Positions 1 to 64,000 of a stretch of 64,000 bases of DNA are shown here, piece after piece. Both the position numbers and the translations under genes were made by a program. Every line of letters starts with the position of its first letter. The first letter of the stretch is position 1. Origin of the DNA: Bacillota bacterium (GTDB taxonomy: Bacteria; Bacillota; Dethiobacteria; DTU022); contig JAWSUE010000012.1 in NCBI GenBank assembly GCA_033549065.1, positions 5,222 to 69,221 of the forward strand, in the 5' to 3' direction. The notes beneath the pieces are model-generated. The model was not told the DNA's origin. It saw nothing but the letters and a program-made list of their open reading frames with translations, and did no database searches.

Positions 1-678
1 TCCACAACAGATCTCTACAGGCTGTACAGAGGTCTGGACAGGCAAAAAGACCAGAGCTACATGCTTTATGTCCTCGGACAGAATGAATTGAAAGCCACTT
101 TGTTCCCGCTGGGTATGAAAACGAAGCAGGAAGTCCGAAAAATTGCTGAACAGCAGGAATTTAAAGTTGCTGATAAAGCGGAGAGCCAGGAAATTTGTTT
201 TATTCCCGATAATGATTATCGGGCTTTTCTGGAGCGGCAGAATCCCGACACCCTGTCGCCCGGGAATATCATTTCTACGGAAGGCCTGATACTCGGACGT
301 CATCACGGAATTGCATTTTACACGGTCGGCCAGAGAAAAGGCCTGGGCTTGACAACGGCTGAACCTTACTATGTGCTGAAAATCGATGCGGATAAAAACG
401 AAATAGTTGTCGGACCGGTCAGTGAAACATACTGCCGCGGTCTGATTGCTGAAAACCTTAACTTTATTGCCGGTAACCCTTTTCTGGAGCCTTTTGAGGT
501 AGATTTAAAAGTCCGCTACAGGGCGGCGGCGATCAAAGCTTTTTTATTCCCTCCGGATAACAGCCTGGCCAGGCTGGAGTTCGAAAAACCTCAGAAGTCG
601 GTAACTCCCGGTCAGTCAGCTGTTTTCTATCGCGGGGAAGAAGTACTTGGAGGAGGAATCATCAAGGAAGTTTTATAG
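1..678 (+). CDS. mnmA: tRNA 2-thiouridine(34) synthase MnmA, C-terminal part (5' end lies outside the window)
   Basis: The frame is open from position 1. The translated sequence matches the conserved central and C-terminal regions of MnmA/TrmU thiouridylases. Confidence 0.8.
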   Translation, partial: STTDLYRLYRGLDRQKDQSYMLYVLGQNELKATLFPLGMKTKQEVRKIAEQQEFKVADKAESQEICFIPDNDYRAFLERQNPDTLSPGNIISTEGLILGRHHGIAFYTVGQRKGLGLTTAEPYYVLKIDADKNEIVVGPVSETYCRGLIAENLNFIAGNPFLEPFEVDLKVRYRAAAIKAFLFPPDNSLARLEFEKPQKSVTPGQSAVFYRGEEVLGGGIIKEVL

Positions 679-785
679 CATCGAAGACTTGAGATGGCAC
701 GGGTAGTTTTTGCCTGTTCTACAGAAGGATCATAATGTTTCTTGTTGAACTTTTAATCTTAACCTCATAAATAAGGAGCGAGCAC

Positions 786-1646
786 ATGGTCACTATTAAG
801 ATTATTCAGCTTGAAGTTGATGATCACCAATCAAAGGCGGATCGATTCAGGAAAGTTGAAAATCATCTTGAATCAATCTACTGTGAGAATCCGCTGCCGG
901 ATATGATCATGCTCCCTGAAATCTGGGGTACCGGTTATTTCAACTTTGAACGCTACGAGAATGAAGCAGAGCCTTTGCAGGGTGAAACCTTCAATCTGGT
1001 TGCTCCCTGGGCAGAGAAAATTGGCTCTTATATTCTGGCAGGCAGCATTGTTGAACGCGAAGGAGACAATCTTTACAATACCGCAATATTGATCAGCCCC
1101 AACGGAACATTAGCCGGCTGTTACCGGAAAGTTCATCTATTCGGCTTCCAGTCCGAGGAGAGTGCTCTTTTATCACCGGGGGAAGAGATCTACACTTTGA
1201 AAACCAGGCATGGTACCTGGGGGTTCAGCACCTGCTACGACATGCGTTTTCCTGAACTATACAGAGAAATGATTAACTGTGATGTAGATACCATCTTTGT
1301 GATTGCTTCCTGGCCGCTGGCCCGTCTTGAACACTGGGAGCTTTTTAACAGGACCAGGGCTCTGGAGAATTTGAGTTACCTGGTCTCCTGTAATTGTGCC
1401 GGCAAACTGAAAGATTGCACCATGGCTGGTAACAGTATGGTTGTTGATCCCTGGGGTGAGGTTGTAACCAGGGCAGGGGAAGGCGAAGAGGTTTTGACGG
1501 CGGTTATAGACCCCGGAAAGGTATATACAGTAAGAACCAGTTTCCCCGCACTTGAAGATCGCTGTGTGCAGGTACCGCTGAGACCGATAAGCATGGGGCA
1601 AAACAAGAAAAAAAGAAAAAGAGGTAAAAAAATTGCAGCCCAATAA
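786..1646 (+). CDS. carbon-nitrogen hydrolase family protein (nitrilase/omega-amidase-like)
   Basis: The CN-hydrolase catalytic triad context is present (E in LPE, K in YRKVHLF, C in CYDMRFPE). An AAGGAG Shine-Dalgarno lies 7 nt upstream of the ATG. Confidence 0.8.
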   Translation: MVTIKIIQLEVDDHQSKADRFRKVENHLESIYCENPLPDMIMLPEIWGTGYFNFERYENEAEPLQGETFNLVAPWAEKIGSYILAGSIVEREGDNLYNTAILISPNGTLAGCYRKVHLFGFQSEESALLSPGEEIYTLKTRHGTWGFSTCYDMRFPELYREMINCDVDTIFVIASWPLARLEHWELFNRTRALENLSYLVSCNCAGKLKDCTMAGNSMVVDPWGEVVTRAGEGEEVLTAVIDPGKVYTVRTSFPALEDRCVQVPLRPISMGQNKKKRKRGKKIAAQ

Positions 1647-2862
1647 CCGTACTGATCCAAGACCAATCCAGCCTGCAGAGAGAATAAAAGAAATTGATAT
1701 CATCCGTGGGCTGGCCCTTTTCGGGATATTGATGGTTAACATGTCTTTTTTCAAATACCCTATATTCTTCGAGCGATATCCTTCAAACTTTCCAGCCGGC
1801 CTGGAACAGTTCAGCGCCATTATAATCCAGTTTGTTTTTACCGGTAAATTTTACGCCATATTCTCGTTTCTCTTCGGACTCGGTTTTTATATTTTCATGG
1901 AGAGAACTTTGAGTAAAGGCTTTGAGCTGGTTCCTTTATACAGGAGAAGGTTGTTTGCCCTGCTTCTCTTTGGAGCTGTTCACCTGGTGATCCTCTGGAC
2001 GGGAGACATTCTCTTTACCTATGCCCTGGTCGGCTTTTTATTGCTGAAGTTCAGGGACAAATCGCGGGAAGCGATCGGAAAATGGATAATCGGGCTATTC
2101 ATTACCACGCTTACTTTGTACAGTCTATTCGGGTTGATTAACGGTTATGGCGAATATTCTGCCGGTGACAGCTACCAGGCGATAATGAGCATGATGATTA
2201 ACGGCGCAATTGATGTTTACACCGGAGGCAGTTTTGGACAGTTGATTCTTTTCAGGGTGTTTAACGAACTCCCTTACGTAATAATCAGCATGGTTGTCTG
2301 GATTCCTGCTGTACTGGCCTTCTTTCTTTGCGGACTTTATGCCGGGAAAACCGGTATATTTAAAGACATCGGAAAGAATATCCCCCTGCTGACTAAAATC
2401 CGCAACCGTGGACTGGCCATTGGAGCTGTATTGATGTTAATCTACGGCTTGATCGATGCCGGCTTTATCCCCGTCGGGTTGATTGTCCGCCCCGCGCTTC
2501 TTTCAGCAGCAAACTACACGGCTTCAATATTCCTTTTTCCAGCCTACATATCTCTGGTGCTGATCGCCCTGCAGAGCGAATTCTGGAAGAAAATCCTTTC
2601 ACCGGTTGCTGCAGCCGGAAGGATGGCTCTGACCAATTATCTTGCCCAGACGCTGATTTGTATGATAATATTTTACGGTTGTGGATTCGGTTTTTTTGGA
2701 CAGGTAACATTGGCACAGGGTGTGCTGATTACAATAGCAATTTATCTTGCCCAGGTTATCTGGAGCAACATCTGGTATAAAAAATTCAGGTACGGTCCGA
2801 TGGAGTGGATCTGGAGGACAATGACCTATAAAAATCGACAACCTCTAAGAAACAGAGATTGA
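1633..2862 (+). CDS. DUF418/YeiB-like integral membrane protein
   Basis: Many predicted TM helices and an N-terminal IRGLALFGIL motif typical of the DUF418 family. TTG start with an AGAGGT SD; the gene overlaps the upstream gene by 14 nt. Confidence 0.6.
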   Translation: MQPNNRTDPRPIQPAERIKEIDIIRGLALFGILMVNMSFFKYPIFFERYPSNFPAGLEQFSAIIIQFVFTGKFYAIFSFLFGLGFYIFMERTLSKGFELVPLYRRRLFALLLFGAVHLVILWTGDILFTYALVGFLLLKFRDKSREAIGKWIIGLFITTLTLYSLFGLINGYGEYSAGDSYQAIMSMMINGAIDVYTGGSFGQLILFRVFNELPYVIISMVVWIPAVLAFFLCGLYAGKTGIFKDIGKNIPLLTKIRNRGLAIGAVLMLIYGLIDAGFIPVGLIVRPALLSAANYTASIFLFPAYISLVLIALQSEFWKKILSPVAAAGRMALTNYLAQTLICMIIFYGCGFGFFGQVTLAQGVLITIAIYLAQVIWSNIWYKKFRYGPMEWIWRTMTYKNRQPLRNRD

Positions 2863-2878
2863 AGGAGGATGAACAGAT

Positions 2879-4363
2879 ATGAGTCCGATAAAATTTCCCA
2901 GGCTCTCTGCCGAAGAAGCAGCGGCCATGATCGAGCATAACCAAACCGTTGCTTTCAGCGGGTTTACAGCAGCCGGTGCGGCAAAAGCAATTCCCCGTGC
3001 ACTGGCAAGACGCGCAAAGGAAATACATGCCAAAGGTGAACCGTTCAAATTAAATGTTCTCACCGGAGCTTCCACCGGCAGTCTCGATGAAGTTTTGGCC
3101 GAAGCTGAAGCTGTTGCCTGGCGAGCACCATACCAATCTTCGAAGACTATGCGCGAACAGATCAATCAGAATAAGATTGAATTTACCGATATGCACCTCT
3201 CCCACCTGCCCCAGGCGGTCATGTTCGGGTTTTTGGGCAATGTCGACTGGGCTGTTATCGAAGCTGCAGAGATCACGGCTGATGGAAGGATCTATTTATC
3301 CACTTCTATCGGGGCCTCGCCGACATTTTTACGTTGTGCCGAAAAAGTGATTATCGAGTTAAACCGTTATCACTCGGTTCGGTTAAGTGAAATGGCCGAT
3401 ATTACTATAATGCCGCCGCCGCCAAACCGGAGCCCCATCCCCATCTACGATCCGCTAAACAAGATCGGCTTACCCTATGCGACAGTTGATCCGAAAAAGA
3501 TTGTAGCCGTGATCGACAATAACGAGCCGGACGGGATGAAACCGTTGGTTGAACCTGACGAAATCAGTAGAAAAATTGCTCACCAGGTGGTCGATTTTCT
3601 TTTAGATGAGCAGAGAGCCGGTCGTATACCTTCAGAGTTTCTTCCCCTTCAGGCCGGTGTAGGAAATATTGCCAATGCGGTGATGAGCTGCCTGGGTGAC
3701 GATCCTGATATACCTCCCTTCAACATGTACACTGAGGTTTTTCAGGATGGCCTGATCGATCTGATGGAGCAGGGGCAGCTAACCGGAGCGAGCACCTGCA
3801 GCCTGACAGTTTCGGATGATAACCTGCAGAGGATCTACAGCAATATGGATTTCTTTACCCAGAGGATTGTCCTCCGCCCTCAGGAACTTTCAAACAACCC
3901 GGGTGTTATCAGAAGACTGGGAGTAATCGCCCTCAACACGGCGCTTGAATTTGACCTGAACGGCCATGCCAATTCAACTCACGTTTGCGGGACGGAACTG
4001 GTAAACGGGATCGGCGGCAGCGGTGACTTTACCCGCAATGCCTATCTCTCAATTTTTATGGCTCCCTCAGCCGTCAAGGGTGGACGGATATCTACCGTTG
4101 TGCCAATGGTCACTCATCCCGATCATAACGAGCATTCCGTCCAGGTTTTTGTCACCGAACATGGGCTGGCCGATCTGCGCGGACTGGGTCCGACCGAGAA
4201 GACAAGAAGGATCATCAATAAATGTGCCCACCCTGACTACCGGGATTACCTGCACCGCTACGTGTCCGACTCCCCATCCGGCCATATCAGCCAGAACCTG
4301 AAAAAATGTTTTGAGCTGCACATCAGCCTGCAGGAAAAGGGCACCATGAAATTCTGGGAATAA
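2879..4363 (+). CDS. acetyl-CoA hydrolase/transferase family protein (succinyl-CoA:acetate / propionyl-CoA:succinate CoA-transferase-like)
   Basis: 494 aa with full-length similarity to the Cat1/ScpC/Ach1 CoA-transferase family. A GAAGGAGG SD lies upstream. Confidence 0.8.
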   Translation: MSPIKFPRLSAEEAAAMIEHNQTVAFSGFTAAGAAKAIPRALARRAKEIHAKGEPFKLNVLTGASTGSLDEVLAEAEAVAWRAPYQSSKTMREQINQNKIEFTDMHLSHLPQAVMFGFLGNVDWAVIEAAEITADGRIYLSTSIGASPTFLRCAEKVIIELNRYHSVRLSEMADITIMPPPPNRSPIPIYDPLNKIGLPYATVDPKKIVAVIDNNEPDGMKPLVEPDEISRKIAHQVVDFLLDEQRAGRIPSEFLPLQAGVGNIANAVMSCLGDDPDIPPFNMYTEVFQDGLIDLMEQGQLTGASTCSLTVSDDNLQRIYSNMDFFTQRIVLRPQELSNNPGVIRRLGVIALNTALEFDLNGHANSTHVCGTELVNGIGGSGDFTRNAYLSIFMAPSAVKGGRISTVVPMVTHPDHNEHSVQVFVTEHGLADLRGLGPTEKTRRIINKCAHPDYRDYLHRYVSDSPSGHISQNLKKCFELHISLQEKGTMKFWE

Positions 4364-4490
4364 TTTCGGGACACATTAGTTAATTATATTTTCTGATAAT
4401 TTGGCAGCACTATTTACTGCTGATCATTTAGTACTATTTATTGGTTACCCTATTATTTGGAGAAATTGCTAAAATCGGGAGGCAGATCTA

Positions 4491-5327
4491 ATGAAAAGAT
4501 TGGTTGGGAAAGTTGCCCTGGTTACCGGAGCCGGACGGGAAAAGGGAATTGGTTTTACCTGCGCCCGGCGTTTGGCTGAAGAAGGCGCTTCAGTAGCTTT
4601 GGCCGACCTGGCCGTATTGTCAGAACAGGGCAGGGGTAGTGACGAAACTGAAAACCAGTTATATGATCTGACTGAGATAATCAGTGATATGGGTGTTGGA
4701 GCGCTGGCCATAGAGGTTGATGTAACCGATCCTGATTCCGTACAGAAAATGATCGAACAAGTAAAGGACAAATTCGGACGTCTTGATATACTGGTGAATA
4801 ATGCCGGGACAATAATCGACCCTGCACCGCTGGCTCTCACTGATCCGGAAGCCTGGAGAAAAACGATTGAAGTGAACCTGACGGGAACCATGCTCTGCTG
4901 CCGGGCGGCCGCACCGTTGATGATGTGTAACGAGGAAGGCGGAAAAATTATCAACATGTCTTCACGGGCAGCTCGCAGCGGGGCAATCTGGATGCATGCA
5001 TACTGCGCATCGAAAGCGGGAGTGATCGGTTTAACCCGTTCTATGTCTCTTGAGCTGGCTCCCTTTAAAATTTGTGTCAATGCCTTATGTCCCGGAGAAA
5101 TCGATACTGAGATGAAACGGTGGGGTTGGGGTAAGGAAGCCACGATAAAAGGCAAAACTGTAGAAGAGATAGCCGATGAAGCAGCAAAAGCTACCCCGCT
5201 GGGCAGGGTTGGCACTGCTGAAGATGTTGCCGCTGCAGTAGCTTTTTTTGCCTCCCCCGATGCTGACTATATGACCGGAGAGATTTTGAATATTACAGGT
5301 GGAAACGGAATACGTCCTCTACTTTAG
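4491..5327 (+). CDS. SDR family NAD(P)-dependent oxidoreductase
   Basis: Gly-rich TGAGxxxGIG cofactor motif, NNAG, and the YxxxK catalytic motif (YCASK). A GGGAGG SD lies 8 nt upstream. Confidence 0.85.
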   Translation: MKRLVGKVALVTGAGREKGIGFTCARRLAEEGASVALADLAVLSEQGRGSDETENQLYDLTEIISDMGVGALAIEVDVTDPDSVQKMIEQVKDKFGRLDILVNNAGTIIDPAPLALTDPEAWRKTIEVNLTGTMLCCRAAAPLMMCNEEGGKIINMSSRAARSGAIWMHAYCASKAGVIGLTRSMSLELAPFKICVNALCPGEIDTEMKRWGWGKEATIKGKTVEEIADEAAKATPLGRVGTAEDVAAAVAFFASPDADYMTGEILNITGGNGIRPLL

Positions 5328-5397
5328 AAATCTTTAAATAAATTGCCCGGTAGTTTATCCAGGAGATAAGATACCCAAAGTGAGCAGGAGGTTTTTC

Positions 5398-6459
5398 ATG
5401 AGTTTTTACAGGGAAATCAGCAGCCTCTTGAAAGAAGGAAAACCGTCAGTACTGGTTACAGTAATCTCCAGTGATAAAAATTATGATTTAATCGGCAAGC
5501 AGTTGGTGATCAGCGAAGGTAAGATTTTGTACAGTAATGTTAATCAAATGCTGGCCGAAGTGATCTATCAAATAGTTTCGCCAATCGCCGAAGGCGGAGA
5601 AAATTTCACACTCAAAACAGAGCTACCCTCCGGTGATCAGATAGAAGTATTTATCCATGCTTATTCGCCCCATCCCCGCTTGATAATTCTAGGAGGCGGC
5701 CATATTGGGGCTGCTCTCTGCCGGATCGCCTCCAATCTCGATTTTGAAATTATTCTTATCGATGATCGGCCTGCCTTTGCTTCCCGGGAACTGCATCCTC
5801 ATGCCCACCGGTTGATCTGCGAACACTTTGGCGATGCCCTTGACTCTATTGAATCGACTTTCGCCGATTACATTGTGATTGTAACCAGGGGTCATAAACA
5901 TGACCGGTATTGCCTGGAGAAATCGCTGGGGCGGAAAGCGGCATATATCGGTATGATCGGCAGTAAGAGCAGGGTGCGTGCCCAGCTCAACGAATTAAGA
6001 GAATTAGGGTATACGGAAGAAGAGCTTTCCCGGGTTCATTCTCCCATCGGCCTGCCCATCGGCGCGGTCAGTGAAGGAGAAATTGCCATCAGCATACTGG
6101 CCGAGATAATACAGGAAAGAAGAAGCACAAGCAGTGATGAAGCGATCCAACAGGATATCCTTCAAGAGCTGGTTCGCATCGAAGAAGACAAACAGAAAGC
6201 GGCCCTGGTAACCCTGGTTAAAACTCTCGGTTCAACACCCAGAAAAACAGGATCACAACTTCTGATTTTTCCTGATGGTTCGCTAAAGGGAACTATAGGT
6301 GGGGGTTGTTCGGAAGCCGGAGTAAGGCAGGAAGCTCTCACCCGTTTGGATCATCAAGAGCAGGGAGTTATGCGCCTTGATTTAACCGGGGATGTAGCCG
6401 CAGATGAAGGAATGGCCTGTGGAGGGATTATGGAAATCTTTATCGAACTGCTACCATAA
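5398..6459 (+). CDS. XdhC/CoxI family molybdenum/tungsten-cofactor insertion accessory protein
   Basis: A central Rossmann-like segment (LIILGGGHIGAAL) is flanked by XdhC_CoxI-like segments. I prefer the second in-frame ATG at 5398, which has a GCAGGAGG SD 5 nt upstream, over the ATG at 5380. Confidence 0.65.
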   Translation: MSFYREISSLLKEGKPSVLVTVISSDKNYDLIGKQLVISEGKILYSNVNQMLAEVIYQIVSPIAEGGENFTLKTELPSGDQIEVFIHAYSPHPRLIILGGGHIGAALCRIASNLDFEIILIDDRPAFASRELHPHAHRLICEHFGDALDSIESTFADYIVIVTRGHKHDRYCLEKSLGRKAAYIGMIGSKSRVRAQLNELRELGYTEEELSRVHSPIGLPIGAVSEGEIAISILAEIIQERRSTSSDEAIQQDILQELVRIEEDKQKAALVTLVKTLGSTPRKTGSQLLIFPDGSLKGTIGGGCSEAGVRQEALTRLDHQEQGVMRLDLTGDVAADEGMACGGIMEIFIELLP

Positions 6460-6497
6460 ATATAGCCAGGGTAATTATATGATAAAGGAGTATTAAA

Positions 6498-8531
6498 ATG
6501 ACCGAAAAAGCCAAACCAGCTATTTCATTCTTTTCGAAAATTAGATTTCTTCGCCAGTCAAGAGCACTCATGGCTCTCATAATTTTTTTCTTATTTTTCC
6601 TGGCAACCGGAGCATCAGCAGAAGACGAAATATATTTTACCATTTTGCATACCAATGATGAACACAGTGCCTTGATTCCACACTCACCGGCTATTGATTA
6701 TCACCCCGAAAGGGATAATCCAACAGTTGGTGGATTTGCCCGTTTGGCTTCCGCGGTCAATCAGATCAGGGAGGATCGCGAAGCCGTCGGCCAACCGGTT
6801 TTACTCTTTTCAGCAGGGGACTATATGGGTGAGTCGCCTTTTAGCTGGCTTATCCCATTGGGTCTGGCTCCGGAACTGAACCTGATGCAGTTGATCGGTT
6901 ATGATGCAGCAGTTATCGGTAACCATGAATATGATTATGGTCCCGATATTCTGGCAAAATACCTCCTTGAGGCCGGTTATCCGGCAGCTCATGATAAAAC
7001 CGTGATCATTGCTTCAAATACGGTTGCTCCTTCCGATCACCCGCTTGCCCGGGATGGATTATACCGGAGCAACCATCTTATTACCCTCGACAACGGACTC
7101 GTAATCGGAATTTTTGGTTTGATCGGAGAACAGGCTATCTCTTATACAACAGCCAATGAGCCGGTTGAGTTTGCCGATCAGCATGAAACTGCCCGGCAGA
7201 TGATCGAAGAACTGCAGCAGCAGGGAGCAGATGTGATTATTGCCATTACACACTCCCGGGTTGAAGAAGATCAGGAGCTGGCTCGCGAAGTACCGGGTAT
7301 TCACCTTATAATCGGCGGTCATTCACATACAGTTCTTGAAGAGCCGGTTATCGAAAACGGGGTGATCATTGTCCAGGCCGGCTCACAGCTTCAATATCTT
7401 GGACAGCTGGAACTCGCCTTCAATACAGGCTCAGGCGAGTTAAGGCTTCGTAACGCTGAGGTCAATGATCCTTACCTTATCCCCCTGGATCACAACATAC
7501 CGATTAATCCCGAGATCAATGAACTGATCGAGCAGTATACTGCGGAACTGAACTACATCATCGCAGCTCGGACTGACGGTAAGTTTCAGCATATACTGGA
7601 TACGGTTATGCTGTCGAACTTCGAACTCTCAAACAAACCGCCTCTCAAGGAGTCGTCCTTTGGCAACTTTGTATCAGATGCCATGCGCCTTATAACGGAG
7701 GAGAAAATTGGCCGGAAGGTAGATTTTGCGATTCAGGCAAACGGGGCAATCAGGGGTAGTGTCAACCCCGGTACCATGCCGCATTCGATGGGAAAAGTTT
7801 CTGTCTATGATCTAGTTCAACAGGTTGGTCTCGGCATTGGTCCCGATGGCGAAGCGGGTTATTCTTTGGTTGCGGCTTACCTTACCGGGGAAGAAATCCG
7901 GCGCGCCCTGGAGGTGGCGGTTCTTCTTTCTGATATGATGGGGGATACTTTCTTCCTCCAGTTTTCCGGATTGCGTTATGACTATAATCCACAAAACGCC
8001 ATACTTTTCACCGTACCCATTATGGATTTGCCCATCCCGACAACAAGGGCAGTGATCAGTGCTGAAAGGTATACCGGTGACGGCAGGCAGGGTAATGATG
8101 ATAGTCAGTACCAGCCCATTGAACGGGGCGACGAGCAACTTTACTGCCTGGTAACCGATTCTTATATTGTATCTTTTCTGCCAATGGTTGGTGAGCTGCT
8201 GCCGCAGCTTGAGCTGGTCTTGAAAGACAGTGAAGGAAATCCTGTACCCGAAGATGAATTTGACAGGCTTGTAGTCAGGGTCGATGGGAAGGAGATAAAG
8301 GTCTGGGAGGCTGTTCTGGAATATGCAGCGGCACAAACGGTCGGCAATTCGGGATTACCGGAAATCGATTCATATTACTCATCAACAGGAGGCAGGATCA
8401 ACCCTTCCCGTTCATTCCCCCTGGTTATCCTCCCGATTCTACTTCTGTTACTTATCATCTTCGGAATCTATATGCTGATCAGAAAAATAAGAAGTCGCAG
8501 AAAAACCCGTAAAAGTCGTGAGGTAGAATAA
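6498..8531 (+). CDS. bifunctional metallophosphatase/5'-nucleotidase family protein with signal peptide and C-terminal TM anchor
   Basis: N-terminal hydrophobic signal, an ILHTNDEHS metallophosphoesterase motif, a 5'-nucleotidase C-terminal domain, a hydrophobic C-terminal helix and a basic tail. Confidence 0.8.
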   Translation: MTEKAKPAISFFSKIRFLRQSRALMALIIFFLFFLATGASAEDEIYFTILHTNDEHSALIPHSPAIDYHPERDNPTVGGFARLASAVNQIREDREAVGQPVLLFSAGDYMGESPFSWLIPLGLAPELNLMQLIGYDAAVIGNHEYDYGPDILAKYLLEAGYPAAHDKTVIIASNTVAPSDHPLARDGLYRSNHLITLDNGLVIGIFGLIGEQAISYTTANEPVEFADQHETARQMIEELQQQGADVIIAITHSRVEEDQELAREVPGIHLIIGGHSHTVLEEPVIENGVIIVQAGSQLQYLGQLELAFNTGSGELRLRNAEVNDPYLIPLDHNIPINPEINELIEQYTAELNYIIAARTDGKFQHILDTVMLSNFELSNKPPLKESSFGNFVSDAMRLITEEKIGRKVDFAIQANGAIRGSVNPGTMPHSMGKVSVYDLVQQVGLGIGPDGEAGYSLVAAYLTGEEIRRALEVAVLLSDMMGDTFFLQFSGLRYDYNPQNAILFTVPIMDLPIPTTRAVISAERYTGDGRQGNDDSQYQPIERGDEQLYCLVTDSYIVSFLPMVGELLPQLELVLKDSEGNPVPEDEFDRLVVRVDGKEIKVWEAVLEYAAAQTVGNSGLPEIDSYYSSTGGRINPSRSFPLVILPILLLLLIIFGIYMLIRKIRSRRKTRKSREVE

Positions 8532-9998
8532 ATGGATAAAGATCAAAATAGAAGGAATGTCCAGCCGGTTAAATTTTCAAAAAAGGTGGACTGGCTGGAT
8601 CCAAATCAGGTTGCCACCATACATCAGGCTTCAGTGGATATATTAAGCAAGATCGGAATCAAGATGCCCCACCCAAAAGTTCAACAAATACTGGGTCAGG
8701 CAGGTGCAAGAACTAACAGCACAAGCGGAAAAGTATATATCCCCGAAAAGTTAATTGAAGAGGCCATAAAAAAGGCTCCACAGACTTTTACCCTGGCTGC
8801 CAGGAACCCGGTTAATGACCTGCCGGTTAATGGTGAGTTTGGATACCTTTCGTTAGATGGGAGCGGGCTGCAGGTAATAGACCTGACCAGTGGAGAACTG
8901 CGCAGGTCAACATTGAAGGATCTTGAGGAAGCAGTTACTGTTGCCGATTATTTGAAAGAGATTTCTTTTCTCTGGCCGGTTATCAGCGCCCAGGATCGTC
9001 CCAAGAAGAAACAGCCGCTTTATGAATTATACGCCCAGCTGGCCAATTCAACAAAACATGTCCAGGCGATGACTGCGGTTGATCCTGAAGCGGCAGAAGG
9101 TTCAATCAGAATTGCCAAAGCAGTTGCCGGAAGCTCCGCGGCTCTGCGAAACCGTCCGATAATCTCTAATTTCCAGTGCAGCATCAGTCCCCTTGCTTAC
9201 GATCCTGAAGGGCTGGAAGCAGCAATGATCTTTGCCGATGCCGGTATACCAACCGGTTTTTTAACGATGCAGATCGGCTGTTCAACAGCTCCGGCAACCC
9301 TGGCCGGCAGTCTGGCCCAGGCTAATGCTGAAATCCTGGCCGGGATTGTCTTCCTCCAAACATATAAACCAGGCTGCCCGACTTTTTACGGTTCATGTGC
9401 CACAGTAATGGAACTGCATTCCGGAGCAGTTTGCTGTGGAGGCCCCGAAGACTTTTTGCTGCAGGCAATGTCTGCCCAGATGGCGCGCTACTATAATCTG
9501 CCTTCGAATATCGGCACCTTTGCCACCGGTGCTAAAGCATCAAACTGGCATGCCGGAGTTGAAAATGCCCTTTCGGGGATGTCAAGCATAATGGCCGGTG
9601 CTGATATGATGTGCGGGGCAGGGTTACTGGCCGGAGCATTAATATTTTCCTTCGAGCAGCTTTTGATGGACTGTGAGATATTTGAAATTATCAGGCGTTC
9701 AACCGAAAAGATTATTGTCGATGAAAATACTTTGGCTCTGGAGACAATTGCCGCTGTGGGATCTGACGACCATTTCATGGTTGAACCGCATACCCTGAAG
9801 CATATGCGGGAACTCTGGCAGCCTGCAGTAATGAACCGCAGTCCTTATGGCAAATGGCAGACTGAAGGCTGTCGTGAAGCTGAAGAAAATGCCCGGGAAA
9901 AGGCCTGGTGGATTCTTGAAAATCACAAGCCTGATCAGCTTGACGATAAGCTTAAGGCTGAAATTATAAACATAATCGAAGATCATAGCCAGCACTAG
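8532..9998 (+). CDS. MttB-superfamily (trimethylamine methyltransferase family) methyltransferase, pyrrolysine-free paralog 1
   Basis: 488 aa with full-length MttB-family similarity and no in-frame amber codon. The ATG immediately follows the stop of the upstream gene, and a GAGGT SD is present. Confidence 0.85.
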   Translation: MDKDQNRRNVQPVKFSKKVDWLDPNQVATIHQASVDILSKIGIKMPHPKVQQILGQAGARTNSTSGKVYIPEKLIEEAIKKAPQTFTLAARNPVNDLPVNGEFGYLSLDGSGLQVIDLTSGELRRSTLKDLEEAVTVADYLKEISFLWPVISAQDRPKKKQPLYELYAQLANSTKHVQAMTAVDPEAAEGSIRIAKAVAGSSAALRNRPIISNFQCSISPLAYDPEGLEAAMIFADAGIPTGFLTMQIGCSTAPATLAGSLAQANAEILAGIVFLQTYKPGCPTFYGSCATVMELHSGAVCCGGPEDFLLQAMSAQMARYYNLPSNIGTFATGAKASNWHAGVENALSGMSSIMAGADMMCGAGLLAGALIFSFEQLLMDCEIFEIIRRSTEKIIVDENTLALETIAAVGSDDHFMVEPHTLKHMRELWQPAVMNRSPYGKWQTEGCREAEENAREKAWWILENHKPDQLDDKLKAEIINIIEDHSQH

Positions 9999-10064
9999 AT
10001 AGACATGCTGCAGGAATTATGCTACTTTAGACCATATCACATCATAAGAGCGGAGCTGATATAA

Positions 10065-10916
10065 GTGCATAATTTAGCCTGGATCAACGGAAATATTGAT
10101 AATCTGGAAGGTGCAACTGTATCTCTTGAAGATCGCGGTTATCTGTTAGGTGATGGGATATATGAAGTAATCAGAGTTTTTAACAGCAAGCCATTTGCAC
10201 TTGAAGATCACCTGAACAGACTGCAGAACAGTGCAAAGGCAATAAAAATGGAACTGCCCTATTCGCTGGAAGATATTAACAATGCGATTGTGCAGTTGAT
10301 TGAAAAAGGTGAGTGTGCGGAGGGCTATCTCTACATTCAGGTTACCAGGGGCATTGCTCAACGCGATCACCTTTTCCCACCTGATGCGAAACCATCAATG
10401 ATCATGTATATCAGGGAGATGGCTCCACTTCCCGCGCTTGAGGATATAAAACCGGTAAAATGTATCACTCTGCCGGACGAAAGATGGCTCAACTGTTATA
10501 TCAAGACTGTGAATCTTCTCCCCAACCTGCTGGCCCGCCAGACTGCCGCCGAAGCGGGGGCAGTAGAAGCCATTCTATACCGCCAGGGAGGAATAGTCAC
10601 TGAAGGAACTCGTTCGAACCTTTTTACAGTAATCGACGGAATAGTCCGTACCCATCCTGCGACTAACTTGATCCTGCATGGAGTTACCAGGAAGATAGTC
10701 ATAGATATTTTGAAAACCGAGGGTGTAAAGGTATCTGAAACAGCTATCACCCTGGAAGAGCTGAAAAATGTTTCCGAAGCCTGGCTGACTTCGACGACAA
10801 TGGATGTTAACCCGATAGGCTGGATTGATGAATGTCCTGTCGGTGATTCTGCCCCCGGACCGATCTGCCGGAACCTGATGAATCAGTTCAGGGCTAAAGT
10901 TATGCAACTCTATTAG
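10065..10916 (+). CDS. class IV aminotransferase (D-amino-acid / branched-chain aminotransferase fold)
   Basis: 283 aa with fold-type IV PLP aminotransferase motifs (YEVIRV, VTRG, LPN..GVTR). GTG start. Confidence 0.8.
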   Translation: MHNLAWINGNIDNLEGATVSLEDRGYLLGDGIYEVIRVFNSKPFALEDHLNRLQNSAKAIKMELPYSLEDINNAIVQLIEKGECAEGYLYIQVTRGIAQRDHLFPPDAKPSMIMYIREMAPLPALEDIKPVKCITLPDERWLNCYIKTVNLLPNLLARQTAAEAGAVEAILYRQGGIVTEGTRSNLFTVIDGIVRTHPATNLILHGVTRKIVIDILKTEGVKVSETAITLEELKNVSEAWLTSTTMDVNPIGWIDECPVGDSAPGPICRNLMNQFRAKVMQLY

Positions 10917-10927
10917 GAGGGTTACTC

Positions 10928-12061
10928 TTGCAGGCTAAAGTTGCCACAATAGCTTCATACTTAGAAGACCTTGCACCCCGATCCTTTGCCCTTCCGGGCG
11001 ATAATGTGGGCCTGCAGGTAGGCAGCTTCGATAAATCCGTAGAGAAAATATATGTTGGCCTTGACCCCGACCCGGAAGTGATAAATGATGCTCTGGCCAT
11101 GGGCGCCGATCTACTTGTTACTCATCATCCATTCTATTACCAACCCCTTTCAGTAATTGATACTGCTTCCCCGACCGGCATGCTTACATCCCTGGCTCTG
11201 AAAAATGAACTGAGTATTTATAGTGCTCATACTAATTACGATTGCACCTTTGAAGGTGTCAGCTATCAGCTGGCCAGGGCAATGGGAATCAATTATCGGG
11301 AATCGTCGGTTATAGAGATCACCGGCAGCGATCAGCTCCTTAAACTGGTAGTATTCGTGCCGGTTGGTTACGAAGATACTGTTCGAAATGCCCTTTCCGC
11401 TTCGGGAGCAGGACATATAGGCAAATACAGCCACTGCACATTCCAGGTGGCAGGAACGGGAACTTTTATGCCTGAAGAAGGGGCAAAACCTTTTTTGGGC
11501 AGCAGCGGTAACCTGGAAAAAGTTGAAGAAATTCGCATTGAAACTATCTTACCCGCGAGTAAAAAAACTTTGGTTGTTGAAGCTTTAAAAGTTTCTCACC
11601 CCTACGAAGAAATTGCTTATGACCTGTATCCCCTGGCCCTGGAAGGAAATCCGGTCGGCCTGGGATTGATCCTTGATCTGGATGAACCTATGGATATAAC
11701 CGGAATTCTGGAGATCTGCCGGGAAAGTCTGATCAGTGAAGATATCCGCTATTACACCGGTAACCAAAAAGAATATAATAGAATTGCCTTGTGTGGGGGC
11801 AGTGGTGGATCATTAATTGAGAAAGCCGCTCTGGCAGGGGCTGAAATATTTGTCAGCGGAGATTTTCGCTATCATGACTTAAAATTCGCACAGGGATTGA
11901 ACCTGGATATTATCGATGCCGGACATGAAGCGACAGAATGGCCGGCGGTAATTTACCTGCGCGAGTACCTGGAGCAACGTCTGGAGTCAGATAGCTATAA
12001 GACAGAAGTATACCTTCAAACTTCTCTCCATACACAATGGAACAAACTGCAGGGTAGGTGA
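10928..12061 (+). CDS. Nif3-like dinuclear metal center protein (YqfO/GTP cyclohydrolase 1 type 2 homolog)
   Basis: Conserved NIF3 N- and C-terminal halves with an inserted domain. TTG start with an AGGAGG SD 7 nt upstream. Confidence 0.8.
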   Translation: MQAKVATIASYLEDLAPRSFALPGDNVGLQVGSFDKSVEKIYVGLDPDPEVINDALAMGADLLVTHHPFYYQPLSVIDTASPTGMLTSLALKNELSIYSAHTNYDCTFEGVSYQLARAMGINYRESSVIEITGSDQLLKLVVFVPVGYEDTVRNALSASGAGHIGKYSHCTFQVAGTGTFMPEEGAKPFLGSSGNLEKVEEIRIETILPASKKTLVVEALKVSHPYEEIAYDLYPLALEGNPVGLGLILDLDEPMDITGILEICRESLISEDIRYYTGNQKEYNRIALCGGSGGSLIEKAALAGAEIFVSGDFRYHDLKFAQGLNLDIIDAGHEATEWPAVIYLREYLEQRLESDSYKTEVYLQTSLHTQWNKLQGR

Positions 12062-12101
12062 AAGCCTACCCTGTTACTTTTTAAAGGAGGCAAAGAAAAG
12101 A

Positions 12102-12815
12102 GTGCAGCTTAAATTACTTTGGGAACTACAGGAGTTGGATTTATCCATCAGGGAGTTGGATCAAAAAATCGAAAATGCGCCACTGCAAAGTGGAGTTGAT
12201 GAAACAGAACAAGAGGTTGAAGAAGAAAAAAATGCTCTTGGCGAGCTTGAAAACCAGCTAAAAGCAGATCGGAAAACGATGAGGCAGTTGGAGATGGATA
12301 CCCAGAAAATTGATGATGACCGGAAGGAGCTAACCGATAACCTCTACAGCGGCAAAGTTACGAATGTAAAAGAGTTGGAACAGATGCACCGCAAACTGGA
12401 TCTGTTGGCAGCAGAAAAAAAGAAACTGGAAGACAAGATCATTGTTTTGATGGAATCAATTGAGGAACAGGAGAAAGCGATCGCCGATTTAGATAGCAAA
12501 CTGCAGGGAAGTGTAAGAGAACTTGAGAAAAAGAAAAACACCCTGGCGGCGGATCTCGAACGGTTTAAAGCTGAACGAGTTGAGCTGGAAGCAAAAAGAA
12601 ACCTTCAGGCGGATAAAATTGAACCGAAGTATATGAGCAAATACAATATTTTGGCGGCGAAAAATCAGGGAAAAGCCTTAGCGATGGTAACCAATGATCT
12701 TTGCGGGGGCTGCAAGGTTTTTATATCATCAGGTTTAAGCGGGCGGCTTTACAATCAAGACGCAATGGTGTATTGTGAAAACTGCGGGCGCCTGCTGGTC
12801 AGGTTTGACGACTGA
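12102..12815 (+). CDS. zinc-ribbon domain coiled-coil protein (COG1579-like)
   Basis: Long predicted coiled coil plus a C-terminal CxxC...CxxC zinc ribbon. This family typically follows the Nif3-like gene. Confidence 0.6.
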   Translation: MQLKLLWELQELDLSIRELDQKIENAPLQSGVDETEQEVEEEKNALGELENQLKADRKTMRQLEMDTQKIDDDRKELTDNLYSGKVTNVKELEQMHRKLDLLAAEKKKLEDKIIVLMESIEEQEKAIADLDSKLQGSVRELEKKKNTLAADLERFKAERVELEAKRNLQADKIEPKYMSKYNILAAKNQGKALAMVTNDLCGGCKVFISSGLSGRLYNQDAMVYCENCGRLLVRFDD

Positions 12816-12907
12816 CAGGCAGCTGCATTTTTTGCATTAAGACTATAAATATAAGATATTGATATAAATAACAGCGGAATTATTGGTATGAGCCGGAGGG
12901 ATTAATA

Positions 12908-13717
12908 GTGGCACGAAAAAAGATTAAAGCGAAAGATTTGAAGAAACAGCGGTGGGCGGCGATTATCGCCGGGGTACTTGCTGTGGGGATGCTTGCTTCA
13001 CTGGGAGGGGTTTACCTGGCCCAGAGCATGGGGAACAGTACGCCGAGCCTTCCGGGACAGGCTAACGATCCACAACCTGAAGATTACCTTGCCTACTACA
13101 AAGCGGAAGTGGAAAGGCTTGAAACTTACCTGCAGGAGCATGAACCAACAGTACCTGTGCTGATGGAATTGGCGGAGAATTATCGGTATCTGACTTTTAT
13201 CCAGCAGGTATTTTTTGATGATGATGATGAAACTCTGCAGGATTATCAGATCAAGCTGGCTTCGGTTTACCAGTCTCTTATCGATCTTGAACCCGATAAA
13301 CCGGAATATCGTTTGGAACTGATCTATCTCTATCTTGAATCGGGTGGGGATCTTCAGCCGGCTTATGACCAGGTAACCCTCCTGCGTCAGCAGCTGCGGG
13401 AGAATCCGGATCCGCTGGTTCACCTCTCGCTGGTCGGAATTCTTAATTCCGCGGGCGAGAAAGAACTACTGGAAGATGATCTTGATTGGCTGTACGGGTA
13501 TCTCGATGAGAAAGTTACATCTGACACAGCAAGCAATGAAGAGCGCTTCTACTATGCTGTTCTGCTGGGTGAATATCTGGATGACCAGGCAACTGCAGAA
13601 ACAGTTTTGTTGGATATAATGGAGCAGGAAAATGAAGAAAGTCAAATTTACCAGGAGGCAATGAATTACCTTAACTACCTTTCCGGTGACAGCGCCTCCA
13701 TCGAATCAGGCGAATAA
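12908..13717 (+). CDS. hypothetical membrane-anchored acidic protein
   Basis: N-terminal basic segment plus one TM helix, then an acidic helical region. GTG start with a GGAGGG SD. Confidence 0.4.
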   Translation: MARKKIKAKDLKKQRWAAIIAGVLAVGMLASLGGVYLAQSMGNSTPSLPGQANDPQPEDYLAYYKAEVERLETYLQEHEPTVPVLMELAENYRYLTFIQQVFFDDDDETLQDYQIKLASVYQSLIDLEPDKPEYRLELIYLYLESGGDLQPAYDQVTLLRQQLRENPDPLVHLSLVGILNSAGEKELLEDDLDWLYGYLDEKVTSDTASNEERFYYAVLLGEYLDDQATAETVLLDIMEQENEESQIYQEAMNYLNYLSGDSASIESGE

Positions 13718-13746
13718 TAACTGGAAGGATGCGTTACTGAAGTTCT

Positions 13747-14514
13747 ATGGAAAGAAAAGAACTGATCCGCCTCTTTGAGGATTTACGTAAGCGGTTAATT
13801 ATAATTACTGTAGTAGTATTTGTTTTTGCAGTGATCAGTTTTACCTTCAGCGACTATATTCGTCATTTAATGCTTATCCCCGGCGACCTGGCTTATTCTA
13901 GATTTCTGGGGGAAGGGCATGAACTGCAGTTGATTTTTCTCACACCTTCGGAAGCTCTTCTGGCCAATATCAGGCTGGCTTTTATAACGAGCGCAACGGT
14001 TACCCTGCCGATAATACTCTATCAACTGCTGGCTATCGTTACAACAGTTGTCCGCATGCCCAGAAGATCGGCTCTTATATTAACTTTAATTATGTATGTT
14101 CTATTCGCAATGGGTATTGCCTTTGCCTATTTTGTGGTTCTCCCCTTCGCACTAAATTTTTTCATCGGTTTTTCAGGGCCAGATCTAGTTCCCAACTTCA
14201 GTTTTGCCCGCTACATAGCTTTTATAACTTCATTTGTTTTTTCATTTGGCCTGGTCTTCCAGCTTCCTGTTCTTTTCTGGTTCCTGGGCAGTATAGGCCT
14301 GGTAAACACCGGATTTTTGCGTAAAAACCGTAAGTTTGCCCTATTAATAATTGTAATTTTTTCTGCGGTTCTGACCCCCCCCGACATCTTCTCCCAGGTT
14401 CTCATGGCTATTCCACTCATGATGCTGTACGAATTGGGCATTTTCATGGTTTATCTTGCCTGGCGTAAGAAAGCCCGCCGGATTACAGCCGATACTCCGG
14501 AAGTTCAGGAATAA
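13747..14514 (+). CDS. tatC: twin-arginine translocase subunit TatC
   Basis: Six-TM profile and TatC sequence signatures (LxxRLIxxxxxFxxx, PPDxxSQ). Confidence 0.85.
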   Translation: MERKELIRLFEDLRKRLIIITVVVFVFAVISFTFSDYIRHLMLIPGDLAYSRFLGEGHELQLIFLTPSEALLANIRLAFITSATVTLPIILYQLLAIVTTVVRMPRRSALILTLIMYVLFAMGIAFAYFVVLPFALNFFIGFSGPDLVPNFSFARYIAFITSFVFSFGLVFQLPVLFWFLGSIGLVNTGFLRKNRKFALLIIVIFSAVLTPPDIFSQVLMAIPLMMLYELGIFMVYLAWRKKARRITADTPEVQE

Positions 14515-14607
14515 CCTGCAATGCAGTCATAATGCAGGGAAAAGAAATGAACTTGTAGAAATTCTTCCAAAGATCAAAAATCATGTACAGAAAGGCAGTC
14601 GATATCT

Positions 14608-16140
14608 ATGAAGTTGGCCGGTAACGGTGAATACCGTGGTGATTTGCTAAATAATAAGCCACATGGCAAGGGGACTGTAACCTGGCCGGACGGAAGCCGG
14701 TATAGCGGTGACTGGGAACACGGTTTATTCCATGGTGAGGGCACTTTTATCTGGTCTAACGGTGATAAATATGAAGGTCAGTGGTATAAGGACCGGATGC
14801 ACGGTAAGGGGACCTATATATTTGCCGATTGGCGCCGCTACGAAGGCGAGTGGGAAAATGATCAGATGCAGGGTTACGGCATCTATTACTGGCCGAGCGG
14901 TGAGAAGTACGAAGGAGATTTTGTTGGCGGCCTCTACGAGGGTGATGGAACCTACTCCTGGCCTGACGGGAAAAGTTATCGTGGAGAGTGGAAAAATTCT
15001 TTTCGACACGGTGAAGGAGATATGATCTGGCCAGATGGGAGAACATATACGGGGCAATGGTTTGAAGATCGCCGGCAGGGCAGTGGAGTGCAGATCTGGC
15101 CTGCCGGGAGAAAATATGAAGGGCAATGGAAAGAAGGCCGCATGCATGGAAGCGGTTGTTTTACTTTTACCGATGGTTCAAAATTTGAAGGTTATTTCAA
15201 AGAAGGAGAATTTACTGCAAAGGGCAGTTTCTGCTTTTCTGATGGAGCAATTTTCGGGGGGCGACTTGAGGAAGGGTTGCCTTCCGGAAAAGGGATGGTT
15301 CTTTTTCCCGACGGGAGAAAGTTTAAAGGTGAATTTGAGTACGGAATTGATACCGGACAGGGTGTTTTATACTATCCGAATGGTTCAAAGTACACTGGAG
15401 AGAGTAAAAACAATTTACCGCATGGAGAGGGAACAATAACTTTTCATGATGGTTCCAGATTTTCCGGTTTATTTCGTAAAGGCAGGCCGACAAACAACGG
15501 CAGGTATTATTTTGCCGACGGTTCAACCTATCAGGGTGAGCTGAATTACGGCCGGCCGAACGGAAATGGGGTAATAACCGGTAAAGCGGGTTTTTCCTAC
15601 AGCGGCGATTTCGTTGATGGTTACAGGTCTGGAGATGGAGTTCAGGTGTGGTCGGACGGAGCTGAATATTCAGGCCAGTGGTTTGAAGATGAGATGCATG
15701 GTGAAGGGACCTATAAAGCTGCAAATGGTGATTTTTATGAAGGTCAGTTTGTACAGGGTCGATGGAATGGAAAGGGTACCCTGACCCGCAGTGACGGTTC
15801 GGTATGGCAGGGTGACTGGAAAAATGGTTTACTGCATGGTCGGGTCAGCTGCCGATTTGCCGATGGTGGGCACTATAACGGTGAATTCTCTGAAGGTAAG
15901 TTTTCCGGTCATGGAGTGCGTATATGGCCAGATGGCCGTGAGTATCTGGGCCGATGGTGGAATGGTCATCCAAACGGGAAGGGAACAATGAAACATGCAG
16001 ATGGTCGTTCGCATACCGGGTTCTGGTTTTTTGGACGCGAAATTGGTGTGCATTCTATCGGCTCCGGCAGGGTTGAATCAAAAAGAGGTATCTGGTTTTT
16101 TGGGTACGGTCCATTCCTGGTTCGGGATTACGGTAGATAA
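14608..16140 (+). CDS. MORN-repeat protein
   Basis: About 20 tandem YxGxWxxGxxHGxG MORN repeats. Confidence 0.8.
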   Translation: MKLAGNGEYRGDLLNNKPHGKGTVTWPDGSRYSGDWEHGLFHGEGTFIWSNGDKYEGQWYKDRMHGKGTYIFADWRRYEGEWENDQMQGYGIYYWPSGEKYEGDFVGGLYEGDGTYSWPDGKSYRGEWKNSFRHGEGDMIWPDGRTYTGQWFEDRRQGSGVQIWPAGRKYEGQWKEGRMHGSGCFTFTDGSKFEGYFKEGEFTAKGSFCFSDGAIFGGRLEEGLPSGKGMVLFPDGRKFKGEFEYGIDTGQGVLYYPNGSKYTGESKNNLPHGEGTITFHDGSRFSGLFRKGRPTNNGRYYFADGSTYQGELNYGRPNGNGVITGKAGFSYSGDFVDGYRSGDGVQVWSDGAEYSGQWFEDEMHGEGTYKAANGDFYEGQFVQGRWNGKGTLTRSDGSVWQGDWKNGLLHGRVSCRFADGGHYNGEFSEGKFSGHGVRIWPDGREYLGRWWNGHPNGKGTMKHADGRSHTGFWFFGREIGVHSIGSGRVESKRGIWFFGYGPFLVRDYGR

Positions 16141-16256
16141 TCGTGCAGAATTTGACATGATATCATCGACATGTTAGCATTTTTAAAGTACAGCTATTAA
16201 ATAATAGTTCTGTTCATCAAGATGCAGCCTAAGGATTTTGAAAGGAGAGAACACCT

Positions 16257-16745
16257 TTGATCAATGAAACTGAAAAGAAAGTATATGATACCCTTGAAGG
16301 ACTTGGAATTAGTTATAAAAGGTACGAGCATCCGCCGGTTTTTACCGTTGATGAAGCAAAACAATACTGGCAGAATATTGAAGGAGCTCACTCAAAGAAT
16401 TTATTTTTAAGAAACAATAAAGGCAATCGCCATTACCTTGTAGTCCTGGAAGATACAAAAACTGCCGACATTGGTGGTTTATCTGAAAAGCTTGCATCCG
16501 GAAAGCTGAGTTTTGCTTCCGAGCGCCGCCTTATGGAGCATCTTGGTCTCGAAACCGGAGCTGTATCCCCCCTGGGGATAATCAATGATCTAAAAAAAGC
16601 TGTTACCCTCGTTCTTGATAAAGATTTAAAGCGACATGAAACTGTAAATTTTCACCCCAATGTTAATACGGCAACAATCAGTATCGCTTACAATGATTTT
16701 GAAAAGTTTCTAAAGCATTTTGGAAATGAGATAGTTTATATTTAA
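16257..16745 (+). CDS. YbaK/ProX-type aminoacyl-tRNA deacylase domain protein
   Basis: Similarity to the prolyl-tRNA synthetase associated/YbaK domain. TTG start with an AAGGAGAG SD. Confidence 0.65.
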   Translation: MINETEKKVYDTLEGLGISYKRYEHPPVFTVDEAKQYWQNIEGAHSKNLFLRNNKGNRHYLVVLEDTKTADIGGLSEKLASGKLSFASERRLMEHLGLETGAVSPLGIINDLKKAVTLVLDKDLKRHETVNFHPNVNTATISIAYNDFEKFLKHFGNEIVYI

Positions 16746-16787
16746 ACCTGATTTATTTGCAGGGCAGATATTTATGGAGGACCTTTC

Positions 16788-18581
16788 ATGAAGGAGTTAA
16801 AAAGCATACAGGGGTTTTTACAACAGGTAACCGGAGCTTTTGCCGGAGTGGTTGATATTGAGATCGGGGTTATCAGTAAACGCCTGGAAGTAATAGCCGG
16901 AAGCGGCTATTTCGAAAAAGAGGTTGGGGTGGTTTATGACGAAGGCTGCATGACTTCCAAGATATTGTCATCACCGCATAACGATTCAATATTAGTCGAA
17001 AATACCACTCATGCTGTATGCTGTGCCGACTGTGATTACTCTGCCAGATGTGACGTTCTTGCATTCATGATGATGCCCATCCTTTTTAATGAAGAAAAAA
17101 TAGGCAGTATATCATTGCTGGCTCTTACCGAACAGCAGCGTCGTAAACTGCTGAATCAGTATGAAAAAATGCAAAACTTCCTCAATAAACTATGTAATAT
17201 GATAACTATCTCCCTGAATGAAAAGAAAATGGAAAGCAGGATTACCAGCCTGATGAACCAGTTCAGGGATGTTATTAATTCTGTATATGAAGGGGTTATT
17301 GCCTTCAATTCACAGGGCAGAATAACCAATATCAATAATGCGGCCAGGCAGATTTTAAGTCTTAAGTTGGATAGTCACCTGGGTGAGCATATAAGCGTCC
17401 TCTTTCCTGACTTTAACCTGAATGAAGTTTTCAACAGGCAGGAAACTGAAGACGACAGCCAGTACTACGGTAAAGAGATTATCTATATCGATTCGGATAA
17501 CGAACAGCTGCGCCTTTATTATAATATTACACTTATGTATGAGGATGATCGCATTTCCGGGGCGGTAATATCTTTTCGTAAAAAAGAAGAAGTGGAGGAA
17601 ATGGCCAACCGGATTATCAAGGAAAACAAAAAAACAACTTTTTCGGGGATTATCGGTACCAGCAGTGAATTAAACGAGATAAAGAAAAAGATGAAACTGA
17701 TAGCCTCCACTGATTCAACAGTATTGATTCGTGGTGAAACCGGTACGGGAAAATCAGTATTCGCCCGGGCCATACACGAAGAAAGTCCGAGAAGGGGCAA
17801 GCCTTTTATCTCGATCAGCTGTGCGGCCATTCCTGCTCCCCTGCTGGAATCTGAACTTTTCGGTTATGAAGAGGGTGCGTTTACCGGCGCCCGTAAAGGT
17901 GGAAAACCCGGTAAGTTTGAAATGGCCCATGAAGGAACAATCTTTTTGGACGAGATTGGTGATATGCCCCTTGATTTCCAGGTTAAATTGCTCCATGTGA
18001 TTGAGAATAAAAATATTGCACGAATCGGCGGTGTTTCTTTCAGGGATGTAGATGTTCGCATTATTGCCGCTACCAACCGCAACCTGGAAGAACTGATCGG
18101 GGAAGGGAAATTCAGGGAAGATCTTTTCTATCGTATCAATGTTATACCTTTCACCCTGCCTCTTCTCCGGGATCGCAAGGATGATATTTTGCTCTTAATG
18201 CATCATTTTCTTGATTACTATTCAAAGCGTCTGAATAAAAATGTAATTGGTTTCCAGGATGATGCCAGGGAGGCCATGCTGGTTTACCCCTGGCCGGGGA
18301 ATGTCCGTGAGCTGGAAAATGCCATAGAATACGCCATAAATATCGAATCTGATTCCAAAATTTCAAGGAAGAGCCTTCCCGAAAAAATTACCAGGCATTA
18401 CGGAGTTGCTGATCCAGGTGGATTTGAAGATTTGACAATACTGGAGAAAAAGGCCATTAAAGCGGCTTTGCTTAAATACGGGAATACCACTTTTGGAAAA
18501 GAAAAAGCAGCATCAGCCCTTGGCATTAGCAGGGCAACACTTTATCGAAAACTTAAATCAATCCAGCAGGATGTTTCTTGA
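16788..18581 (+). CDS. sigma-54-dependent transcriptional activator (N-terminal sensor domain, PAS, AAA+ sigma-54 interaction domain, Fis-type HTH)
   Basis: Walker A GETGTGKS, the GAFTGA motif, an [15 protein letters not shown] segment and a C-terminal HTH_8. It is paralogous to the gene at 54622..56421. Confidence 0.9.
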   Translation: MKELKSIQGFLQQVTGAFAGVVDIEIGVISKRLEVIAGSGYFEKEVGVVYDEGCMTSKILSSPHNDSILVENTTHAVCCADCDYSARCDVLAFMMMPILFNEEKIGSISLLALTEQQRRKLLNQYEKMQNFLNKLCNMITISLNEKKMESRITSLMNQFRDVINSVYEGVIAFNSQGRITNINNAARQILSLKLDSHLGEHISVLFPDFNLNEVFNRQETEDDSQYYGKEIIYIDSDNEQLRLYYNITLMYEDDRISGAVISFRKKEEVEEMANRIIKENKKTTFSGIIGTSSELNEIKKKMKLIASTDSTVLIRGETGTGKSVFARAIHEESPRRGKPFISISCAAIPAPLLESELFGYEEGAFTGARKGGKPGKFEMAHEGTIFLDEIGDMPLDFQVKLLHVIENKNIARIGGVSFRDVDVRIIAATNRNLEELIGEGKFREDLFYRINVIPFTLPLLRDRKDDILLLMHHFLDYYSKRLNKNVIGFQDDAREAMLVYPWPGNVRELENAIEYAINIESDSKISRKSLPEKITRHYGVADPGGFEDLTILEKKAIKAALLKYGNTTFGKEKAASALGISRATLYRKLKSIQQDVS

Positions 18582-18583
18582 TA

Positions 18584-18607
18584 TGAGAAAACTTCTCATA
18601 TTGAGAA
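18584..18607. promoter_or_regulatory. putative enhancer (UAS) site: TGAGAA / TTCTCATATTGAGAA palindromic half-sites
   Basis: The perfect inverted repeat TTCTC-N5-GAGAA lies about 160 bp upstream of the sigma-54 promoter, directly after the activator gene. Confidence 0.4.
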
Positions 18608-18661
18608 AACAGCAGCATTCGCTTATTTAGCCGTCTTTAAAATATTCTGATGATTTTAATT

Positions 18662-18676
18662 TTCTCATATTGAGAA
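18662..18676. promoter_or_regulatory. second copy of the putative enhancer palindrome TTCTCATATTGAGAA
   Basis: An exact repeat of the 15-bp palindrome, about 90 bp upstream of the -24 element. Confidence 0.4.
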
Positions 18677-18759
18677 ATATGGACTGTTTCAATTAAGAAA
18701 TGGTCTTTTATTATGCTTAATTTAATAGGTTTTTTTAAGCATGGCTCTCTGTTGTTTTA

Positions 18760-18775
18760 TGGCATGACTATTGCT
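18760..18775 (+). promoter_or_regulatory. sigma-54 (-24/-12) promoter TGGCAT-N5-TTGCT
   Basis: The GG and GC dinucleotides are spaced exactly as in the TGGCAC-N5-TTGCA consensus. It lies about 160 nt upstream of the BCCT gene. Confidence 0.6.
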
Positions 18776-18937
18776 TTATTAATAATTTAGCAGTTAGTAA
18801 GCATTTTTAATTCTGGTTAAATGCTCTCGAGCATCTTATCGGTGTTGTTTATTTTTGTTTTATTAGAAAGGGGATGTTAGATGGGGAAAGTAGTCGTGCC
18901 GTTTTTCCGCAAATAAATTTTAAGGAGGTATTTTGAT

Positions 18938-20512
18938 TTGCAAAACGGAGGTAGTCTTTATACAAAACCAACATTTTTAATTGCTCTTATCGTAATGGTA
19001 ATCTTTGTTTTATTAGGTGCTGCTGCGCCGGAGGCTTTTGGTGTCGCAACAGGTAATGTTTTTAGCTATATGGTTGATTCTTGGGGCTGGTCGTTTATCC
19101 TTGGCACCAGTATCTTTCTTTTTTTGATAGTTTTCTTACTGCTAAGTCCTGTTGGTGAGATTAAACTTGGTGGAGACGATGAGAAGCCCGCATACAACAA
19201 TGAAGTCTGGTTTGCTATGCTCTTCAGCTGCGGCATGGGTATCGGCCTGCTTTTCTGGGGTGTATCCGAGCCGATCTGGCATTACATGTGGCCGCCGCTT
19301 GGAGAAGCTGGTAATGCCGGGACTATTCACGTGGCTATGCGCTATGCTTTCTTCCACTGGGGCTTCCACCCCTGGGCTATTTATGCAGTAGTGGCCGGCT
19401 CACTGGCCTACTTCTCTTACCGCAAAGGTTTGCCCATGCTGCTCAGTTCATGCCTGGAGCCTATCCTTGGCCGTAAAGGAATTGAAGGTCCCTGGGGTAT
19501 TCTGGTAAATATCATCGGTGTATTTGCCACCCTCTTCGGCCTGGCCACATCGTTGGGTCTCGGGGCTATGCAGCTTGGCGCCGGATTGGAAAGCCTTTTC
19601 GGTATTCCTAGCACTCCGGCAATTTGGGTTACTATTGTGATAGTTATAACTGCCGCAGCGGTTATCTCAACTTCGACCGGTATTGATCGCGGCATTAAGT
19701 GGTTGAGCCAGATTAATATCGTGGTAGCCGGTTTGTTGATGCTGTTGGTATTTATTGTCGGTCCGACCCTCTTTATTCTTAACCTTTTAACCCACTCTGT
19801 CGGTGATTATCTGCAGAATATCATCTACATGTCGTTCGGACTTGATGCTGCCGGAGAAAATACTGAAGGTTGGTATGGAGCCTGGACCATCTTCTACTGG
19901 GCCTGGTGGATTGCCTGGGCACCTTTTGTAGGTACCTTTATTGCCCGTATTTCGAGAGGCCGGACGATCCGCAACTTTATTGTCGGTGTTATGCTTGTTC
20001 CTGTTGCTGTCAGCGTTGTCTGGTTCTCCGTTTTTGGTGGTTCAGCCCTCTGGATGGAGCACTTTGGCGGTGGCGGTATCGGGGAAGCAGTATCAGCTGA
20101 TTCCGCGATGGGTTTCTTTGCCTTGTTGCAGAATCTGCCGTGGTCTGGCTTACTGATAGTTGTTGCCATGTTTTCGGTGGCAGTGTTCTTCATTACATCC
20201 TCAGACTCGGGGACCTATGTTAATGGTATGCTTACATCAGGCGGAGATCCTAACCCGCCTCTGCCCCTGAGGATTACCTGGGGAGTTCTTGAAGGAGCTA
20301 TCGCTGCCATTCTGCTCTTTACCGGCGGCGCCGGTGCTTTGGGTTCACTTCAGACAGCATCTGTTGTTGGAGGGTTTCCCTTCATGATTATTATGTTCCT
20401 GATGCTATACTGCCTTTTCAAGTCACTCTATGCAGAGATGCGCGATGGTACTCTACCTCTGGAGAAAAAGCGGATCCAGGATGCTCTGAAGGAATTGCAA
20501 GCTGGTAAATAA
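18938..20512 (+). CDS. BCCT family (betaine/carnitine/choline) transporter
   Basis: Twelve-TM profile and the BCCT signature region WTIFYWAWWIAWAPFVG. TTG start with an AAGGAGG SD. Confidence 0.9.
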   Translation: MQNGGSLYTKPTFLIALIVMVIFVLLGAAAPEAFGVATGNVFSYMVDSWGWSFILGTSIFLFLIVFLLLSPVGEIKLGGDDEKPAYNNEVWFAMLFSCGMGIGLLFWGVSEPIWHYMWPPLGEAGNAGTIHVAMRYAFFHWGFHPWAIYAVVAGSLAYFSYRKGLPMLLSSCLEPILGRKGIEGPWGILVNIIGVFATLFGLATSLGLGAMQLGAGLESLFGIPSTPAIWVTIVIVITAAAVISTSTGIDRGIKWLSQINIVVAGLLMLLVFIVGPTLFILNLLTHSVGDYLQNIIYMSFGLDAAGENTEGWYGAWTIFYWAWWIAWAPFVGTFIARISRGRTIRNFIVGVMLVPVAVSVVWFSVFGGSALWMEHFGGGGIGEAVSADSAMGFFALLQNLPWSGLLIVVAMFSVAVFFITSSDSGTYVNGMLTSGGDPNPPLPLRITWGVLEGAIAAILLFTGGAGALGSLQTASVVGGFPFMIIMFLMLYCLFKSLYAEMRDGTLPLEKKRIQDALKELQAGK

Positions 20513-20547
20513 AGAAAAAGCAATATATAGTAGAGTTAAGGTATATT

Positions 20548-20580
20548 CCGCCGGATGCACTTTGCATCCGGCGGTTTATG
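20548..20580 (+). terminator. rho-independent terminator
   Basis: A CCGCCGGATGCA-CTT-TGCATCCGGCGG hairpin is followed by TTTATG. Confidence 0.55.
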
Positions 20581-20624
20581 CCACTCAATAAAAAAAAGAA
20601 TAGTCAGAAAGGAGTGTTTACTTA

Positions 20625-21257
20625 ATGGCAGATTTTGAATCTTTAGCGGGAGCCATTATTGATTGTAATGCGGCAAAAGCCGGCGAGATAACCCAGCAGT
20701 TGGTTGATGAAGGCGTTAAGCCGACAGAGATCATCAACAAAGGGTTAATCAGCGGGATGAATGTGGTAGGAGACCGTTTCAAGAAAGGCGACATGTATGT
20801 TCCCGAAGTGATGATGGCTGCGAAGGCGATGCATGCAGGGATGAATATTGTGAAGCCCTTGCTGGTGGAAGGTGAGAGTTCATCGACCGGCAAGGTAATA
20901 TTGGGCACGGTAGCCGGGGACCTTCATGACATCGGTAAGAACCTGGTTGGGATGATGATGGAATCAGGTGGGATGGAAGTAGTGGACTTAGGTGTGGACG
21001 TTACACCTGAGAAATTTGCGCAGGCTGTCAAAGAGCACAAGGCGCAGGTAGTGGGCTTGAGTGCGCTGTTGACGACGACGATGCTGGCGATGAAAGATAC
21101 GATTGAAGTATTGAAGGAAGAAGGTTTAAGAGATTCGGTCAAGGTTATAGTTGGTGGAGCGCCTGTAACCCAGGACTTTGCCGATGAGATTGGCGCCGAT
21201 GGATGGGCACCTGATGCCGCTTCGGCCAAGGACCTTGCCCAGAAACTGGCCGGTTAA
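20625..21257 (+). CDS. cobalamin (B12)-binding corrinoid protein of methyltransferase systems
   Basis: A B12-binding N-terminal helical cap plus a Rossmann domain carrying the DxHxxG motif (GDLHDIGKN). Confidence 0.9.
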   Translation: MADFESLAGAIIDCNAAKAGEITQQLVDEGVKPTEIINKGLISGMNVVGDRFKKGDMYVPEVMMAAKAMHAGMNIVKPLLVEGESSSTGKVILGTVAGDLHDIGKNLVGMMMESGGMEVVDLGVDVTPEKFAQAVKEHKAQVVGLSALLTTTMLAMKDTIEVLKEEGLRDSVKVIVGGAPVTQDFADEIGADGWAPDAASAKDLAQKLAG

Positions 21258-21301
21258 TCTAACCGCTCTTAAACCAAGTGGAGAAAGGAGAATTTGGGAA
21301 A

Positions 21302-22756
21302 ATGAAAAGTTGCTTTAAAGCACAGGGATCAACTTTCCTGCAGGTTCTCTCGGACGACCAGTGCCGGCGGTTGGTAGCAGCGGCGATGGAAGTTTTGGAA
21401 AGGACCGGAGTTACATATTTAGACGATGAAGCAGTTGACAGGATGAAAAAAGCAGGTTGCTATGTAGACGGTAAAAGGGTTCGGATACCTTTTAAGCTGG
21501 TTGAGAAAGCCCTGAACACTGTTCCGAGAAAGGTTTCACTCTGCAACAGCAGGACCGGTAAAAGGGTTATGGAGATGGAAGGCGGGAATGCTTATTTCGG
21601 AACCGGTTCCGATACTCCCAATTTTATTGATCCTTACACCCAGGAGAGAATTAAAGCAAGCAGGAAGACTGTTCAAATGGCCACCAAGGTCATCGATGCA
21701 CTTCCCAATCTTGATTTTGTAATGTCCCTGGGTATTGTCCAGGATGTTCACCAGCTGGTATACGATCGCTACCAGTTCGAAGCCATGGTCCTGAATACTT
21801 CCAAGCCGATCGTTATTACTGCGATCGATGAGCCAGGCTATTCAGATATCATCAAAATGTGCGAGTTGATAGCCGGCGGGGAAGAGGAATTGAGGAACCA
21901 CCCGTTTCTTACTCTTTATGCAGAGCCGATTTCACCCCTGCAGCACCCCAATGATTCAGCGCGCAAGCTGATGTTGGCAGCGAAGAAGGGACTACCTGTT
22001 GTATATACACCGTGTATCATGGCCGGCGGAACAGTACCGGCTACACTGGCCGGAGCCATGGCTAACGGTCTGGCCGAAAGCCTGAGCGGTTTGGTTCTTA
22101 ACCAGGTGACATCGGAGGGCAGCCCGTTCATCATGGGCGGCGTATTTACCGTTATGGATATGCAGACCACCATATTCTCATATGGTTCACCGGAATTTGA
22201 TCTGATGATGGCTGCTCTGGCAGATATTCATCATTATCTTGATCTTCCCATGTTCGGCACCTGCGGATGTACTGATGCAAAAGTTGTTGACGAACAGGCT
22301 TTGATTGAGGGTGCAATGTCAATTCTGCTTACAGCTCAGGCAGGAGCAAACCTGAACCATGATGTGGGATATATTGAGCATGGTAATACAGCATCGCTTG
22401 AATACCTGACAATCTGTGACGATTTAATTGGTATTGCCCGCAAGATAGTCAGCGGTATTGAGGTAAGCGACAAAACCCTGGCCCTTGATGTAATTGACAA
22501 AGTTGGCCCGGGCGGACACTTCCTCGGTGAGGAGCATACAATGAAGCACTTCAAGGAGCAGACCTGGTATCCCCGCTTGTTTGAGCGCCAGATCTATGAA
22601 AATTGGGCTGCCGACGGTTTTAAAACTCTCTTTGATAAAGCCAATGATAAAGTAATAGATATTCTCGAAAATTATGAACCTGAGCCTCTGCCGAAAGATG
22701 TGCAGCAGAAGATCAAGGATATCATTGCCGAAGCAGAATCTAAATTGAACAAGTAA
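21302..22756 (+). CDS. MttB-superfamily methyltransferase, pyrrolysine-free paralog 2
   Basis: Full-length MttB-family similarity with no amber codon. I prefer the ATG at 21302, 11 nt after GAGAAAGGAG, over the RBS-less GTG at 21278. Confidence 0.85.
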   Translation: MKSCFKAQGSTFLQVLSDDQCRRLVAAAMEVLERTGVTYLDDEAVDRMKKAGCYVDGKRVRIPFKLVEKALNTVPRKVSLCNSRTGKRVMEMEGGNAYFGTGSDTPNFIDPYTQERIKASRKTVQMATKVIDALPNLDFVMSLGIVQDVHQLVYDRYQFEAMVLNTSKPIVITAIDEPGYSDIIKMCELIAGGEEELRNHPFLTLYAEPISPLQHPNDSARKLMLAAKKGLPVVYTPCIMAGGTVPATLAGAMANGLAESLSGLVLNQVTSEGSPFIMGGVFTVMDMQTTIFSYGSPEFDLMMAALADIHHYLDLPMFGTCGCTDAKVVDEQALIEGAMSILLTAQAGANLNHDVGYIEHGNTASLEYLTICDDLIGIARKIVSGIEVSDKTLALDVIDKVGPGGHFLGEEHTMKHFKEQTWYPRLFERQIYENWAADGFKTLFDKANDKVIDILENYEPEPLPKDVQQKIKDIIAEAESKLNK

Positions 22757-22783
22757 ACCTTCTACATATTGGTGGGATATATC

Positions 22784-24799
22784 ATGGCAAACCTGGCTTT
22801 AGGGATTGACACAGGGGGAACATTTACCGATGGTGTAATATTCGACCTGGAAAAAAAATCAGTAAAAGCCAAAACGAAAGTGGAAACGACCAGGCATAAT
22901 CTGACCTTTGCTGTAAACCGATGTCTAGATCAACTGATTGAAGCATTTCAGGAGAGCAACAGCGGACAGGTAGATATAGGGCAGATCAAGATGGTTTCCT
23001 TATCCACTACACTAGCCACCAATGCCATAGTTGAAGGTCAGGGAGCCGAGGTAGGTCTGATCCAGATCGGTTTTGAAGCCCGGCAGGACCTACCTACTCC
23101 CTATGTCGCAGTAGTACCGGGTGGTTGCAATATCAAAGGCAGGATCAGGGAAGAACTTAATCTCGAAGCGATCGAGAAGGCAATCCTGGATATGAAGGAT
23201 CATGTTGATGCCTTTGCTGTATCCGGGTACTTGAGTATCAGGAATCCGATCCAGGAAATGCAGGTTGTCGAGATGATCCAGCGGCTCACCGGTTACCCGG
23301 TTGTTGCAGCACACCAACTGAGTACAGATCTTGGAATGCATGAGAGAACTGTCACGGCAATTCTCAATGCCCGACTGATGCCCCTGATTACCGATTTAAT
23401 GAATTCTGTCAAGCAGGGTATGGAGAGGCTTAACATCGAGGCTCCGCTCATGGTGGTCCGGGGTGATGGCAGTTTGATCAGCGAAACGAAAGCCCGGGAA
23501 AAGCCGATCGAGACAATCTTGTCCGGACCGGCCGCCAGTATAATCGGAGCGTTGACGTTAACCGGTGTTGAAGAAGGCATTGTCATTGATATGGGAGGGA
23601 CCACCACTGATGTTGCCGTTCTCAGAAATGGCAGGCCTTCGCTGAATAAAGAAGGGGCGAGTGTGGGAGGATGGTTAACCAGGGTCAAGGCAGCCAAGAT
23701 CACGACTATCGGCCTTGGTGGAGACAGCCTCATCCAGGTATCGAAAAATGCAGTACTTTCAATCGGACCGCAAAGGGTATTTCCTTTATGTTGGATCGCT
23801 TCAAAGTACCCTTACCTGACTGCTGAACTGGAAGAAATCAGGCCGATTGACTATGCTATTATGGATACTCAGCCATCGATCATTTTGAACTACATCAGGG
23901 ATCCGCTTAATATTAAACTCACCGCAACCGAAAAGCAAATAATAGATTTGATCAAAGACGGGCCTCATACACTCCATTACATCAGCCGGAAATTGCAGAA
24001 AGAGATTGACCTTTTGCCCTGGCATCGACTGGTTAATGTTGCTTCCGTTCACCGGGCGTCGTTGACTCCAACAGATATTTTGCATTTCCAGGGCAAACTG
24101 GAATTATGGGATATGAAAGCTGCTGAATTGGGAACGGCAATGCTTGCAACCCGTTACCGTCAGTCACCAGCTGAATTTGCTGAAAAAGTTTTGGAAGAGA
24201 TTCTTTTTAAACTTGCTGCGCTAACCCTGGACCGTCTTCTTGAAGAAGAGGGTGTAGTCCTATCACTTGCGGATGAAAAAGCTGCCAACTATATGCTGAG
24301 GAAGATAATTAGCAGAGATAATGGAGATACTAATAGTCAGGTTAAATTTTTTACCAGTCTGAATCATCCCATTGTAGCAGTTGGAGCTCCTGTCGATGCT
24401 TATTTTCCTGAACTGGCCGACAGGCTTCAGGCAAAACTTTTTCTGCCACAGTATGCCGATGTGGCCAATGCTGTTGGAACTGTCAGCGGTCAGGCAGTTG
24501 AAAGGATCTCAATATTAATTAAGCCCGGAGAGGGTGGAGGTTTTTTGGTTCACAGCCCTTACCAGAGAGAATTTTTTATGATCTTTGATGAAGCAGTAGA
24601 TTATGCATACCGAGAAGGTAAAAAATATGTTTATGAACAGGCTTCTGCAGGAGGAGCGGTTGAGATAGAAACATTGGTTGAAAGACAGGATCGCTACAGC
24701 AAGATTACTTCTACAGCAGAAGGAGATTCAATTGACAATAAACTCTTTATTGAAAGTATAATAGAGATATCAGCCGTTGGTAAACCCTGGAGCGGCTAA
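22784..24799 (+). CDS. hydantoinase/oxoprolinase (ASKHA ATPase) family protein
   Basis: The N-terminus LALGIDTGGTFTDGV is typical of hydantoinase-A/acetone-carboxylase-beta ATPases. About 670 aa. I prefer the ATG at 22784. Confidence 0.7.
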   Translation: MANLALGIDTGGTFTDGVIFDLEKKSVKAKTKVETTRHNLTFAVNRCLDQLIEAFQESNSGQVDIGQIKMVSLSTTLATNAIVEGQGAEVGLIQIGFEARQDLPTPYVAVVPGGCNIKGRIREELNLEAIEKAILDMKDHVDAFAVSGYLSIRNPIQEMQVVEMIQRLTGYPVVAAHQLSTDLGMHERTVTAILNARLMPLITDLMNSVKQGMERLNIEAPLMVVRGDGSLISETKAREKPIETILSGPAASIIGALTLTGVEEGIVIDMGGTTTDVAVLRNGRPSLNKEGASVGGWLTRVKAAKITTIGLGGDSLIQVSKNAVLSIGPQRVFPLCWIASKYPYLTAELEEIRPIDYAIMDTQPSIILNYIRDPLNIKLTATEKQIIDLIKDGPHTLHYISRKLQKEIDLLPWHRLVNVASVHRASLTPTDILHFQGKLELWDMKAAELGTAMLATRYRQSPAEFAEKVLEEILFKLAALTLDRLLEEEGVVLSLADEKAANYMLRKIISRDNGDTNSQVKFFTSLNHPIVAVGAPVDAYFPELADRLQAKLFLPQYADVANAVGTVSGQAVERISILIKPGEGGGFLVHSPYQREFFMIFDEAVDYAYREGKKYVYEQASAGGAVEIETLVERQDRYSKITSTAEGDSIDNKLFIESIIEISAVGKPWSG

Positions 24800-24863
24800 T
24801 CATAAACAATATTGTAGAAGGAGGTTTGGTTACCGGTACATTTCAAAACCGGTAAAGCGAAAA

Positions 24864-25658
24864 ATGATTATTATCGGAGAATTGATTAATTCAACCCGCA
24901 AGGCGATCAAGAAAGCTATAGACGAGCAGGATGTGGCCTATCTTCAGGATCTGGCCCTGAAACAGGAAGAGGCGGGAGCAGACTTCATTGATGTCAATGC
25001 CGGAGCATATGTCCATGATGAGGCAAAACACCTGGTCTGGTTAGTGGAGAAAGTCCAGGAGGTCGTTAGCAAACCTCTGGCTCTTGATAGTCCTGATCCG
25101 AAAGCTTTGCAGGAAGCATTAAAAGTACATAAAGGTGTACCCATGATTAACTCAATAAGCCTCGAGAAAGAACGTTACTCACAGTTGGTTCCCCTGGTCA
25201 AGGAAGCAGGAACTGAAGTGATTGCTCTCTGCATGAGCGATGAAGGTATGCCTGAAACCGCCGATGACCGGCTGGATGTAGCGAAAAGGCTTCTTGACAA
25301 CCTCGATAAAGATGGAGTTGATCTGACAAAGGTATTTCTAGATCCACTGATCAAACCGGTTAGTGTCAATGGAGAATATGGGCCGCAGGTCTTGGAAGCT
25401 ATTGAGAAAATAAAAAACCTCGAATCCGGCTGCCATATCACCAGCGGGCTGAGCAATATTTCTTTTGGTTTGCCACACCGCGCTCTTTTGAACCAGGCAT
25501 TTATCGTGCTTGCCATGGGACGCGGGATGGATTCAGCGATAGTTGATCCGCTGGACAAGAAGAAGATGAGCCTGGTAAAAGCAGCGGAGGTTATTCTAAA
25601 TCTCGATCCCTATGCCATGAATTATCTGAAGGCGTCCCGTGCCGATAAACTGATTTAA
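24864..25658 (+). CDS. methyltetrahydrofolate:corrinoid methyltransferase (MtrH/MtgA pterin-binding family)
   Basis: Starts MIIIGELINSTRK, typical of MtrH-family and methyl-THF:corrinoid methyltransferases, followed by a pterin-binding TIM-barrel. The upstream TTG-initiated extension carries no homology. Confidence 0.8.
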   Translation: MIIIGELINSTRKAIKKAIDEQDVAYLQDLALKQEEAGADFIDVNAGAYVHDEAKHLVWLVEKVQEVVSKPLALDSPDPKALQEALKVHKGVPMINSISLEKERYSQLVPLVKEAGTEVIALCMSDEGMPETADDRLDVAKRLLDNLDKDGVDLTKVFLDPLIKPVSVNGEYGPQVLEAIEKIKNLESGCHITSGLSNISFGLPHRALLNQAFIVLAMGRGMDSAIVDPLDKKKMSLVKAAEVILNLDPYAMNYLKASRADKLI

Positions 25659-25709
25659 CAGGACAGGCTGATTTTCTAGTTTAGTTTTAATTCGCGTGTT
25701 TAGGAAAGG

Positions 25710-27143
25710 GTGATAAGAATGATCAATCGCGATTTGAAAGCTGTAGACTACCTGAAGAGCGAAGATCTGGAAAAAATTCACCAGGCTACATTAACCGTAC
25801 TGGAGAAGAACGGTATAGAGTTTTACTCCCAGGAAGCAAGGGATATATTGAAGAAAAATGGAGCAAAAGTAGAAGGTGAGAGAGTCTTTTTCCCGCCTGA
25901 ACTGGTCATGGAAAAGATTGCCCTGGCTCCGTCTGAGTTTACTCTTCATGCCAGAAATCCTGAGAAAAATGTTGTTGTCGGTGGCAATAATACTGTTCAT
26001 GCACCAGGTTACGGTTCTCCATATGTGATGGATTATGTTCAGAACGCCAGGAGAAATGCTAACTATGATGACTATATAGCTTTTACAAAGCTCGCCGGCC
26101 GGAGTGAAAACCTTGATGTTGTCGGAGGCGTTCTTGTTGAGCCAAATGATATCCCCGATCATCTGAGACACGCAAAAATGTTTCATGCTGCTGTAAAATA
26201 TACAGACAAGTGCCTGATGGGCAGCGCTATGGGTAGTAAAAAAGCTCAGGAAACTATCGAGATGGCTTCGATTATATACGGGGGGATCGATACCGTTCGT
26301 ACAAACCCCTGCCTGATCTCACTGATCAATACCAATAGTCCCCTGGAATTCGATTCCCGAATGCTCGATGCGCTGATGGTTTATGCCCGTAATAATCAGC
26401 CGGTAATTATTGCTGCTCTGGCGATGACCGGCACAACATCGCCGGTTACCCTGGCCGGTTCACTGGTCCAGCAGGCGGCGGAGATCCTCTCTGGTATCAT
26501 ATTTGCCCAGATGGTCAGCCCCGGGACTCCGGTGGTCTTCGGTTCCGCGTCAAGTATCGTCGATTTACGGACAGGCAACCTGGCCATCGGCAGCCCCGAA
26601 TCAGTAAAGATGTTCTCGGTCATAGCGCAGTTAGCAAGATTCTACGGACTGCCATCACGCGGCGGTGGAGCGCTTACTGATGCCATAATTACAGACAGCC
26701 AGAGCGGTTATGAGTCAATGATGGTTTTAATGAATACAATTCTCAGCGGGACAAACTTCATCCTACACTCTGCCGGGCTGCTCGAGAATTATATGACCAT
26801 GTCATATGAAAAATTTGTTATAGATGATGAAATGCTCGGGATGGTTAAGTCATATGCAGAGGGTTTCCCGATCAATGAAGATACCCTGGCTGTTGATACG
26901 CTGCTTAGGGTTGGCAGTGGAGGCAATTTCATTGCAGATGAACATACCTTCAATCACATGCGGGATATGCGCCTGCCGTTTATCAGTGCTAGGATTAATT
27001 ATGCCGGGGCAACAGATTTGACTGATACTCCCCAGCGTGCGCATGAATATGTTAAATCGGTTCTGCAGGATTTCCAGAATCCACCCTTGGATGAAAAAGT
27101 TGAAGCTGAACTTGACAGCTATATTGAGAAGCTGAGCAAATAG
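25710..27143 (+). CDS. MttB-superfamily methyltransferase, pyrrolysine-free paralog 3
   Basis: 477 aa with MttB-family similarity throughout and no amber codon. Confidence 0.85.
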   Translation: MIRMINRDLKAVDYLKSEDLEKIHQATLTVLEKNGIEFYSQEARDILKKNGAKVEGERVFFPPELVMEKIALAPSEFTLHARNPEKNVVVGGNNTVHAPGYGSPYVMDYVQNARRNANYDDYIAFTKLAGRSENLDVVGGVLVEPNDIPDHLRHAKMFHAAVKYTDKCLMGSAMGSKKAQETIEMASIIYGGIDTVRTNPCLISLINTNSPLEFDSRMLDALMVYARNNQPVIIAALAMTGTTSPVTLAGSLVQQAAEILSGIIFAQMVSPGTPVVFGSASSIVDLRTGNLAIGSPESVKMFSVIAQLARFYGLPSRGGGALTDAIITDSQSGYESMMVLMNTILSGTNFILHSAGLLENYMTMSYEKFVIDDEMLGMVKSYAEGFPINEDTLAVDTLLRVGSGGNFIADEHTFNHMRDMRLPFISARINYAGATDLTDTPQRAHEYVKSVLQDFQNPPLDEKVEAELDSYIEKLSK

Positions 27144-27175
27144 CCTGGGCATTTACTGATCAGGATAAAATCTGT

Positions 27176-27202
27176 CGGGGCAGGGGATTAATCCCCTGTC
27201 CC
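27176..27202 (+). terminator. possible terminator hairpin after the methyltransferase operon
   Basis: A GGGGCAGGGGATT/AATCCCCTGTCCC stem, but the U-tract is weak. Confidence 0.35.
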
Positions 27203-27317
27203 ACTGTCCCCTTTAACCCTTCGGAATGTAGGATTTTAACAAACAAATAGCCTTTATTTCGTTAGTTAATCATAAAGGATTTCAAAGTTAAAAATATAAT
27301 AAACAATATGAGATAGT

Positions 27318-27347
27318 TTGACATTTGTTGCTTGCACAGGCTATAAT
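27318..27347 (+). promoter_or_regulatory. sigma-70-type promoter TTGACA-N18-TATAAT
   Basis: Consensus -35 and -10 hexamers about 60 nt upstream of the cyclase-family gene. Confidence 0.55.
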
Positions 27348-27409
27348 TTTTTCAGATATCTCTTGTTTAAAGCTTTATGCTTCATAAATCTTACTATGTG
27401 GAGGTTGCC

Positions 27410-29074
27410 ATGAGTAAAAACATGATTGATTTGCTCAGTAAAGCAAAATGGTATGACCTGACTCAGCCTCTAAGCATTTTTACTCCCCCCTGGCCTGGTG
27501 AGATGCCGCTGCAGGTTCATTTTTTCAAGCGGGTCACCGGTTCTTATCATGGTGGGCAGGGCGCAAACGGTCAGTTGATCGAATGGTCGAATAATACGGG
27601 GACCCACCTTGTCGGACCGAGAGCTTTTCATTCGGGCATGAAGACGATAGCCGATATCCCCCTGGAGGACATCTGCGGCGAAGGTGTTATTGTCGATATT
27701 TCAGCTGATGTATCTGATTACAGTCTTTATACCCCGGAAATGATCGAGAAACGGGTTACAGTAAAAGAAGGCGATATCCTGCTTATTAACACCGGCTACC
27801 ATAAATATACCTTTGATCAGCCGGATGTTAAAAACCCGAAAGGGCAGGGAGGAATTGATAACAAGGAATTTTCCTACCTGGTTCGCCACCCCGGTCCCGC
27901 ACCCGGATTTTTTGAATGGGCTTTGAAAAAGAAACTGAAAGTTATTGGCGTTGACTGCGGTTGTGCCGAACACCCAATGAATACCAATATCCGCTATATG
28001 CATGCAGCAGAATTCAAGAAAGCTGAAGATAAACTGAAGGAAACTCATGGTAAAACCTGGGATGAAATGTTCCCGGTCGATGAGTATTATAAGCTGACTC
28101 ATCAAACTATGCCCAAAGCCGGGTTGCTTCTGGCCGAATCTTTGGGGGGGCAGATTAAAGAGCTGAACAATCAGCGAGCCTGGATCATAATCGGGGCACT
28201 ACCTTTCGTAGAAGTGGAATCAGCCTGGTCAAGGGTTGCCGCGGCTAAGGCTCCTGATGGAGTAAGCGAAGATGAGTTTTTTGCAGCGATGAATAAAGCA
28301 AAACTTTATGATCTCTCAGTACCCTTCAGTGTGCAGACACCACAGTGGGCAAACTATATCCCACTTATTGCTCATTACACCAAGCGTGTAGGCGGGCAGT
28401 ATTTCGGCTTAGGTCGTAATAATGCCCACTGTAAGTGCAGCTTCCACATTGCAACCCACATGGATGGTGAACCTCACTTCTACATTAACGGAAAAACGAT
28501 TGGTCAGACCCCCTTTGAATACTGGATCGGCCCTGCCGCTATTGCCGATATATCAGAAATGGTCAGCGATACCAGTGTATACAGCCCCGAGATGATCGAA
28601 TCGGTAGTTGATGTAGAAGAAGGAGACATCCTTATCGTCAAGACCGGATATGGGAAATATGGCTGGGCTAGCCCTGATTCGGATGAATTCAGGTACATGA
28701 TCCGCCATCCAGGTCCTTCGCCGGACTTCGCTGAATGGTGCATGAAGAAGAAGATCAAGTGGCTCGGCATTGACTGTGTGGCCATGGAACACCCGATGAA
28801 TACGATCCAGCGTATCTTCCATCCGAAGACCTTTGAAGAAGCAAACCGGAAACTGAAAGAGAAGTACGGTAAGGACTGGGATGAAATGTACCCGCTGGAC
28901 AAGTACTACCAGGATATGCACCTCAATCTCTTCCCGCATGGTGTTGTCCATGCCGAAAACCTGGGCAAGGATCTAAATGATCTGGAAGGTGGCCGTTACT
29001 TCCTCGGCTGTTTCCTCCAGCGAGGAATGGAACTTGCTTCATGCTGGGCACGTTTTATAGCCTGGAAAGAGTAA
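27410..29074 (+). CDS. tandem-duplicated cyclase-family (kynurenine formamidase-like, PF04199-type) metal hydrolase
   Basis: Two homologous halves of about 270 aa (for example HPGPAPGFFEWALKKKLKVIGVDCGCAEHPMNT versus HPGPSPDFAEWCMKKKIKWLGIDCVAMEHPMNT). A GGAGG SD lies 5 nt upstream of the ATG at 27410. Confidence 0.7.
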   Translation: MSKNMIDLLSKAKWYDLTQPLSIFTPPWPGEMPLQVHFFKRVTGSYHGGQGANGQLIEWSNNTGTHLVGPRAFHSGMKTIADIPLEDICGEGVIVDISADVSDYSLYTPEMIEKRVTVKEGDILLINTGYHKYTFDQPDVKNPKGQGGIDNKEFSYLVRHPGPAPGFFEWALKKKLKVIGVDCGCAEHPMNTNIRYMHAAEFKKAEDKLKETHGKTWDEMFPVDEYYKLTHQTMPKAGLLLAESLGGQIKELNNQRAWIIIGALPFVEVESAWSRVAAAKAPDGVSEDEFFAAMNKAKLYDLSVPFSVQTPQWANYIPLIAHYTKRVGGQYFGLGRNNAHCKCSFHIATHMDGEPHFYINGKTIGQTPFEYWIGPAAIADISEMVSDTSVYSPEMIESVVDVEEGDILIVKTGYGKYGWASPDSDEFRYMIRHPGPSPDFAEWCMKKKIKWLGIDCVAMEHPMNTIQRIFHPKTFEEANRKLKEKYGKDWDEMYPLDKYYQDMHLNLFPHGVVHAENLGKDLNDLEGGRYFLGCFLQRGMELASCWARFIAWKE

Positions 29075-29140
29075 TCTCAAAAAGAAGGGCGGGGGAGCGC
29101 CCCGCCAAGAGGTGGATTTAAGCCTCAAAAATTTATATAT

Positions 29141-29175
29141 AACCGGTTGGATCTACTCAACCGGTTTATTTTTTT
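29141..29175. terminator. bidirectional terminator hairpin AACCGGTTG...CAACCGGTT
   Basis: The stem overlaps the stop codon of the minus-strand gene. It is followed by T8 on the plus strand and by an A/T-rich stretch with T5 on the minus strand. Confidence 0.5.
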
Positions 29176-30316
29176 TCAGTTCAACTGTATCATCGTTGGC
29201 CTGCTTTTTCATTGTTCGGCTAATATAAAATGTAATCATGTAATAAACAGCTAAACCGGCAAGAAATCCAAATGCCATGTTGGTTAAAACTGAAACTAAA
29301 ACAGTTACAGCCAGGACAATCATATTCCAGTTTAACGAAACATCTCTTGAAAATTTAATCAGTTCTATACCAACCATAAACATCATTGCACCGATAATTG
29401 CCATGGGGAATAGTGCAAAAAGGCCGGCGATTGAAGTGGCCAGTAAAATACCCATAGCAATTTCGATCATGCCTTCAATAATATTTGCTCCTCCGGTTCG
29501 GGCTCCGAAGTAATATTGGCCAGCCAAACCACCGGCTCCATGACATAAAGGCATGCCGCCTAAAAAAGGAAATAGAATATTCATTAATCCCATATTCAAA
29601 GATAAACGTCCTTCGCCAACTGACCGGCCAGGAAAGTATGAGTTTATCAAAGATGATGTTGATATCACAGCGTTGGTTGCTGTCAGCGGTATTTGAGCAA
29701 ATCCAGCTAAAAGCATGGTTTCCCAGACTTCAATAGGCTTAAAGAAAGTCATGGAGGGCAGTGAATATTCCAGGCCGCTCAAATCAGTTAAGTCTCCCCT
29801 GAAGTACATGATTGCTATACCTAAAACCACCAGAGTAACAGCTGCCGGCATGTAACGATTATTACGAAGCAGTAGTATAACTATAACCGATATGATGCCG
29901 AGCAACCAAAAATCAGAGACCATTTTTAGCGCTTCAATTGCCAGTAATCCTCCGAGAGCAACCTGAATCCCGCGTATTACAGATTTCGGAGTAAACCGGG
30001 CTATATGCTTCATTAACCCTGTTAGTGCAAAAATAATCCAGACAATTCCCATCCCAAAGCCTGAAGCATAGACCATTGATGGAGTCCAACCCTGGGCTAT
30101 GGCGACAACTGCCAAAACTTTCATCGGTTCGATTGGCATGGGCAATTTATATATCAGCCCTGTAATGATATTGGCCAGACCTATAGTTACCAGTAAACCT
30201 GAAGGGTTTAAACCACATACTACAATATAACCTATGGCGAGAGGTATTAATGTTCCAAAATCTCCCATAGCCCCTGATAGTTCTCTTAAATTAAATTCAT
30301 ATGCTCCGATTTGCAT
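29153..30316 (-). CDS. putative molybdate/tungstate (or sulfate-type) transporter, MOT1/SulP-related membrane protein
   Basis: About 11 TM helices with an N-terminal ELSGAMGDFGTLIPL motif. It is co-directional with and immediately downstream of tupC. Confidence 0.45.
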   Translation of the reverse strand: MQIGAYEFNLRELSGAMGDFGTLIPLAIGYIVVCGLNPSGLLVTIGLANIITGLIYKLPMPIEPMKVLAVVAIAQGWTPSMVYASGFGMGIVWIIFALTGLMKHIARFTPKSVIRGIQVALGGLLAIEALKMVSDFWLLGIISVIVILLLRNNRYMPAAVTLVVLGIAIMYFRGDLTDLSGLEYSLPSMTFFKPIEVWETMLLAGFAQIPLTATNAVISTSSLINSYFPGRSVGEGRLSLNMGLMNILFPFLGGMPLCHGAGGLAGQYYFGARTGGANIIEGMIEIAMGILLATSIAGLFALFPMAIIGAMMFMVGIELIKFSRDVSLNWNMIVLAVTVLVSVLTNMAFGFLAGLAVYYMITFYISRTMKKQANDDTVELKKNKPVE

Positions 30317-30333
30317 GTTGTACCCTTATCAAT

Positions 30334-31119
30334 TTAGTAAATCATACGACCTTCAACGAAAGCTTTTGTTTGTTCTGTTTTCGGAGTTTTAAATATATCT
30401 TCTGTTTTACCTGTTTCTATAATTTTACCCTGATTGATGAATATCACATGATTGGCAATCCTTTTGGCCTGGAAAATATTATGGGTTACCATCATGACAG
30501 TAATTGATTTAGACAAATTTAACTTACAGATTAATTTTTCAATAAGTTCAACATTAATAGGGTCAAGGTTAGCTGTCGCTTCATCCAGTAATAATAGTTC
30601 GGGCTCAAATGCTATAGCCCTGGCAACTGCAACTCTTTGTGCTTCTCCCCCTGATAAAGTGTCGGCTCTTCTTCTGGCCAGTTCTTGTAAACCAACCTGG
30701 TCCAGTAGAGTAGTAACTCGTTCATGAATTTCTTTATGCGGGTAGTTTCTCGCTTTTAATCCATATGACACGTTATTATAAACACTATCTTTGAAGAGTA
30801 AAGTTTTTTGAAAAACCATTGACATTTTACGCTGTATAGTGAGACGATCCTGACCATTTGAAGGCAAGGGGCTGCCTTTATAAAGGATGCTTCCCTGATC
30901 CGGCATGGTGAGCAGGTTGATTATCCGTAGAAGGGTGCTTTTTCCGGCTCCGCTGGGACCAATAATTCCATAAATTTTACCCTTCTGAATTGTGAGATTA
31001 TTAATACTCAATACTTCTTTATCGTATTTTTTTATTATATTGGCTAATTCAAATAAATTATTATCGGGATTAATTGTTTTTGCCCCCCTTCTGAATTGTA
31101 TAGAGTAAAGAATTGACAA
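30334..31119 (-). CDS. tupC: ABC transporter ATP-binding protein (tungstate TupC-like)
   Basis: Walker A GPSGAGKST, signature LSGGEAQRV and Walker B LLLLDE. TTG start. The 50-nt overlap with tupB makes the start uncertain. Confidence 0.75.
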   Translation of the reverse strand: MSILYSIQFRRGAKTINPDNNLFELANIIKKYDKEVLSINNLTIQKGKIYGIIGPSGAGKSTLLRIINLLTMPDQGSILYKGSPLPSNGQDRLTIQRKMSMVFQKTLLFKDSVYNNVSYGLKARNYPHKEIHERVTTLLDQVGLQELARRRADTLSGGEAQRVAVARAIAFEPELLLLDEATANLDPINVELIEKLICKLNLSKSITVMMVTHNIFQAKRIANHVIFINQGKIIETGKTEDIFKTPKTEQTKAFVEGRMIY

Positions 31120-31768
31120 TAAAGGAGAGTAGCAGAAGAATGATACCGAGTCCGATGGCCAGTTCGAAATTCCCTTTGCGTGTTTCCAGGGTTATGGCGG
31201 TTGTCATAACCCTGGTATGACCGGCAATATTACCGCCAACAATCATTACCGCTCCCACTTCGGCCACGATTCTACCAAATCCGGTGATGATTGCTCCAAG
31301 CAAAGCGTACCGAGATTCTTTTATGACGGTCCGAATGGCCATGGAAGAACTGGCCCCGAGGGATCGGGCGACTTCTTCTATTTCACTGCCTTTAGCCCGG
31401 ATGCCGACCATGGTTAAGCCTGTAATGATTGGCGATGATAAAAATACCTGGGCTATGATCATTGCTGCAGGAGTGTAAAGAATTCCAAGTACGCCAAGCG
31501 GTCCCTGTCGGGAAAGAATTAAGTAAATGATCAAACCAGCCACAACCGGAGGCATTCCCATAAAAGTAAATATTACTTTATTCAGTAACCGGGTTTTCTT
31601 CTCAGGTTTTAAACCCAGTATGGCGCCGAGGGGTATACTAATTAATGATGAAATGATAATAGCTGTTCCGGATACCCTGAGCGATAAGAGGACAATCTGC
31701 AGTAATTCAGGATCAAAAGCGATAATTAAACGAAAGGCTTCGATAATACCCTCAAATAAACGTGACAA
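31070..31768 (-). CDS. tupB: ABC transporter permease (tungstate TupB-like)
   Basis: Single-domain ABC type-I permease with a five-TM profile. Confidence 0.8.
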   Translation of the reverse strand: MSRLFEGIIEAFRLIIAFDPELLQIVLLSLRVSGTAIIISSLISIPLGAILGLKPEKKTRLLNKVIFTFMGMPPVVAGLIIYLILSRQGPLGVLGILYTPAAMIIAQVFLSSPIITGLTMVGIRAKGSEIEEVARSLGASSSMAIRTVIKESRYALLGAIITGFGRIVAEVGAVMIVGGNIAGHTRVMTTAITLETRKGNFELAIGLGIILLLLSFIVNSLLYTIQKGGKNN

Positions 31769-31896
31769 AAATACACCTCCGCAAGAATAACTTGATAATG
31801 ATCAACACATTGTTAATTCCAGACAAATAATTTGGATGTAATGCTCAATATCAAGTTATTTCCAAATCTTAAAAAGGGGACATGCTTCAACTGCAC

Positions 31897-32808
31897 TTAT
31901 TCAAGGCCATAACCCGGGAAAAAGAGGGTTTCTCCATTTACCTGGTAAGAATTGATCAGGTTTTGACCTTCATCTGACATCAAGAACTCAATATACATCA
32001 TTGCGTATTCATACTTGGCATGTGAATGCAACTCCGGATTAACAGCCATAACACCATATTGGTTAAAGAGGACCGGGTCGCCTTCCAGCACGATCACCAG
32101 ATCCAGAGTATCTTTCATGGCTACATAGGTGCCGCGGTCAGTCAGGGTATACCCGAGTGATTCATTGGCAACGTTCAGGGTATCACCCATACCTTGCCCG
32201 ATGGATAAATACCAGCTTTCACCGGTTGGATCAATACCTGCGCTATCCCAGAGTCGTAATTCCATTCTGTTAGTTCCCGAATCATCACCTCGTGAAACAA
32301 AGGTGTTACCGCTATCTTCTATTAAATTAAATGCTTCAACAGCAGTGCTCACAGCTTTGATCCCTGCGGGATCATCATCGGGGCCGACAAAAATAAAATC
32401 ATTGTACATAACATCGTAACGGTCAACAAATGCACCTTCGTCGACAAGCCTCAGTTCCGAAACCCGGTCATGAACCAGTAAAACATCTGCATCTCCGCGT
32501 GCTCCCGTTTCCAATGCTGCACCGGTTCCCTGGGAAACGACCTGTACTTCAATACCGGTTTGTTCAGTAAAAATAGGATTCAGAAAATCAAGCAGGCCCG
32601 AGTCGTAGGTGCTTGTGGTGGTTGCCAGGATTATGGTGTCGATGATTTCAACTTCCTCCGGGGTCTCCTCCGGGACTTCTTCCGGTTCTTCTTCGGGTTC
32701 TGCTTCCGGGGTTGTATCCTGGGCACAACCGGCTGTAAACATCAAGAGACCAAATACCAATGAAAATAAAACAAAGAATAGTAGTAATGAATTTTTTCGG
32801 TAAAGCAT
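31897..32808 (-). CDS. tupA: tungstate ABC transporter substrate-binding lipoprotein TupA
   Basis: A lipoprotein signal (LLMFTAGC) and the TupA TTTS anion-binding motif (ILATTTSTYDSGLLD). I prefer the ATG at 32808, which has an AGGAGG SD 7 nt upstream. Confidence 0.8.
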   Translation of the reverse strand: MLYRKNSLLLFFVLFSLVFGLLMFTAGCAQDTTPEAEPEEEPEEVPEETPEEVEIIDTIILATTTSTYDSGLLDFLNPIFTEQTGIEVQVVSQGTGAALETGARGDADVLLVHDRVSELRLVDEGAFVDRYDVMYNDFIFVGPDDDPAGIKAVSTAVEAFNLIEDSGNTFVSRGDDSGTNRMELRLWDSAGIDPTGESWYLSIGQGMGDTLNVANESLGYTLTDRGTYVAMKDTLDLVIVLEGDPVLFNQYGVMAVNPELHSHAKYEYAMMYIEFLMSDEGQNLINSYQVNGETLFFPGYGLE

Positions 32809-32974
32809 GTTTTTTCCTCCTGAATTTGATTTGCTATTACTTTTATTGTAGGACAAGAATTAATTTATATTACCCTTTCACCGGTCTGCAGCGGTTATTT
32901 GTTATACTGCCTCCTTTCCGGGTTGTATATTTTGTAATAAAGGTTGTGAACATGCTCTATCATTCAATGGTCTT

Positions 32975-33007
32975 AAATTAAAAAAGCATTCTCCTCCCGA
33001 AGAATGC
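32975..33007 (-). terminator. intrinsic terminator/expression-platform hairpin downstream of riboswitch-like element A
   Basis: In the minus sense, GCAUUCU-UCGGGAGG-AGAAUGC is followed by UUUUUUAAUUU. It lies between element A and tupA. Confidence 0.5.
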
Positions 33008-33030
33008 GGCCTGACATAAAAGCATGATCA

Positions 33031-33132
33031 AACCTTCTTTCCGCACTGGGAGGCACCGTTGTTTCCAACTGTACCCTAACGTCCACTAGCCATGGTGATC
33101 ATATAAACACTTTAGGCTTGATGGATCGAAGG
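33031..33132 (-). promoter_or_regulatory. structured RNA element A, putative Moco/tungsten-cofactor (Moco RNA motif) riboswitch in the tupABC leader
   Basis: A ~100-nt element closed by a CCUUC/GAAGG helix. It is about 65% identical to element B, shares the UGCCUCCCA...GGAAAGAAGG segment, and is followed by a terminator. Confidence 0.5.
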
Positions 33133-33157
33133 TAAATATTTAGTTATATTCAAAATA

Positions 33158-33361
33158 TTACTTACCCACCATTACCGAACTGGCTTTGATAATTGCATAA
33201 GCCTCATCACCGACTTTTAAGTCCATTGTTTTTGCCGAACCGGTTGTAATGCTGGATACAATATTAATGCCGTTAATTTCAATGGTGACTTCTGTCGAAA
33301 CCGGACCTTCCTTAACCTGAGTAATTTTACCTTTCAATTGATTTCTTGCTGATAGTTTCAT
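33158..33361 (-). CDS. mop: molybdopterin/molybdate-binding Mop (TOBE-domain molbindin)
   Basis: 67 aa with a TOBE domain. An AAGGAGG SD lies upstream. Confidence 0.85.
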   Translation of the reverse strand: MKLSARNQLKGKITQVKEGPVSTEVTIEINGINIVSSITTGSAKTMDLKVGDEAYAIIKASSVMVGK

Positions 33362-33383
33362 TAATTTTTACACCTCCTTCCGT

Positions 33384-33418
33384 ACAAAAAAACCGCATTT
33401 CCCCACTTTGGAAATGCG
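33384..33418 (-). terminator. intrinsic terminator/expression platform between riboswitch-like element B and mop
   Basis: In the minus sense, a 9-bp CGCAUUUCC/GGAAAUGCG stem is followed by GUUUUUUUG, immediately 5' of the mop SD. Confidence 0.6.
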
Positions 33419-33441
33419 ATTATACTCACTAAATATGAGTG

Positions 33442-33542
33442 AACCTTCTTTCCACAATGGGAGGCACAGCCGTTTCCAGCCATACCCTGCCGGCCATTTC
33501 TCGTGGCCTGAGCGAAGCGCTTTAGAGAAAATGGTTCGAAGG
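33442..33542 (-). promoter_or_regulatory. structured RNA element B, putative Moco/tungsten-cofactor riboswitch in the mop leader
   Basis: A paralogous copy of element A with a GGCCA-N7-UGGCC internal hairpin. The genomic context (mop, tupABC, W-type AOR) matches known Moco RNA motif associations. Confidence 0.5.
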
Positions 33543-33639
33543 AACTGCTTATTCGGTTTGCTTACATGTGCATTTTATAACAAAGAGAATTTGCAGTCAA
33601 GTCCTATAGAGGCTATGATAAGAATAATAATTCGAACAG

Positions 33640-34287
33640 GTGATTCTCGCCATGGAAAAACTTAGCTGTTTTTTATGCCATGCCCCGGCCTTATATTTTT
33701 CTACTCACAGGGGTAGAGATTACTTGAAATGCAGTGGTTGCCAATCTGTGATGCTATCACCTGAAAACTATCTTTCACCGGCTGAAGAAAAAGAAAGATA
33801 CGATCAACATAATAATGATGTTTCTGACCCAGGTTACAGGCTTTTTGTCCAACCATTGGTTCGTGCTGTAATCAATAAATATTATCCGGAAGACAGCGGG
33901 CTCGATTACGGCGCAGGTTCAGGACCGGTTGCATCATATCTGCTTAAGGAGAGGGGATATCAAACCCTGTTGTATGATCCTTTCTACTGGCCTGATCATT
34001 CGGTTTTAGAAGCACGATATAATTATATAATCTGTTCGGAAGTGATCGAACATTTTCATTCCCCACAAAATGAATTCAGACTGATGCGTTCACTTCTGTT
34101 GCCCGGGGGTTCGCTATTTTGCATGACCGAACTCTACGACGATGAATTTGAATTTGAAAAGTGGTATTATAAAAATGACCCCACTCATGTATTCTTCTAT
34201 CATCGCGAAGCTTTTCAGTGGATTAAAAAAAGGTTTGGCTTCAGCGAGCTCACAATGAAAAAGAGGTTAATTACCCTTTCGCTTTAA
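33640..34287 (+). CDS. class I SAM-dependent methyltransferase with N-terminal Cys4 zinc-finger
   Basis: A CFLCH...CSGC zinc finger, SAM motif I DYGAGSG, and methyltransferase type-11/12-like motifs. The start could be the GTG at 33640 or the ATG at 33652. Confidence 0.65.
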   Translation: MILAMEKLSCFLCHAPALYFSTHRGRDYLKCSGCQSVMLSPENYLSPAEEKERYDQHNNDVSDPGYRLFVQPLVRAVINKYYPEDSGLDYGAGSGPVASYLLKERGYQTLLYDPFYWPDHSVLEARYNYIICSEVIEHFHSPQNEFRLMRSLLLPGGSLFCMTELYDDEFEFEKWYYKNDPTHVFFYHREAFQWIKKRFGFSELTMKKRLITLSL

Positions 34288-34429
34288 TCATTTGTAAGAT
34301 TATTTTATTCCCGATTCATAAAATCAAAAAATGTATTAAAGGAATTATTTTATTTTTGGGAGAATTATTTTAAATTAATATTCTATCATATACAGCCTCC
34401 CCAAAGTCGTTTGAAGGAGTTGATACAGT

Positions 34430-35851
34430 TTGTCAATACTGCGAGTAATCATCGTTGAGGATTCAGAAGATGATCTGCTATTGATCCTGCGAGCACTTAA
34501 AAAAGGTGGTTTTGAGCCTATCTATAGATGTGTTGAAACAGAAGAAGCTTTGCGTGCAGCCCTGGATGATCCTCAGTGGCAGTTGATCATCTCCGATCAC
34601 GCCATGCCCAGGTTCAGTGCGCCTGGAGCCCTGAAAGTTTTAAAAGAAAGTGGAAGAGATTTGCCTTTTATTATTGTTTCTGGAACGATCGGTGAGGAAA
34701 TTGCTGTAAATGCCATGAAGGGCGGAGCTCATGACTATATTATGAAGAGTAACCTCTCCCGCCTGGTTCCTGCTATTGAACGCGAATTACGTGAAGCCGA
34801 TGTGAGAAATCAGCACCGTCAGTACCAGAAGCAGCTCGAGTACCTTACCCTACACGATCAATTAACCGGTCTATATAATAGGGTATATTTTGAAAATGAG
34901 CTTGCCAAGCTTGATGGGGGTAACGAGTACCCGGTTGCTGTAATTTCCGCAGACCTGGACGGATTGATGCTTATAAATGAAACCTTTGGCCAGAAGGAAG
35001 GCGATATGATTTTGAAAACCTGCGCAAATTTATTGAAAAAACCACTCAGAAAAAGCGACATATTGGCCAGGGTTGGTGGTGATGAATTTATCACTCTGTT
35101 ACTGCGTTCAGATACTAACAGGTGTGAAAAGATTGTTGCCCAGATCACCCATGAAATAAACGAACTCAATAAAGAGCACGGAAGGATACCGATCAGCGTT
35201 TCAATCGGTTGTTCAATCTGTCATGACCAATCCGAAAAACTCGACGACTGCATTAAAGAAGCCATAAGCAAAATGCGTTTTGAAAAACAGAATCGTGCGG
35301 AAAGCGCCCGCAGCCAGGTAGTGAATGCATTATTGGCTGCACTTTCAGAACGGGATTATATCGCAAGCGGGCATGCCGAAAGAATACAGGAGCTATGCAG
35401 GAAAATGGCAGAAGAGGTGGGTTTGGACCAGCAAGCCCAAGCTGCTCTTTCCATGCTTTCCCAGGTACATGATCTAGGGAAAGTGGGAATCCCTGACCAG
35501 ATTTTATTTAAAAAAGGTGGACTGACAGAGGAAGAATGGGAAATTATGCGGCAGCACCCTGAAAAAGGTTACCGGATTGCCCAGTCATCACCCGAATTGG
35601 CTCATATAGCAGATCTGATCCTTCGCCATCACGAAAGATTTGATGGTAGTGGATATCCACTGGGTCTGCAGGGTGAAGAAATTCCGATTGAATGCCGGAT
35701 TCTATCAATTGTAGATTCTTATGATGCTATGACAAATGACCGGCCTTACCGGAAAGCGATGACCAGGGATGAAGCGCTGGCCGAAATCAGACTCTATGCA
35801 GGCAGCCAGTTTGATCCCGTATTGGCCGATATATTTTTAAAAATTGTTTAA
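34430..35851 (+). CDS. response regulator with REC, GGDEF and HD-GYP domains
   Basis: A REC domain (phospho-acceptor context IISDHAMP), a GGDEF domain (RVGGDEF) and an HD-GYP domain (HHERFDGSGYP). Confidence 0.85.
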   Translation: MSILRVIIVEDSEDDLLLILRALKKGGFEPIYRCVETEEALRAALDDPQWQLIISDHAMPRFSAPGALKVLKESGRDLPFIIVSGTIGEEIAVNAMKGGAHDYIMKSNLSRLVPAIERELREADVRNQHRQYQKQLEYLTLHDQLTGLYNRVYFENELAKLDGGNEYPVAVISADLDGLMLINETFGQKEGDMILKTCANLLKKPLRKSDILARVGGDEFITLLLRSDTNRCEKIVAQITHEINELNKEHGRIPISVSIGCSICHDQSEKLDDCIKEAISKMRFEKQNRAESARSQVVNALLAALSERDYIASGHAERIQELCRKMAEEVGLDQQAQAALSMLSQVHDLGKVGIPDQILFKKGGLTEEEWEIMRQHPEKGYRIAQSSPELAHIADLILRHHERFDGSGYPLGLQGEEIPIECRILSIVDSYDAMTNDRPYRKAMTRDEALAEIRLYAGSQFDPVLADIFLKIV

Positions 35852-35931
35852 CAAGAATTACTGGATTCATTTTCTTCCTTGCGTACTGCGATTAACCCCA
35901 TTATCATCTTTAATGAAATGAGCCGGTTATG

Positions 35932-35960
35932 TTGCTTTATGGCATCTTAACTGGTAGAAT
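35932..35960 (+). promoter_or_regulatory. candidate sigma-70 promoter for selC (TTGCTT-N17-TAGAAT)
   Basis: The hexamers and spacing fit the consensus, and the -10 element lies about 38 nt upstream of the mature tRNA 5' end. Confidence 0.4.
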
Positions 35961-35998
35961 ATTTCCTGGAAACTCCTTTTTCAGGGGTTTATATTTAT

Positions 35999-36092
35999 GG
36001 GAGTAGTTAGCGGCCTGGTGGCGTTCCTGGACTTCAAATCCAGTGGCAGGGCAGCCCCCTGCGGTGGGTTCGATTCCCATCTACTCCCGCCA
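35999..36092 (+). tRNA. selC: tRNA-Sec (selenocysteine tRNA), anticodon UCA
   Basis: 94 nt with an 8-bp acceptor stem (GGAGTAGT/ACTACTCC), anticodon loop CUUCAAA, a long variable arm, a GGTTCGATTCC T-arm, discriminator G and an encoded CCA. Confidence 0.85.
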
Positions 36093-36093
36093 A

Positions 36094-36130
36094 ATCTTGA
36101 CGGGGTCAATTATTCAAGATCCGACCCCAT
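36094..36130 (+). terminator. possible terminator hairpins downstream of selC
   Basis: The ATCTTGA...TCAAGAT and GGGGTC...GACCCC inverted repeats are followed by a T-containing tail. Confidence 0.35.
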
Positions 36131-36198
36131 TCTTGCCAATTCACAATTGATATCCCGTGCTTATATTTTATAACTTAAATTTTAAGGGGTTTGATGAT

Positions 36199-36537
36199 AT
36201 GAAGGACAAATTAGTTGTTTTATGGATTTCTCGGGACGAAGAAGCTGCGATTAATATGGCATTTATGTACGCTAGAAATTCAAAATTAAAAGGCTGGTGG
36301 AACGAGGTTGAATTAATAATATGGGGCCCTTCGGCAAAGGTTGCTTCAGAAAATAAGAATATACAGGAAGAACTGAAAGAATTAAAAAATGCAGGAGTTA
36401 ATGTAAGGGCGTGTAAGGCCTGTGCTGATAAGTATCAAGTGAGTGAAAGATTAAGTGCCATGGATATTGAAGTGCTTTATATCGGATCGATTTTAACCGA
36501 TGAATTAAAATCAGGAACAAAGGTTATAACAGTATAA
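36199..36537 (+). CDS. DsrE/DsrF-like family small protein
   Basis: About 112 aa with a DsrE-like fold signature and a conserved Cys. I prefer the ATG at 36199, which follows an AAGGGG SD. Confidence 0.45.
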   Translation: MKDKLVVLWISRDEEAAINMAFMYARNSKLKGWWNEVELIIWGPSAKVASENKNIQEELKELKNAGVNVRACKACADKYQVSERLSAMDIEVLYIGSILTDELKSGTKVITV

Positions 36538-36609
36538 GAGTAACGGGGTCAGGCCTAAAAAGTGATAATTCAAGACCTGACCCCAGCTTACAGTCTTACT
36601 TAAGCCGAA

Positions 36610-37140
36610 ATGAGGTGTATAGTGGAAATGGGTACAAAAGAAGAGGTTCTCGAGGGTTTATATCAAAAAGGCTTCATGTTTGAAAGGAATAATCATGGAT
36701 GTGGGCAGTGTACGGTAGCCGCAATCCAGGAATTTTTTGATGTAGATGATCTGATCTTTAAATCTGCCTCAGCTTATGCCGGTGGGATTGCATCGGTCAC
36801 AAACGGTTATTGCGGAGCTTTTAACGGAGGGGTTTTGATTCTTAACTATTTTTTTGGCAGAGAGAAAAAGGATTTTGAAAACCCTGATGCGATGGATAAG
36901 GCAAAAGAGATTGTTAATATCTACAAAGATCGATTTTTCCAGAAATTTGGCGGCTTCACATGTGGGCAGGTTCAGACTAAAATTATGGGGCGCTCATTCA
37001 ATACCGCAGATCCTGAAGAAAAAGAGCAATTTATCCAGGCGGGGGCATATGATGACAAGTGCACGAATGTTGTAGGAACCGCTGCTTCCATCGTAGGAGA
37101 AATTTTACTTGACAACAATATACCATTGAAAAAAGGGTAA
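36610..37140 (+). CDS. C_GCAxxG_C_C family putative redox protein
   Basis: A CGQCTVAA segment resembles the family's Cys motif. 176 aa; the start is uncertain. Confidence 0.45.
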   Translation: MRCIVEMGTKEEVLEGLYQKGFMFERNNHGCGQCTVAAIQEFFDVDDLIFKSASAYAGGIASVTNGYCGAFNGGVLILNYFFGREKKDFENPDAMDKAKEIVNIYKDRFFQKFGGFTCGQVQTKIMGRSFNTADPEEKEQFIQAGAYDDKCTNVVGTAASIVGEILLDNNIPLKKG

Positions 37141-37209
37141 AAAATTATTCCTGTTATGCTTTTACATTGATGAACAGAAAGGCTTTAATGCAATTATTCT
37201 GTACAGATT

Positions 37210-37250
37210 ACCGGGCTAACCAAAAGTAATTACATTTTGGTTAGCCCGGT
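37210..37250. terminator. bidirectional terminator (17-bp perfect stem ACCGGGCTAACCAAAAG/CTTTTGGTTAGCCCGGT)
   Basis: A long perfect hairpin between the convergent genes at 36610..37140 (plus) and 37276..37548 (minus). Confidence 0.5.
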
Positions 37251-37275
37251 AATTTAGATGACGATACATTTAGAG

Positions 37276-37548
37276 TTATTGCTGAAGAGCAACTTCAAAA
37301 TGTTCCACTTCAACAGGCCATCCGGTTATTTTTTCTACTTCTTTAAATACTTCTTTAGCTGCCGGCAGAGAAGCTTTCAAATCTTCTTTTGATTCCCAGA
37401 GGGTGATGGTCATCAGCTTTTCTTTTTTTTCATCTACTAATACGTAAACGCCCTTCATTTCCTTGAGTTCTTCTTTTTCAACTTCATTAAGGAGTTCGAG
37501 GACCTGTTTCACATGATTTCCCGGTATTTTGCCAACTCGCGCATACAT
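37276..37548 (-). CDS. hypothetical small protein (possible ABM/Dabb-like fold)
   Basis: 90-aa ORF with good coding potential and a terminator downstream. No strong motif. Confidence 0.4.
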   Translation of the reverse strand: MYARVGKIPGNHVKQVLELLNEVEKEELKEMKGVYVLVDEKKEKLMTITLWESKEDLKASLPAAKEVFKEVEKITGWPVEVEHFEVALQQ

Positions 37549-38017
37549 GATTTGGTTCCTACTTTCCTACATGCTTTACTATAGTGTAATATTTGCAAAA
37601 CGAATAGTCAAGTATGTCTATAGATATAGTAGTAATATAATCAAAAGTATATGAAAATTATGGATGATGGTATATTATAATTGTAAAGAGTTAATGAGCT
37701 AGTCCATTTTTACATAAACAGTGAAAAGAGAGCATCCTAATGAAAATGTTAAAAGCCCCATGGTATAGAAGGATATCACCCTGAATTATGATCTATCTAC
37801 TGCTGGGAGCAGTCCTGGGAATTTACAGTTTGATCCGTTACATTATTCATCTGGTAAATTAAATAATAGCGGTTATTAGTAAAAGATGTGTTTATGCTTG
37901 ACAATAGACTACTAAAGTGATAGGCTTAATATCAAACGATGCATGCTCAATTCAGGTGTTTCTATTTTTTATATATAAAGTTAGTAATTACTAACAATTA
38001 GGAGGGTATTACAAGCG

Positions 38018-39058
38018 ATGAAATTCAAGTTTTCCCTGGCGCTTCTAATATTAAGTGTTATAATGTTCACCCTGGTTGGCTGCGGCAGAGATAGCATCAA
38101 TGAAGATGCTGCAGGCGAACTGGTTATCTATTCATCCCGCAACGAAAATTTTGTTAACCCGCTTCTTGAGAAATTTGAAGCAGAAACAGGAATCAAGGTT
38201 CTGGCTCTGCACGCCGGCGGTGGTGTAGTAAGCAGGATAGTTGAAGAGGCTGGTAACCCCAGGGCTGATATTTTTATTTCAAATGATATCGGGGCTTTGG
38301 AATATCTGCGTATGGAAGGACTGCTGCAGGAGTTTGAGCCGGACGGAATCGATACGATTGATCAAAGGTACCGAGCTATAGATAATTCCTGGTTTGCCTT
38401 ATCGGCAAGAACAAGAGTTTTCATATATAACAAAGATCTGATTTCCGAAGAAGAAATGCCGAAAACAGTTTGGGAGCTTACCGACGAGCAGTGGAAAGGT
38501 CAGTTTGCTATCACCAGGGGAGGCAATTCAGGAATGATCGCCCATATCTCCGCCCTCCGTTATGAATGGGGTGATGAGCTGACGGCACAATGGATCTCAC
38601 AGGTTAAAGAAAATGCCGGGGCCATAATGGAAGGCCATGGCGATATCAGGCGTGCAGTCGGAGCAGGTGAATTCAGGTTCGGCTTGGTTAACAATTACTA
38701 TTACCACCAGCAGTTGAGAGAACCGACCAATAACAATGTGGGAGCAATCTATCCCGATCAGGCTGAAGGAGAAATGGGAGCGGTGATAAATGGCGCCGGC
38801 ATCGCTTTTATCAAAGGATCACCCAATCCGGATAACGCCAAAACTTTTATTAACTGGCTTCTCCTGCCCGAGAACCAGCGTGAGTTCTCCTATGCATCTT
38901 TGGAGGTGCCGATCAATCCGACCATCGAAGCAATTGATGAGGCGGCTGTCATTTCTGAATACCGGGTTCAGGAAATGCATTTAAGCATGCTGGGCGAATA
39001 TTTTCTTGATACAAAGGAACTGATCGAACGGGCCGGGCTTGATATCGAATTAAGATAA
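38018..39058 (+). CDS. ABC transporter substrate-binding protein (Fe(III)/thiamine/polyamine-type family 1 SBP)
   Basis: A lipoprotein-like signal (TLVGCG) and extracellular solute-binding family-1 similarity. Confidence 0.75.
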   Translation: MKFKFSLALLILSVIMFTLVGCGRDSINEDAAGELVIYSSRNENFVNPLLEKFEAETGIKVLALHAGGGVVSRIVEEAGNPRADIFISNDIGALEYLRMEGLLQEFEPDGIDTIDQRYRAIDNSWFALSARTRVFIYNKDLISEEEMPKTVWELTDEQWKGQFAITRGGNSGMIAHISALRYEWGDELTAQWISQVKENAGAIMEGHGDIRRAVGAGEFRFGLVNNYYYHQQLREPTNNNVGAIYPDQAEGEMGAVINGAGIAFIKGSPNPDNAKTFINWLLLPENQREFSYASLEVPINPTIEAIDEAAVISEYRVQEMHLSMLGEYFLDTKELIERAGLDIELR

Positions 39059-39099
39059 GCTATAACTCTTTTCGGTTGGTTGAAGGAGAATTATCTATA

Positions 39100-40656
39100 A
39101 TGTGGGAAAGACTTTGGAAAAATAATAAGCCTGATCCTCTGCTGGTCCTTTCAGGATTACTAACTGCTCTATTGATGGCGATGCCGGTCGTGATTGTAAT
39201 CTGGCGGGCTGTCATGGCCGGGACTGATCGGTGGGCGCGGCTGATCGATTCACGGATCCCACAATTACTGCAGAATACTTTACAGATTACCCTGGCGACT
39301 ACTTTTCTGGCAATTCTGCTTGGTGTATCCCTGGCCTGGTTGGTTTACCGTTGTGATCTGCCTGGTCGGAATATCTGGCAGTGGTTGCTCGCCCTGCCAC
39401 TAATGCTGCCGCCTTATGTAGGAGCAGTCTCATACATTATGGTTTTCGGGCCTAACGGTTGGATACAAGATCTTGCTGGTGAGTTACCCTTTAATATTTA
39501 CTCTTTTTGGGGCGTTTTACTGGTTATGACCCTTTTTAAATTTCCTTACGTCTTTCTTATTTCAGGTGCAGCGTTAAAGAGGATGAACCGCAGCTATGAA
39601 GATACAGCACGTTCTCTCGGGCTCGGTTCATGGGAAATTTTCCGGAAGGTTAATTTACCCTTTTTACGGCCGGCCATCGGTGCCGGTGCAATTTTAACCG
39701 CGCTTTGCGTATTATCTGAATTTGGTGTAATTGCGATAATGCGCTATAACACTTTTACATCGGCAATCTATTACCAGATGGAAAGCTTTGATCGCCTGTC
39801 GGCAACAGTGCTAAGCGTTATATTAATCATATTAACCCTGGGGTTTCTATGGTTGGAATCGATCTACAGAAAAAATCAAAAATATTACCAGACTTGTGGT
39901 ACTTTCCAACAGCCCGACTTGATCAGATTGGCTAAGTGGAAAGTGCCGGCTATGATCTGGGTCTTCTTGATATTTCTGCTTTCGGTGATAATTCCGGTGG
40001 GAGTTCTCATCTACTGGTCGGGATACGGAATTGCTCTCGGTGCGCTGGACAGCAATTTTTTCGGGTATACCCTGAACAGCATTAAGGTGGCCGGGATTGC
40101 TGCCCTGTTGAGCATGGCTCTTGCCCTTCCACTGGTTTATCTAAAATCCCGTCATCCGTCAGTACCGTCTGAGTTACTTAATAAAATCAGTTCAGCGGGA
40201 TATTCCCTGCCTGGAGTAATTGTTGCCCTGGGGCTTATCTTTATTTTTAATACCTATATCCCCTGGCTGTACAATACATTTTACCTGATCTCCATCGCTT
40301 ACCTGGTGCGCTTTCTGCCTCAGGCAATTCAATATGGGAATGCATCACTGAGCATGATTTCCCCCAGGATCGATGAAGCAGCCCGAAACCTGGGTTATCG
40401 TCCGCTCAAGGTTTTATTTAAAGTTATCTTGCCCCTGCTTTCGCCCGGACTCATGGCGGGAGGAGCACTTGTATTCGTCAGCGCCATAAAAGAACTTCCG
40501 GCAACCCTGCTTCTTCGACCTCCCGGATTTGATACACTGGCTGTCAGGGTCTGGGTTGAGGCGAGCGATGCAGTTTATCACATGGCTGCACCGGCAGCTC
40601 TCCTGGTTGTTCTCGTTTCCGTTATTCCTCTCAAGTTAATGCTAAGCCGATATTGA
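39100..40656 (+). CDS. ABC transporter permease with two fused transmembrane domains (FbpB/AfuB-like)
   Basis: Two tandem type-I permease domains, each with an EAA-like loop. I prefer the ATG at 39100, after GAAGGAG. Confidence 0.75.
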   Translation: MWERLWKNNKPDPLLVLSGLLTALLMAMPVVIVIWRAVMAGTDRWARLIDSRIPQLLQNTLQITLATTFLAILLGVSLAWLVYRCDLPGRNIWQWLLALPLMLPPYVGAVSYIMVFGPNGWIQDLAGELPFNIYSFWGVLLVMTLFKFPYVFLISGAALKRMNRSYEDTARSLGLGSWEIFRKVNLPFLRPAIGAGAILTALCVLSEFGVIAIMRYNTFTSAIYYQMESFDRLSATVLSVILIILTLGFLWLESIYRKNQKYYQTCGTFQQPDLIRLAKWKVPAMIWVFLIFLLSVIIPVGVLIYWSGYGIALGALDSNFFGYTLNSIKVAGIAALLSMALALPLVYLKSRHPSVPSELLNKISSAGYSLPGVIVALGLIFIFNTYIPWLYNTFYLISIAYLVRFLPQAIQYGNASLSMISPRIDEAARNLGYRPLKVLFKVILPLLSPGLMAGGALVFVSAIKELPATLLLRPPGFDTLAVRVWVEASDAVYHMAAPAALLVVLVSVIPLKLMLSRY

Positions 40657-40667
40657 GGTGATCTAAT

Positions 40668-41747
40668 ATGACACTTGTTATTGAACTTAAAAATGTTACT
40701 AAAACATATCCCGGTTGCCCGGAACCTGCTGTAAAAGATTTTTCCCTGAATGTGGAAGAGGGTTCGATTATAACTCTGCTGGGTCCCAGCGGGTGTGGAA
40801 AAACCACCCTGTTAAGAATTATTGCTGGTTTTGAGAAGCCGGAGAAGGGGTCCGTTTTCATTTCTGGCAATCAGGTCGCCGGAGATAATAACTGGGTTGC
40901 TCCGGAAAATCGCGGTGTAGGGATGGTATTTCAGGATTATGCGCTTTTTCCCCATTTAAAAGTATTTGACAATGTGGCTTTCGGTTACAGGGAGAAAGAT
41001 AAACATCAAAGAGTTCAGGAAGTATTATCACTTGTGTCGCTTCGTGGTTATGAAAGCCGTTACCCACACGAACTATCGGGAGGCCAGCAGCAGAGGGTAG
41101 CCCTGGCCAGAGCCCTGGCCCGAAAGCCGGCAGTGATACTCCTTGATGAGCCATTCAGCAACCTTGATGCAGAACTAAAAGATCAAATGCGCCTTGAACT
41201 AAAATCTATATTAAAAAAGACCGGGACTACAGCCGTATTTGTTTCTCATGACCAAAAAGATGCCCTGGCCATCTCTGATCAGATAGTGGTAATTAAAGAT
41301 GGAGAGATCCAGCAGGTTGGAACTCCGAAAGAAATTTACCAGTACCCGGAAAATACTTTTGTGGCTACATTTGTTGGAAGAAGCAACCTGCTGGAAGGAA
41401 TAATGGCCGATGATGCCTGCTCCGTTCAGACTGATATCGGGAAGTTTCCCTGTTTACATACTCATGGCCACCTGCCCGGTGAAAAGGTTTGTCTATCAAT
41501 CAGGCCGGACGGACTTGAAATGTCTGACAATGGTTCGCTTTCTGGCACAATAATAGAGTTGGCTTATACCGGGGATGCCTATGATGCTGTTATTTCAGTT
41601 GAATCTTCTGGACAGGTCCATCATTTAATGGCTCATATACATCCGGAAGAAGATGTCAGAATCGGTACCAAAATTAATTTTATGATTATCCCTGAATTTG
41701 TTGCTGTGGTCGGTAACGGGCAGGGTGCATATAAAGAAAACAGGTAG
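40668..41747 (+). CDS. ABC transporter ATP-binding protein with C-terminal TOBE domain (FbpC/PotA-like)
   Basis: Walker A GPSGCGKTT, signature LSGGQQQRV, Walker B ILLDEP and a C-terminal TOBE domain. Confidence 0.85.
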   Translation: MTLVIELKNVTKTYPGCPEPAVKDFSLNVEEGSIITLLGPSGCGKTTLLRIIAGFEKPEKGSVFISGNQVAGDNNWVAPENRGVGMVFQDYALFPHLKVFDNVAFGYREKDKHQRVQEVLSLVSLRGYESRYPHELSGGQQQRVALARALARKPAVILLDEPFSNLDAELKDQMRLELKSILKKTGTTAVFVSHDQKDALAISDQIVVIKDGEIQQVGTPKEIYQYPENTFVATFVGRSNLLEGIMADDACSVQTDIGKFPCLHTHGHLPGEKVCLSIRPDGLEMSDNGSLSGTIIELAYTGDAYDAVISVESSGQVHHLMAHIHPEEDVRIGTKINFMIIPEFVAVVGNGQGAYKENR

Positions 41748-41842
41748 CTTGTATGGTTAAAAAAACAATGATAAAATGTAAAAAGCTATGCTGAAGAACA
41801 ATTTGTAAGACAGTTACATTAAAGTCCGTTCAGAGGTCAATA

Positions 41843-42736
41843 ATGGCAAAATTGTCCCTGGTCCGGTTGGCCGGAAATACCTACTATATTCCATCACCCA
41901 CAAACGTTGGCGTTTACATCAATGGCAATTCTGCTATTCTGATCGACAGTGGAAATGACAAGGAAGCGGGCAGGCAGATCTTACGTTTGTTTGAGGAAGC
42001 AGGCTGGCCGTTGGAGATGATTGTTAACACCCACTCAAATGCCGATCATATCGGGGGTAACAACTTTCTCCAGGAAAAAACAGGTTGCCAGATTGCTGCA
42101 ACAAGGATCGAATCAGCTTTTATCAACGATCCGATTCTGGAAATTTCCATGCTTTATGGTGGGTTTCCCTATAAAGCGCTTGATAATAAATTCTTAAGAG
42201 CCAGGTCTTCAAAAGTTACTTCGGTCATCGCTGCAGCAGGGAAAATTCTTGATACAGGGCTTGAAGCAATTCCCCTCCCGGGGCATTTTTTTGATATGAT
42301 CGGGATATTAACTCCTGATAATGTTTTTTTTATTGCAGATAGTCTTTTCCCGGAGAATATAATCAATAAATATCACTTTTTCTTCCTTTTTGACCTGCAG
42401 GCCCAATTTGATACTCTTGAGAGGCTAACGACCATCAGAGCTGACCTGTTTGTTCCCGGCCACGGTAGAGTAATGGACTCTCTTGATGCGCTGATCGGGA
42501 TCAACAGGAAAAAAATAGATGAAATTCTCAACCTGATTCTTGATTGCTGTGAAAAACCTTCCAGGGTCGATCAAATTATGGCTGAACTCTGTAAAAAATA
42601 TAACCTGGATATGAATCCTGCCCAGCATGTCCTGGTGGGCAGCACATTGAAATCTTATCTCTCCTTTTTGCATGCTGAAGAAAAATTATCATACAGTTTT
42701 TCGGATGGAGCAATTCTCTGGCAATCTGTAAGGTAG
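41843..42736 (+). CDS. MBL-fold metallo-hydrolase
   Basis: The HxHxDH motif (NTHSNADHIGG). Confidence 0.8.
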   Translation: MAKLSLVRLAGNTYYIPSPTNVGVYINGNSAILIDSGNDKEAGRQILRLFEEAGWPLEMIVNTHSNADHIGGNNFLQEKTGCQIAATRIESAFINDPILEISMLYGGFPYKALDNKFLRARSSKVTSVIAAAGKILDTGLEAIPLPGHFFDMIGILTPDNVFFIADSLFPENIINKYHFFFLFDLQAQFDTLERLTTIRADLFVPGHGRVMDSLDALIGINRKKIDEILNLILDCCEKPSRVDQIMAELCKKYNLDMNPAQHVLVGSTLKSYLSFLHAEEKLSYSFSDGAILWQSVR

Positions 42737-42865
42737 TGTTGCACTGATTAAATATTGTTCATCTGAAAGAGTGCCCAACGGGAAGGATCTGAGAATCCTT
42801 CTCGATTTATCTGTACATTTGGCAGTATCAGTTTTGGTTGGAACAAGCATGAGGAAAGGCAAAAA

Positions 42866-44281
42866 ATGTCCGATAAAAAGAATACATATTTAAATGAACC
42901 GGCGCTGGTCGGAGGAAGTAGTAACTTCAAGCCGGTTGCCAGTATCCTTATCCTGGCCTGGCCGGTTATTATCGAAATGGGGCTGCATACCTTTGTCTGG
43001 ATTTTTGATACTGCCATGGTTATGCGTCTTGGTGCTCATGAAGCAACTGCCGTCGAGTATGGCGCCATAGTTCTTTTCAACTCTTTAATGGTTTTAGGCG
43101 CTCTCGGTATCGGCGCCAATGCCCTGGTTGCCCGTTACACAGGGGCAAACGATATGAACCGTGCTGCTCTTGTCGGTGGGCAGGCGCTGTCGGTAAGCCT
43201 GCTGATAACCGCAATCTTTACCGTGATCAGTCTACTCTTTTACAATGCCTTTTTCGGTTGGGTTATCCAGGATCCTGTAACGGTTGGGCTGGCGAAGGAA
43301 TATTTTTATTATGCCCTGACAAGCGGTGGGTATGCCCTGCTGCCGCTTGTCGTGGCCAGTGGAATAATCAGGGGTATAGGGAATACCCGGGTTCCGATGA
43401 TTATCGCCCTCATATTTAACTTATATAACGTGATTGGTGACTATCTGCTGATTTTCGGCAACTTTGGATTTCCGGCTCTGGGAGTTAAGGGAGCGGCTCT
43501 GGCAACCGGTTCGGCTCAGCTTATCGGACTTGCCCTGTCACTGGGATATCTGCTTTTTCATAAAGGAATACTACCTTTTTCGCTGCGCTCATTATTCCCA
43601 TGGGACTTGGATGCGTTAAAGCAGGTCCTTAAACTCAGTATTCCTGCCGGTGCCGAGGAATTGACCCACAGCGGCAGTAGGATGCTTTCGGCAAGCTGGA
43701 TCATTTTTCTCGGACCCGTCGCCTTTGCGGCCAATGCAGCGGCTATTGCTGCCGAGGCTTTTTCTTTTATGCCCGGACATGCCTTCGCCATAGCGGCAAC
43801 AACCCTGGTTGGTCAGCGATTGGGAGCCGGATTTATAAAACAGGCCAGGGAGACCGGCTACTGGGCAGTAGCTTTGGGGACAATTTTGATGAGCCTTTTC
43901 GGCTTGATTTTCTTCTTTTTCCCTTACCTGGTGATGAGCCTCTTTGATCCACCCGATCCTGAAGTATTGCGCCTTGGGGTGCTTTGTCTGCAGATAGCAG
44001 CTGTTGAGCAACCATTTATTGCTTTAACCATGGTTTTTTCGGGAGCGCTGAAAGGAACCGGTGACACAAAAGGGCCATTTAAAATTGGCCTCTATACTAA
44101 TCTATTTATCCGGCTGCCCTTGATCTACGCCGTTGTATTCATTTTTAATCTGGAGATCTATTATATCTGGTGGATAACAGCCATCCAATTTGCCGTCAGC
44201 GCTCTATTGCTCTATATACGCTATCGCAAGAAAGACTGGAATGCTCTCGAACCGATTCCGACCCTGGAAAACATAGGATAG
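42866..44281 (+). CDS. MATE family efflux transporter
   Basis: A 12-TM profile with MATE/NorM-type repeats. Confidence 0.85.
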   Translation: MSDKKNTYLNEPALVGGSSNFKPVASILILAWPVIIEMGLHTFVWIFDTAMVMRLGAHEATAVEYGAIVLFNSLMVLGALGIGANALVARYTGANDMNRAALVGGQALSVSLLITAIFTVISLLFYNAFFGWVIQDPVTVGLAKEYFYYALTSGGYALLPLVVASGIIRGIGNTRVPMIIALIFNLYNVIGDYLLIFGNFGFPALGVKGAALATGSAQLIGLALSLGYLLFHKGILPFSLRSLFPWDLDALKQVLKLSIPAGAEELTHSGSRMLSASWIIFLGPVAFAANAAAIAAEAFSFMPGHAFAIAATTLVGQRLGAGFIKQARETGYWAVALGTILMSLFGLIFFFFPYLVMSLFDPPDPEVLRLGVLCLQIAAVEQPFIALTMVFSGALKGTGDTKGPFKIGLYTNLFIRLPLIYAVVFIFNLEIYYIWWITAIQFAVSALLLYIRYRKKDWNALEPIPTLENIG

Positions 44282-44301
44282 GCTAAAAGGAGGAACTGAA
44301 C

Positions 44302-46017
44302 ATTAAAAAAGTAGTAAATAACACAGCAGTATACGAAGAAGATTGGTGGAAGAGGGCAGTTTTTTACCAGATCTATCCCCGCAGTTTCCAGGATAGCAAC
44401 AACGATGGTATTGGAGATCTTCAGGGGATTATCTCCAGGCTTGATTATCTGAATGACGGTACTCCGAATTCACTGGGTATCGATGCTATATGGTTCAGCC
44501 CTTTTTTTACCAGCCCTGATTTTGATTACGGTTACGATGTTGCCGATTACCGTGACATTGATCCGCGATATGGGACCCTGCAGGATTTCGACCTGCTTCT
44601 TTATGAGGCACATAGAAGAGGGATCAGAATTTTGCTGGACCTGGTTGTCAACCACACATCACATCTACACCCCTGGTTTGTAGAATCCCGTTCTTCCAGG
44701 AGCAATCCAAAAAGGCAATGGTATATATGGAAAGATGGCCGAGGCCCCGGTAACAGGGTGCCGAATAACTGGCGTAACAATTTTTTCGGACCGGCCTGGA
44801 CCTTCGATGAAGAAACAGGACAATATTACCTGCATTCATTTTTAAAGGAACAGCCAGATCTGAACTGGGATAACCCGGAGGTTCGCGAAGCTATAGCCGA
44901 TGTTATAAGATTTTGGCTTGACCGTGGTGTTGACGGATTCAGGCTTGATGTGCCCCATATCTATTGCAAGGACAAGTATTTCCGGAACAATCCTCCATTT
45001 TATGCCTGCGAGCGCTCTAAAACGAGTGTTCCTTTGAGTGATCGTCTTTTGATGTCAAACATCATGAAACTGTTGTCGCTGCCGGAACTGCAAAAACGAA
45101 AATATAACCAACACCAACCGGAGACTCACGAGGTGCTCAAAGGCTTTCGAAGTGTATTTAATTCATATTCCGGTATAACCAGTGTGGGTGAGGTAATCAC
45201 TGATGATCCCAGTCAATTGGTTTCGTATTACGGAAGAGGTAACGATGAACTGCATATGAATTTTTATTTTGAATTACTGCACTGCCGGTGGACAGCCGGG
45301 GCATTTAAAAGGTGTGTTGATCGATGGGAAGCTTCACTTCCGCCAGAGGCCTGGCCCGCCTATGCTTTCAGCAATCATGATGTAATTAGGACAGCCAGCC
45401 GTTATGATCGGGGTGGAAAGGGCTGGAAAAGGGCCCGCATGCTGGTGTTGATGCTGATGACCTTCAGGGGCTCGCCATTTATTTATTACGGTGAAGAAAT
45501 TGCGATGAAAGAAGTGAGACTGCCCAGAGAAGATTTACGTGATCCCATCGGAGTCAGATGGTTTCCCTTTCATCGCGGGCGGGATGGCTGCCGGACACCA
45601 ATGCTGTGGGATAATGGACCGAACGGTGGTTTTTCCAAGCAACAGCCATGGCTGCCGGTCAGTCCGGAAGCCGACACATTAAATGTATCTGCCCAGGAAA
45701 GCGATCCTGATTCGCATCTTAACTTCTTCAAACAGTTAATCTGGCTTCGTAAAGGCTTGCCTGCCCTGTTGGGTGGCAGATATGAAAGTTTAACAGAAGG
45801 TATTCCCGGGGAAATATATGCCTATCTTCGAAAACATGAAAAGCAAAACCTACTGATAGCGCTTAACTTTTCTTCCAGAAAGCAGGAATTTGTTCTGTCG
45901 AAGAGTAAGGGAATAAAACAACTGATTATTTCCACTGATCCTGATCGCAAAGAAATCGGCCGGGCCGGCTCGATAACTCTCGAACCGGAAGAAGGTATAT
46001 TAGTCGACCTTAATTAA
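44302..46017 (+). CDS. glycoside hydrolase family 13 alpha-glucosidase (oligo-1,6-glucosidase / trehalose-6-phosphate hydrolase-like); apparent non-canonical ATT start
   Basis: The frame is open from 44287 and encodes the GH13 N-terminus (WWKRAVFYQIYPRSF, region I DLVVNH). There is no ATG/GTG/TTG before 44632; an ATT at 44302 sits 8 nt after AAAGGAGG. Confidence 0.6.
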   Translation: MKKVVNNTAVYEEDWWKRAVFYQIYPRSFQDSNNDGIGDLQGIISRLDYLNDGTPNSLGIDAIWFSPFFTSPDFDYGYDVADYRDIDPRYGTLQDFDLLLYEAHRRGIRILLDLVVNHTSHLHPWFVESRSSRSNPKRQWYIWKDGRGPGNRVPNNWRNNFFGPAWTFDEETGQYYLHSFLKEQPDLNWDNPEVREAIADVIRFWLDRGVDGFRLDVPHIYCKDKYFRNNPPFYACERSKTSVPLSDRLLMSNIMKLLSLPELQKRKYNQHQPETHEVLKGFRSVFNSYSGITSVGEVITDDPSQLVSYYGRGNDELHMNFYFELLHCRWTAGAFKRCVDRWEASLPPEAWPAYAFSNHDVIRTASRYDRGGKGWKRARMLVLMLMTFRGSPFIYYGEEIAMKEVRLPREDLRDPIGVRWFPFHRGRDGCRTPMLWDNGPNGGFSKQQPWLPVSPEADTLNVSAQESDPDSHLNFFKQLIWLRKGLPALLGGRYESLTEGIPGEIYAYLRKHEKQNLLIALNFSSRKQEFVLSKSKGIKQLIISTDPDRKEIGRAGSITLEPEEGILVDLN

Positions 46018-46047
46018 TCGACAAATCTGATGATAAGGAGAACCGCA

Positions 46048-46560
46048 GTGGATCTGAAGAAGTTTAGTCGTGAAGAACTGGAGCAGTTGTTGAGTGATTT
46101 TGCAAAGAGGTGGTTGGCTCATGATGGGCTTTGGTTCCAGCAGGTCGAAAAAGCTCATGGTATGGATGAAGCTATCAGACTGGATATTGGAGCCTGGGAA
46201 CGTTTTACGGTAATTGAAGCTGAAAGAATTATGGCCTTTCTCGGGATTGGGAAGGGAGGGGGCTTGTCTGCCTTGAAGAAAGCACTTCAGTTGAGACTTT
46301 ATGCGTTTATAAACATACAGGAAATCTCTGAGCCGGATGAAAGTACAATTATTTTTAAAATGGTGGACTGCAGGGTTCAATCAGCCCGGAGACGTAAACA
46401 GCTCCCCGAATTTCCCTGCCGCCCGGTGGGGCTTGTTGAGTACAGCGGTTTTGCAAAAACCATTGATCCCCGGATTGAAACCAGGTGCCTGCACTGCCCC
46501 CCGGATGAACATCCCGAAGATAGTTTCTGCGCCTGGGAATTTACTTTAAATGAAGAATAA
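46048..46560 (+). CDS. hypothetical protein (DUF-type, Cys-rich C-terminus)
   Basis: The GTG at 46048 has an AAGGAG SD 7 nt upstream. No confident family assignment. Confidence 0.4.
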   Translation: MDLKKFSREELEQLLSDFAKRWLAHDGLWFQQVEKAHGMDEAIRLDIGAWERFTVIEAERIMAFLGIGKGGGLSALKKALQLRLYAFINIQEISEPDESTIIFKMVDCRVQSARRRKQLPEFPCRPVGLVEYSGFAKTIDPRIETRCLHCPPDEHPEDSFCAWEFTLNEE

Positions 46561-46563
46561 GTG

Positions 46564-46597
46564 TTGATTTATTCTAATATTATGATATAATCATAAT
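46564..46597 (+). promoter_or_regulatory. sigma-70 promoter (TTGATT-N16-TATAAT) overlapped by an 8-3-8 inverted repeat ATTATGAT-ATA-ATCATAAT, the putative ArsR-family operator
   Basis: The consensus -10 element is embedded in a near-perfect palindrome immediately upstream of the arsR-like gene. Confidence 0.5.
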
Positions 46598-46618
46598 ATG
46601 TGCAAAGGAGGTCTCCTG

Positions 46619-46912
46619 ATGGATATAACAGCAGAAATGTCTTTGATAAAAGAAAAGGCAAATTTATTGAAGGCACTTTCCAATCCTGTCCGACTCTGTA
46701 TAGTAAAGGAATTATTACACAGAGATACATGCAATGTTTCCAACATGCAAAATTGTATGCAGTTGTCGCAATCAACAGTATCTCAGCACCTGGGAAGGCT
46801 TAGAGATCTTGGTATTGTAGTGGGGGATCGGCGGGGAACAGAAGTATTTTACAGTGTGGCAAGTGAAGAAGCTGCTGCTGTTATCAGGGCTCTTTTCAAT
46901 ATATCAGAATAG
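46619..46912 (+). CDS. ArsR/SmtB family transcriptional regulator
   Basis: A winged HTH (SVSQHLGRLRDLGIV) with metal-sensing-type Cys residues. An AAGGAGG SD lies 7 nt upstream of the ATG at 46619. Confidence 0.8.
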   Translation: MDITAEMSLIKEKANLLKALSNPVRLCIVKELLHRDTCNVSNMQNCMQLSQSTVSQHLGRLRDLGIVVGDRRGTEVFYSVASEEAAAVIRALFNISE

Positions 46913-46926
46913 AGGAGGTTTTATCC

Positions 46927-47241
46927 ATGTTCACTGTAACGGATAAAGCAAAAGAAAAATTTGTTGAGTTTTTAAACGAAGAAGGCAAGAAAGATGCCTA
47001 TGTTCGCATCTATATAAGCGGTGTTGGCTGAGGCGGACCTAGGTACGGCCTGACTCTGGATGAGTCGGTTCAGGAAGAAAAAGATCTAGTTCATGAAACA
47101 GAAGAAGTTAAGTTTGTTTTTGAAAACGGAATTTCTGATTTCCTCAGTGGGAAATTGATCGACTATCATGATGGTCCACGAGGCGGTTTTTCTGTTACTG
47201 ATGGCAGCGGGCAAAGCGGATGTGGAGATTGCAGCTGCTAA
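46927..47241 (+). CDS. HesB/IscA-like selenoprotein (in-frame TGA at 47029..47031 read as selenocysteine)
   Basis: GGAGG is followed 8 nt later by an ATG. The product MFTVTDKAKEKFVEFLNEEGKKDAYVRIYISGVG-U-GGPRYGL...GQSGCGDCSC carries Sec at the position of the first conserved Cys of IscA/HesB proteins. A GACUC-UGGAU-GAGUC hairpin lies about 20 nt after the UGA. A selC gene is present in the window. Confidence 0.7.
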
Positions 47242-47267
47242 ATATTCAACTGGAGGTAATGTAAGTT

Positions 47268-47390
47268 ATGGCTACTGCAGTTGGCGAGGTATATAAGTGT
47301 CAGGTATGCACCAATGTCGTAAAGGTTCTGGAAGATGGGGTAGGTACCCTGGTTTGTTGTGATGAGCCGATGGAATTGGTAGAAGAGTAG
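47268..47390 (+). CDS. desulforedoxin (Fe(Cys)4 rubredoxin-like protein)
   Basis: A 40-aa ORF (MATAVGEVYKCQVCTNVVKVLEDGVGTLVCCDEPMELVEE) that is near-colinear with the classical desulforedoxin CxxC...CC motif. A GGAGG SD is present. Confidence 0.75.
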   Translation: MATAVGEVYKCQVCTNVVKVLEDGVGTLVCCDEPMELVEE

Positions 47391-47425
47391 TCTTCAATAA
47401 GCATAAATTGATCTTTTAACTAATT

Positions 47426-47467
47426 GAGCCGGAGCTTTTTGAACAAAGTCCCGGCTCACTCTTTTTT
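47426..47467 (+). terminator. rho-independent terminator of the arsR-selenoprotein-desulforedoxin operon
   Basis: A GAGCCGG...CCGGCTC hairpin is followed by ACTCTTTTTT. Confidence 0.6.
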
Positions 47468-47518
47468 AAATCGTTAAAATCACAGAATTAAAGACTGATC
47501 TTAAAGGTTTAAAACTGG

Positions 47519-48787
47519 TTATGCTTCCAGCAATTTTTTCATATTAAGTTTTTCGCTGTATTCCGAGTCCATTTCTAGGAGGCCTCCCGGAAATTCGTAT
47601 TTGGCCATCCTTGCTATATATGGATCCGGATCGAAGGATTCAGGCCCGTGGACCCCTTTCAAATCCCAAATTCCTTTGGCAGCCAACTCGAGCATGATTA
47701 CCGGACTGAATGCAGTCTGTGCTACAACAGAATTTGTCCTGTATTTCTTGTAACACTCCTGGTTGTCTGCTACCTGGTAAAGGTAAACTGATCTTCTCAT
47801 CCCGTCTTTTTTCCCGGTTACCCAGGTCCCGGCACAACCTTTACCGATCATTTTTGGTGCAAGTTCAAGGGGGTTCGGAACAACTTTAACCAGAAAATCC
47901 CGTGGAGTTATTTCACTTTCTCCAACCTTGATTTTCCTGGTGGCGCTATCCATTCCGCAGTCCTGAAGATTGAGCAGCAATGCCCTCATTTCACGGGGAA
48001 CCCCGAACTTAAAGGTAACCCTGTTACAGTCGATCTCTCTGGGGATGAGGATAACCTCTTCATGCTCGATATTGATCACTTCAACGTCGCCTATTCCACC
48101 CGGAAAAGAGAAGATCTCCGGTTCAGAAAAAACTTCAGTACAGTACCAGCCGCGATCCTTTTCCCATATAACAGGCGGATTGAGACACTCTTCTATAGTA
48201 GTCCAGATTGAAAAACCGAAAGCTACGCCCTCATACCCGGGTATTTCGTAATTGTCTCCATCCCGAACGTTTATTTCATCGATGGTATCAAAAAGATGCT
48301 TGGCTGCAAACTTGGCATAAACATTGGCCATACCGGGTTCAACTCCTGAACCGACTATAGCCATCAAACCTGCTTTTTGCCAATCTTTATGCCTGGCAAA
48401 CTGGTAGTCACCCAACTTGACGTTGGTCAACTCGTAAGGTTTTTCCGGATGCTTTTTAGATAAAGTCATTGCACAGTCTATATAGCCTACATTGCATTCC
48501 AGGCATGTGTCGAAAATATTTTCGTTGAAAACCGGCTCAACCGCATTCATCACAAAATCAATCTGATGTTTTTTAATCAGCTCTTTGATACTTTCTGCAT
48601 TACCCGCATCAACCTTTTCGGCGACAAACCGGTAGTCGCTACACATGGCGGCAACCTCTTCAGCTCTGGGCAGTTTATAATCAGCCAGGACAACTTTTTC
48701 TGCCCAGGAGCCTTCTTCTCCGGCCCGTTTGATGATCATTGCTGTCGATTGCCCCACACCTCCCGAGCCGATAATAAGTAATTTCAA
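47519..48787 (-). CDS. saccharopine dehydrogenase family NAD(P)-binding protein (carboxy(nor)spermidine dehydrogenase-like)
   Basis: An N-terminal Rossmann fold (KLLIIGSGGVGQ) and a saccharopine-DH C-terminal domain. I prefer the TTG at 48787, 6 nt after GGAGGG. Confidence 0.7.
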   Translation of the reverse strand: MKLLIIGSGGVGQSTAMIIKRAGEEGSWAEKVVLADYKLPRAEEVAAMCSDYRFVAEKVDAGNAESIKELIKKHQIDFVMNAVEPVFNENIFDTCLECNVGYIDCAMTLSKKHPEKPYELTNVKLGDYQFARHKDWQKAGLMAIVGSGVEPGMANVYAKFAAKHLFDTIDEINVRDGDNYEIPGYEGVAFGFSIWTTIEECLNPPVIWEKDRGWYCTEVFSEPEIFSFPGGIGDVEVINIEHEEVILIPREIDCNRVTFKFGVPREMRALLLNLQDCGMDSATRKIKVGESEITPRDFLVKVVPNPLELAPKMIGKGCAGTWVTGKKDGMRRSVYLYQVADNQECYKKYRTNSVVAQTAFSPVIMLELAAKGIWDLKGVHGPESFDPDPYIARMAKYEFPGGLLEMDSEYSEKLNMKKLLEA

Positions 48788-48820
48788 GGGTATCCCTCCG
48801 CAGAGTTTATTTATAAACAA

Positions 48821-48843
48821 AGGCGGCCATTAAACGGCCGCCT
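48821..48843 (-). terminator. intrinsic terminator after the symporter gene
   Basis: In the minus sense, AGGCGGCC-GUUUAAU-GGCCGCCU is followed by UUGUUUAUAAAUAAA. Confidence 0.5.
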
Positions 48844-48858
48844 GTTTACACCATGTAT

Positions 48859-50466
48859 TTAAGAAGACTTGGACCAGAAGAATTTTGGCATATTACTCAT
48901 GTCTTCGCCGTCAAGCGTCCTCATCGGTTTAGGAGGATATTTCTTCTGGGTTGCCAGTGAAACAATTATTAAAGTCAGGAAGCTGATGATAAAAGCCGGA
49001 ACCAGGGCAATGAAGATTGCATCATCCATAGCCCATGACATATATACCTCGCCCTCAACCAAAACATCCATATTTGCTTCCATGGTTGCAGGCAGGACTG
49101 CCAGGTAGACAATGATCCAGGAAACAAGGCCGGTAAAGAATGAACTTACGGCGCCTGCTACATTCGCTTTCTTCCAGAAGTAACCGATTATATAGGCTCC
49201 GGAAACGGTAGCCAGCTGGATGCCACCGGAAAGGACGATCAACTTGTAGACTGTTTCAAAGTAAAGGGCAATCGCCATAGCAAAAAGAGTTACAATTGGA
49301 ATGCAAATCCTGACTACTTTCAGTACCTGTTGTGGAGTGGCTTCAGGTTTTAAATTGCGATAAATATTATGCCCGATCAGGGTAGAAATAATCAGCGAAT
49401 TGTCTCCGGAAGTGCTGACAATGGCCGCTGCCAGGGATACGATAAAGAGTACGCCAGCCCAGGGAGGCAGGAACGTATAGGCTGCCCAGGGCAAAACATT
49501 TTCAGCTTCAGATACAGGCACCCCTTCGAGCATCCCTGTCGTAAATACGGCAATTCCGATCAAAACCGGTATCATACCGATAGTCAGGTAAAGCACCCCG
49601 CTGGTCAGAAAACCGGCAACAGCTGTCTTCTCGTTCTTAGCTGCCAACGCTCGCTGCATCAATACCTGGCTCGGAACATCGCCCAGAGATAGTGAAGTCC
49701 ACGCCGAAATATATAGCAGGACGGCAAACAGGCCGGTATACCAGAGGTACCCCTCCTCGCCACTTTCTATCTTCATCGACCAGGTTGGCAGTTCAGCCCA
49801 GTTTTCAGCGGTTTGGAATAGCTCGCCAAGTCCGCCAACCTCACCCAAAGCAGCAGGCAGGAGAACCAGAAGACCAACAATGATCAGAACAAACCCGATG
49901 GCATCAACCCGGGACAGGGCCCAGAGGCCACCGAAGCTGGTTACTATGATGATGGCCACCGTAGCGATAATTACAGCAGTTTGCATGCTGAACCCGGTGG
50001 TGAGATAAACAATAATTCCTAAAGCCACCAACTGCCCGCCCAGCCAGGCCAGGGCAGAGAGAATCTGAATGATAGTATATAGTAAGCCGCTGAACTTGCT
50101 ATAACGATGGTTAAAGAAATCTGTAACTGTTGTATACTTGGCTTTACGCATTCTGTAAGCGAAGAAAATACCGATAATGACCATGCAAAGGGCTGGTGCC
50201 CAGGGGTCGAAAATAACCCCCTGCATTCCGAAGAGAAATGCATAGCCGGCAGCTCCCATCATTGCCCCGGCACAGATCCATGTGGCAATAATCGAAGGGA
50301 CCATGAATATAAAGCTAAGCTGGCGTCCGGCAACGGTAAGGTCGTCTGCTTCATGAACTTTGCGACTGTAGAAAACGCCGAGCCCGATAATAACAACCAT
50401 GTAGATTCCGAGGAATAGAAGGATCCAATTAGCTGTTGAAAATACTTGCAGGATACTATCTTCCAT
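48859..50466 (-). CDS. sodium:solute symporter (SSS) family transporter
   Basis: About 13 TM helices and SSS-family similarity (PutP/PanF-like). Confidence 0.85.
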   Translation of the reverse strand: MEDSILQVFSTANWILLFLGIYMVVIIGLGVFYSRKVHEADDLTVAGRQLSFIFMVPSIIATWICAGAMMGAAGYAFLFGMQGVIFDPWAPALCMVIIGIFFAYRMRKAKYTTVTDFFNHRYSKFSGLLYTIIQILSALAWLGGQLVALGIIVYLTTGFSMQTAVIIATVAIIIVTSFGGLWALSRVDAIGFVLIIVGLLVLLPAALGEVGGLGELFQTAENWAELPTWSMKIESGEEGYLWYTGLFAVLLYISAWTSLSLGDVPSQVLMQRALAAKNEKTAVAGFLTSGVLYLTIGMIPVLIGIAVFTTGMLEGVPVSEAENVLPWAAYTFLPPWAGVLFIVSLAAAIVSTSGDNSLIISTLIGHNIYRNLKPEATPQQVLKVVRICIPIVTLFAMAIALYFETVYKLIVLSGGIQLATVSGAYIIGYFWKKANVAGAVSSFFTGLVSWIIVYLAVLPATMEANMDVLVEGEVYMSWAMDDAIFIALVPAFIISFLTLIIVSLATQKKYPPKPMRTLDGEDMSNMPKFFWSKSS

Positions 50467-50520
50467 ACGTTGTAAATCCTCCTTATTAATTAATAATATG
50501 CTAAATTACTTAGGTATCTA

Positions 50521-50763
50521 TTAACCTCCGGCAACACGGGGATTAAAGACGATAAGCTCACCTCCCTTAAGGGATTCGTCCAGGCTAGATTTACTTCCAT
50601 TTACCTGAATAAAAGAAACTGAGGAGGTGGGAATACCCAGTTGTTCGGCAATTTCACGTACTGTTAGTATCGTTCTATCGAATTCTAGTTCCAGTGTGTC
50701 GGAATCATTCCCGTATTTTTTCAGCGGGCCTTTTAACTGGAGAAAAACTTTCATTTTCTGCAC
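50521..50763 (-). CDS. MoaD/ThiS family sulfur-carrier protein
   Basis: 80 aa with a beta-grasp fold and a C-terminal GG. Confidence 0.75.
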   Translation of the reverse strand: MQKMKVFLQLKGPLKKYGNDSDTLELEFDRTILTVREIAEQLGIPTSSVSFIQVNGSKSSLDESLKGGELIVFNPRVAGG

Positions 50764-50791
50764 CTCCTCTTTTGTTGCTTACTTACATTTT

Positions 50792-52546
50792 CTAAAGGTT
50801 CAATTCTGTTTTCTTGGCTTTGCTTATCCGGCCATTGTCTTCCCAACCGCGCAGTTTGTAATATTCAGAGAGCATTTTTTCGTATTCCTCTCGCGGCAGA
50901 AGTTTGCCTTCAGTTGCACCGGTGGTCAGTTCTTCTTTATATATGCGCTCGGGCAGGTAATCATCTTTACGCACGAAGCCTTCCCTTTCGTTGAAAAGGC
51001 GGGCTAGGTTATTAATCCGCTCTCCGATTTTGATCAGATCATCGGCAGAAATTTCCCTGTTCAGAAGTGAACTCAGAATTTCAGCCATTCGCTCGGTGCT
51101 GAGAGCCCAAAAATCACAGAATATAGCTGAGAATTTAACTGAATTAATTTCTTGCAGATCAATAACCAGTTTAGCCTTACCTTCGCTGGTAAAAGGATCA
51201 ATATCTCCGAATGCTTCCACAGCAGCCGGCCAGGCTCTCATGTGACAGGCTCCGCGGTCGGCAGTGCCGTAAGCCAGCCCCATTGACCATGATCCTCTCG
51301 GCTCGTAACCCGGTATTTCAAGGCCTTTTACCTGCATGGCAAAGTCAGAGCCTCCATACTTTTCTGCCATGGCCCTGACTCCCATGGCCAGATCAGCGCC
51401 AACGCCTTCTTTACGGGCAATTAATCCGGGCATTTCCAAATATCTTTCCACCTGGCCGAACCTGATGTCAAAGTCATGGATGCTCTTTTCAGTAAGTTCC
51501 ATGGCAAAGGCAACAGCGTTACCGGCCGATATTGTATCTAAACAGTGATCATCGCAAAGACGATTAAATTCCATTACTGCTTCCAGATCACCTATTCCGC
51601 AGTTGGATCCACAAAGCGCAAGTGTTTCATATTCCGGTCCCTCAACCCGGGTGTTACCTTTAACGACATAGTTGCTGCAGGCCAACGGGCAGGCGAAACA
51701 GGCTTTTTTGGCTTTAAGGAAACTTTTAACTGCTTCGGAATTTACACCTTCATAATCGTCAAAAGTACCTTCCTGAAAGTTGCGGGTAGGAAGGATCCCG
51801 GTTGACTGGCTTAAATCGACAATCATGGGGGTCCCGTCACTGTAAGCCCACATGTTATCATCGGTCATCGTATCTTCACGCTTTATTTTATTCATGGCAG
51901 CAGAAAATTTACGGGTATTGGGTATTTTAATCCCCTTGGTACCCCTGACAGAAATTGCTTTCAGGTTTTTACTGCCCATAACGGCGCCAATACCTCCGCG
52001 ACCGGCCTGCCGGTATAGTTCAGAACTGATGCAGGCCATGGGGATAAGATTTTCTCCGGCCTGTCCGATTGCCATGGTAACTACATCTCCCAGAGTATCG
52101 GCAATTATATGCTCTGTTTCATGAGCGCCTTTACCCCAGATCCCTGCGGCACTGCGCAGTTCAACTTTATCGTCTTCAATATAGAGATAAACCGGTATTT
52201 TAGATTTACCTTCAATGATGACAGCATCATAACCGGAGTATTTTATTTCGGCAGATATGTGACCGCCAATAGAACAGTCTAGAATTGTGCCTGTGGCCGG
52301 TGATTTAGCGGCGATAGCGAGCTTCCCCGAGTTGGGTATAATCGTACCCGTCATCGGTCCGGTCATCAAAATCAGTTTATTTTCTTCAGATAGAGGATCA
52401 ATACCCGGTTCCAGTTCTTCGTAGAGATATTTGATACTCAGCCCTTTGCCGCCAAGATAATCATTTGCCCACTGCTCATTCAACGATTCGGTTGTAGCTT
52501 TTCCGGTTGACAGATTAACTCTTAATACTTTTCCGGTATAGGCCAT
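50792..52546 (-). CDS. aldehyde:ferredoxin oxidoreductase (tungsten-containing AOR family)
   Basis: Full-length AOR family protein with the N-terminal AFOR_N domain (MAYTGKVLRVNLSTGK...) and the C-terminal domain. Confidence 0.9.
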   Translation of the reverse strand: MAYTGKVLRVNLSTGKATTESLNEQWANDYLGGKGLSIKYLYEELEPGIDPLSEENKLILMTGPMTGTIIPNSGKLAIAAKSPATGTILDCSIGGHISAEIKYSGYDAVIIEGKSKIPVYLYIEDDKVELRSAAGIWGKGAHETEHIIADTLGDVVTMAIGQAGENLIPMACISSELYRQAGRGGIGAVMGSKNLKAISVRGTKGIKIPNTRKFSAAMNKIKREDTMTDDNMWAYSDGTPMIVDLSQSTGILPTRNFQEGTFDDYEGVNSEAVKSFLKAKKACFACPLACSNYVVKGNTRVEGPEYETLALCGSNCGIGDLEAVMEFNRLCDDHCLDTISAGNAVAFAMELTEKSIHDFDIRFGQVERYLEMPGLIARKEGVGADLAMGVRAMAEKYGGSDFAMQVKGLEIPGYEPRGSWSMGLAYGTADRGACHMRAWPAAVEAFGDIDPFTSEGKAKLVIDLQEINSVKFSAIFCDFWALSTERMAEILSSLLNREISADDLIKIGERINNLARLFNEREGFVRKDDYLPERIYKEELTTGATEGKLLPREEYEKMLSEYYKLRGWEDNGRISKAKKTELNL

Positions 52547-52938
52547 TATTTATTCACCTCCTCGAAGGTTAGCGCCTCTGTTGGACACCAGTTGGCACAA
52601 CTACGGCACTGGACACAAACCCCTATCCCCTTCGGTTTCTTGACAATTACCTGCGGAGGGCAGATATCGACACATAGGCCGCAGTCAGTACAGAGTTCTT
52701 CAACAAACGACAGACGGTCGTTTTTGAGAATTATCGCATCTACCGGACAGGCTTCTACACAGCTTAGACAAAGGTCACAGGTTTGTCCCTTTACCACCAG
52801 ACCATCACGGTTGTAGCGGGAAGTAATCTTCAGCCGAGCTAAACGGGGATTAAATTCCTCTTCATTTTGTGCGCTGCAGGCTAAATGACACAGCTTGCAG
52901 CCGATACATTTTTCTGCATGAAAAAACAGCGCTTTCAA
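52546..52938 (-). CDS. 4Fe-4S poly-ferredoxin
   Basis: Four CxxCxxCxxxCP-type cluster motifs. It overlaps the AOR start by 1 nt. Confidence 0.85.
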   Translation of the reverse strand: MKALFFHAEKCIGCKLCHLACSAQNEEEFNPRLARLKITSRYNRDGLVVKGQTCDLCLSCVEACPVDAIILKNDRLSFVEELCTDCGLCVDICPPQVIVKKPKGIGVCVQCRSCANWCPTEALTFEEVNK

Positions 52939-52962
52939 GCAATACCCACTCCTTTCATCAAA

Positions 52963-54303
52963 TTAATTATCAGATACTTTTTTTGTAACCTTTTCAATCA
53001 TCTCCACCACCTGATCGATCTCCTCGATACTGATCGTCAGGGCCGGTTCGATCCTGATCGTTGATGCATTATTCAGCGTTCCGGCAACCAGTATCCCGTT
53101 TTCGAAAAGGCCACGGGCTACTTTGTAACCGGTTAGATCATCAGTGAATTCCAGACCGATCAACAGCCCTTTTCCACGGGCCTCTTTTAGAGCTGGATAT
53201 TTTCGGGCTATACGCTGTAGCTTGGGTAAGATATAACTGCCCTTTTCAGCAGCCTGCTCGACGATTCCTTCATCAATGATCACCTGTATTCCCGCTATTG
53301 CAGCCGCACAGGCAAGGGGGTTGCCGCCGAAAGTTGTTGAATGCAGGAACGGATTGGGCATCATTTGCTGCCAGATTTCTGAGGTTGAAACATATGCCCC
53401 TATTGGCATAACTCCACCACCGAAAGATTTTCCCAGGCACAAAATGTCGGGGACTATACCATAATGTTCAATGGCAAACATCATTCCCGTCCGGCCCATG
53501 CCCGTTTGAACTTCGTCGACAATTAACAAAACACCAAACTCGTCACAAATTTCCCGAACGTGAGCGAAATATTCTTCAGGGGGGATAACAACTCCTCCTT
53601 CGCCCTGGATCGGTTCAAGAATTACGGCGGCAATTTCCTGGCCGACAGCAAAGGAGCTGGATATAGTTTTCTTCAGGATGTCGGCATCACCAAAGGGGAT
53701 ATGCTGAAAATAGGGCAGGAGGGGCAAATAAGGTTTACGGAAAACCGATTTACCTGCGGCGCTGAGAGAACCCAGTGATTTGCCGTGATATCCTCCAACA
53801 GCAGCGATAACCCCTGGTCTGCCTGTATGCAGCCTGGCCAGCTTTAAAGCGCCCTCAATTGATTCTGTGCCGCTGTTGGTAAAAAATGAATACTGGAGAT
53901 CTCCCGGGGTAATCAAGGCAACGATTTTTGCCAGCATTGCCCGCAGTGGATCGAGCAGTTCCTGGCTGTGCAGCGCCTGTCGCTCCAGTTGATTTTTGAC
54001 CGCTTCCACCACTTTTGGATGGCGATGCCCAACATTGTATACTCCATAACCACCAAGGCAATCAACATATCTTCTTCCGTTAATATCGGTAAATCCGGTA
54101 CCGCTGTCAGACCATTCCACCGCCTTGTAATCGGTTGAAACCGATTTGCGGTATTCCAAAAAACCGGGATTACAGTGTTCTTTAAAACCCTGCAGCGTCT
54201 CGTTGGTGATCCAGTTAATATCATCATCTGTTAAATTTTTTTTTGAAATAAAGTCGAGAACTTTTTCACTATAGCTAAGTGCGTTGATCAGTTTTTCACT
54301 CAA
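52963..54303 (-). CDS. class III (omega-amine) PLP aminotransferase (putrescine/GABA/acetylornithine aminotransferase family)
   Basis: The GGYGVYNVGH, DEVQTGMGRTG and LCLGKSFGGG (Schiff-base Lys) motifs. TTG start with an AAGGAAGG SD. Confidence 0.85.
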   Translation of the reverse strand: MSEKLINALSYSEKVLDFISKKNLTDDDINWITNETLQGFKEHCNPGFLEYRKSVSTDYKAVEWSDSGTGFTDINGRRYVDCLGGYGVYNVGHRHPKVVEAVKNQLERQALHSQELLDPLRAMLAKIVALITPGDLQYSFFTNSGTESIEGALKLARLHTGRPGVIAAVGGYHGKSLGSLSAAGKSVFRKPYLPLLPYFQHIPFGDADILKKTISSSFAVGQEIAAVILEPIQGEGGVVIPPEEYFAHVREICDEFGVLLIVDEVQTGMGRTGMMFAIEHYGIVPDILCLGKSFGGGVMPIGAYVSTSEIWQQMMPNPFLHSTTFGGNPLACAAAIAGIQVIIDEGIVEQAAEKGSYILPKLQRIARKYPALKEARGKGLLIGLEFTDDLTGYKVARGLFENGILVAGTLNNASTIRIEPALTISIEEIDQVVEMIEKVTKKVSDN

Positions 54304-54344
54304 ACCAAATTTCCTTCCTTTTGCAGTCGGATATTAGTAATTCA

Positions 54345-54360
54345 TGCAATATTAGTGCCA
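54345..54360 (-). promoter_or_regulatory. sigma-54 (-24/-12) promoter, TGGCAC-TAATA-TTGCA in the minus sense
   Basis: A perfect consensus about 40 nt upstream of the aminotransferase start. Confidence 0.65.
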
Positions 54361-54505
54361 AATATGGCTAACAATGATCTTCTGTTATGGTTCCATTTGA
54401 AAACCAAAAAACCGCTGTATTGTCTTATTTTAAAGCTTTTTTTAAATTAATATTGTTAATCCAGGTATCTCAATATTAATAAATTCTAATTTGGCTGTCA
54501 TATTC

Positions 54506-54521
54506 TTCTCGATAATGAGAA
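54506..54521. promoter_or_regulatory. putative enhancer palindrome TTCTC-GATAAT-GAGAA
   Basis: An inverted repeat about 150 bp upstream of the minus-strand sigma-54 promoter, between the divergent activator gene and the operon. It resembles the TTCTC..GAGAA sites at 18.6 kb. Confidence 0.35.
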
Positions 54522-54621
54522 ATTATTTGAGACCTGGCTAAATTAACGGCAGGGTATCGGAGCGAGGTGACGAATAACTCTTAAAATGCTAAATCTAATT
54601 ATTTTAACGGAGACTTGCTGA

Positions 54622-56421
54622 ATGACCGGATTGATGCGTATACAACCGATGGTTCAGGACCTTGCGGAAGCGATAGCAGCAGCGCTTTCAATTGAGGTTG
54701 AAATAGTGGATGAAGAACTGACCGTAGTTGCCGGCAGCAGCTGCTACAAAGAAAAAATAGGGCAAAAAGAAGAACTGGGCCTTCTGGATAGTGATTTTTT
54801 ATATGCCAGAACATTACGCAGCGGGAAGTCGTTTGTGGTGAATGACCCGATCAGTGATCCCGGATACGATCCATCTTCACTTGAGGGGACTACTCCTGAG
54901 ATGGCCGAAATTTGTTCACCCATCCTTTTGGATCATAACGTTATCGGGGTTATAGGCTTGGTTGCTTTTGATAAAATGCAGAAGGAGAAGCTGATTTCCA
55001 AAACAGGAGCGGTCTTATCTTTTCTGCAGCATTTAAGCCGGTTTCTGGCAGCCAAGGTATCAGAAAGCGAAGCAGTTGATCGCCTGACCAGGGTTTCAAT
55101 TGAGCTTTCTACAATACTTGAAACTATTCATGAAGGAGCTCTGGCTATTGATGCCAATGGTGTGGTTACACATTCCAATACAACTGCAGAAAAGTTATTG
55201 AGACTAAACCGGAATGAAATTCTTGGCAAAAACCTGGGTGATTTCTGGGTAGATACTCCGGCGCTGGAAGTTTTGAAAACAGGTAAGGAATATATAGAAA
55301 AAGAAGAATTTTACCAGGCCAAAGGTCGTCGAAGTATGCACTTTATAGTTTCAGTGCGTCCCATCCCGGGACCTGACAGGCCTGACGGCGCTGTCGTCTC
55401 ATTTCGTGATATATCCGAAGCTCGCAGGCTGATCTATGATCTTAGCGCAACGGCTATGGATTATACTTTTGAAGATATAATCGGCGAAAGCAAATCGATC
55501 CTGCAGGTTAAAGAACAGGCTCTGAGAGTTGCCGCCGGAAATTCAACGGTCCTTATTACCGGAGAGAGCGGGACAGGTAAAGAAATATTTGCCCGGGCTA
55601 TACATTCGGCCAGTACCAGAAAAGAAGGTCCCTTTATCAGCGTCAACTGCGGAGCAATTCCGGAAACACTTCTGGAGAGTGAACTGTTTGGATACGAGGG
55701 AGGAGCTTTTACCGGGGCAAGAAAAGAGGGTAAGGCAGGCAAATTTGAACTGGCCAACGAAGGGACAATTTTCCTTGATGAAATCGGTGAAATGCCACTG
55801 CACCTGCAGGTTAAACTTCTGCATGTCCTGCAAAACAGGGAAGTTGAAAGGGTTGGTGGTTCAAAGAAAATCCCTGTTGATGTAAGGATAATTGCCGCCT
55901 CCAACCGTGATTTGGAAAATATGATGCACGAAGGAAATTTTCGTAAAGATCTCTATTTTCGCCTGAGTGTAATTCCCCTGCATATCCCCCCCTTGAAAGA
56001 ACGCCGAGAGGATATTCCGGCCCTGGTTGAGAGATGTCTCGATAAATATGCTCCCATGCTGAACAAAAAGTTTAATGCAATCGATCCGGACGCCATCAAG
56101 TGTTTGCTGCACTATCACTGGCCGGGAAATGTGCGGGAACTTGAGAATGCTGTGGAGTATGCTGTAAATATGGCTTCTGGAGATACTGTTACGCTGATGA
56201 GTCTGCCGCCCAGAATAAGGGAAACAGAGACTGATAAGATTATGACGGCAGATCTACCTCTGAAAGACCGGGTAAAAGAATATGAAAAAATTATACTGCA
56301 TGAATACCTGCAGAGATATGGCACATCTTTTGAGAGCAAAAATGATATTGCCGAAAAACTTGATATAAGCCGCGCAACTTTATATCGCAAGCTGGCCGAA
56401 CTCGGTCTCTCAAACAAATAA
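54622..56421 (+). CDS. sigma-54-dependent transcriptional activator (sensor domain, PAS, AAA+, HTH)
   Basis: GESGTGKE, the GAFTGA motif and a C-terminal Fis-type HTH. Its N-terminal sensor domain is paralogous to that of the activator at 16788..18581. Confidence 0.9.
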
Positions 56422-56438
56422 GCAGAGGAGGAGAAACG

Positions 56439-57347
56439 ATGTCTCCATTGGAATGGAACTGGTACATTGAATATACCACTGATTATCATGGTTACCTTTA
56501 TGCGATTAAACAATATCTGTTCAACGGTGTAACCCCTTTCCAGAAAGTTGACATTATCGAAACTTATACTTATGGTAAGATGCTAATACTTGATGGTAAA
56601 ACTCAGTCAGCTGAGTTTGATGAGCACATTTACCATGAAGCTTTAGTTCATCCGGCAGCGGTCATGCATGGGAATCCGAAAAAGGTTATGGTCATGGGTG
56701 GGGGAGAAGGTGCAATAATCAGGGAAATTTGCCGTTACAAAAATATTGATGAGATAGTAATGGTTGACATTGACCGCACAGTAGTTGAAATGTGCCGTGA
56801 ACATCTCCCGGAGTGGCATCAGGGTAGTTTTGATGACAGCCGGGTCGAACTGCTGCATATGGATGCAAGGAAATATCTCGAAGAAACTGATCGAAAGTTC
56901 GATATTATCTACAGTGACTTGACGGAGCCTGCTGAAGAAGGTCCATCCAAACTCTTGTTCACCCGTGAATTTTATAAAATGGTTAAAACCAGGCTCAATC
57001 CCGGTGGGATACTGGTTGTTCAGTCAGGAGGATTCAGTACTGATTATCTGAGTATTCACGGGGCGATCAGAAATACTCTCAACCTCAATTTTCCTTATGT
57101 TCGATCGTACCATACCTTTATTCCTTCGTTTGACTGCTCCTGGGGCTACATGATTGCCTGTGAAAATCGAACCAATTTTGATCTTAAACGGGAAGAGGTC
57201 GACAGGCGCTTGGATGGGATTTCCGACCAACTGAAATTTTATGATGGCGAAACCCACGAAGGGATGTTTTGTGTCCCCAAAGATATACGCCTTGCTCTTG
57301 ATAAAGACCGGGCAATCATCGAGGACGAAAAACCGCTATCCTTCTGA
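56439..57347 (+). CDS. speE: polyamine aminopropyltransferase (spermidine synthase)
   Basis: A spermidine synthase tetramerisation N-terminal region and the MGGGEGAIIRE and IYSDLTEP motifs. Confidence 0.85.
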   Translation: MSPLEWNWYIEYTTDYHGYLYAIKQYLFNGVTPFQKVDIIETYTYGKMLILDGKTQSAEFDEHIYHEALVHPAAVMHGNPKKVMVMGGGEGAIIREICRYKNIDEIVMVDIDRTVVEMCREHLPEWHQGSFDDSRVELLHMDARKYLEETDRKFDIIYSDLTEPAEEGPSKLLFTREFYKMVKTRLNPGGILVVQSGGFSTDYLSIHGAIRNTLNLNFPYVRSYHTFIPSFDCSWGYMIACENRTNFDLKREEVDRRLDGISDQLKFYDGETHEGMFCVPKDIRLALDKDRAIIEDEKPLSF

Positions 57348-57451
57348 TCCTACATTCTTAATTTTGAGAATAATATGTTCCAATTTCTTATTAATTAGAT
57401 TCTCTTGGGATATGATGTCCAGGTATATCCTTTGTTTTTCTGAAGTACATA

Positions 57452-58384
57452 TCATAAAAGTAATGAGAGCAGGGCGGCGGCAACCATGGTTAATCCGGTA
57501 ATCTGGTAGATCTGAATTGTTTTTGCATTGGCTTCGGTCAGCACCGGGATATTGTTGTAATGCTGACGGGCAACCCTGATTGCTTTTATCGAAACTGGAA
57601 GACTCAAAAGAGAGAGGAGCCAGAAAGGGTTTCTGCTAATGACTGCCAGTAAGATAAATGACAGGTAAGCAAGCCCGAATAAAAGTACAAAGATATTAAC
57701 ACCCTTCTCTTTGCCTAAGCGGACCAATCCATTTAGTTTCCCGCCTTTTAGATCAGCCTCGTAATCCGGATACTGGTTGATCCAGAGCACATTGGCAATA
57801 AGGAATCCGATCGGCAGGGAAGCCAATATAACCAGGGGAGTGATCGTATGGGCCTGAACAAGAAAAGTACCTGTGGTGATCAGCGGTCCGAAGGTAAGGC
57901 CAACAACCATTTCTCCTATCCCGCGGTATGCAAACTTGAAAGGAGGAAGGCTGTAGGAGAGGGCAAAGAACACACCGGCCAGACCGACCCAGATCACTGC
58001 AAATTCCCGGGCAAGCACGATATATATTCCAAGTATACATCCCAAAAGTATGGTAACCATACCGATTACCAGATTTTCTTTTAAGGATAATTTACCGTCT
58101 ATTATGGTTTTTTTGCCGCCGCTGAAGGGGGTACGTTTATCCGGAGTTACAAAGCGGTCAACCCCGCTTAAATAATCGACATATTCATTGAAAGCGTTTT
58201 TACCAATTTCGATCAGGTATATTGCCACTGCCCCAATCAGGAACCAACCCCAACTGAAAGATCCGAGATATGCATAAGCGAGGGCAGCACCCACGGCCAT
58301 GGGTATTGTCGATGCTATCCATATTTTCGGATCGGCAATTTGCCAGAAACCCTGCCAGAATCTTTTTAACCGGTTTTCCGCCAT
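57452..58384 (-). CDS. UbiA family prenyltransferase (MenA-like)
   Basis: Eight to nine TM helices with the NEYVDYLSGVDR Asp-rich motif. I prefer the ATG at 58384 (MAENRLK...), which avoids an 80-nt overlap with lysC. Confidence 0.7.
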   Translation of the reverse strand: MAENRLKRFWQGFWQIADPKIWIASTIPMAVGAALAYAYLGSFSWGWFLIGAVAIYLIEIGKNAFNEYVDYLSGVDRFVTPDKRTPFSGGKKTIIDGKLSLKENLVIGMVTILLGCILGIYIVLAREFAVIWVGLAGVFFALSYSLPPFKFAYRGIGEMVVGLTFGPLITTGTFLVQAHTITPLVILASLPIGFLIANVLWINQYPDYEADLKGGKLNGLVRLGKEKGVNIFVLLFGLAYLSFILLAVISRNPFWLLSLLSLPVSIKAIRVARQHYNNIPVLTEANAKTIQIYQITGLTMVAAALLSLLL

Positions 58385-58385
58385 G

Positions 58386-59636
58386 CTACTCCTTTTCTGA
58401 GGGGCGATGTGGCTTTTCGTCAAGGCCAAATGTATTATGAATAGCCCTGACAGCAAGTTCACCATATTTCTCTTCTATAACGCAGGATATTCGATATTCA
58501 GAAGTACTGATCATCTCGATATTGATATTTTCATCAGCCAGCGATTTGAACATTCTGAATGCCACCCCGGGATGGCTTTTAATCCCTATCCCAACAGCTG
58601 AAACCTTTACTATGTTATTATCAGCCAGCATTTCCAGAGCCCCGATTTCTTCGGTCACTATACTGACCAGTTTGCTTGCATGATCCAACTCGGAGGTTGG
58701 CACTGTGAAGGTGAAGTCGGCGAAACCGTCGATACTGGCGTTCTGAATAATCATATCGACATTAATTGCCGCGTCGGCCAGGGGAGAGAGGATTCTGTAA
58801 GCAATTCCCGGACGGTCGGGAACCCTGATTAGTGAGATTTTCGATACATTTTTTTCCAGGGTCACACCCTTGATTATTAAGTTTTCCATTTCATCCTCCT
58901 CGTTAACAATCCAGGTTTCCCTGTCTCCCCCAAACGATGATTTAACCACCAGGGGCACCTGGTACTTTTGAGCCAGTTCAACTGAACGGGCATGCAGTAC
59001 TTTTGCTCCAAGCCCAGCCAATTCAAGCATTTCCTGGTATGACACCTTTTCAAGATGGCGGGCATGGGGGCATATACCTGGGTCGGCAGTATACACTCCA
59101 TCAACATCAGTATATATCTCGCAACAGTCAGCCTTCAGGGCAGCTGCAAGAGCAACTGCGGTTGTATCAGATCCGCCACGACCGAGAGTTGTAATACTTC
59201 CGTCTTCGGCAACCCCCTGAAAACCGGTTATAACCGGTATTATATCTTCCTGAATTGTTTTTTCAAGAACTTCTGTCTGCAGATCAAGAATACGAGCCCG
59301 GTTATGAATATTGTCGGTTACAAGAGGAAGCTGCAAACCCAGGAAAGACCTTGCAGTCTGCCCCAGGCTTACCAAAGTCATTGCCAGCAAGGCGGCGCAA
59401 GCCTGTTCTCCGGTAGCAAGCAGTGCGTCCAGTTCTCGTGCAGAAGGGTTTGTCGTAATCTCACCAGCCAATTCAAGTAAATGATCAGTTTGATCTCCCA
59501 TGGCGGAAACTACGACAGCTACCCGGTTTCCTTCCTGTCTGGCCTTGGCAACCTTAACTGCTACCCTGCGGATATGGTCGATGGATGCAACCGAGGTGCC
59601 ACCATATTTCTGAATAATCAAGGCCAAAATGTTCAC
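58386..59636 (-). CDS. lysC: aspartate kinase
   Basis: The amino-acid kinase N-terminus (KYGGTSV) and two C-terminal ACT domains. GTG start; the exact start is uncertain. Confidence 0.85.
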   Translation of the reverse strand: MNILALIIQKYGGTSVASIDHIRRVAVKVAKARQEGNRVAVVVSAMGDQTDHLLELAGEITTNPSARELDALLATGEQACAALLAMTLVSLGQTARSFLGLQLPLVTDNIHNRARILDLQTEVLEKTIQEDIIPVITGFQGVAEDGSITTLGRGGSDTTAVALAAALKADCCEIYTDVDGVYTADPGICPHARHLEKVSYQEMLELAGLGAKVLHARSVELAQKYQVPLVVKSSFGGDRETWIVNEEDEMENLIIKGVTLEKNVSKISLIRVPDRPGIAYRILSPLADAAINVDMIIQNASIDGFADFTFTVPTSELDHASKLVSIVTEEIGALEMLADNNIVKVSAVGIGIKSHPGVAFRMFKSLADENINIEMISTSEYRISCVIEEKYGELAVRAIHNTFGLDEKPHRPSEKE

Positions 59637-59725
59637 GCACCTTTACTATGGAGAAAATGTTCCATTCCGAAAAATGAATGTCACTATTTTCTCATATTTG
59701 GCGCGCCGATACAAGTTTTTTCGGA

Positions 59726-60856
59726 TTACCTGAGAATTTCAAGAAAGGCCTGAATTCTTGTCTTAATCGCTTCAGAAGGCTCAAAGCTATAATTGTCGTC
59801 AATCAGAAGCATGGGAAACCCTTCTTTTTTCAGGTAGTCACGCAGGTCCGGGTAATCAAGTTTATGGGGATCGCAAAAAGAGATGCAGTATCCGATAATA
59901 CCATCAACCTCATATTCTCTGACCCTTTCAAGAATATAATCAAACCTGTTTACTCCGGGACCGCGATCTGTCCTGGGACACTGAAAATTGATAAAGTAAT
60001 GTTCAGTTAAACTTTCATAGGGATCATCAGTCTGGGGGATGTCTTCTTCCCATGTTCTGAAACCGATACAGGTATCATCTGCGACTACTTTTCCTCCAGA
60101 TTCTTCGATTAACCGGTATAATGAAGAGTCATCCATTATGCTTCCCCAAACCAGTATCCGGGGGAAGATTTCGCTGCCCTGTTTACGTTCAGAAGCAGTA
60201 TCCAGGGTTTTTTTGAGTAATGCTCTGAACTCACTGGCCGGCAGCGCTCCTCCCGTAATCAGCAGGTCGATCATTTCACTGCCTTCGATAAGAGGAATTT
60301 TTTCTTTTCGAAGAGCATAGAGTTTTCTTACCAGGGAACGGTTTTCATTATAGAGATTAATGGAATCCTTTAATGCCGATTCTTCAACATTTTTACCTGT
60401 AAATTTTTCCAGGCTTTCCCTGAAAAATCCCAGTTCACGCTTGTAAAAACGCCGTGCTTGCGGGCTGACCTGATGTGGAACATTAAACATGTATGAATAA
60501 GCCAGGGGGTGATAATGAGTCCAGATTCCGTAAAGCCGCTGGACCATATCACAGCTGTGAGAGATGATCAAACCATCCAAAAAATCATAATGCCCCCGGA
60601 CTGCCCTGGAGAGGACACTGCGGACATAGGTACATCCGTAGGGCTCTACATAAGAATCTGCAGCTGAAGTATCTTCTCCCGGAAAACTGGTAATCCTGTA
60701 AGGGATAGCGCCGGCAGCGCTGATCAGTTCCGGGGGAGCAAAACAGCAGAGGTAACCGATAACCGGTTTGTTTGTTTCAGCTTTTATCCGGCGAATCATT
60801 TCTTCATTTTGAGCAGTTATACTGTTATTTTTCCGACCAATAAGTTTGGCATTCAT
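59726..60856 (-). CDS. 2-hydroxyacyl-CoA dehydratase family protein (HgdB/BcrC/BadD-like subunit)
   Basis: Family-wide similarity including conserved Cys ligand positions. Confidence 0.7.
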   Translation of the reverse strand: MNAKLIGRKNNSITAQNEEMIRRIKAETNKPVIGYLCCFAPPELISAAGAIPYRITSFPGEDTSAADSYVEPYGCTYVRSVLSRAVRGHYDFLDGLIISHSCDMVQRLYGIWTHYHPLAYSYMFNVPHQVSPQARRFYKRELGFFRESLEKFTGKNVEESALKDSINLYNENRSLVRKLYALRKEKIPLIEGSEMIDLLITGGALPASEFRALLKKTLDTASERKQGSEIFPRILVWGSIMDDSSLYRLIEESGGKVVADDTCIGFRTWEEDIPQTDDPYESLTEHYFINFQCPRTDRGPGVNRFDYILERVREYEVDGIIGYCISFCDPHKLDYPDLRDYLKKEGFPMLLIDDNYSFEPSEAIKTRIQAFLEILR

Positions 60857-60857
60857 C

Positions 60858-62192
60858 CTAGTTACCTCCCTTTTTTGTTCGATCTACCGTTTCGAGAAAT
60901 GCATGCAGCCGTGTTTTGATCTGGGCATCTGACCATAGCCGGGGATCAGCCATATCGCTCTCAAATATCAATGATGGGATACCGATTTCTGCAAGACGGT
61001 TTTTCGTGTGAACTTCTCCGAATGATACAGCCCGGCAGGAGCGTGTAAGATGCATAATTGCCCCGCTAAGGCTGAAATCTTTGACCAACTCTTCCAGTAG
61101 CGAGCTGCCGACAAATCCGCCGAAGACAGCTGGGTTGCAGAGCTCGGGCATGGCTTCCGCACCATAGTCATGCATCTTCACCGCCCTTTGCCAGGTTCGT
61201 TTGACTATTGCCTCGAGCGGGTCGGAGAGGTCGACTTCAAAATGATCTCCCACGTTATAGGTTGACTCATAAGCAAATACGGCTCCCAGCGACTCCAGGT
61301 AATTGAAAATACCCATGTTGAACCATGGCGGCAGGCCAAACCAGATAAATCGATATTTTTCATCTTCAACAACGCCTATGCCTCGTTCAACACGATCCTT
61401 TACTTCTTCGTACATTTCCCGGTAGAAATCTACTGCCTCCTGGTCTCCCACCAGGTACATTTGGGGAATAATTGCATGGAAATAGTCTGTTGATCCCATC
61501 GGAGAGGGGATTGCTTTACGTAATGCCAGGGTATCCCGCCAGTAAGCCAACGCTTTATGAGAGAGGGCCATTATTTCTCTCAGAAGTGCCAGATCAAGTT
61601 TCTTGCCCGTATGCTTTTCCAGAAATTCAATCTGTCCCGCCAGATCTTCGCGGAGAAGAGTCAGGTAATGCTCCTCGATCCGCGGGTCTCTGGGGTTTAT
61701 ATCGTAGGGAGGGGCCAGGGGATCACTGCTGTAAACGGGAACGTCAAAGAAGCGGGTTGCAATCGACTGAAACCATTTCCAGCGCGGTTCACAGATAAAA
61801 CCGGAACCGAGCAGCATAGCCGGTGTTCCCATACCCCCGGGAAGGGGAGATTCGGGAGGGGCTTCACCGGTTTCCTTGAAAAGTTTACAATAACCCATCG
61901 TGTTGGTTACGTAGGAACAGAGTTCCGGTGAGTAGCCATCGCCCTCGGCAACTTCAATAAATTTGGGGGCCACCAACCTGCTGGCACACATTGTCCCGAA
62001 GTTTTCAGGCCATTCAAATAGAAGATCAAATGCTTTCAATAACTCGGGAGGGACTCCCACCATGCACCAGGCCAAAGGTTCATTGCTGAAACGTCGTTCA
62101 ATCATCCGCATGAAGAATCTGGGCAGCATCTCTTTCATTTTCCGGGTTGTTTCCAGGTGGCGTTTAGCCCGGCTCATTTCGCTTTGGGTCAT
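60858..62192 (-). CDS. 2-hydroxyacyl-CoA dehydratase family protein (HgdA/BcrB/BadE-like subunit)
   Basis: Family similarity. It is adjacent to its partner subunit with a 1-nt intergenic gap. Confidence 0.7.
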   Translation of the reverse strand: MTQSEMSRAKRHLETTRKMKEMLPRFFMRMIERRFSNEPLAWCMVGVPPELLKAFDLLFEWPENFGTMCASRLVAPKFIEVAEGDGYSPELCSYVTNTMGYCKLFKETGEAPPESPLPGGMGTPAMLLGSGFICEPRWKWFQSIATRFFDVPVYSSDPLAPPYDINPRDPRIEEHYLTLLREDLAGQIEFLEKHTGKKLDLALLREIMALSHKALAYWRDTLALRKAIPSPMGSTDYFHAIIPQMYLVGDQEAVDFYREMYEEVKDRVERGIGVVEDEKYRFIWFGLPPWFNMGIFNYLESLGAVFAYESTYNVGDHFEVDLSDPLEAIVKRTWQRAVKMHDYGAEAMPELCNPAVFGGFVGSSLLEELVKDFSLSGAIMHLTRSCRAVSFGEVHTKNRLAEIGIPSLIFESDMADPRLWSDAQIKTRLHAFLETVDRTKKGGN

Positions 62193-62283
62193 GCTTCAGC
62201 CTCCTTAACCTTTACTGCACTCTTTATTCTTGATTTCAGCCTGCTAATCCTTCCGAATCATTGTTGCCGTTGATCGCCTTCGC

Positions 62284-62312
62284 GTTGACAGCGGGCAGCC
62301 GACATGCTAACT
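62284..62312 (+). promoter_or_regulatory. candidate promoter TTGACA-N17-TAACTT for hisG
   Basis: A good -35 element but a weak -10 element, about 35 nt upstream of hisG. Confidence 0.3.
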
Positions 62313-62346
62313 TATTACTATTGGAATGAGAAAGGGTGTGTAATCT

Positions 62347-63219
62347 ATGGGAATATTAAAGCTGGGCCTGCCGGCCGGAAGTCTGCAGAATACAACACTT
62401 GAGATGTTCAAGAAGGCCGGTTATAATATACAGATCGGTGAACGCTCTTATTATCCCTATATTGATGACGAAGAGATTGAATGTGTCCTGATGAGGGCTC
62501 AGGAAATACCGAAATATGTTGAAGAACAGGTTCTCGATGTCGGTTTAACCGGGAAGGACTGGATTACTGAAACCGGGGCTGACGTTGTTGAACTGGCCGA
62601 TTTGAATTATTCAAAAAGGGGACTACGCCCGGTCCGCCTGGTTCTGGCAGTTCCCCAGAATTCCCCTTTCGAAAAGGTTGAAGACCTGGAAGGCAAACGT
62701 ATTGCAACAGAATTGGTTGAGACAACCCGCCGTTACCTGGAAGAGAAGGGTGTAAATGCTGCAGTATCATTTTCCTGGGGAGCAACGGAGGTTAAACCGC
62801 CTCTGTTGGCTGATGCCATAGCGGAGTTAACCGAAACGGGACGTTCACTGAAGGCCAACCAGCTGAAAATAATCGAAACAATACTGATTTCAACACCCAG
62901 GGTAATTATGAACCGGGCGAGCGCAGGGGATCCCTGGAAACTAAAAAAAGTGGAACGGATGGTTACTTTGCTTAAAGGGGCATTACTTGCCGAGCAGAAA
63001 GTAATGCTTAAAATGAATGTCCATAGCGATAACCTGGCGAAGGTGATTGACCTGCTGCCGGCGCTGAGGAAGCCAACTATATCTAATTTATGTGCTGACA
63101 AGTGGGTGGCTGTGGAGAGTGTTGTCGATGAGAAAAAGGTGCGAACACTGATTTGCGATTTACAGGAAGCGGGAGCAGAGGGGATCCTTGAGTTCCCGAT
63201 GAATAAAATAATCCCGTAA
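62347..63219 (+). CDS. hisG: ATP phosphoribosyltransferase, long form with C-terminal regulatory domain
   Basis: HisG catalytic domain plus the HisG_C domain. 290 aa. Confidence 0.85.
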
Positions 63220-63223
63220 ATTT

Positions 63224-64000
63224 ATGAAGAGGGGTGTGGGTGTTTTGGAAAAGGAAAAGAGAGATAATCAGGAATTCCTCAATAAGATTATGAAACCTCA
63301 GATTCTACTGGGTGCTGTTGCTGTTTTGCTGATAGCAGTGATTGTCCTGGCTGTTTTGTTATTCTCGACAGCGCCGGGTAGTAAAGAAGCGGTAGCGTTG
63401 GTAAACGGTGAAGAAATTACCAGGGACGAACTTTTTGAGGCTATGTACGAACAAAACGGGCAGGAAGCGCTCGATCAGCTTATCACCAGGAAATTGATTT
63501 TACAGAAAGCGACTGTCGAAGGCATAACAGTTACGAGCGAAGAGATTGATGCGGAGGTTAATACGATCATCGATGATAATTTCCAGGGATCGGAAGAAGA
63601 CTTCCTGATGGTTCTCGATTATTATGGCATATCTCTGGATGATTTCAGGGAAGATGCCAGGTTAAATTTATTGGTCCGCAATCTGGCCATGAGCCAAATC
63701 GATACATCAGATGATACAGTGAGAACGTTTTTTGAAGAAAACCGTTCACGGTTTGACCAGCAGGAAGAAGTTGAAGCCAGACATATCCTGGTTGAAAGCG
63801 AAGAAGAAGCCTTGGATGTATTGACCCGGCTGAGGGATGGTGAAGAATTTGCCTTCCTTGCTGCCGAATATTCTCTCGATCAATCGAACAAAGATAACGG
63901 TGGGTACCTTGGGTTCTTTGGAAGAGGAGCGATGGTCGAAGAATTTGAGACAGAGGCGTTCAATCTTGCGATTGATGAAATCAGCGAACCGGTTGAAACC
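63224..64000 (+). CDS. PrsA/SurA-like parvulin-type peptidyl-prolyl isomerase, membrane-anchored (3' end outside the window)
   Basis: The frame is open to the end of the window and is not in the ORF track. It has a TM anchor ([20 protein letters not shown]), a SurA-like N-terminal domain and a parvulin domain ([10 protein letters not shown]...[17 protein letters not shown]). The start is ambiguous among the ATG at 63224, the TTG at 63245 and the ATG at 63290. Confidence 0.65.

Follow-up and report, generated by a model that had tools for sequence, protein, structure and literature searches.

Putrescine degradation in Escherichia coli proceeds by a transaminase pathway in which PatA/YgjG and PatD/YdcW are followed by GabT/GabD, with 4-aminobutanal as the intermediate, GABA as the product and an NAD-dependent gamma-aminobutyraldehyde dehydrogenase for the oxidation. 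In Bacillus subtilis, RocR, a PAS-containing sigma-54 activator, together with sigma-L runs the catabolic rocDEF genes, which include a class-III omega-aminotransferase and an amino-acid permease, although there the substrate is ornithine/arginine, the downstream enzymes are others and no aldehyde:ferredoxin oxidoreductase (AOR) takes part. The AorABC(DE) system of Aromatoleum aromaticum, for which AorD and AorE have also been described, comprises a four-cluster AorA, a W-cofactor AorB, an FAD/NAD subunit AorC and MoaD-like genes in one operon, and performs broad aldehyde oxidation after amino-group removal in phenylalanine degradation (PMC6365974). In clostridia, a sigma-54 promoter and a dedicated activator, AorR, control aor-moaD genes through an upstream activating sequence (UAS) of the form TGT-N10-12-ACA, and the role assigned to this regulon is to reduce acids and make alcohols (PMC6615313). 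Carboxyspermidine dehydrogenase (CASDH), a polyamine enzyme of the saccharopine dehydrogenase family, uses a His-Glu-Glu catalytic triad (PMC10413350).

Here we compared these systems with a locus in a 64,000-nt stretch of DNA (the window) from a member of the Dethiobacteria, an anaerobic bacterium of soda-lake type. The six minus-strand genes, the divergent activator gene, the sigma-54 promoter, the palindrome and the downstream aminopropyltransferase gene all lie where a preliminary description of this DNA had placed them:

47519-48787, minus strand: divergent carboxyspermidine-dehydrogenase-like (saccharopine dehydrogenase family) oxidoreductase, 422 aa (PF03435 and PF16653)
48821-48843, minus strand: terminator-like hairpin with a 10-bp stem (7 GC pairs) and a T-rich tail, in the gap between the symporter gene and the last gene
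48859-50466, minus strand: sodium:solute symporter family (SSF) transporter, 535 aa (PF00474 and TIGR00813)
50521-50763, minus strand: MoaD/ThiS-like beta-grasp protein, 80 aa (PF14451, 31.6 bits, cut-off 23)
50792-52546, minus strand: AOR-family catalytic subunit (AorB-like), 584 aa (AFOR_N and AFOR_C)
52546-52938, minus strand: AorA-like electron-transfer subunit, 130 aa, with four CxxCxxCxxxC ([4Fe-4S]) motifs
52963-54303, minus strand: PatA/YgjG-type class-III (omega) aminotransferase, 446 aa (PF00202, E = 7e-107)
54345-54360, minus strand: sigma-54 promoter TGGCACTAATATTGCA, -24 TGGCAC and -12 TTGCA, exact consensus
54506-54521, no strand: palindrome TTCTCGATAATGAGAA (TTCTC-N6-GAGAA), candidate activator-binding site (UAS)
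54622-56421, plus strand: sigma-54 enhancer-binding protein, GAF-PAS-AAA+(GAFTGA)-HTH (PF00158 and other domains), divergent from the operon
56439-57347, plus strand: polyamine aminopropyltransferase of the SpeE family (PF01564 and PF17284), 18 nt downstream of the activator gene

With a probability of roughly 0.6, we read this locus as a catabolic operon under the control of sigma-54 and an enhancer-binding protein, in which an imported amine is converted to an aldehyde and then to an acid. Judged from the sequence, the cluster most likely degrades putrescine-like amines, a tungsten AOR replacing the usual NAD-dependent aldehyde dehydrogenase. The GAF-PAS activator would sense a small molecule, bind the TCTC-N6-GAGA site and switch on the sigma-54 promoter, and the SSF protein would import the substrate in a Na+-coupled manner. 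The PatA-type aminotransferase would then transfer the terminal amino group of a diamine, likeliest putrescine or cadaverine, to 2-oxoglutarate, yielding an omega-aminoaldehyde (4-aminobutanal), which the AorB-like tungsten AOR would oxidize to the omega-amino acid (GABA). Electrons would pass via the four AorA-like clusters to a low-potential, ferredoxin-type acceptor, and the MoaD-like protein would serve in maturation of the metal-pterin cofactor. The CASDH-like dehydrogenase, as an NAD-type enzyme, may provide a second, interchangeable front end that generates the aldehyde from a primary or secondary amine (diamine or polyamine). The predicted intermediate and product are thus those of the E. 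coli pathway, and the first enzyme is of the same type. In contrast to E. coli, however, the aldehyde-oxidizing enzyme is an unrelated AorAB-type pterin enzyme that would release electrons at ferredoxin potential, the regulator is a dedicated GAF-PAS enhancer-binding protein and the host is an anaerobic member of the Bacillota. The pairing of an aminotransferase with an AOR had been noted as no standard annotated pathway, and indeed no paper on coupling between a PatA-type aminotransferase and a tungsten AOR was found in the literature searched.

The aminotransferase scored 693.3 bits on the putrescine aminotransferase model NF008570, above the cut-off of 612, and 593.6 bits on TIGR03372, a second PatA model, below the cut-off of 658.65. 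Its best solved relative was E. coli YgjG (4uox; 56% identity, 548 bits), with the next family at 302 bits, and the models for GABA-AT, ornithine-AT and DABA-AT gave far lower scores than PatA. The Lys in ...DILCLGKSFGGG aligns with that in E. coli ...DILCLAKALGGG and is conserved; we take it to be the PLP-lysine. An ArgD-type (acetylornithine) identity was considered and rejected, as the argD model gave 360 against a cut-off of 410 while the NF008570 score exceeded its own. These comparisons indicate that the enzyme is putrescine-type rather than ArgD-type, and it is predicted to act most likely on putrescine or cadaverine, with 2-oxoglutarate as the amino acceptor.

The genes of the operon are separated by gaps of 24-54 nt, and the ATG of the AorB-like gene overlaps the stop codon of the preceding AorA-like gene by 1 nt. 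The AorA-like protein had been described as a 4x[4Fe-4S] ferredoxin; its four clusters stand, but a full-length match to the Fe-S subunit of the A. aromaticum AOR (8c0z_C) identifies it as the AorA-type subunit of an AorAB-type AOR, and it also matches the Fe-S partners of 9mqx and WOR5. The AorB-like protein matched Pyrococcus furiosus AOR (1aor) and 9mqx_D with 447-450 bits and A. aromaticum AorB (8c0z_A) with 419 bits, and both its cluster ligands (CxxCxxxC...C) and its EGPEYE motif are conserved. Its CfaCplaC segment and the Cys of ...rgaCH... align with P. furiosus AOR cysteines that are presumably the [4Fe-4S] cluster ligands. Assignment of the next protein to MoaD/ThiS holds, given its PF14451 match and C-terminal Gly-Gly (...RVAGG*); it likely starts at the ATG at 50754 (77 aa), its orthologues also match PF02597 ThiS, and its gene directly follows the AOR gene in most loci and is still nearby in the rest. 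No ORF for AorC, the FAD subunit passing electrons to NAD+, was found within or adjoining the operon, so that the arrangement is AorAB-only and NAD+ is unlikely as the acceptor. The locus therefore shares the AorA, AorB and MoaD-like components in one operon with A. aromaticum but differs from it in the absence of AorC and in having its own aminotransferase, transporter and CASDH-like dehydrogenase. Tungsten, rather than molybdenum, is presumably the cofactor metal of the AorB-like protein; at a distance of 18 kb (30334-32856) there are genes for a TupA/TupB-like oxyanion transporter, which score under their cut-offs.

The sigma-54 promoter sits 42 nt 5' of the aminotransferase start codon, its -24 GG and -12 GC elements being correctly spaced ahead of the first operon gene. 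Exact matches to TGGCAC-N5-TTGCW occur twice in the window against 0.06 expected; the second (59586-59601) lies within an aspartate kinase ORF and encodes its GGTSVA motif, and was thus treated as coincidental. The palindrome is upstream of both the promoter (by ~150 bp) and the start of the activator gene (by 100 bp), and its 16-nt pattern has 2 matches against 0.09 expected. Among 34 related loci, a sigma-54 consensus precedes the first operon gene in 25 and TCTC-N6-GAGA lies ahead of the operon in 22, mostly ~100-170 nt upstream of the promoter; in Anaerovirgula, the PatA promoter is preceded by two palindrome copies. This element may be enhancer-like and is a candidate binding site of the cognate activator. 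The activator itself contains the GAFTGA motif, and its best NCBIfam match was PrdR (466 bits, under the cut-off of 795). As had been stated, it has a paralogue in the window, a second activator at 16788-18581 with 38% identity. Identity to its orthologues is 75-83% for most close relatives and 65-69% for loci that have diverged further; the Natronincola and Anaerovirgula proteins share 55% and those of Desulfurispora and Desulfallas 50-51%. No rpoN was found among the annotated ORFs of the window. Like the clostridial AorR regulon, the locus places aor-moaD genes under a sigma-54 promoter and an activator of their own, but that regulon is without aminotransferase, transporter and dehydrogenase. 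The UAS also sets the locus apart from the AorR regulon, the conserved site being TCTC-N6-GAGA instead of TGT-N10-12-ACA.

Gene-order comparison, proposed earlier as a check, showed that the cluster recurs in other Dethiobacteria and also outside the host lineage. In Desulfurispora thermophila (L091), Desulfallas sp. Bu1-1 (L109) and a metagenome contig (L110), a PatA-type aminotransferase (60-62% identity) adjoins AorA-AorB (61-64%), MoaD and a permease; a sigma-54 promoter accompanies these clusters, and the orthologous activator is near the cluster in the first two. A rearranged version is present in Anaerovirgula multivorans, where it is split, and Natronincola ferrireducens; these two, D. 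thermophila, Desulfallas sp. Bu1-1 and Dethiobacter are carriers available in culture. The cluster has agmatinase-family genes beside it in Desulfallas, Natronincola and Anaerovirgula. In Desulfallas it is also accompanied by a glutamate dehydrogenase gene, and in Natronincola by aldehyde dehydrogenase and GABA aminotransferase genes, which again recall the E. coli pathway. These neighbours fit a route from agmatine/putrescine through GABA to succinate with recycling of 2-oxoglutarate. The proposed sequence of omega-aminotransferase, aldehyde and AOR under a sigma-54 activator thus gains support from the PatA-type scores, the recurring gene pairing and the conserved promoter and palindrome. 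However, the aminotransferase slot is variable, holding a PatA-type enzyme, a diverged PatA-like enzyme, a PRK07046 transaminase or nothing; the aminotransferase is replaced or missing in about half of the close relatives, and an operon without any aminotransferase in ~9 of the ~36 close relatives examined counts against PatA coupling. PatA homologues with 54% identity also occur on other metagenome contigs with no AOR within 7 kb, and Clostridiales have orthologues of the CASDH-like gene (72% identity) without an AOR nearby; both observations likewise count against the main reading. AorA-AorB-MoaD, by comparison, is constant and therefore forms the invariant core, which fits a common aldehyde-oxidizing back end served by a swappable aminotransferase.

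For the SSF symporter, no specific equivalog was matched in the NCBIfam search. Its orthologues at the same position share 73-81% identity in most relatives and 56-57% in Natronincola and Anaerovirgula, and the transporter across the variants is an SSF protein, a DctPQM TRAP system (L029) or a GabP-like APC permease (L091 and L109). All three types are familiar mainly as carriers of zwitterionic or anionic solutes and less of diamines or polycations, and as such count against diamine uptake.

The gene order of the described six-gene operon stands, yet the terminator-like hairpin parts the symporter gene from the last gene; at the corresponding place, a related locus (L003) has a hairpin that differs from this one but is also GC-rich and carries a T run. 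The hairpin might terminate transcription in part or else stabilise the mRNA. For the last gene, TTG 48787 (RBS GGAGGG, 422 aa, as in the NCBI call) is a more likely start than 48820. The best solved relatives of its product are the CASDHs 4rl6, 4ina and 8deb (134-160 bits; ~30% identity by estimate), and like them it combines the same fold families with a His-Glu-Glu triad and a residue equivalent to Glu188. In other positions it diverges: GFSIW stands in place of the substrate-region motif NFNPE, Ala in place of Ser144, and Asp-Tyr-Lys in place of Ser34/Arg35/Thr36 of the NADPH site of BfCASDH (PMC10413350), where the 2'-phosphate of NADP is bound. The Asp at the Ser34 position is invariant in 10 of 10 cluster-linked homologues. 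An Asp at this position is the usual mark of NAD-linked enzymes, which are often catabolic, and the CASDH-like enzyme is probably of the NAD type. It also differs from CASDH in its linkage to an AOR, a transporter and a sigma-54 promoter, and no carboxyspermidine decarboxylase partner was found among the scanned window ORFs or the called genes of related loci. The earlier placement in the saccharopine dehydrogenase/CASDH family is thus borne out by domains and catalytic triad but not by the equivalog score (168 bits on NF043000 against a cut-off of 800), the NADPH site or a decarboxylase partner. We tentatively suggest, as a doubtful extension, that AOR-linked NAD-type CASDH-like enzymes are catabolic, cleaving polyamines (spermidine, homospermidine or carboxy-polyamines) or deaminating diamines to feed the AOR. 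If true, this would be the first case of anaerobic cleavage at the secondary amine of a polyamine and a catabolic reversal of a family known only from biosynthesis, and together with the interchangeable aminotransferases it would give anaerobic Bacillota an O2-independent, ferredoxin-reducing polyamine degradation.

The substrate might also be of another class, although this seems rather unlikely: an omega-amino acid or carboxylate-bearing amine (GABA, beta-alanine, 5-aminovalerate, lysine/ornithine or a carboxy-polyamine) would be imported by the transporter and converted by the aminotransferase to a semialdehyde, and the AOR would form a dicarboxylate (succinate, malonate, glutarate or aminoadipate). 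The SSF, TRAP and GabP-like transporters, the TIGR03372 score under its cut-off and a separate GABA-AT and AOR pair with glutamate dehydrogenase in Desulfofundulus agree with such a substrate. Putrescine, in contrast, is favoured by the 56% identity to E. coli PatA, the far lower GABA-AT, ornithine-AT and DABA-AT scores and the agmatinase-family genes in three lineages; moreover, diamines would be only partly protonated at soda-lake pH, making Na+-coupled uptake conceivable. Passenger status of the aminotransferase, symporter and dehydrogenase beside an AorAB-MoaD that acts as a general aldehyde detoxifier or acid reducer is very improbable. PatA-AorA-AorB adjacency behind a single sigma-54 promoter across Bacillota lineages at 60-64% protein identity, the short gaps with the AorA/AorB overlap and a palindrome unlike the AorR motif all argue against it, even though clostridial sigma-54/AorR aor-moaD operons for alcohol formation are known (PMC6615313) and members of the AOR clade at 63% identity have surroundings unrelated to amines, near an Fe-ADH in Desulfofundulus and an FAD-oxidase with ETF in Paradesulfitobacterium.

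Because AORs are reversible, the oxidative or reductive direction is unreadable from the sequence. In a biosynthetic operon, reduced ferredoxin, as in H2-rich alkaline habitats, would let the AOR reduce GABA or beta-alanine to an aminoaldehyde, from which reverse PatA action or reductive condensation by the CASDH-like enzyme would form putrescine or a tri-amine for extension by the aminopropyltransferase. AORs do reduce non-activated acids (PMC9295118), CASDH-family members are known reductive condensing enzymes (PMC10413350), and in two lineages the cluster has linked SpeE-family genes that are not orthologous to each other. We nevertheless consider this direction improbable, as GAF-PAS sigma-54 activators of Bacillota govern mostly catabolic operons (PMC6615313), the operon has a dedicated uptake transporter, and GABA-AT, aldehyde dehydrogenase and GDH are catabolic neighbours. 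The CASDH-like enzyme, in addition, has the NAD-type Asp instead of the NADPH site, no carboxy-polyamine decarboxylase was found nearby, and proton-consuming acid reduction would be unfavourable at high pH.

Biosynthetic aminopropyltransferase genes are tied to the cluster in two lineages, an observation that counts against the catabolic reading; in Natronincola and Anaerovirgula, the SpeE gene at the operon end is non-orthologous (29% identity) and accompanied by agmatinase. The orthologue of the aminopropyltransferase gene described here is present in many relatives and absent from some. Its position directly after the activator gene agrees with the spermidine synthase reported there in the preliminary description, and its product scored 273 bits on NF002010, above the cut-off of 260.

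The preliminary description had joined six minus-strand genes in one unit, and co-directional ORFs in this order are indeed present from 54303 to 47519, with intergenic gaps of 24-54 nt where calculated and one gene pair overlapping at stop and start.

Gene 1, minus strand: class-III aminotransferase
Gene 2, minus strand: 130-aa protein with four CxxCxxCxxxC motifs
Gene 3, minus strand: AFOR_N + AFOR_C aldehyde:ferredoxin oxidoreductase (AOR)
Gene 4, minus strand: 80-aa beta-grasp (MoaD-like) protein with a C-terminal Gly-Gly
Gene 5, minus strand: sodium:solute symporter (SSF)
Gene 6, minus strand, end of the operon at 47519: Sacchrp_dh_NADP + Sacchrp_dh_C protein, resembling carboxyspermidine dehydrogenase (CASDH-like)

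The CASDH-like gene most likely starts at TTG 48787, with a GGAGGG ribosome-binding site ahead, and encodes 422 aa, in agreement with the NCBI record. Between it and the symporter lies a strong terminator-like hairpin with a 10-bp GC-rich stem and a T-rich tail (48821-48843, minus strand), which could cause partial termination or attenuation within the operon. The related locus L003 has a different, non-homologous hairpin in the equivalent place (about 13668-13700).

The regulatory elements described beside the operon were also located. The sigma-54 promoter, TGGCACTAATATTGCA, stands at 54345-54360 on the minus strand, 42 nt 5' of the aminotransferase start codon, and is one of two exact matches to TGGCAC-N5-TTGCW in the window, where 0.06 are expected. 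The other match (TGGCAC-N5-TTGCA, 59586-59601, minus strand) was discounted as a promoter because it is located inside an aspartate kinase ORF and spells the GGTSVA motif of this enzyme, a coding coincidence. The palindrome TTCTCGATAATGAGAA (54506-54521) lies between the operon and the divergent sigma-54 activator (54622-56421), a GAF-PAS-AAA+-HTH protein with GAFTGA present. A SpeE-type aminopropyltransferase gene follows, starting 18 nt past the activator end, and the paralogy claimed for the activator is borne out by a full-length identity of 38% with a second activator at 16788-18581. Across 34 related loci, a sigma-54 consensus was found 5' of the first operon gene in 25 and TCTC-N6-GAGA in 22, the latter mostly about 100-170 nt farther upstream than the sigma-54 site. 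In Clostridium, AorR exerts sigma-54 control over aor-moaD, which has been assigned to alcohol synthesis (PMC6615313), whereas the candidate activator-binding site differs here and the AorR regulon lacks amine genes; with binding motifs not alike, regulation of the AorR type was ruled out.

The aminotransferase scored 693 bits against the NCBIfam putrescine aminotransferase equivalog NF008570, passing its cut-off of 612, and remained under the cut-off of TIGR03372 (594 against 659 bits) and well under those of the ArgD, ornithine aminotransferase and GABA aminotransferase models. Its best solved relative is the E. coli putrescine aminotransferase YgjG/PatA (548 bits, 56% identity), the next family reaching 302 bits, and it has an aligned, conserved lysine that we take to be the PLP-binding residue. 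The preliminary description had set against its own proposal an enzyme specific for acetylornithine or another biosynthetic substrate. At the family level, ArgD or another biosynthetic aminotransferase is rejected, since the PatA model was passed, the ArgD-type models were not, and E. coli PatA is closest.

The product of gene 2 had been described as a ferredoxin. Its alignment with the Fe-S subunit of Aromatoleum aromaticum AOR (8c0z_C) spans the full length, and it has matches to the Fe-S partners of two further tungsten oxidoreductases with solved structures; we therefore read it as an AorA-type subunit and not as a free ferredoxin. In the AOR itself, the [4Fe-4S] cysteines and the EGPEYE motif are conserved; its scores are 447-450 bits for P. 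furiosus AOR and 9mqx, and 419 bits for AorB of A. aromaticum. The A. aromaticum operon comprises aorABC and two MoaD-like genes (PMC6365974), whereas AorA, AorB and one MoaD-like gene are found here and AorC is absent, so that NAD+ is unlikely as the acceptor. The closest AOR relatives (66-85% identity) belong to Dethiobacteria and "Syntrophomonadaceae" MAGs, and the isolate labels of several of them look like soda-lake sediment and deep-subsurface samples. Below about 66% identity, the contig scan with AOR returned only unrelated AORs (35-42%) arising from chance peptide patterns, and these loci (L037-L088) were left out. Members of the same AOR clade with 63% identity occupy non-amine contexts, for example Fe-ADH and DUF3156 in Desulfofundulus and FAD-oxidase and ETF in Paradesulfitobacterium; AorAB-MoaD is therefore a reusable module and not an amine-specific enzyme.

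Other AOR-associated arrangements were observed. In a Desulfofundulus locus (L005, 15857-21761), a GABA aminotransferase adjoins a second AOR (37% identity), and genes for glutamate dehydrogenase and a further GAF-PAS activator lie close by; Desulfallas sp. Bu1-1 (L109, 651-5330) has a second pair of AOR and aminotransferase, the latter not family-typed, with its own permease. In the window, 18 kb from the AOR, 29153-32856 (minus strand) encodes a TupA-like binding protein, a TupB-like permease, an ABC ATPase and a MOT1-family transporter. These genes, all scoring under curated cut-offs, probably serve tungstate/molybdate uptake; they are compatible with tungstate supply without proving it.

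Gene order, whose comparison the preliminary description had proposed, was examined in a tblastn table of 36 related loci together with ten other gene contexts. The PatA-AorAB adjacency recurs in separate Bacillota lineages. As for the six-gene unit, AorA-AorB is invariant and MoaD nearly so, but the aminotransferase, transporter and dehydrogenase vary; the divergent activator is present in almost all related loci. The slot directly 5' of AorA holds a PatA-type enzyme with 71-80% identity in 12 loci, a more diverged PatA-like enzyme (41-56%) in 7 and a PRK07046-type transaminase in others such as L012, and is empty in about 9 (e.g. L003, L015, L018 and L020), where the sigma-54 promoter lies immediately 5' of AorA. 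The symporter and the CASDH-like gene are present in most loci, the former being swapped in some for another SSF or a DctPQM TRAP system and the latter for a 31% paralogue.

More distant clusters have related arrangements. Natronincola ferrireducens and Anaerovirgula multivorans carry the activator followed by CASDH-like, AorA, AorB, MoaD, SSF, agmatinase and SpeE genes, with components 49-61% identical to those of the window and MoaD lower (38-41%). Just upstream, Natronincola encodes a GABA aminotransferase together with an aldehyde dehydrogenase, and Anaerovirgula a PatA-type aminotransferase (640 bits against NF008570); the latter gene is equipped with a separate sigma-54 promoter and two TCTC-N6-GAGA sites. 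In Desulfurispora thermophila, a PatA-type aminotransferase (62% identity, 740 bits against NF008570) precedes AorA, AorB, ThiS/MoaD and a GabP-like permease, with an activator 50% identical to that of the window. Desulfallas sp. Bu1-1 shows this same order, with the addition of an arginase-family gene and glutamate dehydrogenase, and a further metagenome contig has a permease, a PatA-type aminotransferase, AorA and AorB, sigma-54 consensus sites lying ahead of the genes in both. That PatA has stayed beside AorAB in separate Bacillota lineages, with the proteins about 60% identical, strongly supports a functional coupling of the two. A metagenome scan with the aminotransferase (17 loci) added no lineages; two informative PatA homologues showed 54% identity, and no AOR was found within 7 kb of the 54%-identity PatA homologues on other metagenome contigs.

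Building on the observed gene content, family membership, regulatory-site conservation and synteny, we infer a scheme for substrate, direction, acceptor and metal. The GAF-PAS activator would sense a metabolite and switch on the sigma-54 promoter from the TCTC-N6-GAGA site, and the substrate would be imported together with Na+. The PatA-type enzyme would transaminate a diamine, most likely putrescine or cadaverine, to an omega-aminoaldehyde, which AorAB would convert to the omega-amino acid, with electrons passing via the four AorA clusters to a ferredoxin-level acceptor and the MoaD-like protein serving cofactor maturation. Neighbouring genes in relatives may lengthen the route, agmatinase on the input side and GABA aminotransferase and aldehyde dehydrogenase on the output side, with glutamate dehydrogenase to regenerate 2-oxoglutarate; the interchangeable aminotransferases and CASDH-like dehydrogenases look like alternative aldehyde-generating front ends sharing one back end. 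We give the amine-to-aldehyde-to-acid scheme via the aminotransferase and AorAB a probability of roughly 60%, and putrescine specifically as the substrate a lower one.

An omega-amino acid or a carboxylated amine is a serious alternative as substrate, and the transporter types argue for it, as SSF, TRAP and GabP-like APC transporters are known more for carrying zwitterions and anions than polycations. The second ABC transporter, at 38018-41747, was considered as a possible polyamine importer; its PhnS-like and PotA-like ATPase matches all lie below cut-offs. An ectoine/diaminobutyrate route, in which a DoeD-like aminotransferase and AOR would lead to aspartate, was entertained because CASDH enzymes use aspartate semialdehyde; it was rejected, with DABA aminotransferase models outside the top matches and no DoeA/DoeB-type gene among the cluster's called genes. 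Oxidation of a diamine through PatA and AorAB has a logic like that of the E. coli PatA-PatD pathway, except that here an unrelated, presumably tungsten-dependent enzyme takes the place of the NAD-dependent aldehyde dehydrogenase. Phenylalanine degradation in A. aromaticum likewise uses AOR after transamination (PMC6365974). In our full-text literature search, no account turned up in which an AOR is linked to the catabolism of putrescine or other omega-amines, or to an enzyme of the saccharopine dehydrogenase family.

Decaying biomass yields nitrogen-rich polyamines and diamines in abundance, and the characterised bacterial routes for their degradation use, to our knowledge, NAD-dependent aldehyde dehydrogenases or oxygen-dependent oxidases. 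If a tungsten AOR replaces the aldehyde dehydrogenase, the low-potential electrons of the aldehyde/acid step would be kept as reduced ferredoxin, for H2 formation or Rnf-type energy conservation, and amine degradation would become tungsten-dependent. The roles of AORs in mesophilic Bacillota are mostly unclear, and the scheme, if true, would give them a defined physiological substrate class. Moreover, the cluster offers a pair of regulator and operator that can be tested, as well as candidate pairs of omega-transaminase and AOR such as are used in acid-to-amine biocatalysis. Because several cultured organisms carry the cluster, the hypothesis is directly testable.

The kinship of the last gene with CASDH, as first claimed, holds in that its best solved relatives are CASDHs (4rl6, 4ina and 8deb, 134-160 bits), but family membership does not, the score against the NCBIfam CANSDH model being 168 bits (cut-off 800). 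The His-Glu-Glu triad and Glu188 define CASDH chemistry, and the B. fragilis enzyme is strictly NADPH-dependent, with Ser34-Arg35-Thr36 holding the NADP 2'-phosphate (PMC10413350). In our alignment, the CASDH-like enzyme retains the triad and the Glu188 equivalent, and has GFSIW in place of the NFNPE segment, Ala for Ser144 and Asp-Tyr-Lys at the Ser34-Arg35-Thr36 positions, this Asp being invariant in 10/10 aligned cluster-linked homologues. An acidic residue at the end of beta-2 in a Rossmann fold is the classical signature of NAD preference, which the Asp would suggest here. No carboxyspermidine decarboxylase was found near the gene. Because of the failed score, cofactor site, motif and decarboxylase partner, a bona fide CASDH for spermidine biosynthesis was rejected; the enzyme probably carries out the same imine chemistry with other substrates, using NAD. 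We consider it rather unlikely that the NAD-type CASDH-like enzymes act catabolically, as polyamine or diamine dehydrogenases supplying AOR; the linked genes may point to an unexplored catabolic branch within a biosynthetic enzyme family. On three Clostridiales metagenome contigs (L007, L008 and L009, about 8300-11275 each), 72%-identical orthologues stand alone directly 3' of the gene for an AraC/cupin regulator of roughly 512 aa, and no AOR lies near them. In addition, L001 (698-4937), L003 (2308-6246), L010 and L023 contain, between SpeE and UbiA, an additional cassette absent from the window. It encodes another CASDH-like paralogue (30-33% identity), a second SSF transporter (50% identity) and a protein of roughly 208 aa that matches nothing in Pfam or NCBIfam.

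At 16788-27143 (plus strand), the paralogous activator is followed by a sigma-54-like site, TGGCATGACTATTGCT, at 18760 and then by an operon.

16788-27143 region, plus strand, after 18760: BCCT transporter, B12-binding corrinoid protein, two MttB-family methyltransferases, hydantoinase-like protein, pterin-binding methyltransferase

This operon probably encodes a sigma-54-controlled system for demethylating quaternary amines of the betaine type. Since the paralogous activator and the sigma-54-like site precede it, at least two nitrogen-compound catabolic systems are apparently sigma-54-controlled in this organism. A third MttB-family homologue (8532-9998, plus strand) lies apart from it and scored 429 against the trimethylamine methyltransferase cut-off of 525.

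A 104-codon ORF (46927-47241, plus strand) has an in-frame TGA at 47029-47031 (...YISGVG-TGA-GGPRYGL...). The ORF looks HesB/IscA-like to us, and we expected a cysteine at the TGA position. The TGA and its flanking protein sequence are conserved in at least 15 related loci. Gene callers shorten the product, a candidate selenocysteine protein, to 34 aa. An apparently desulforedoxin-like ORF of 40 aa (47268-47390, plus strand) lies between the operon end and an ArsR-type regulator; its position is conserved among relatives, whose 41-aa genes there match Desulfoferrodoxin_N. Two adjacent HGD-D family proteins (59726-62192, minus strand) resemble 2-hydroxyacyl-CoA dehydratase, BzdNO or double-cubane reductase, with all scores below equivalog cut-offs. 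Finally, an alpha-amylase-family ORF (44453-46017, plus strand) has 461 aa against 570-572 aa in relatives and is overlapped at the 5' end by an ORF of 76 aa; it could be a pseudogene, or its length could reflect a frameshift or a mis-called start.
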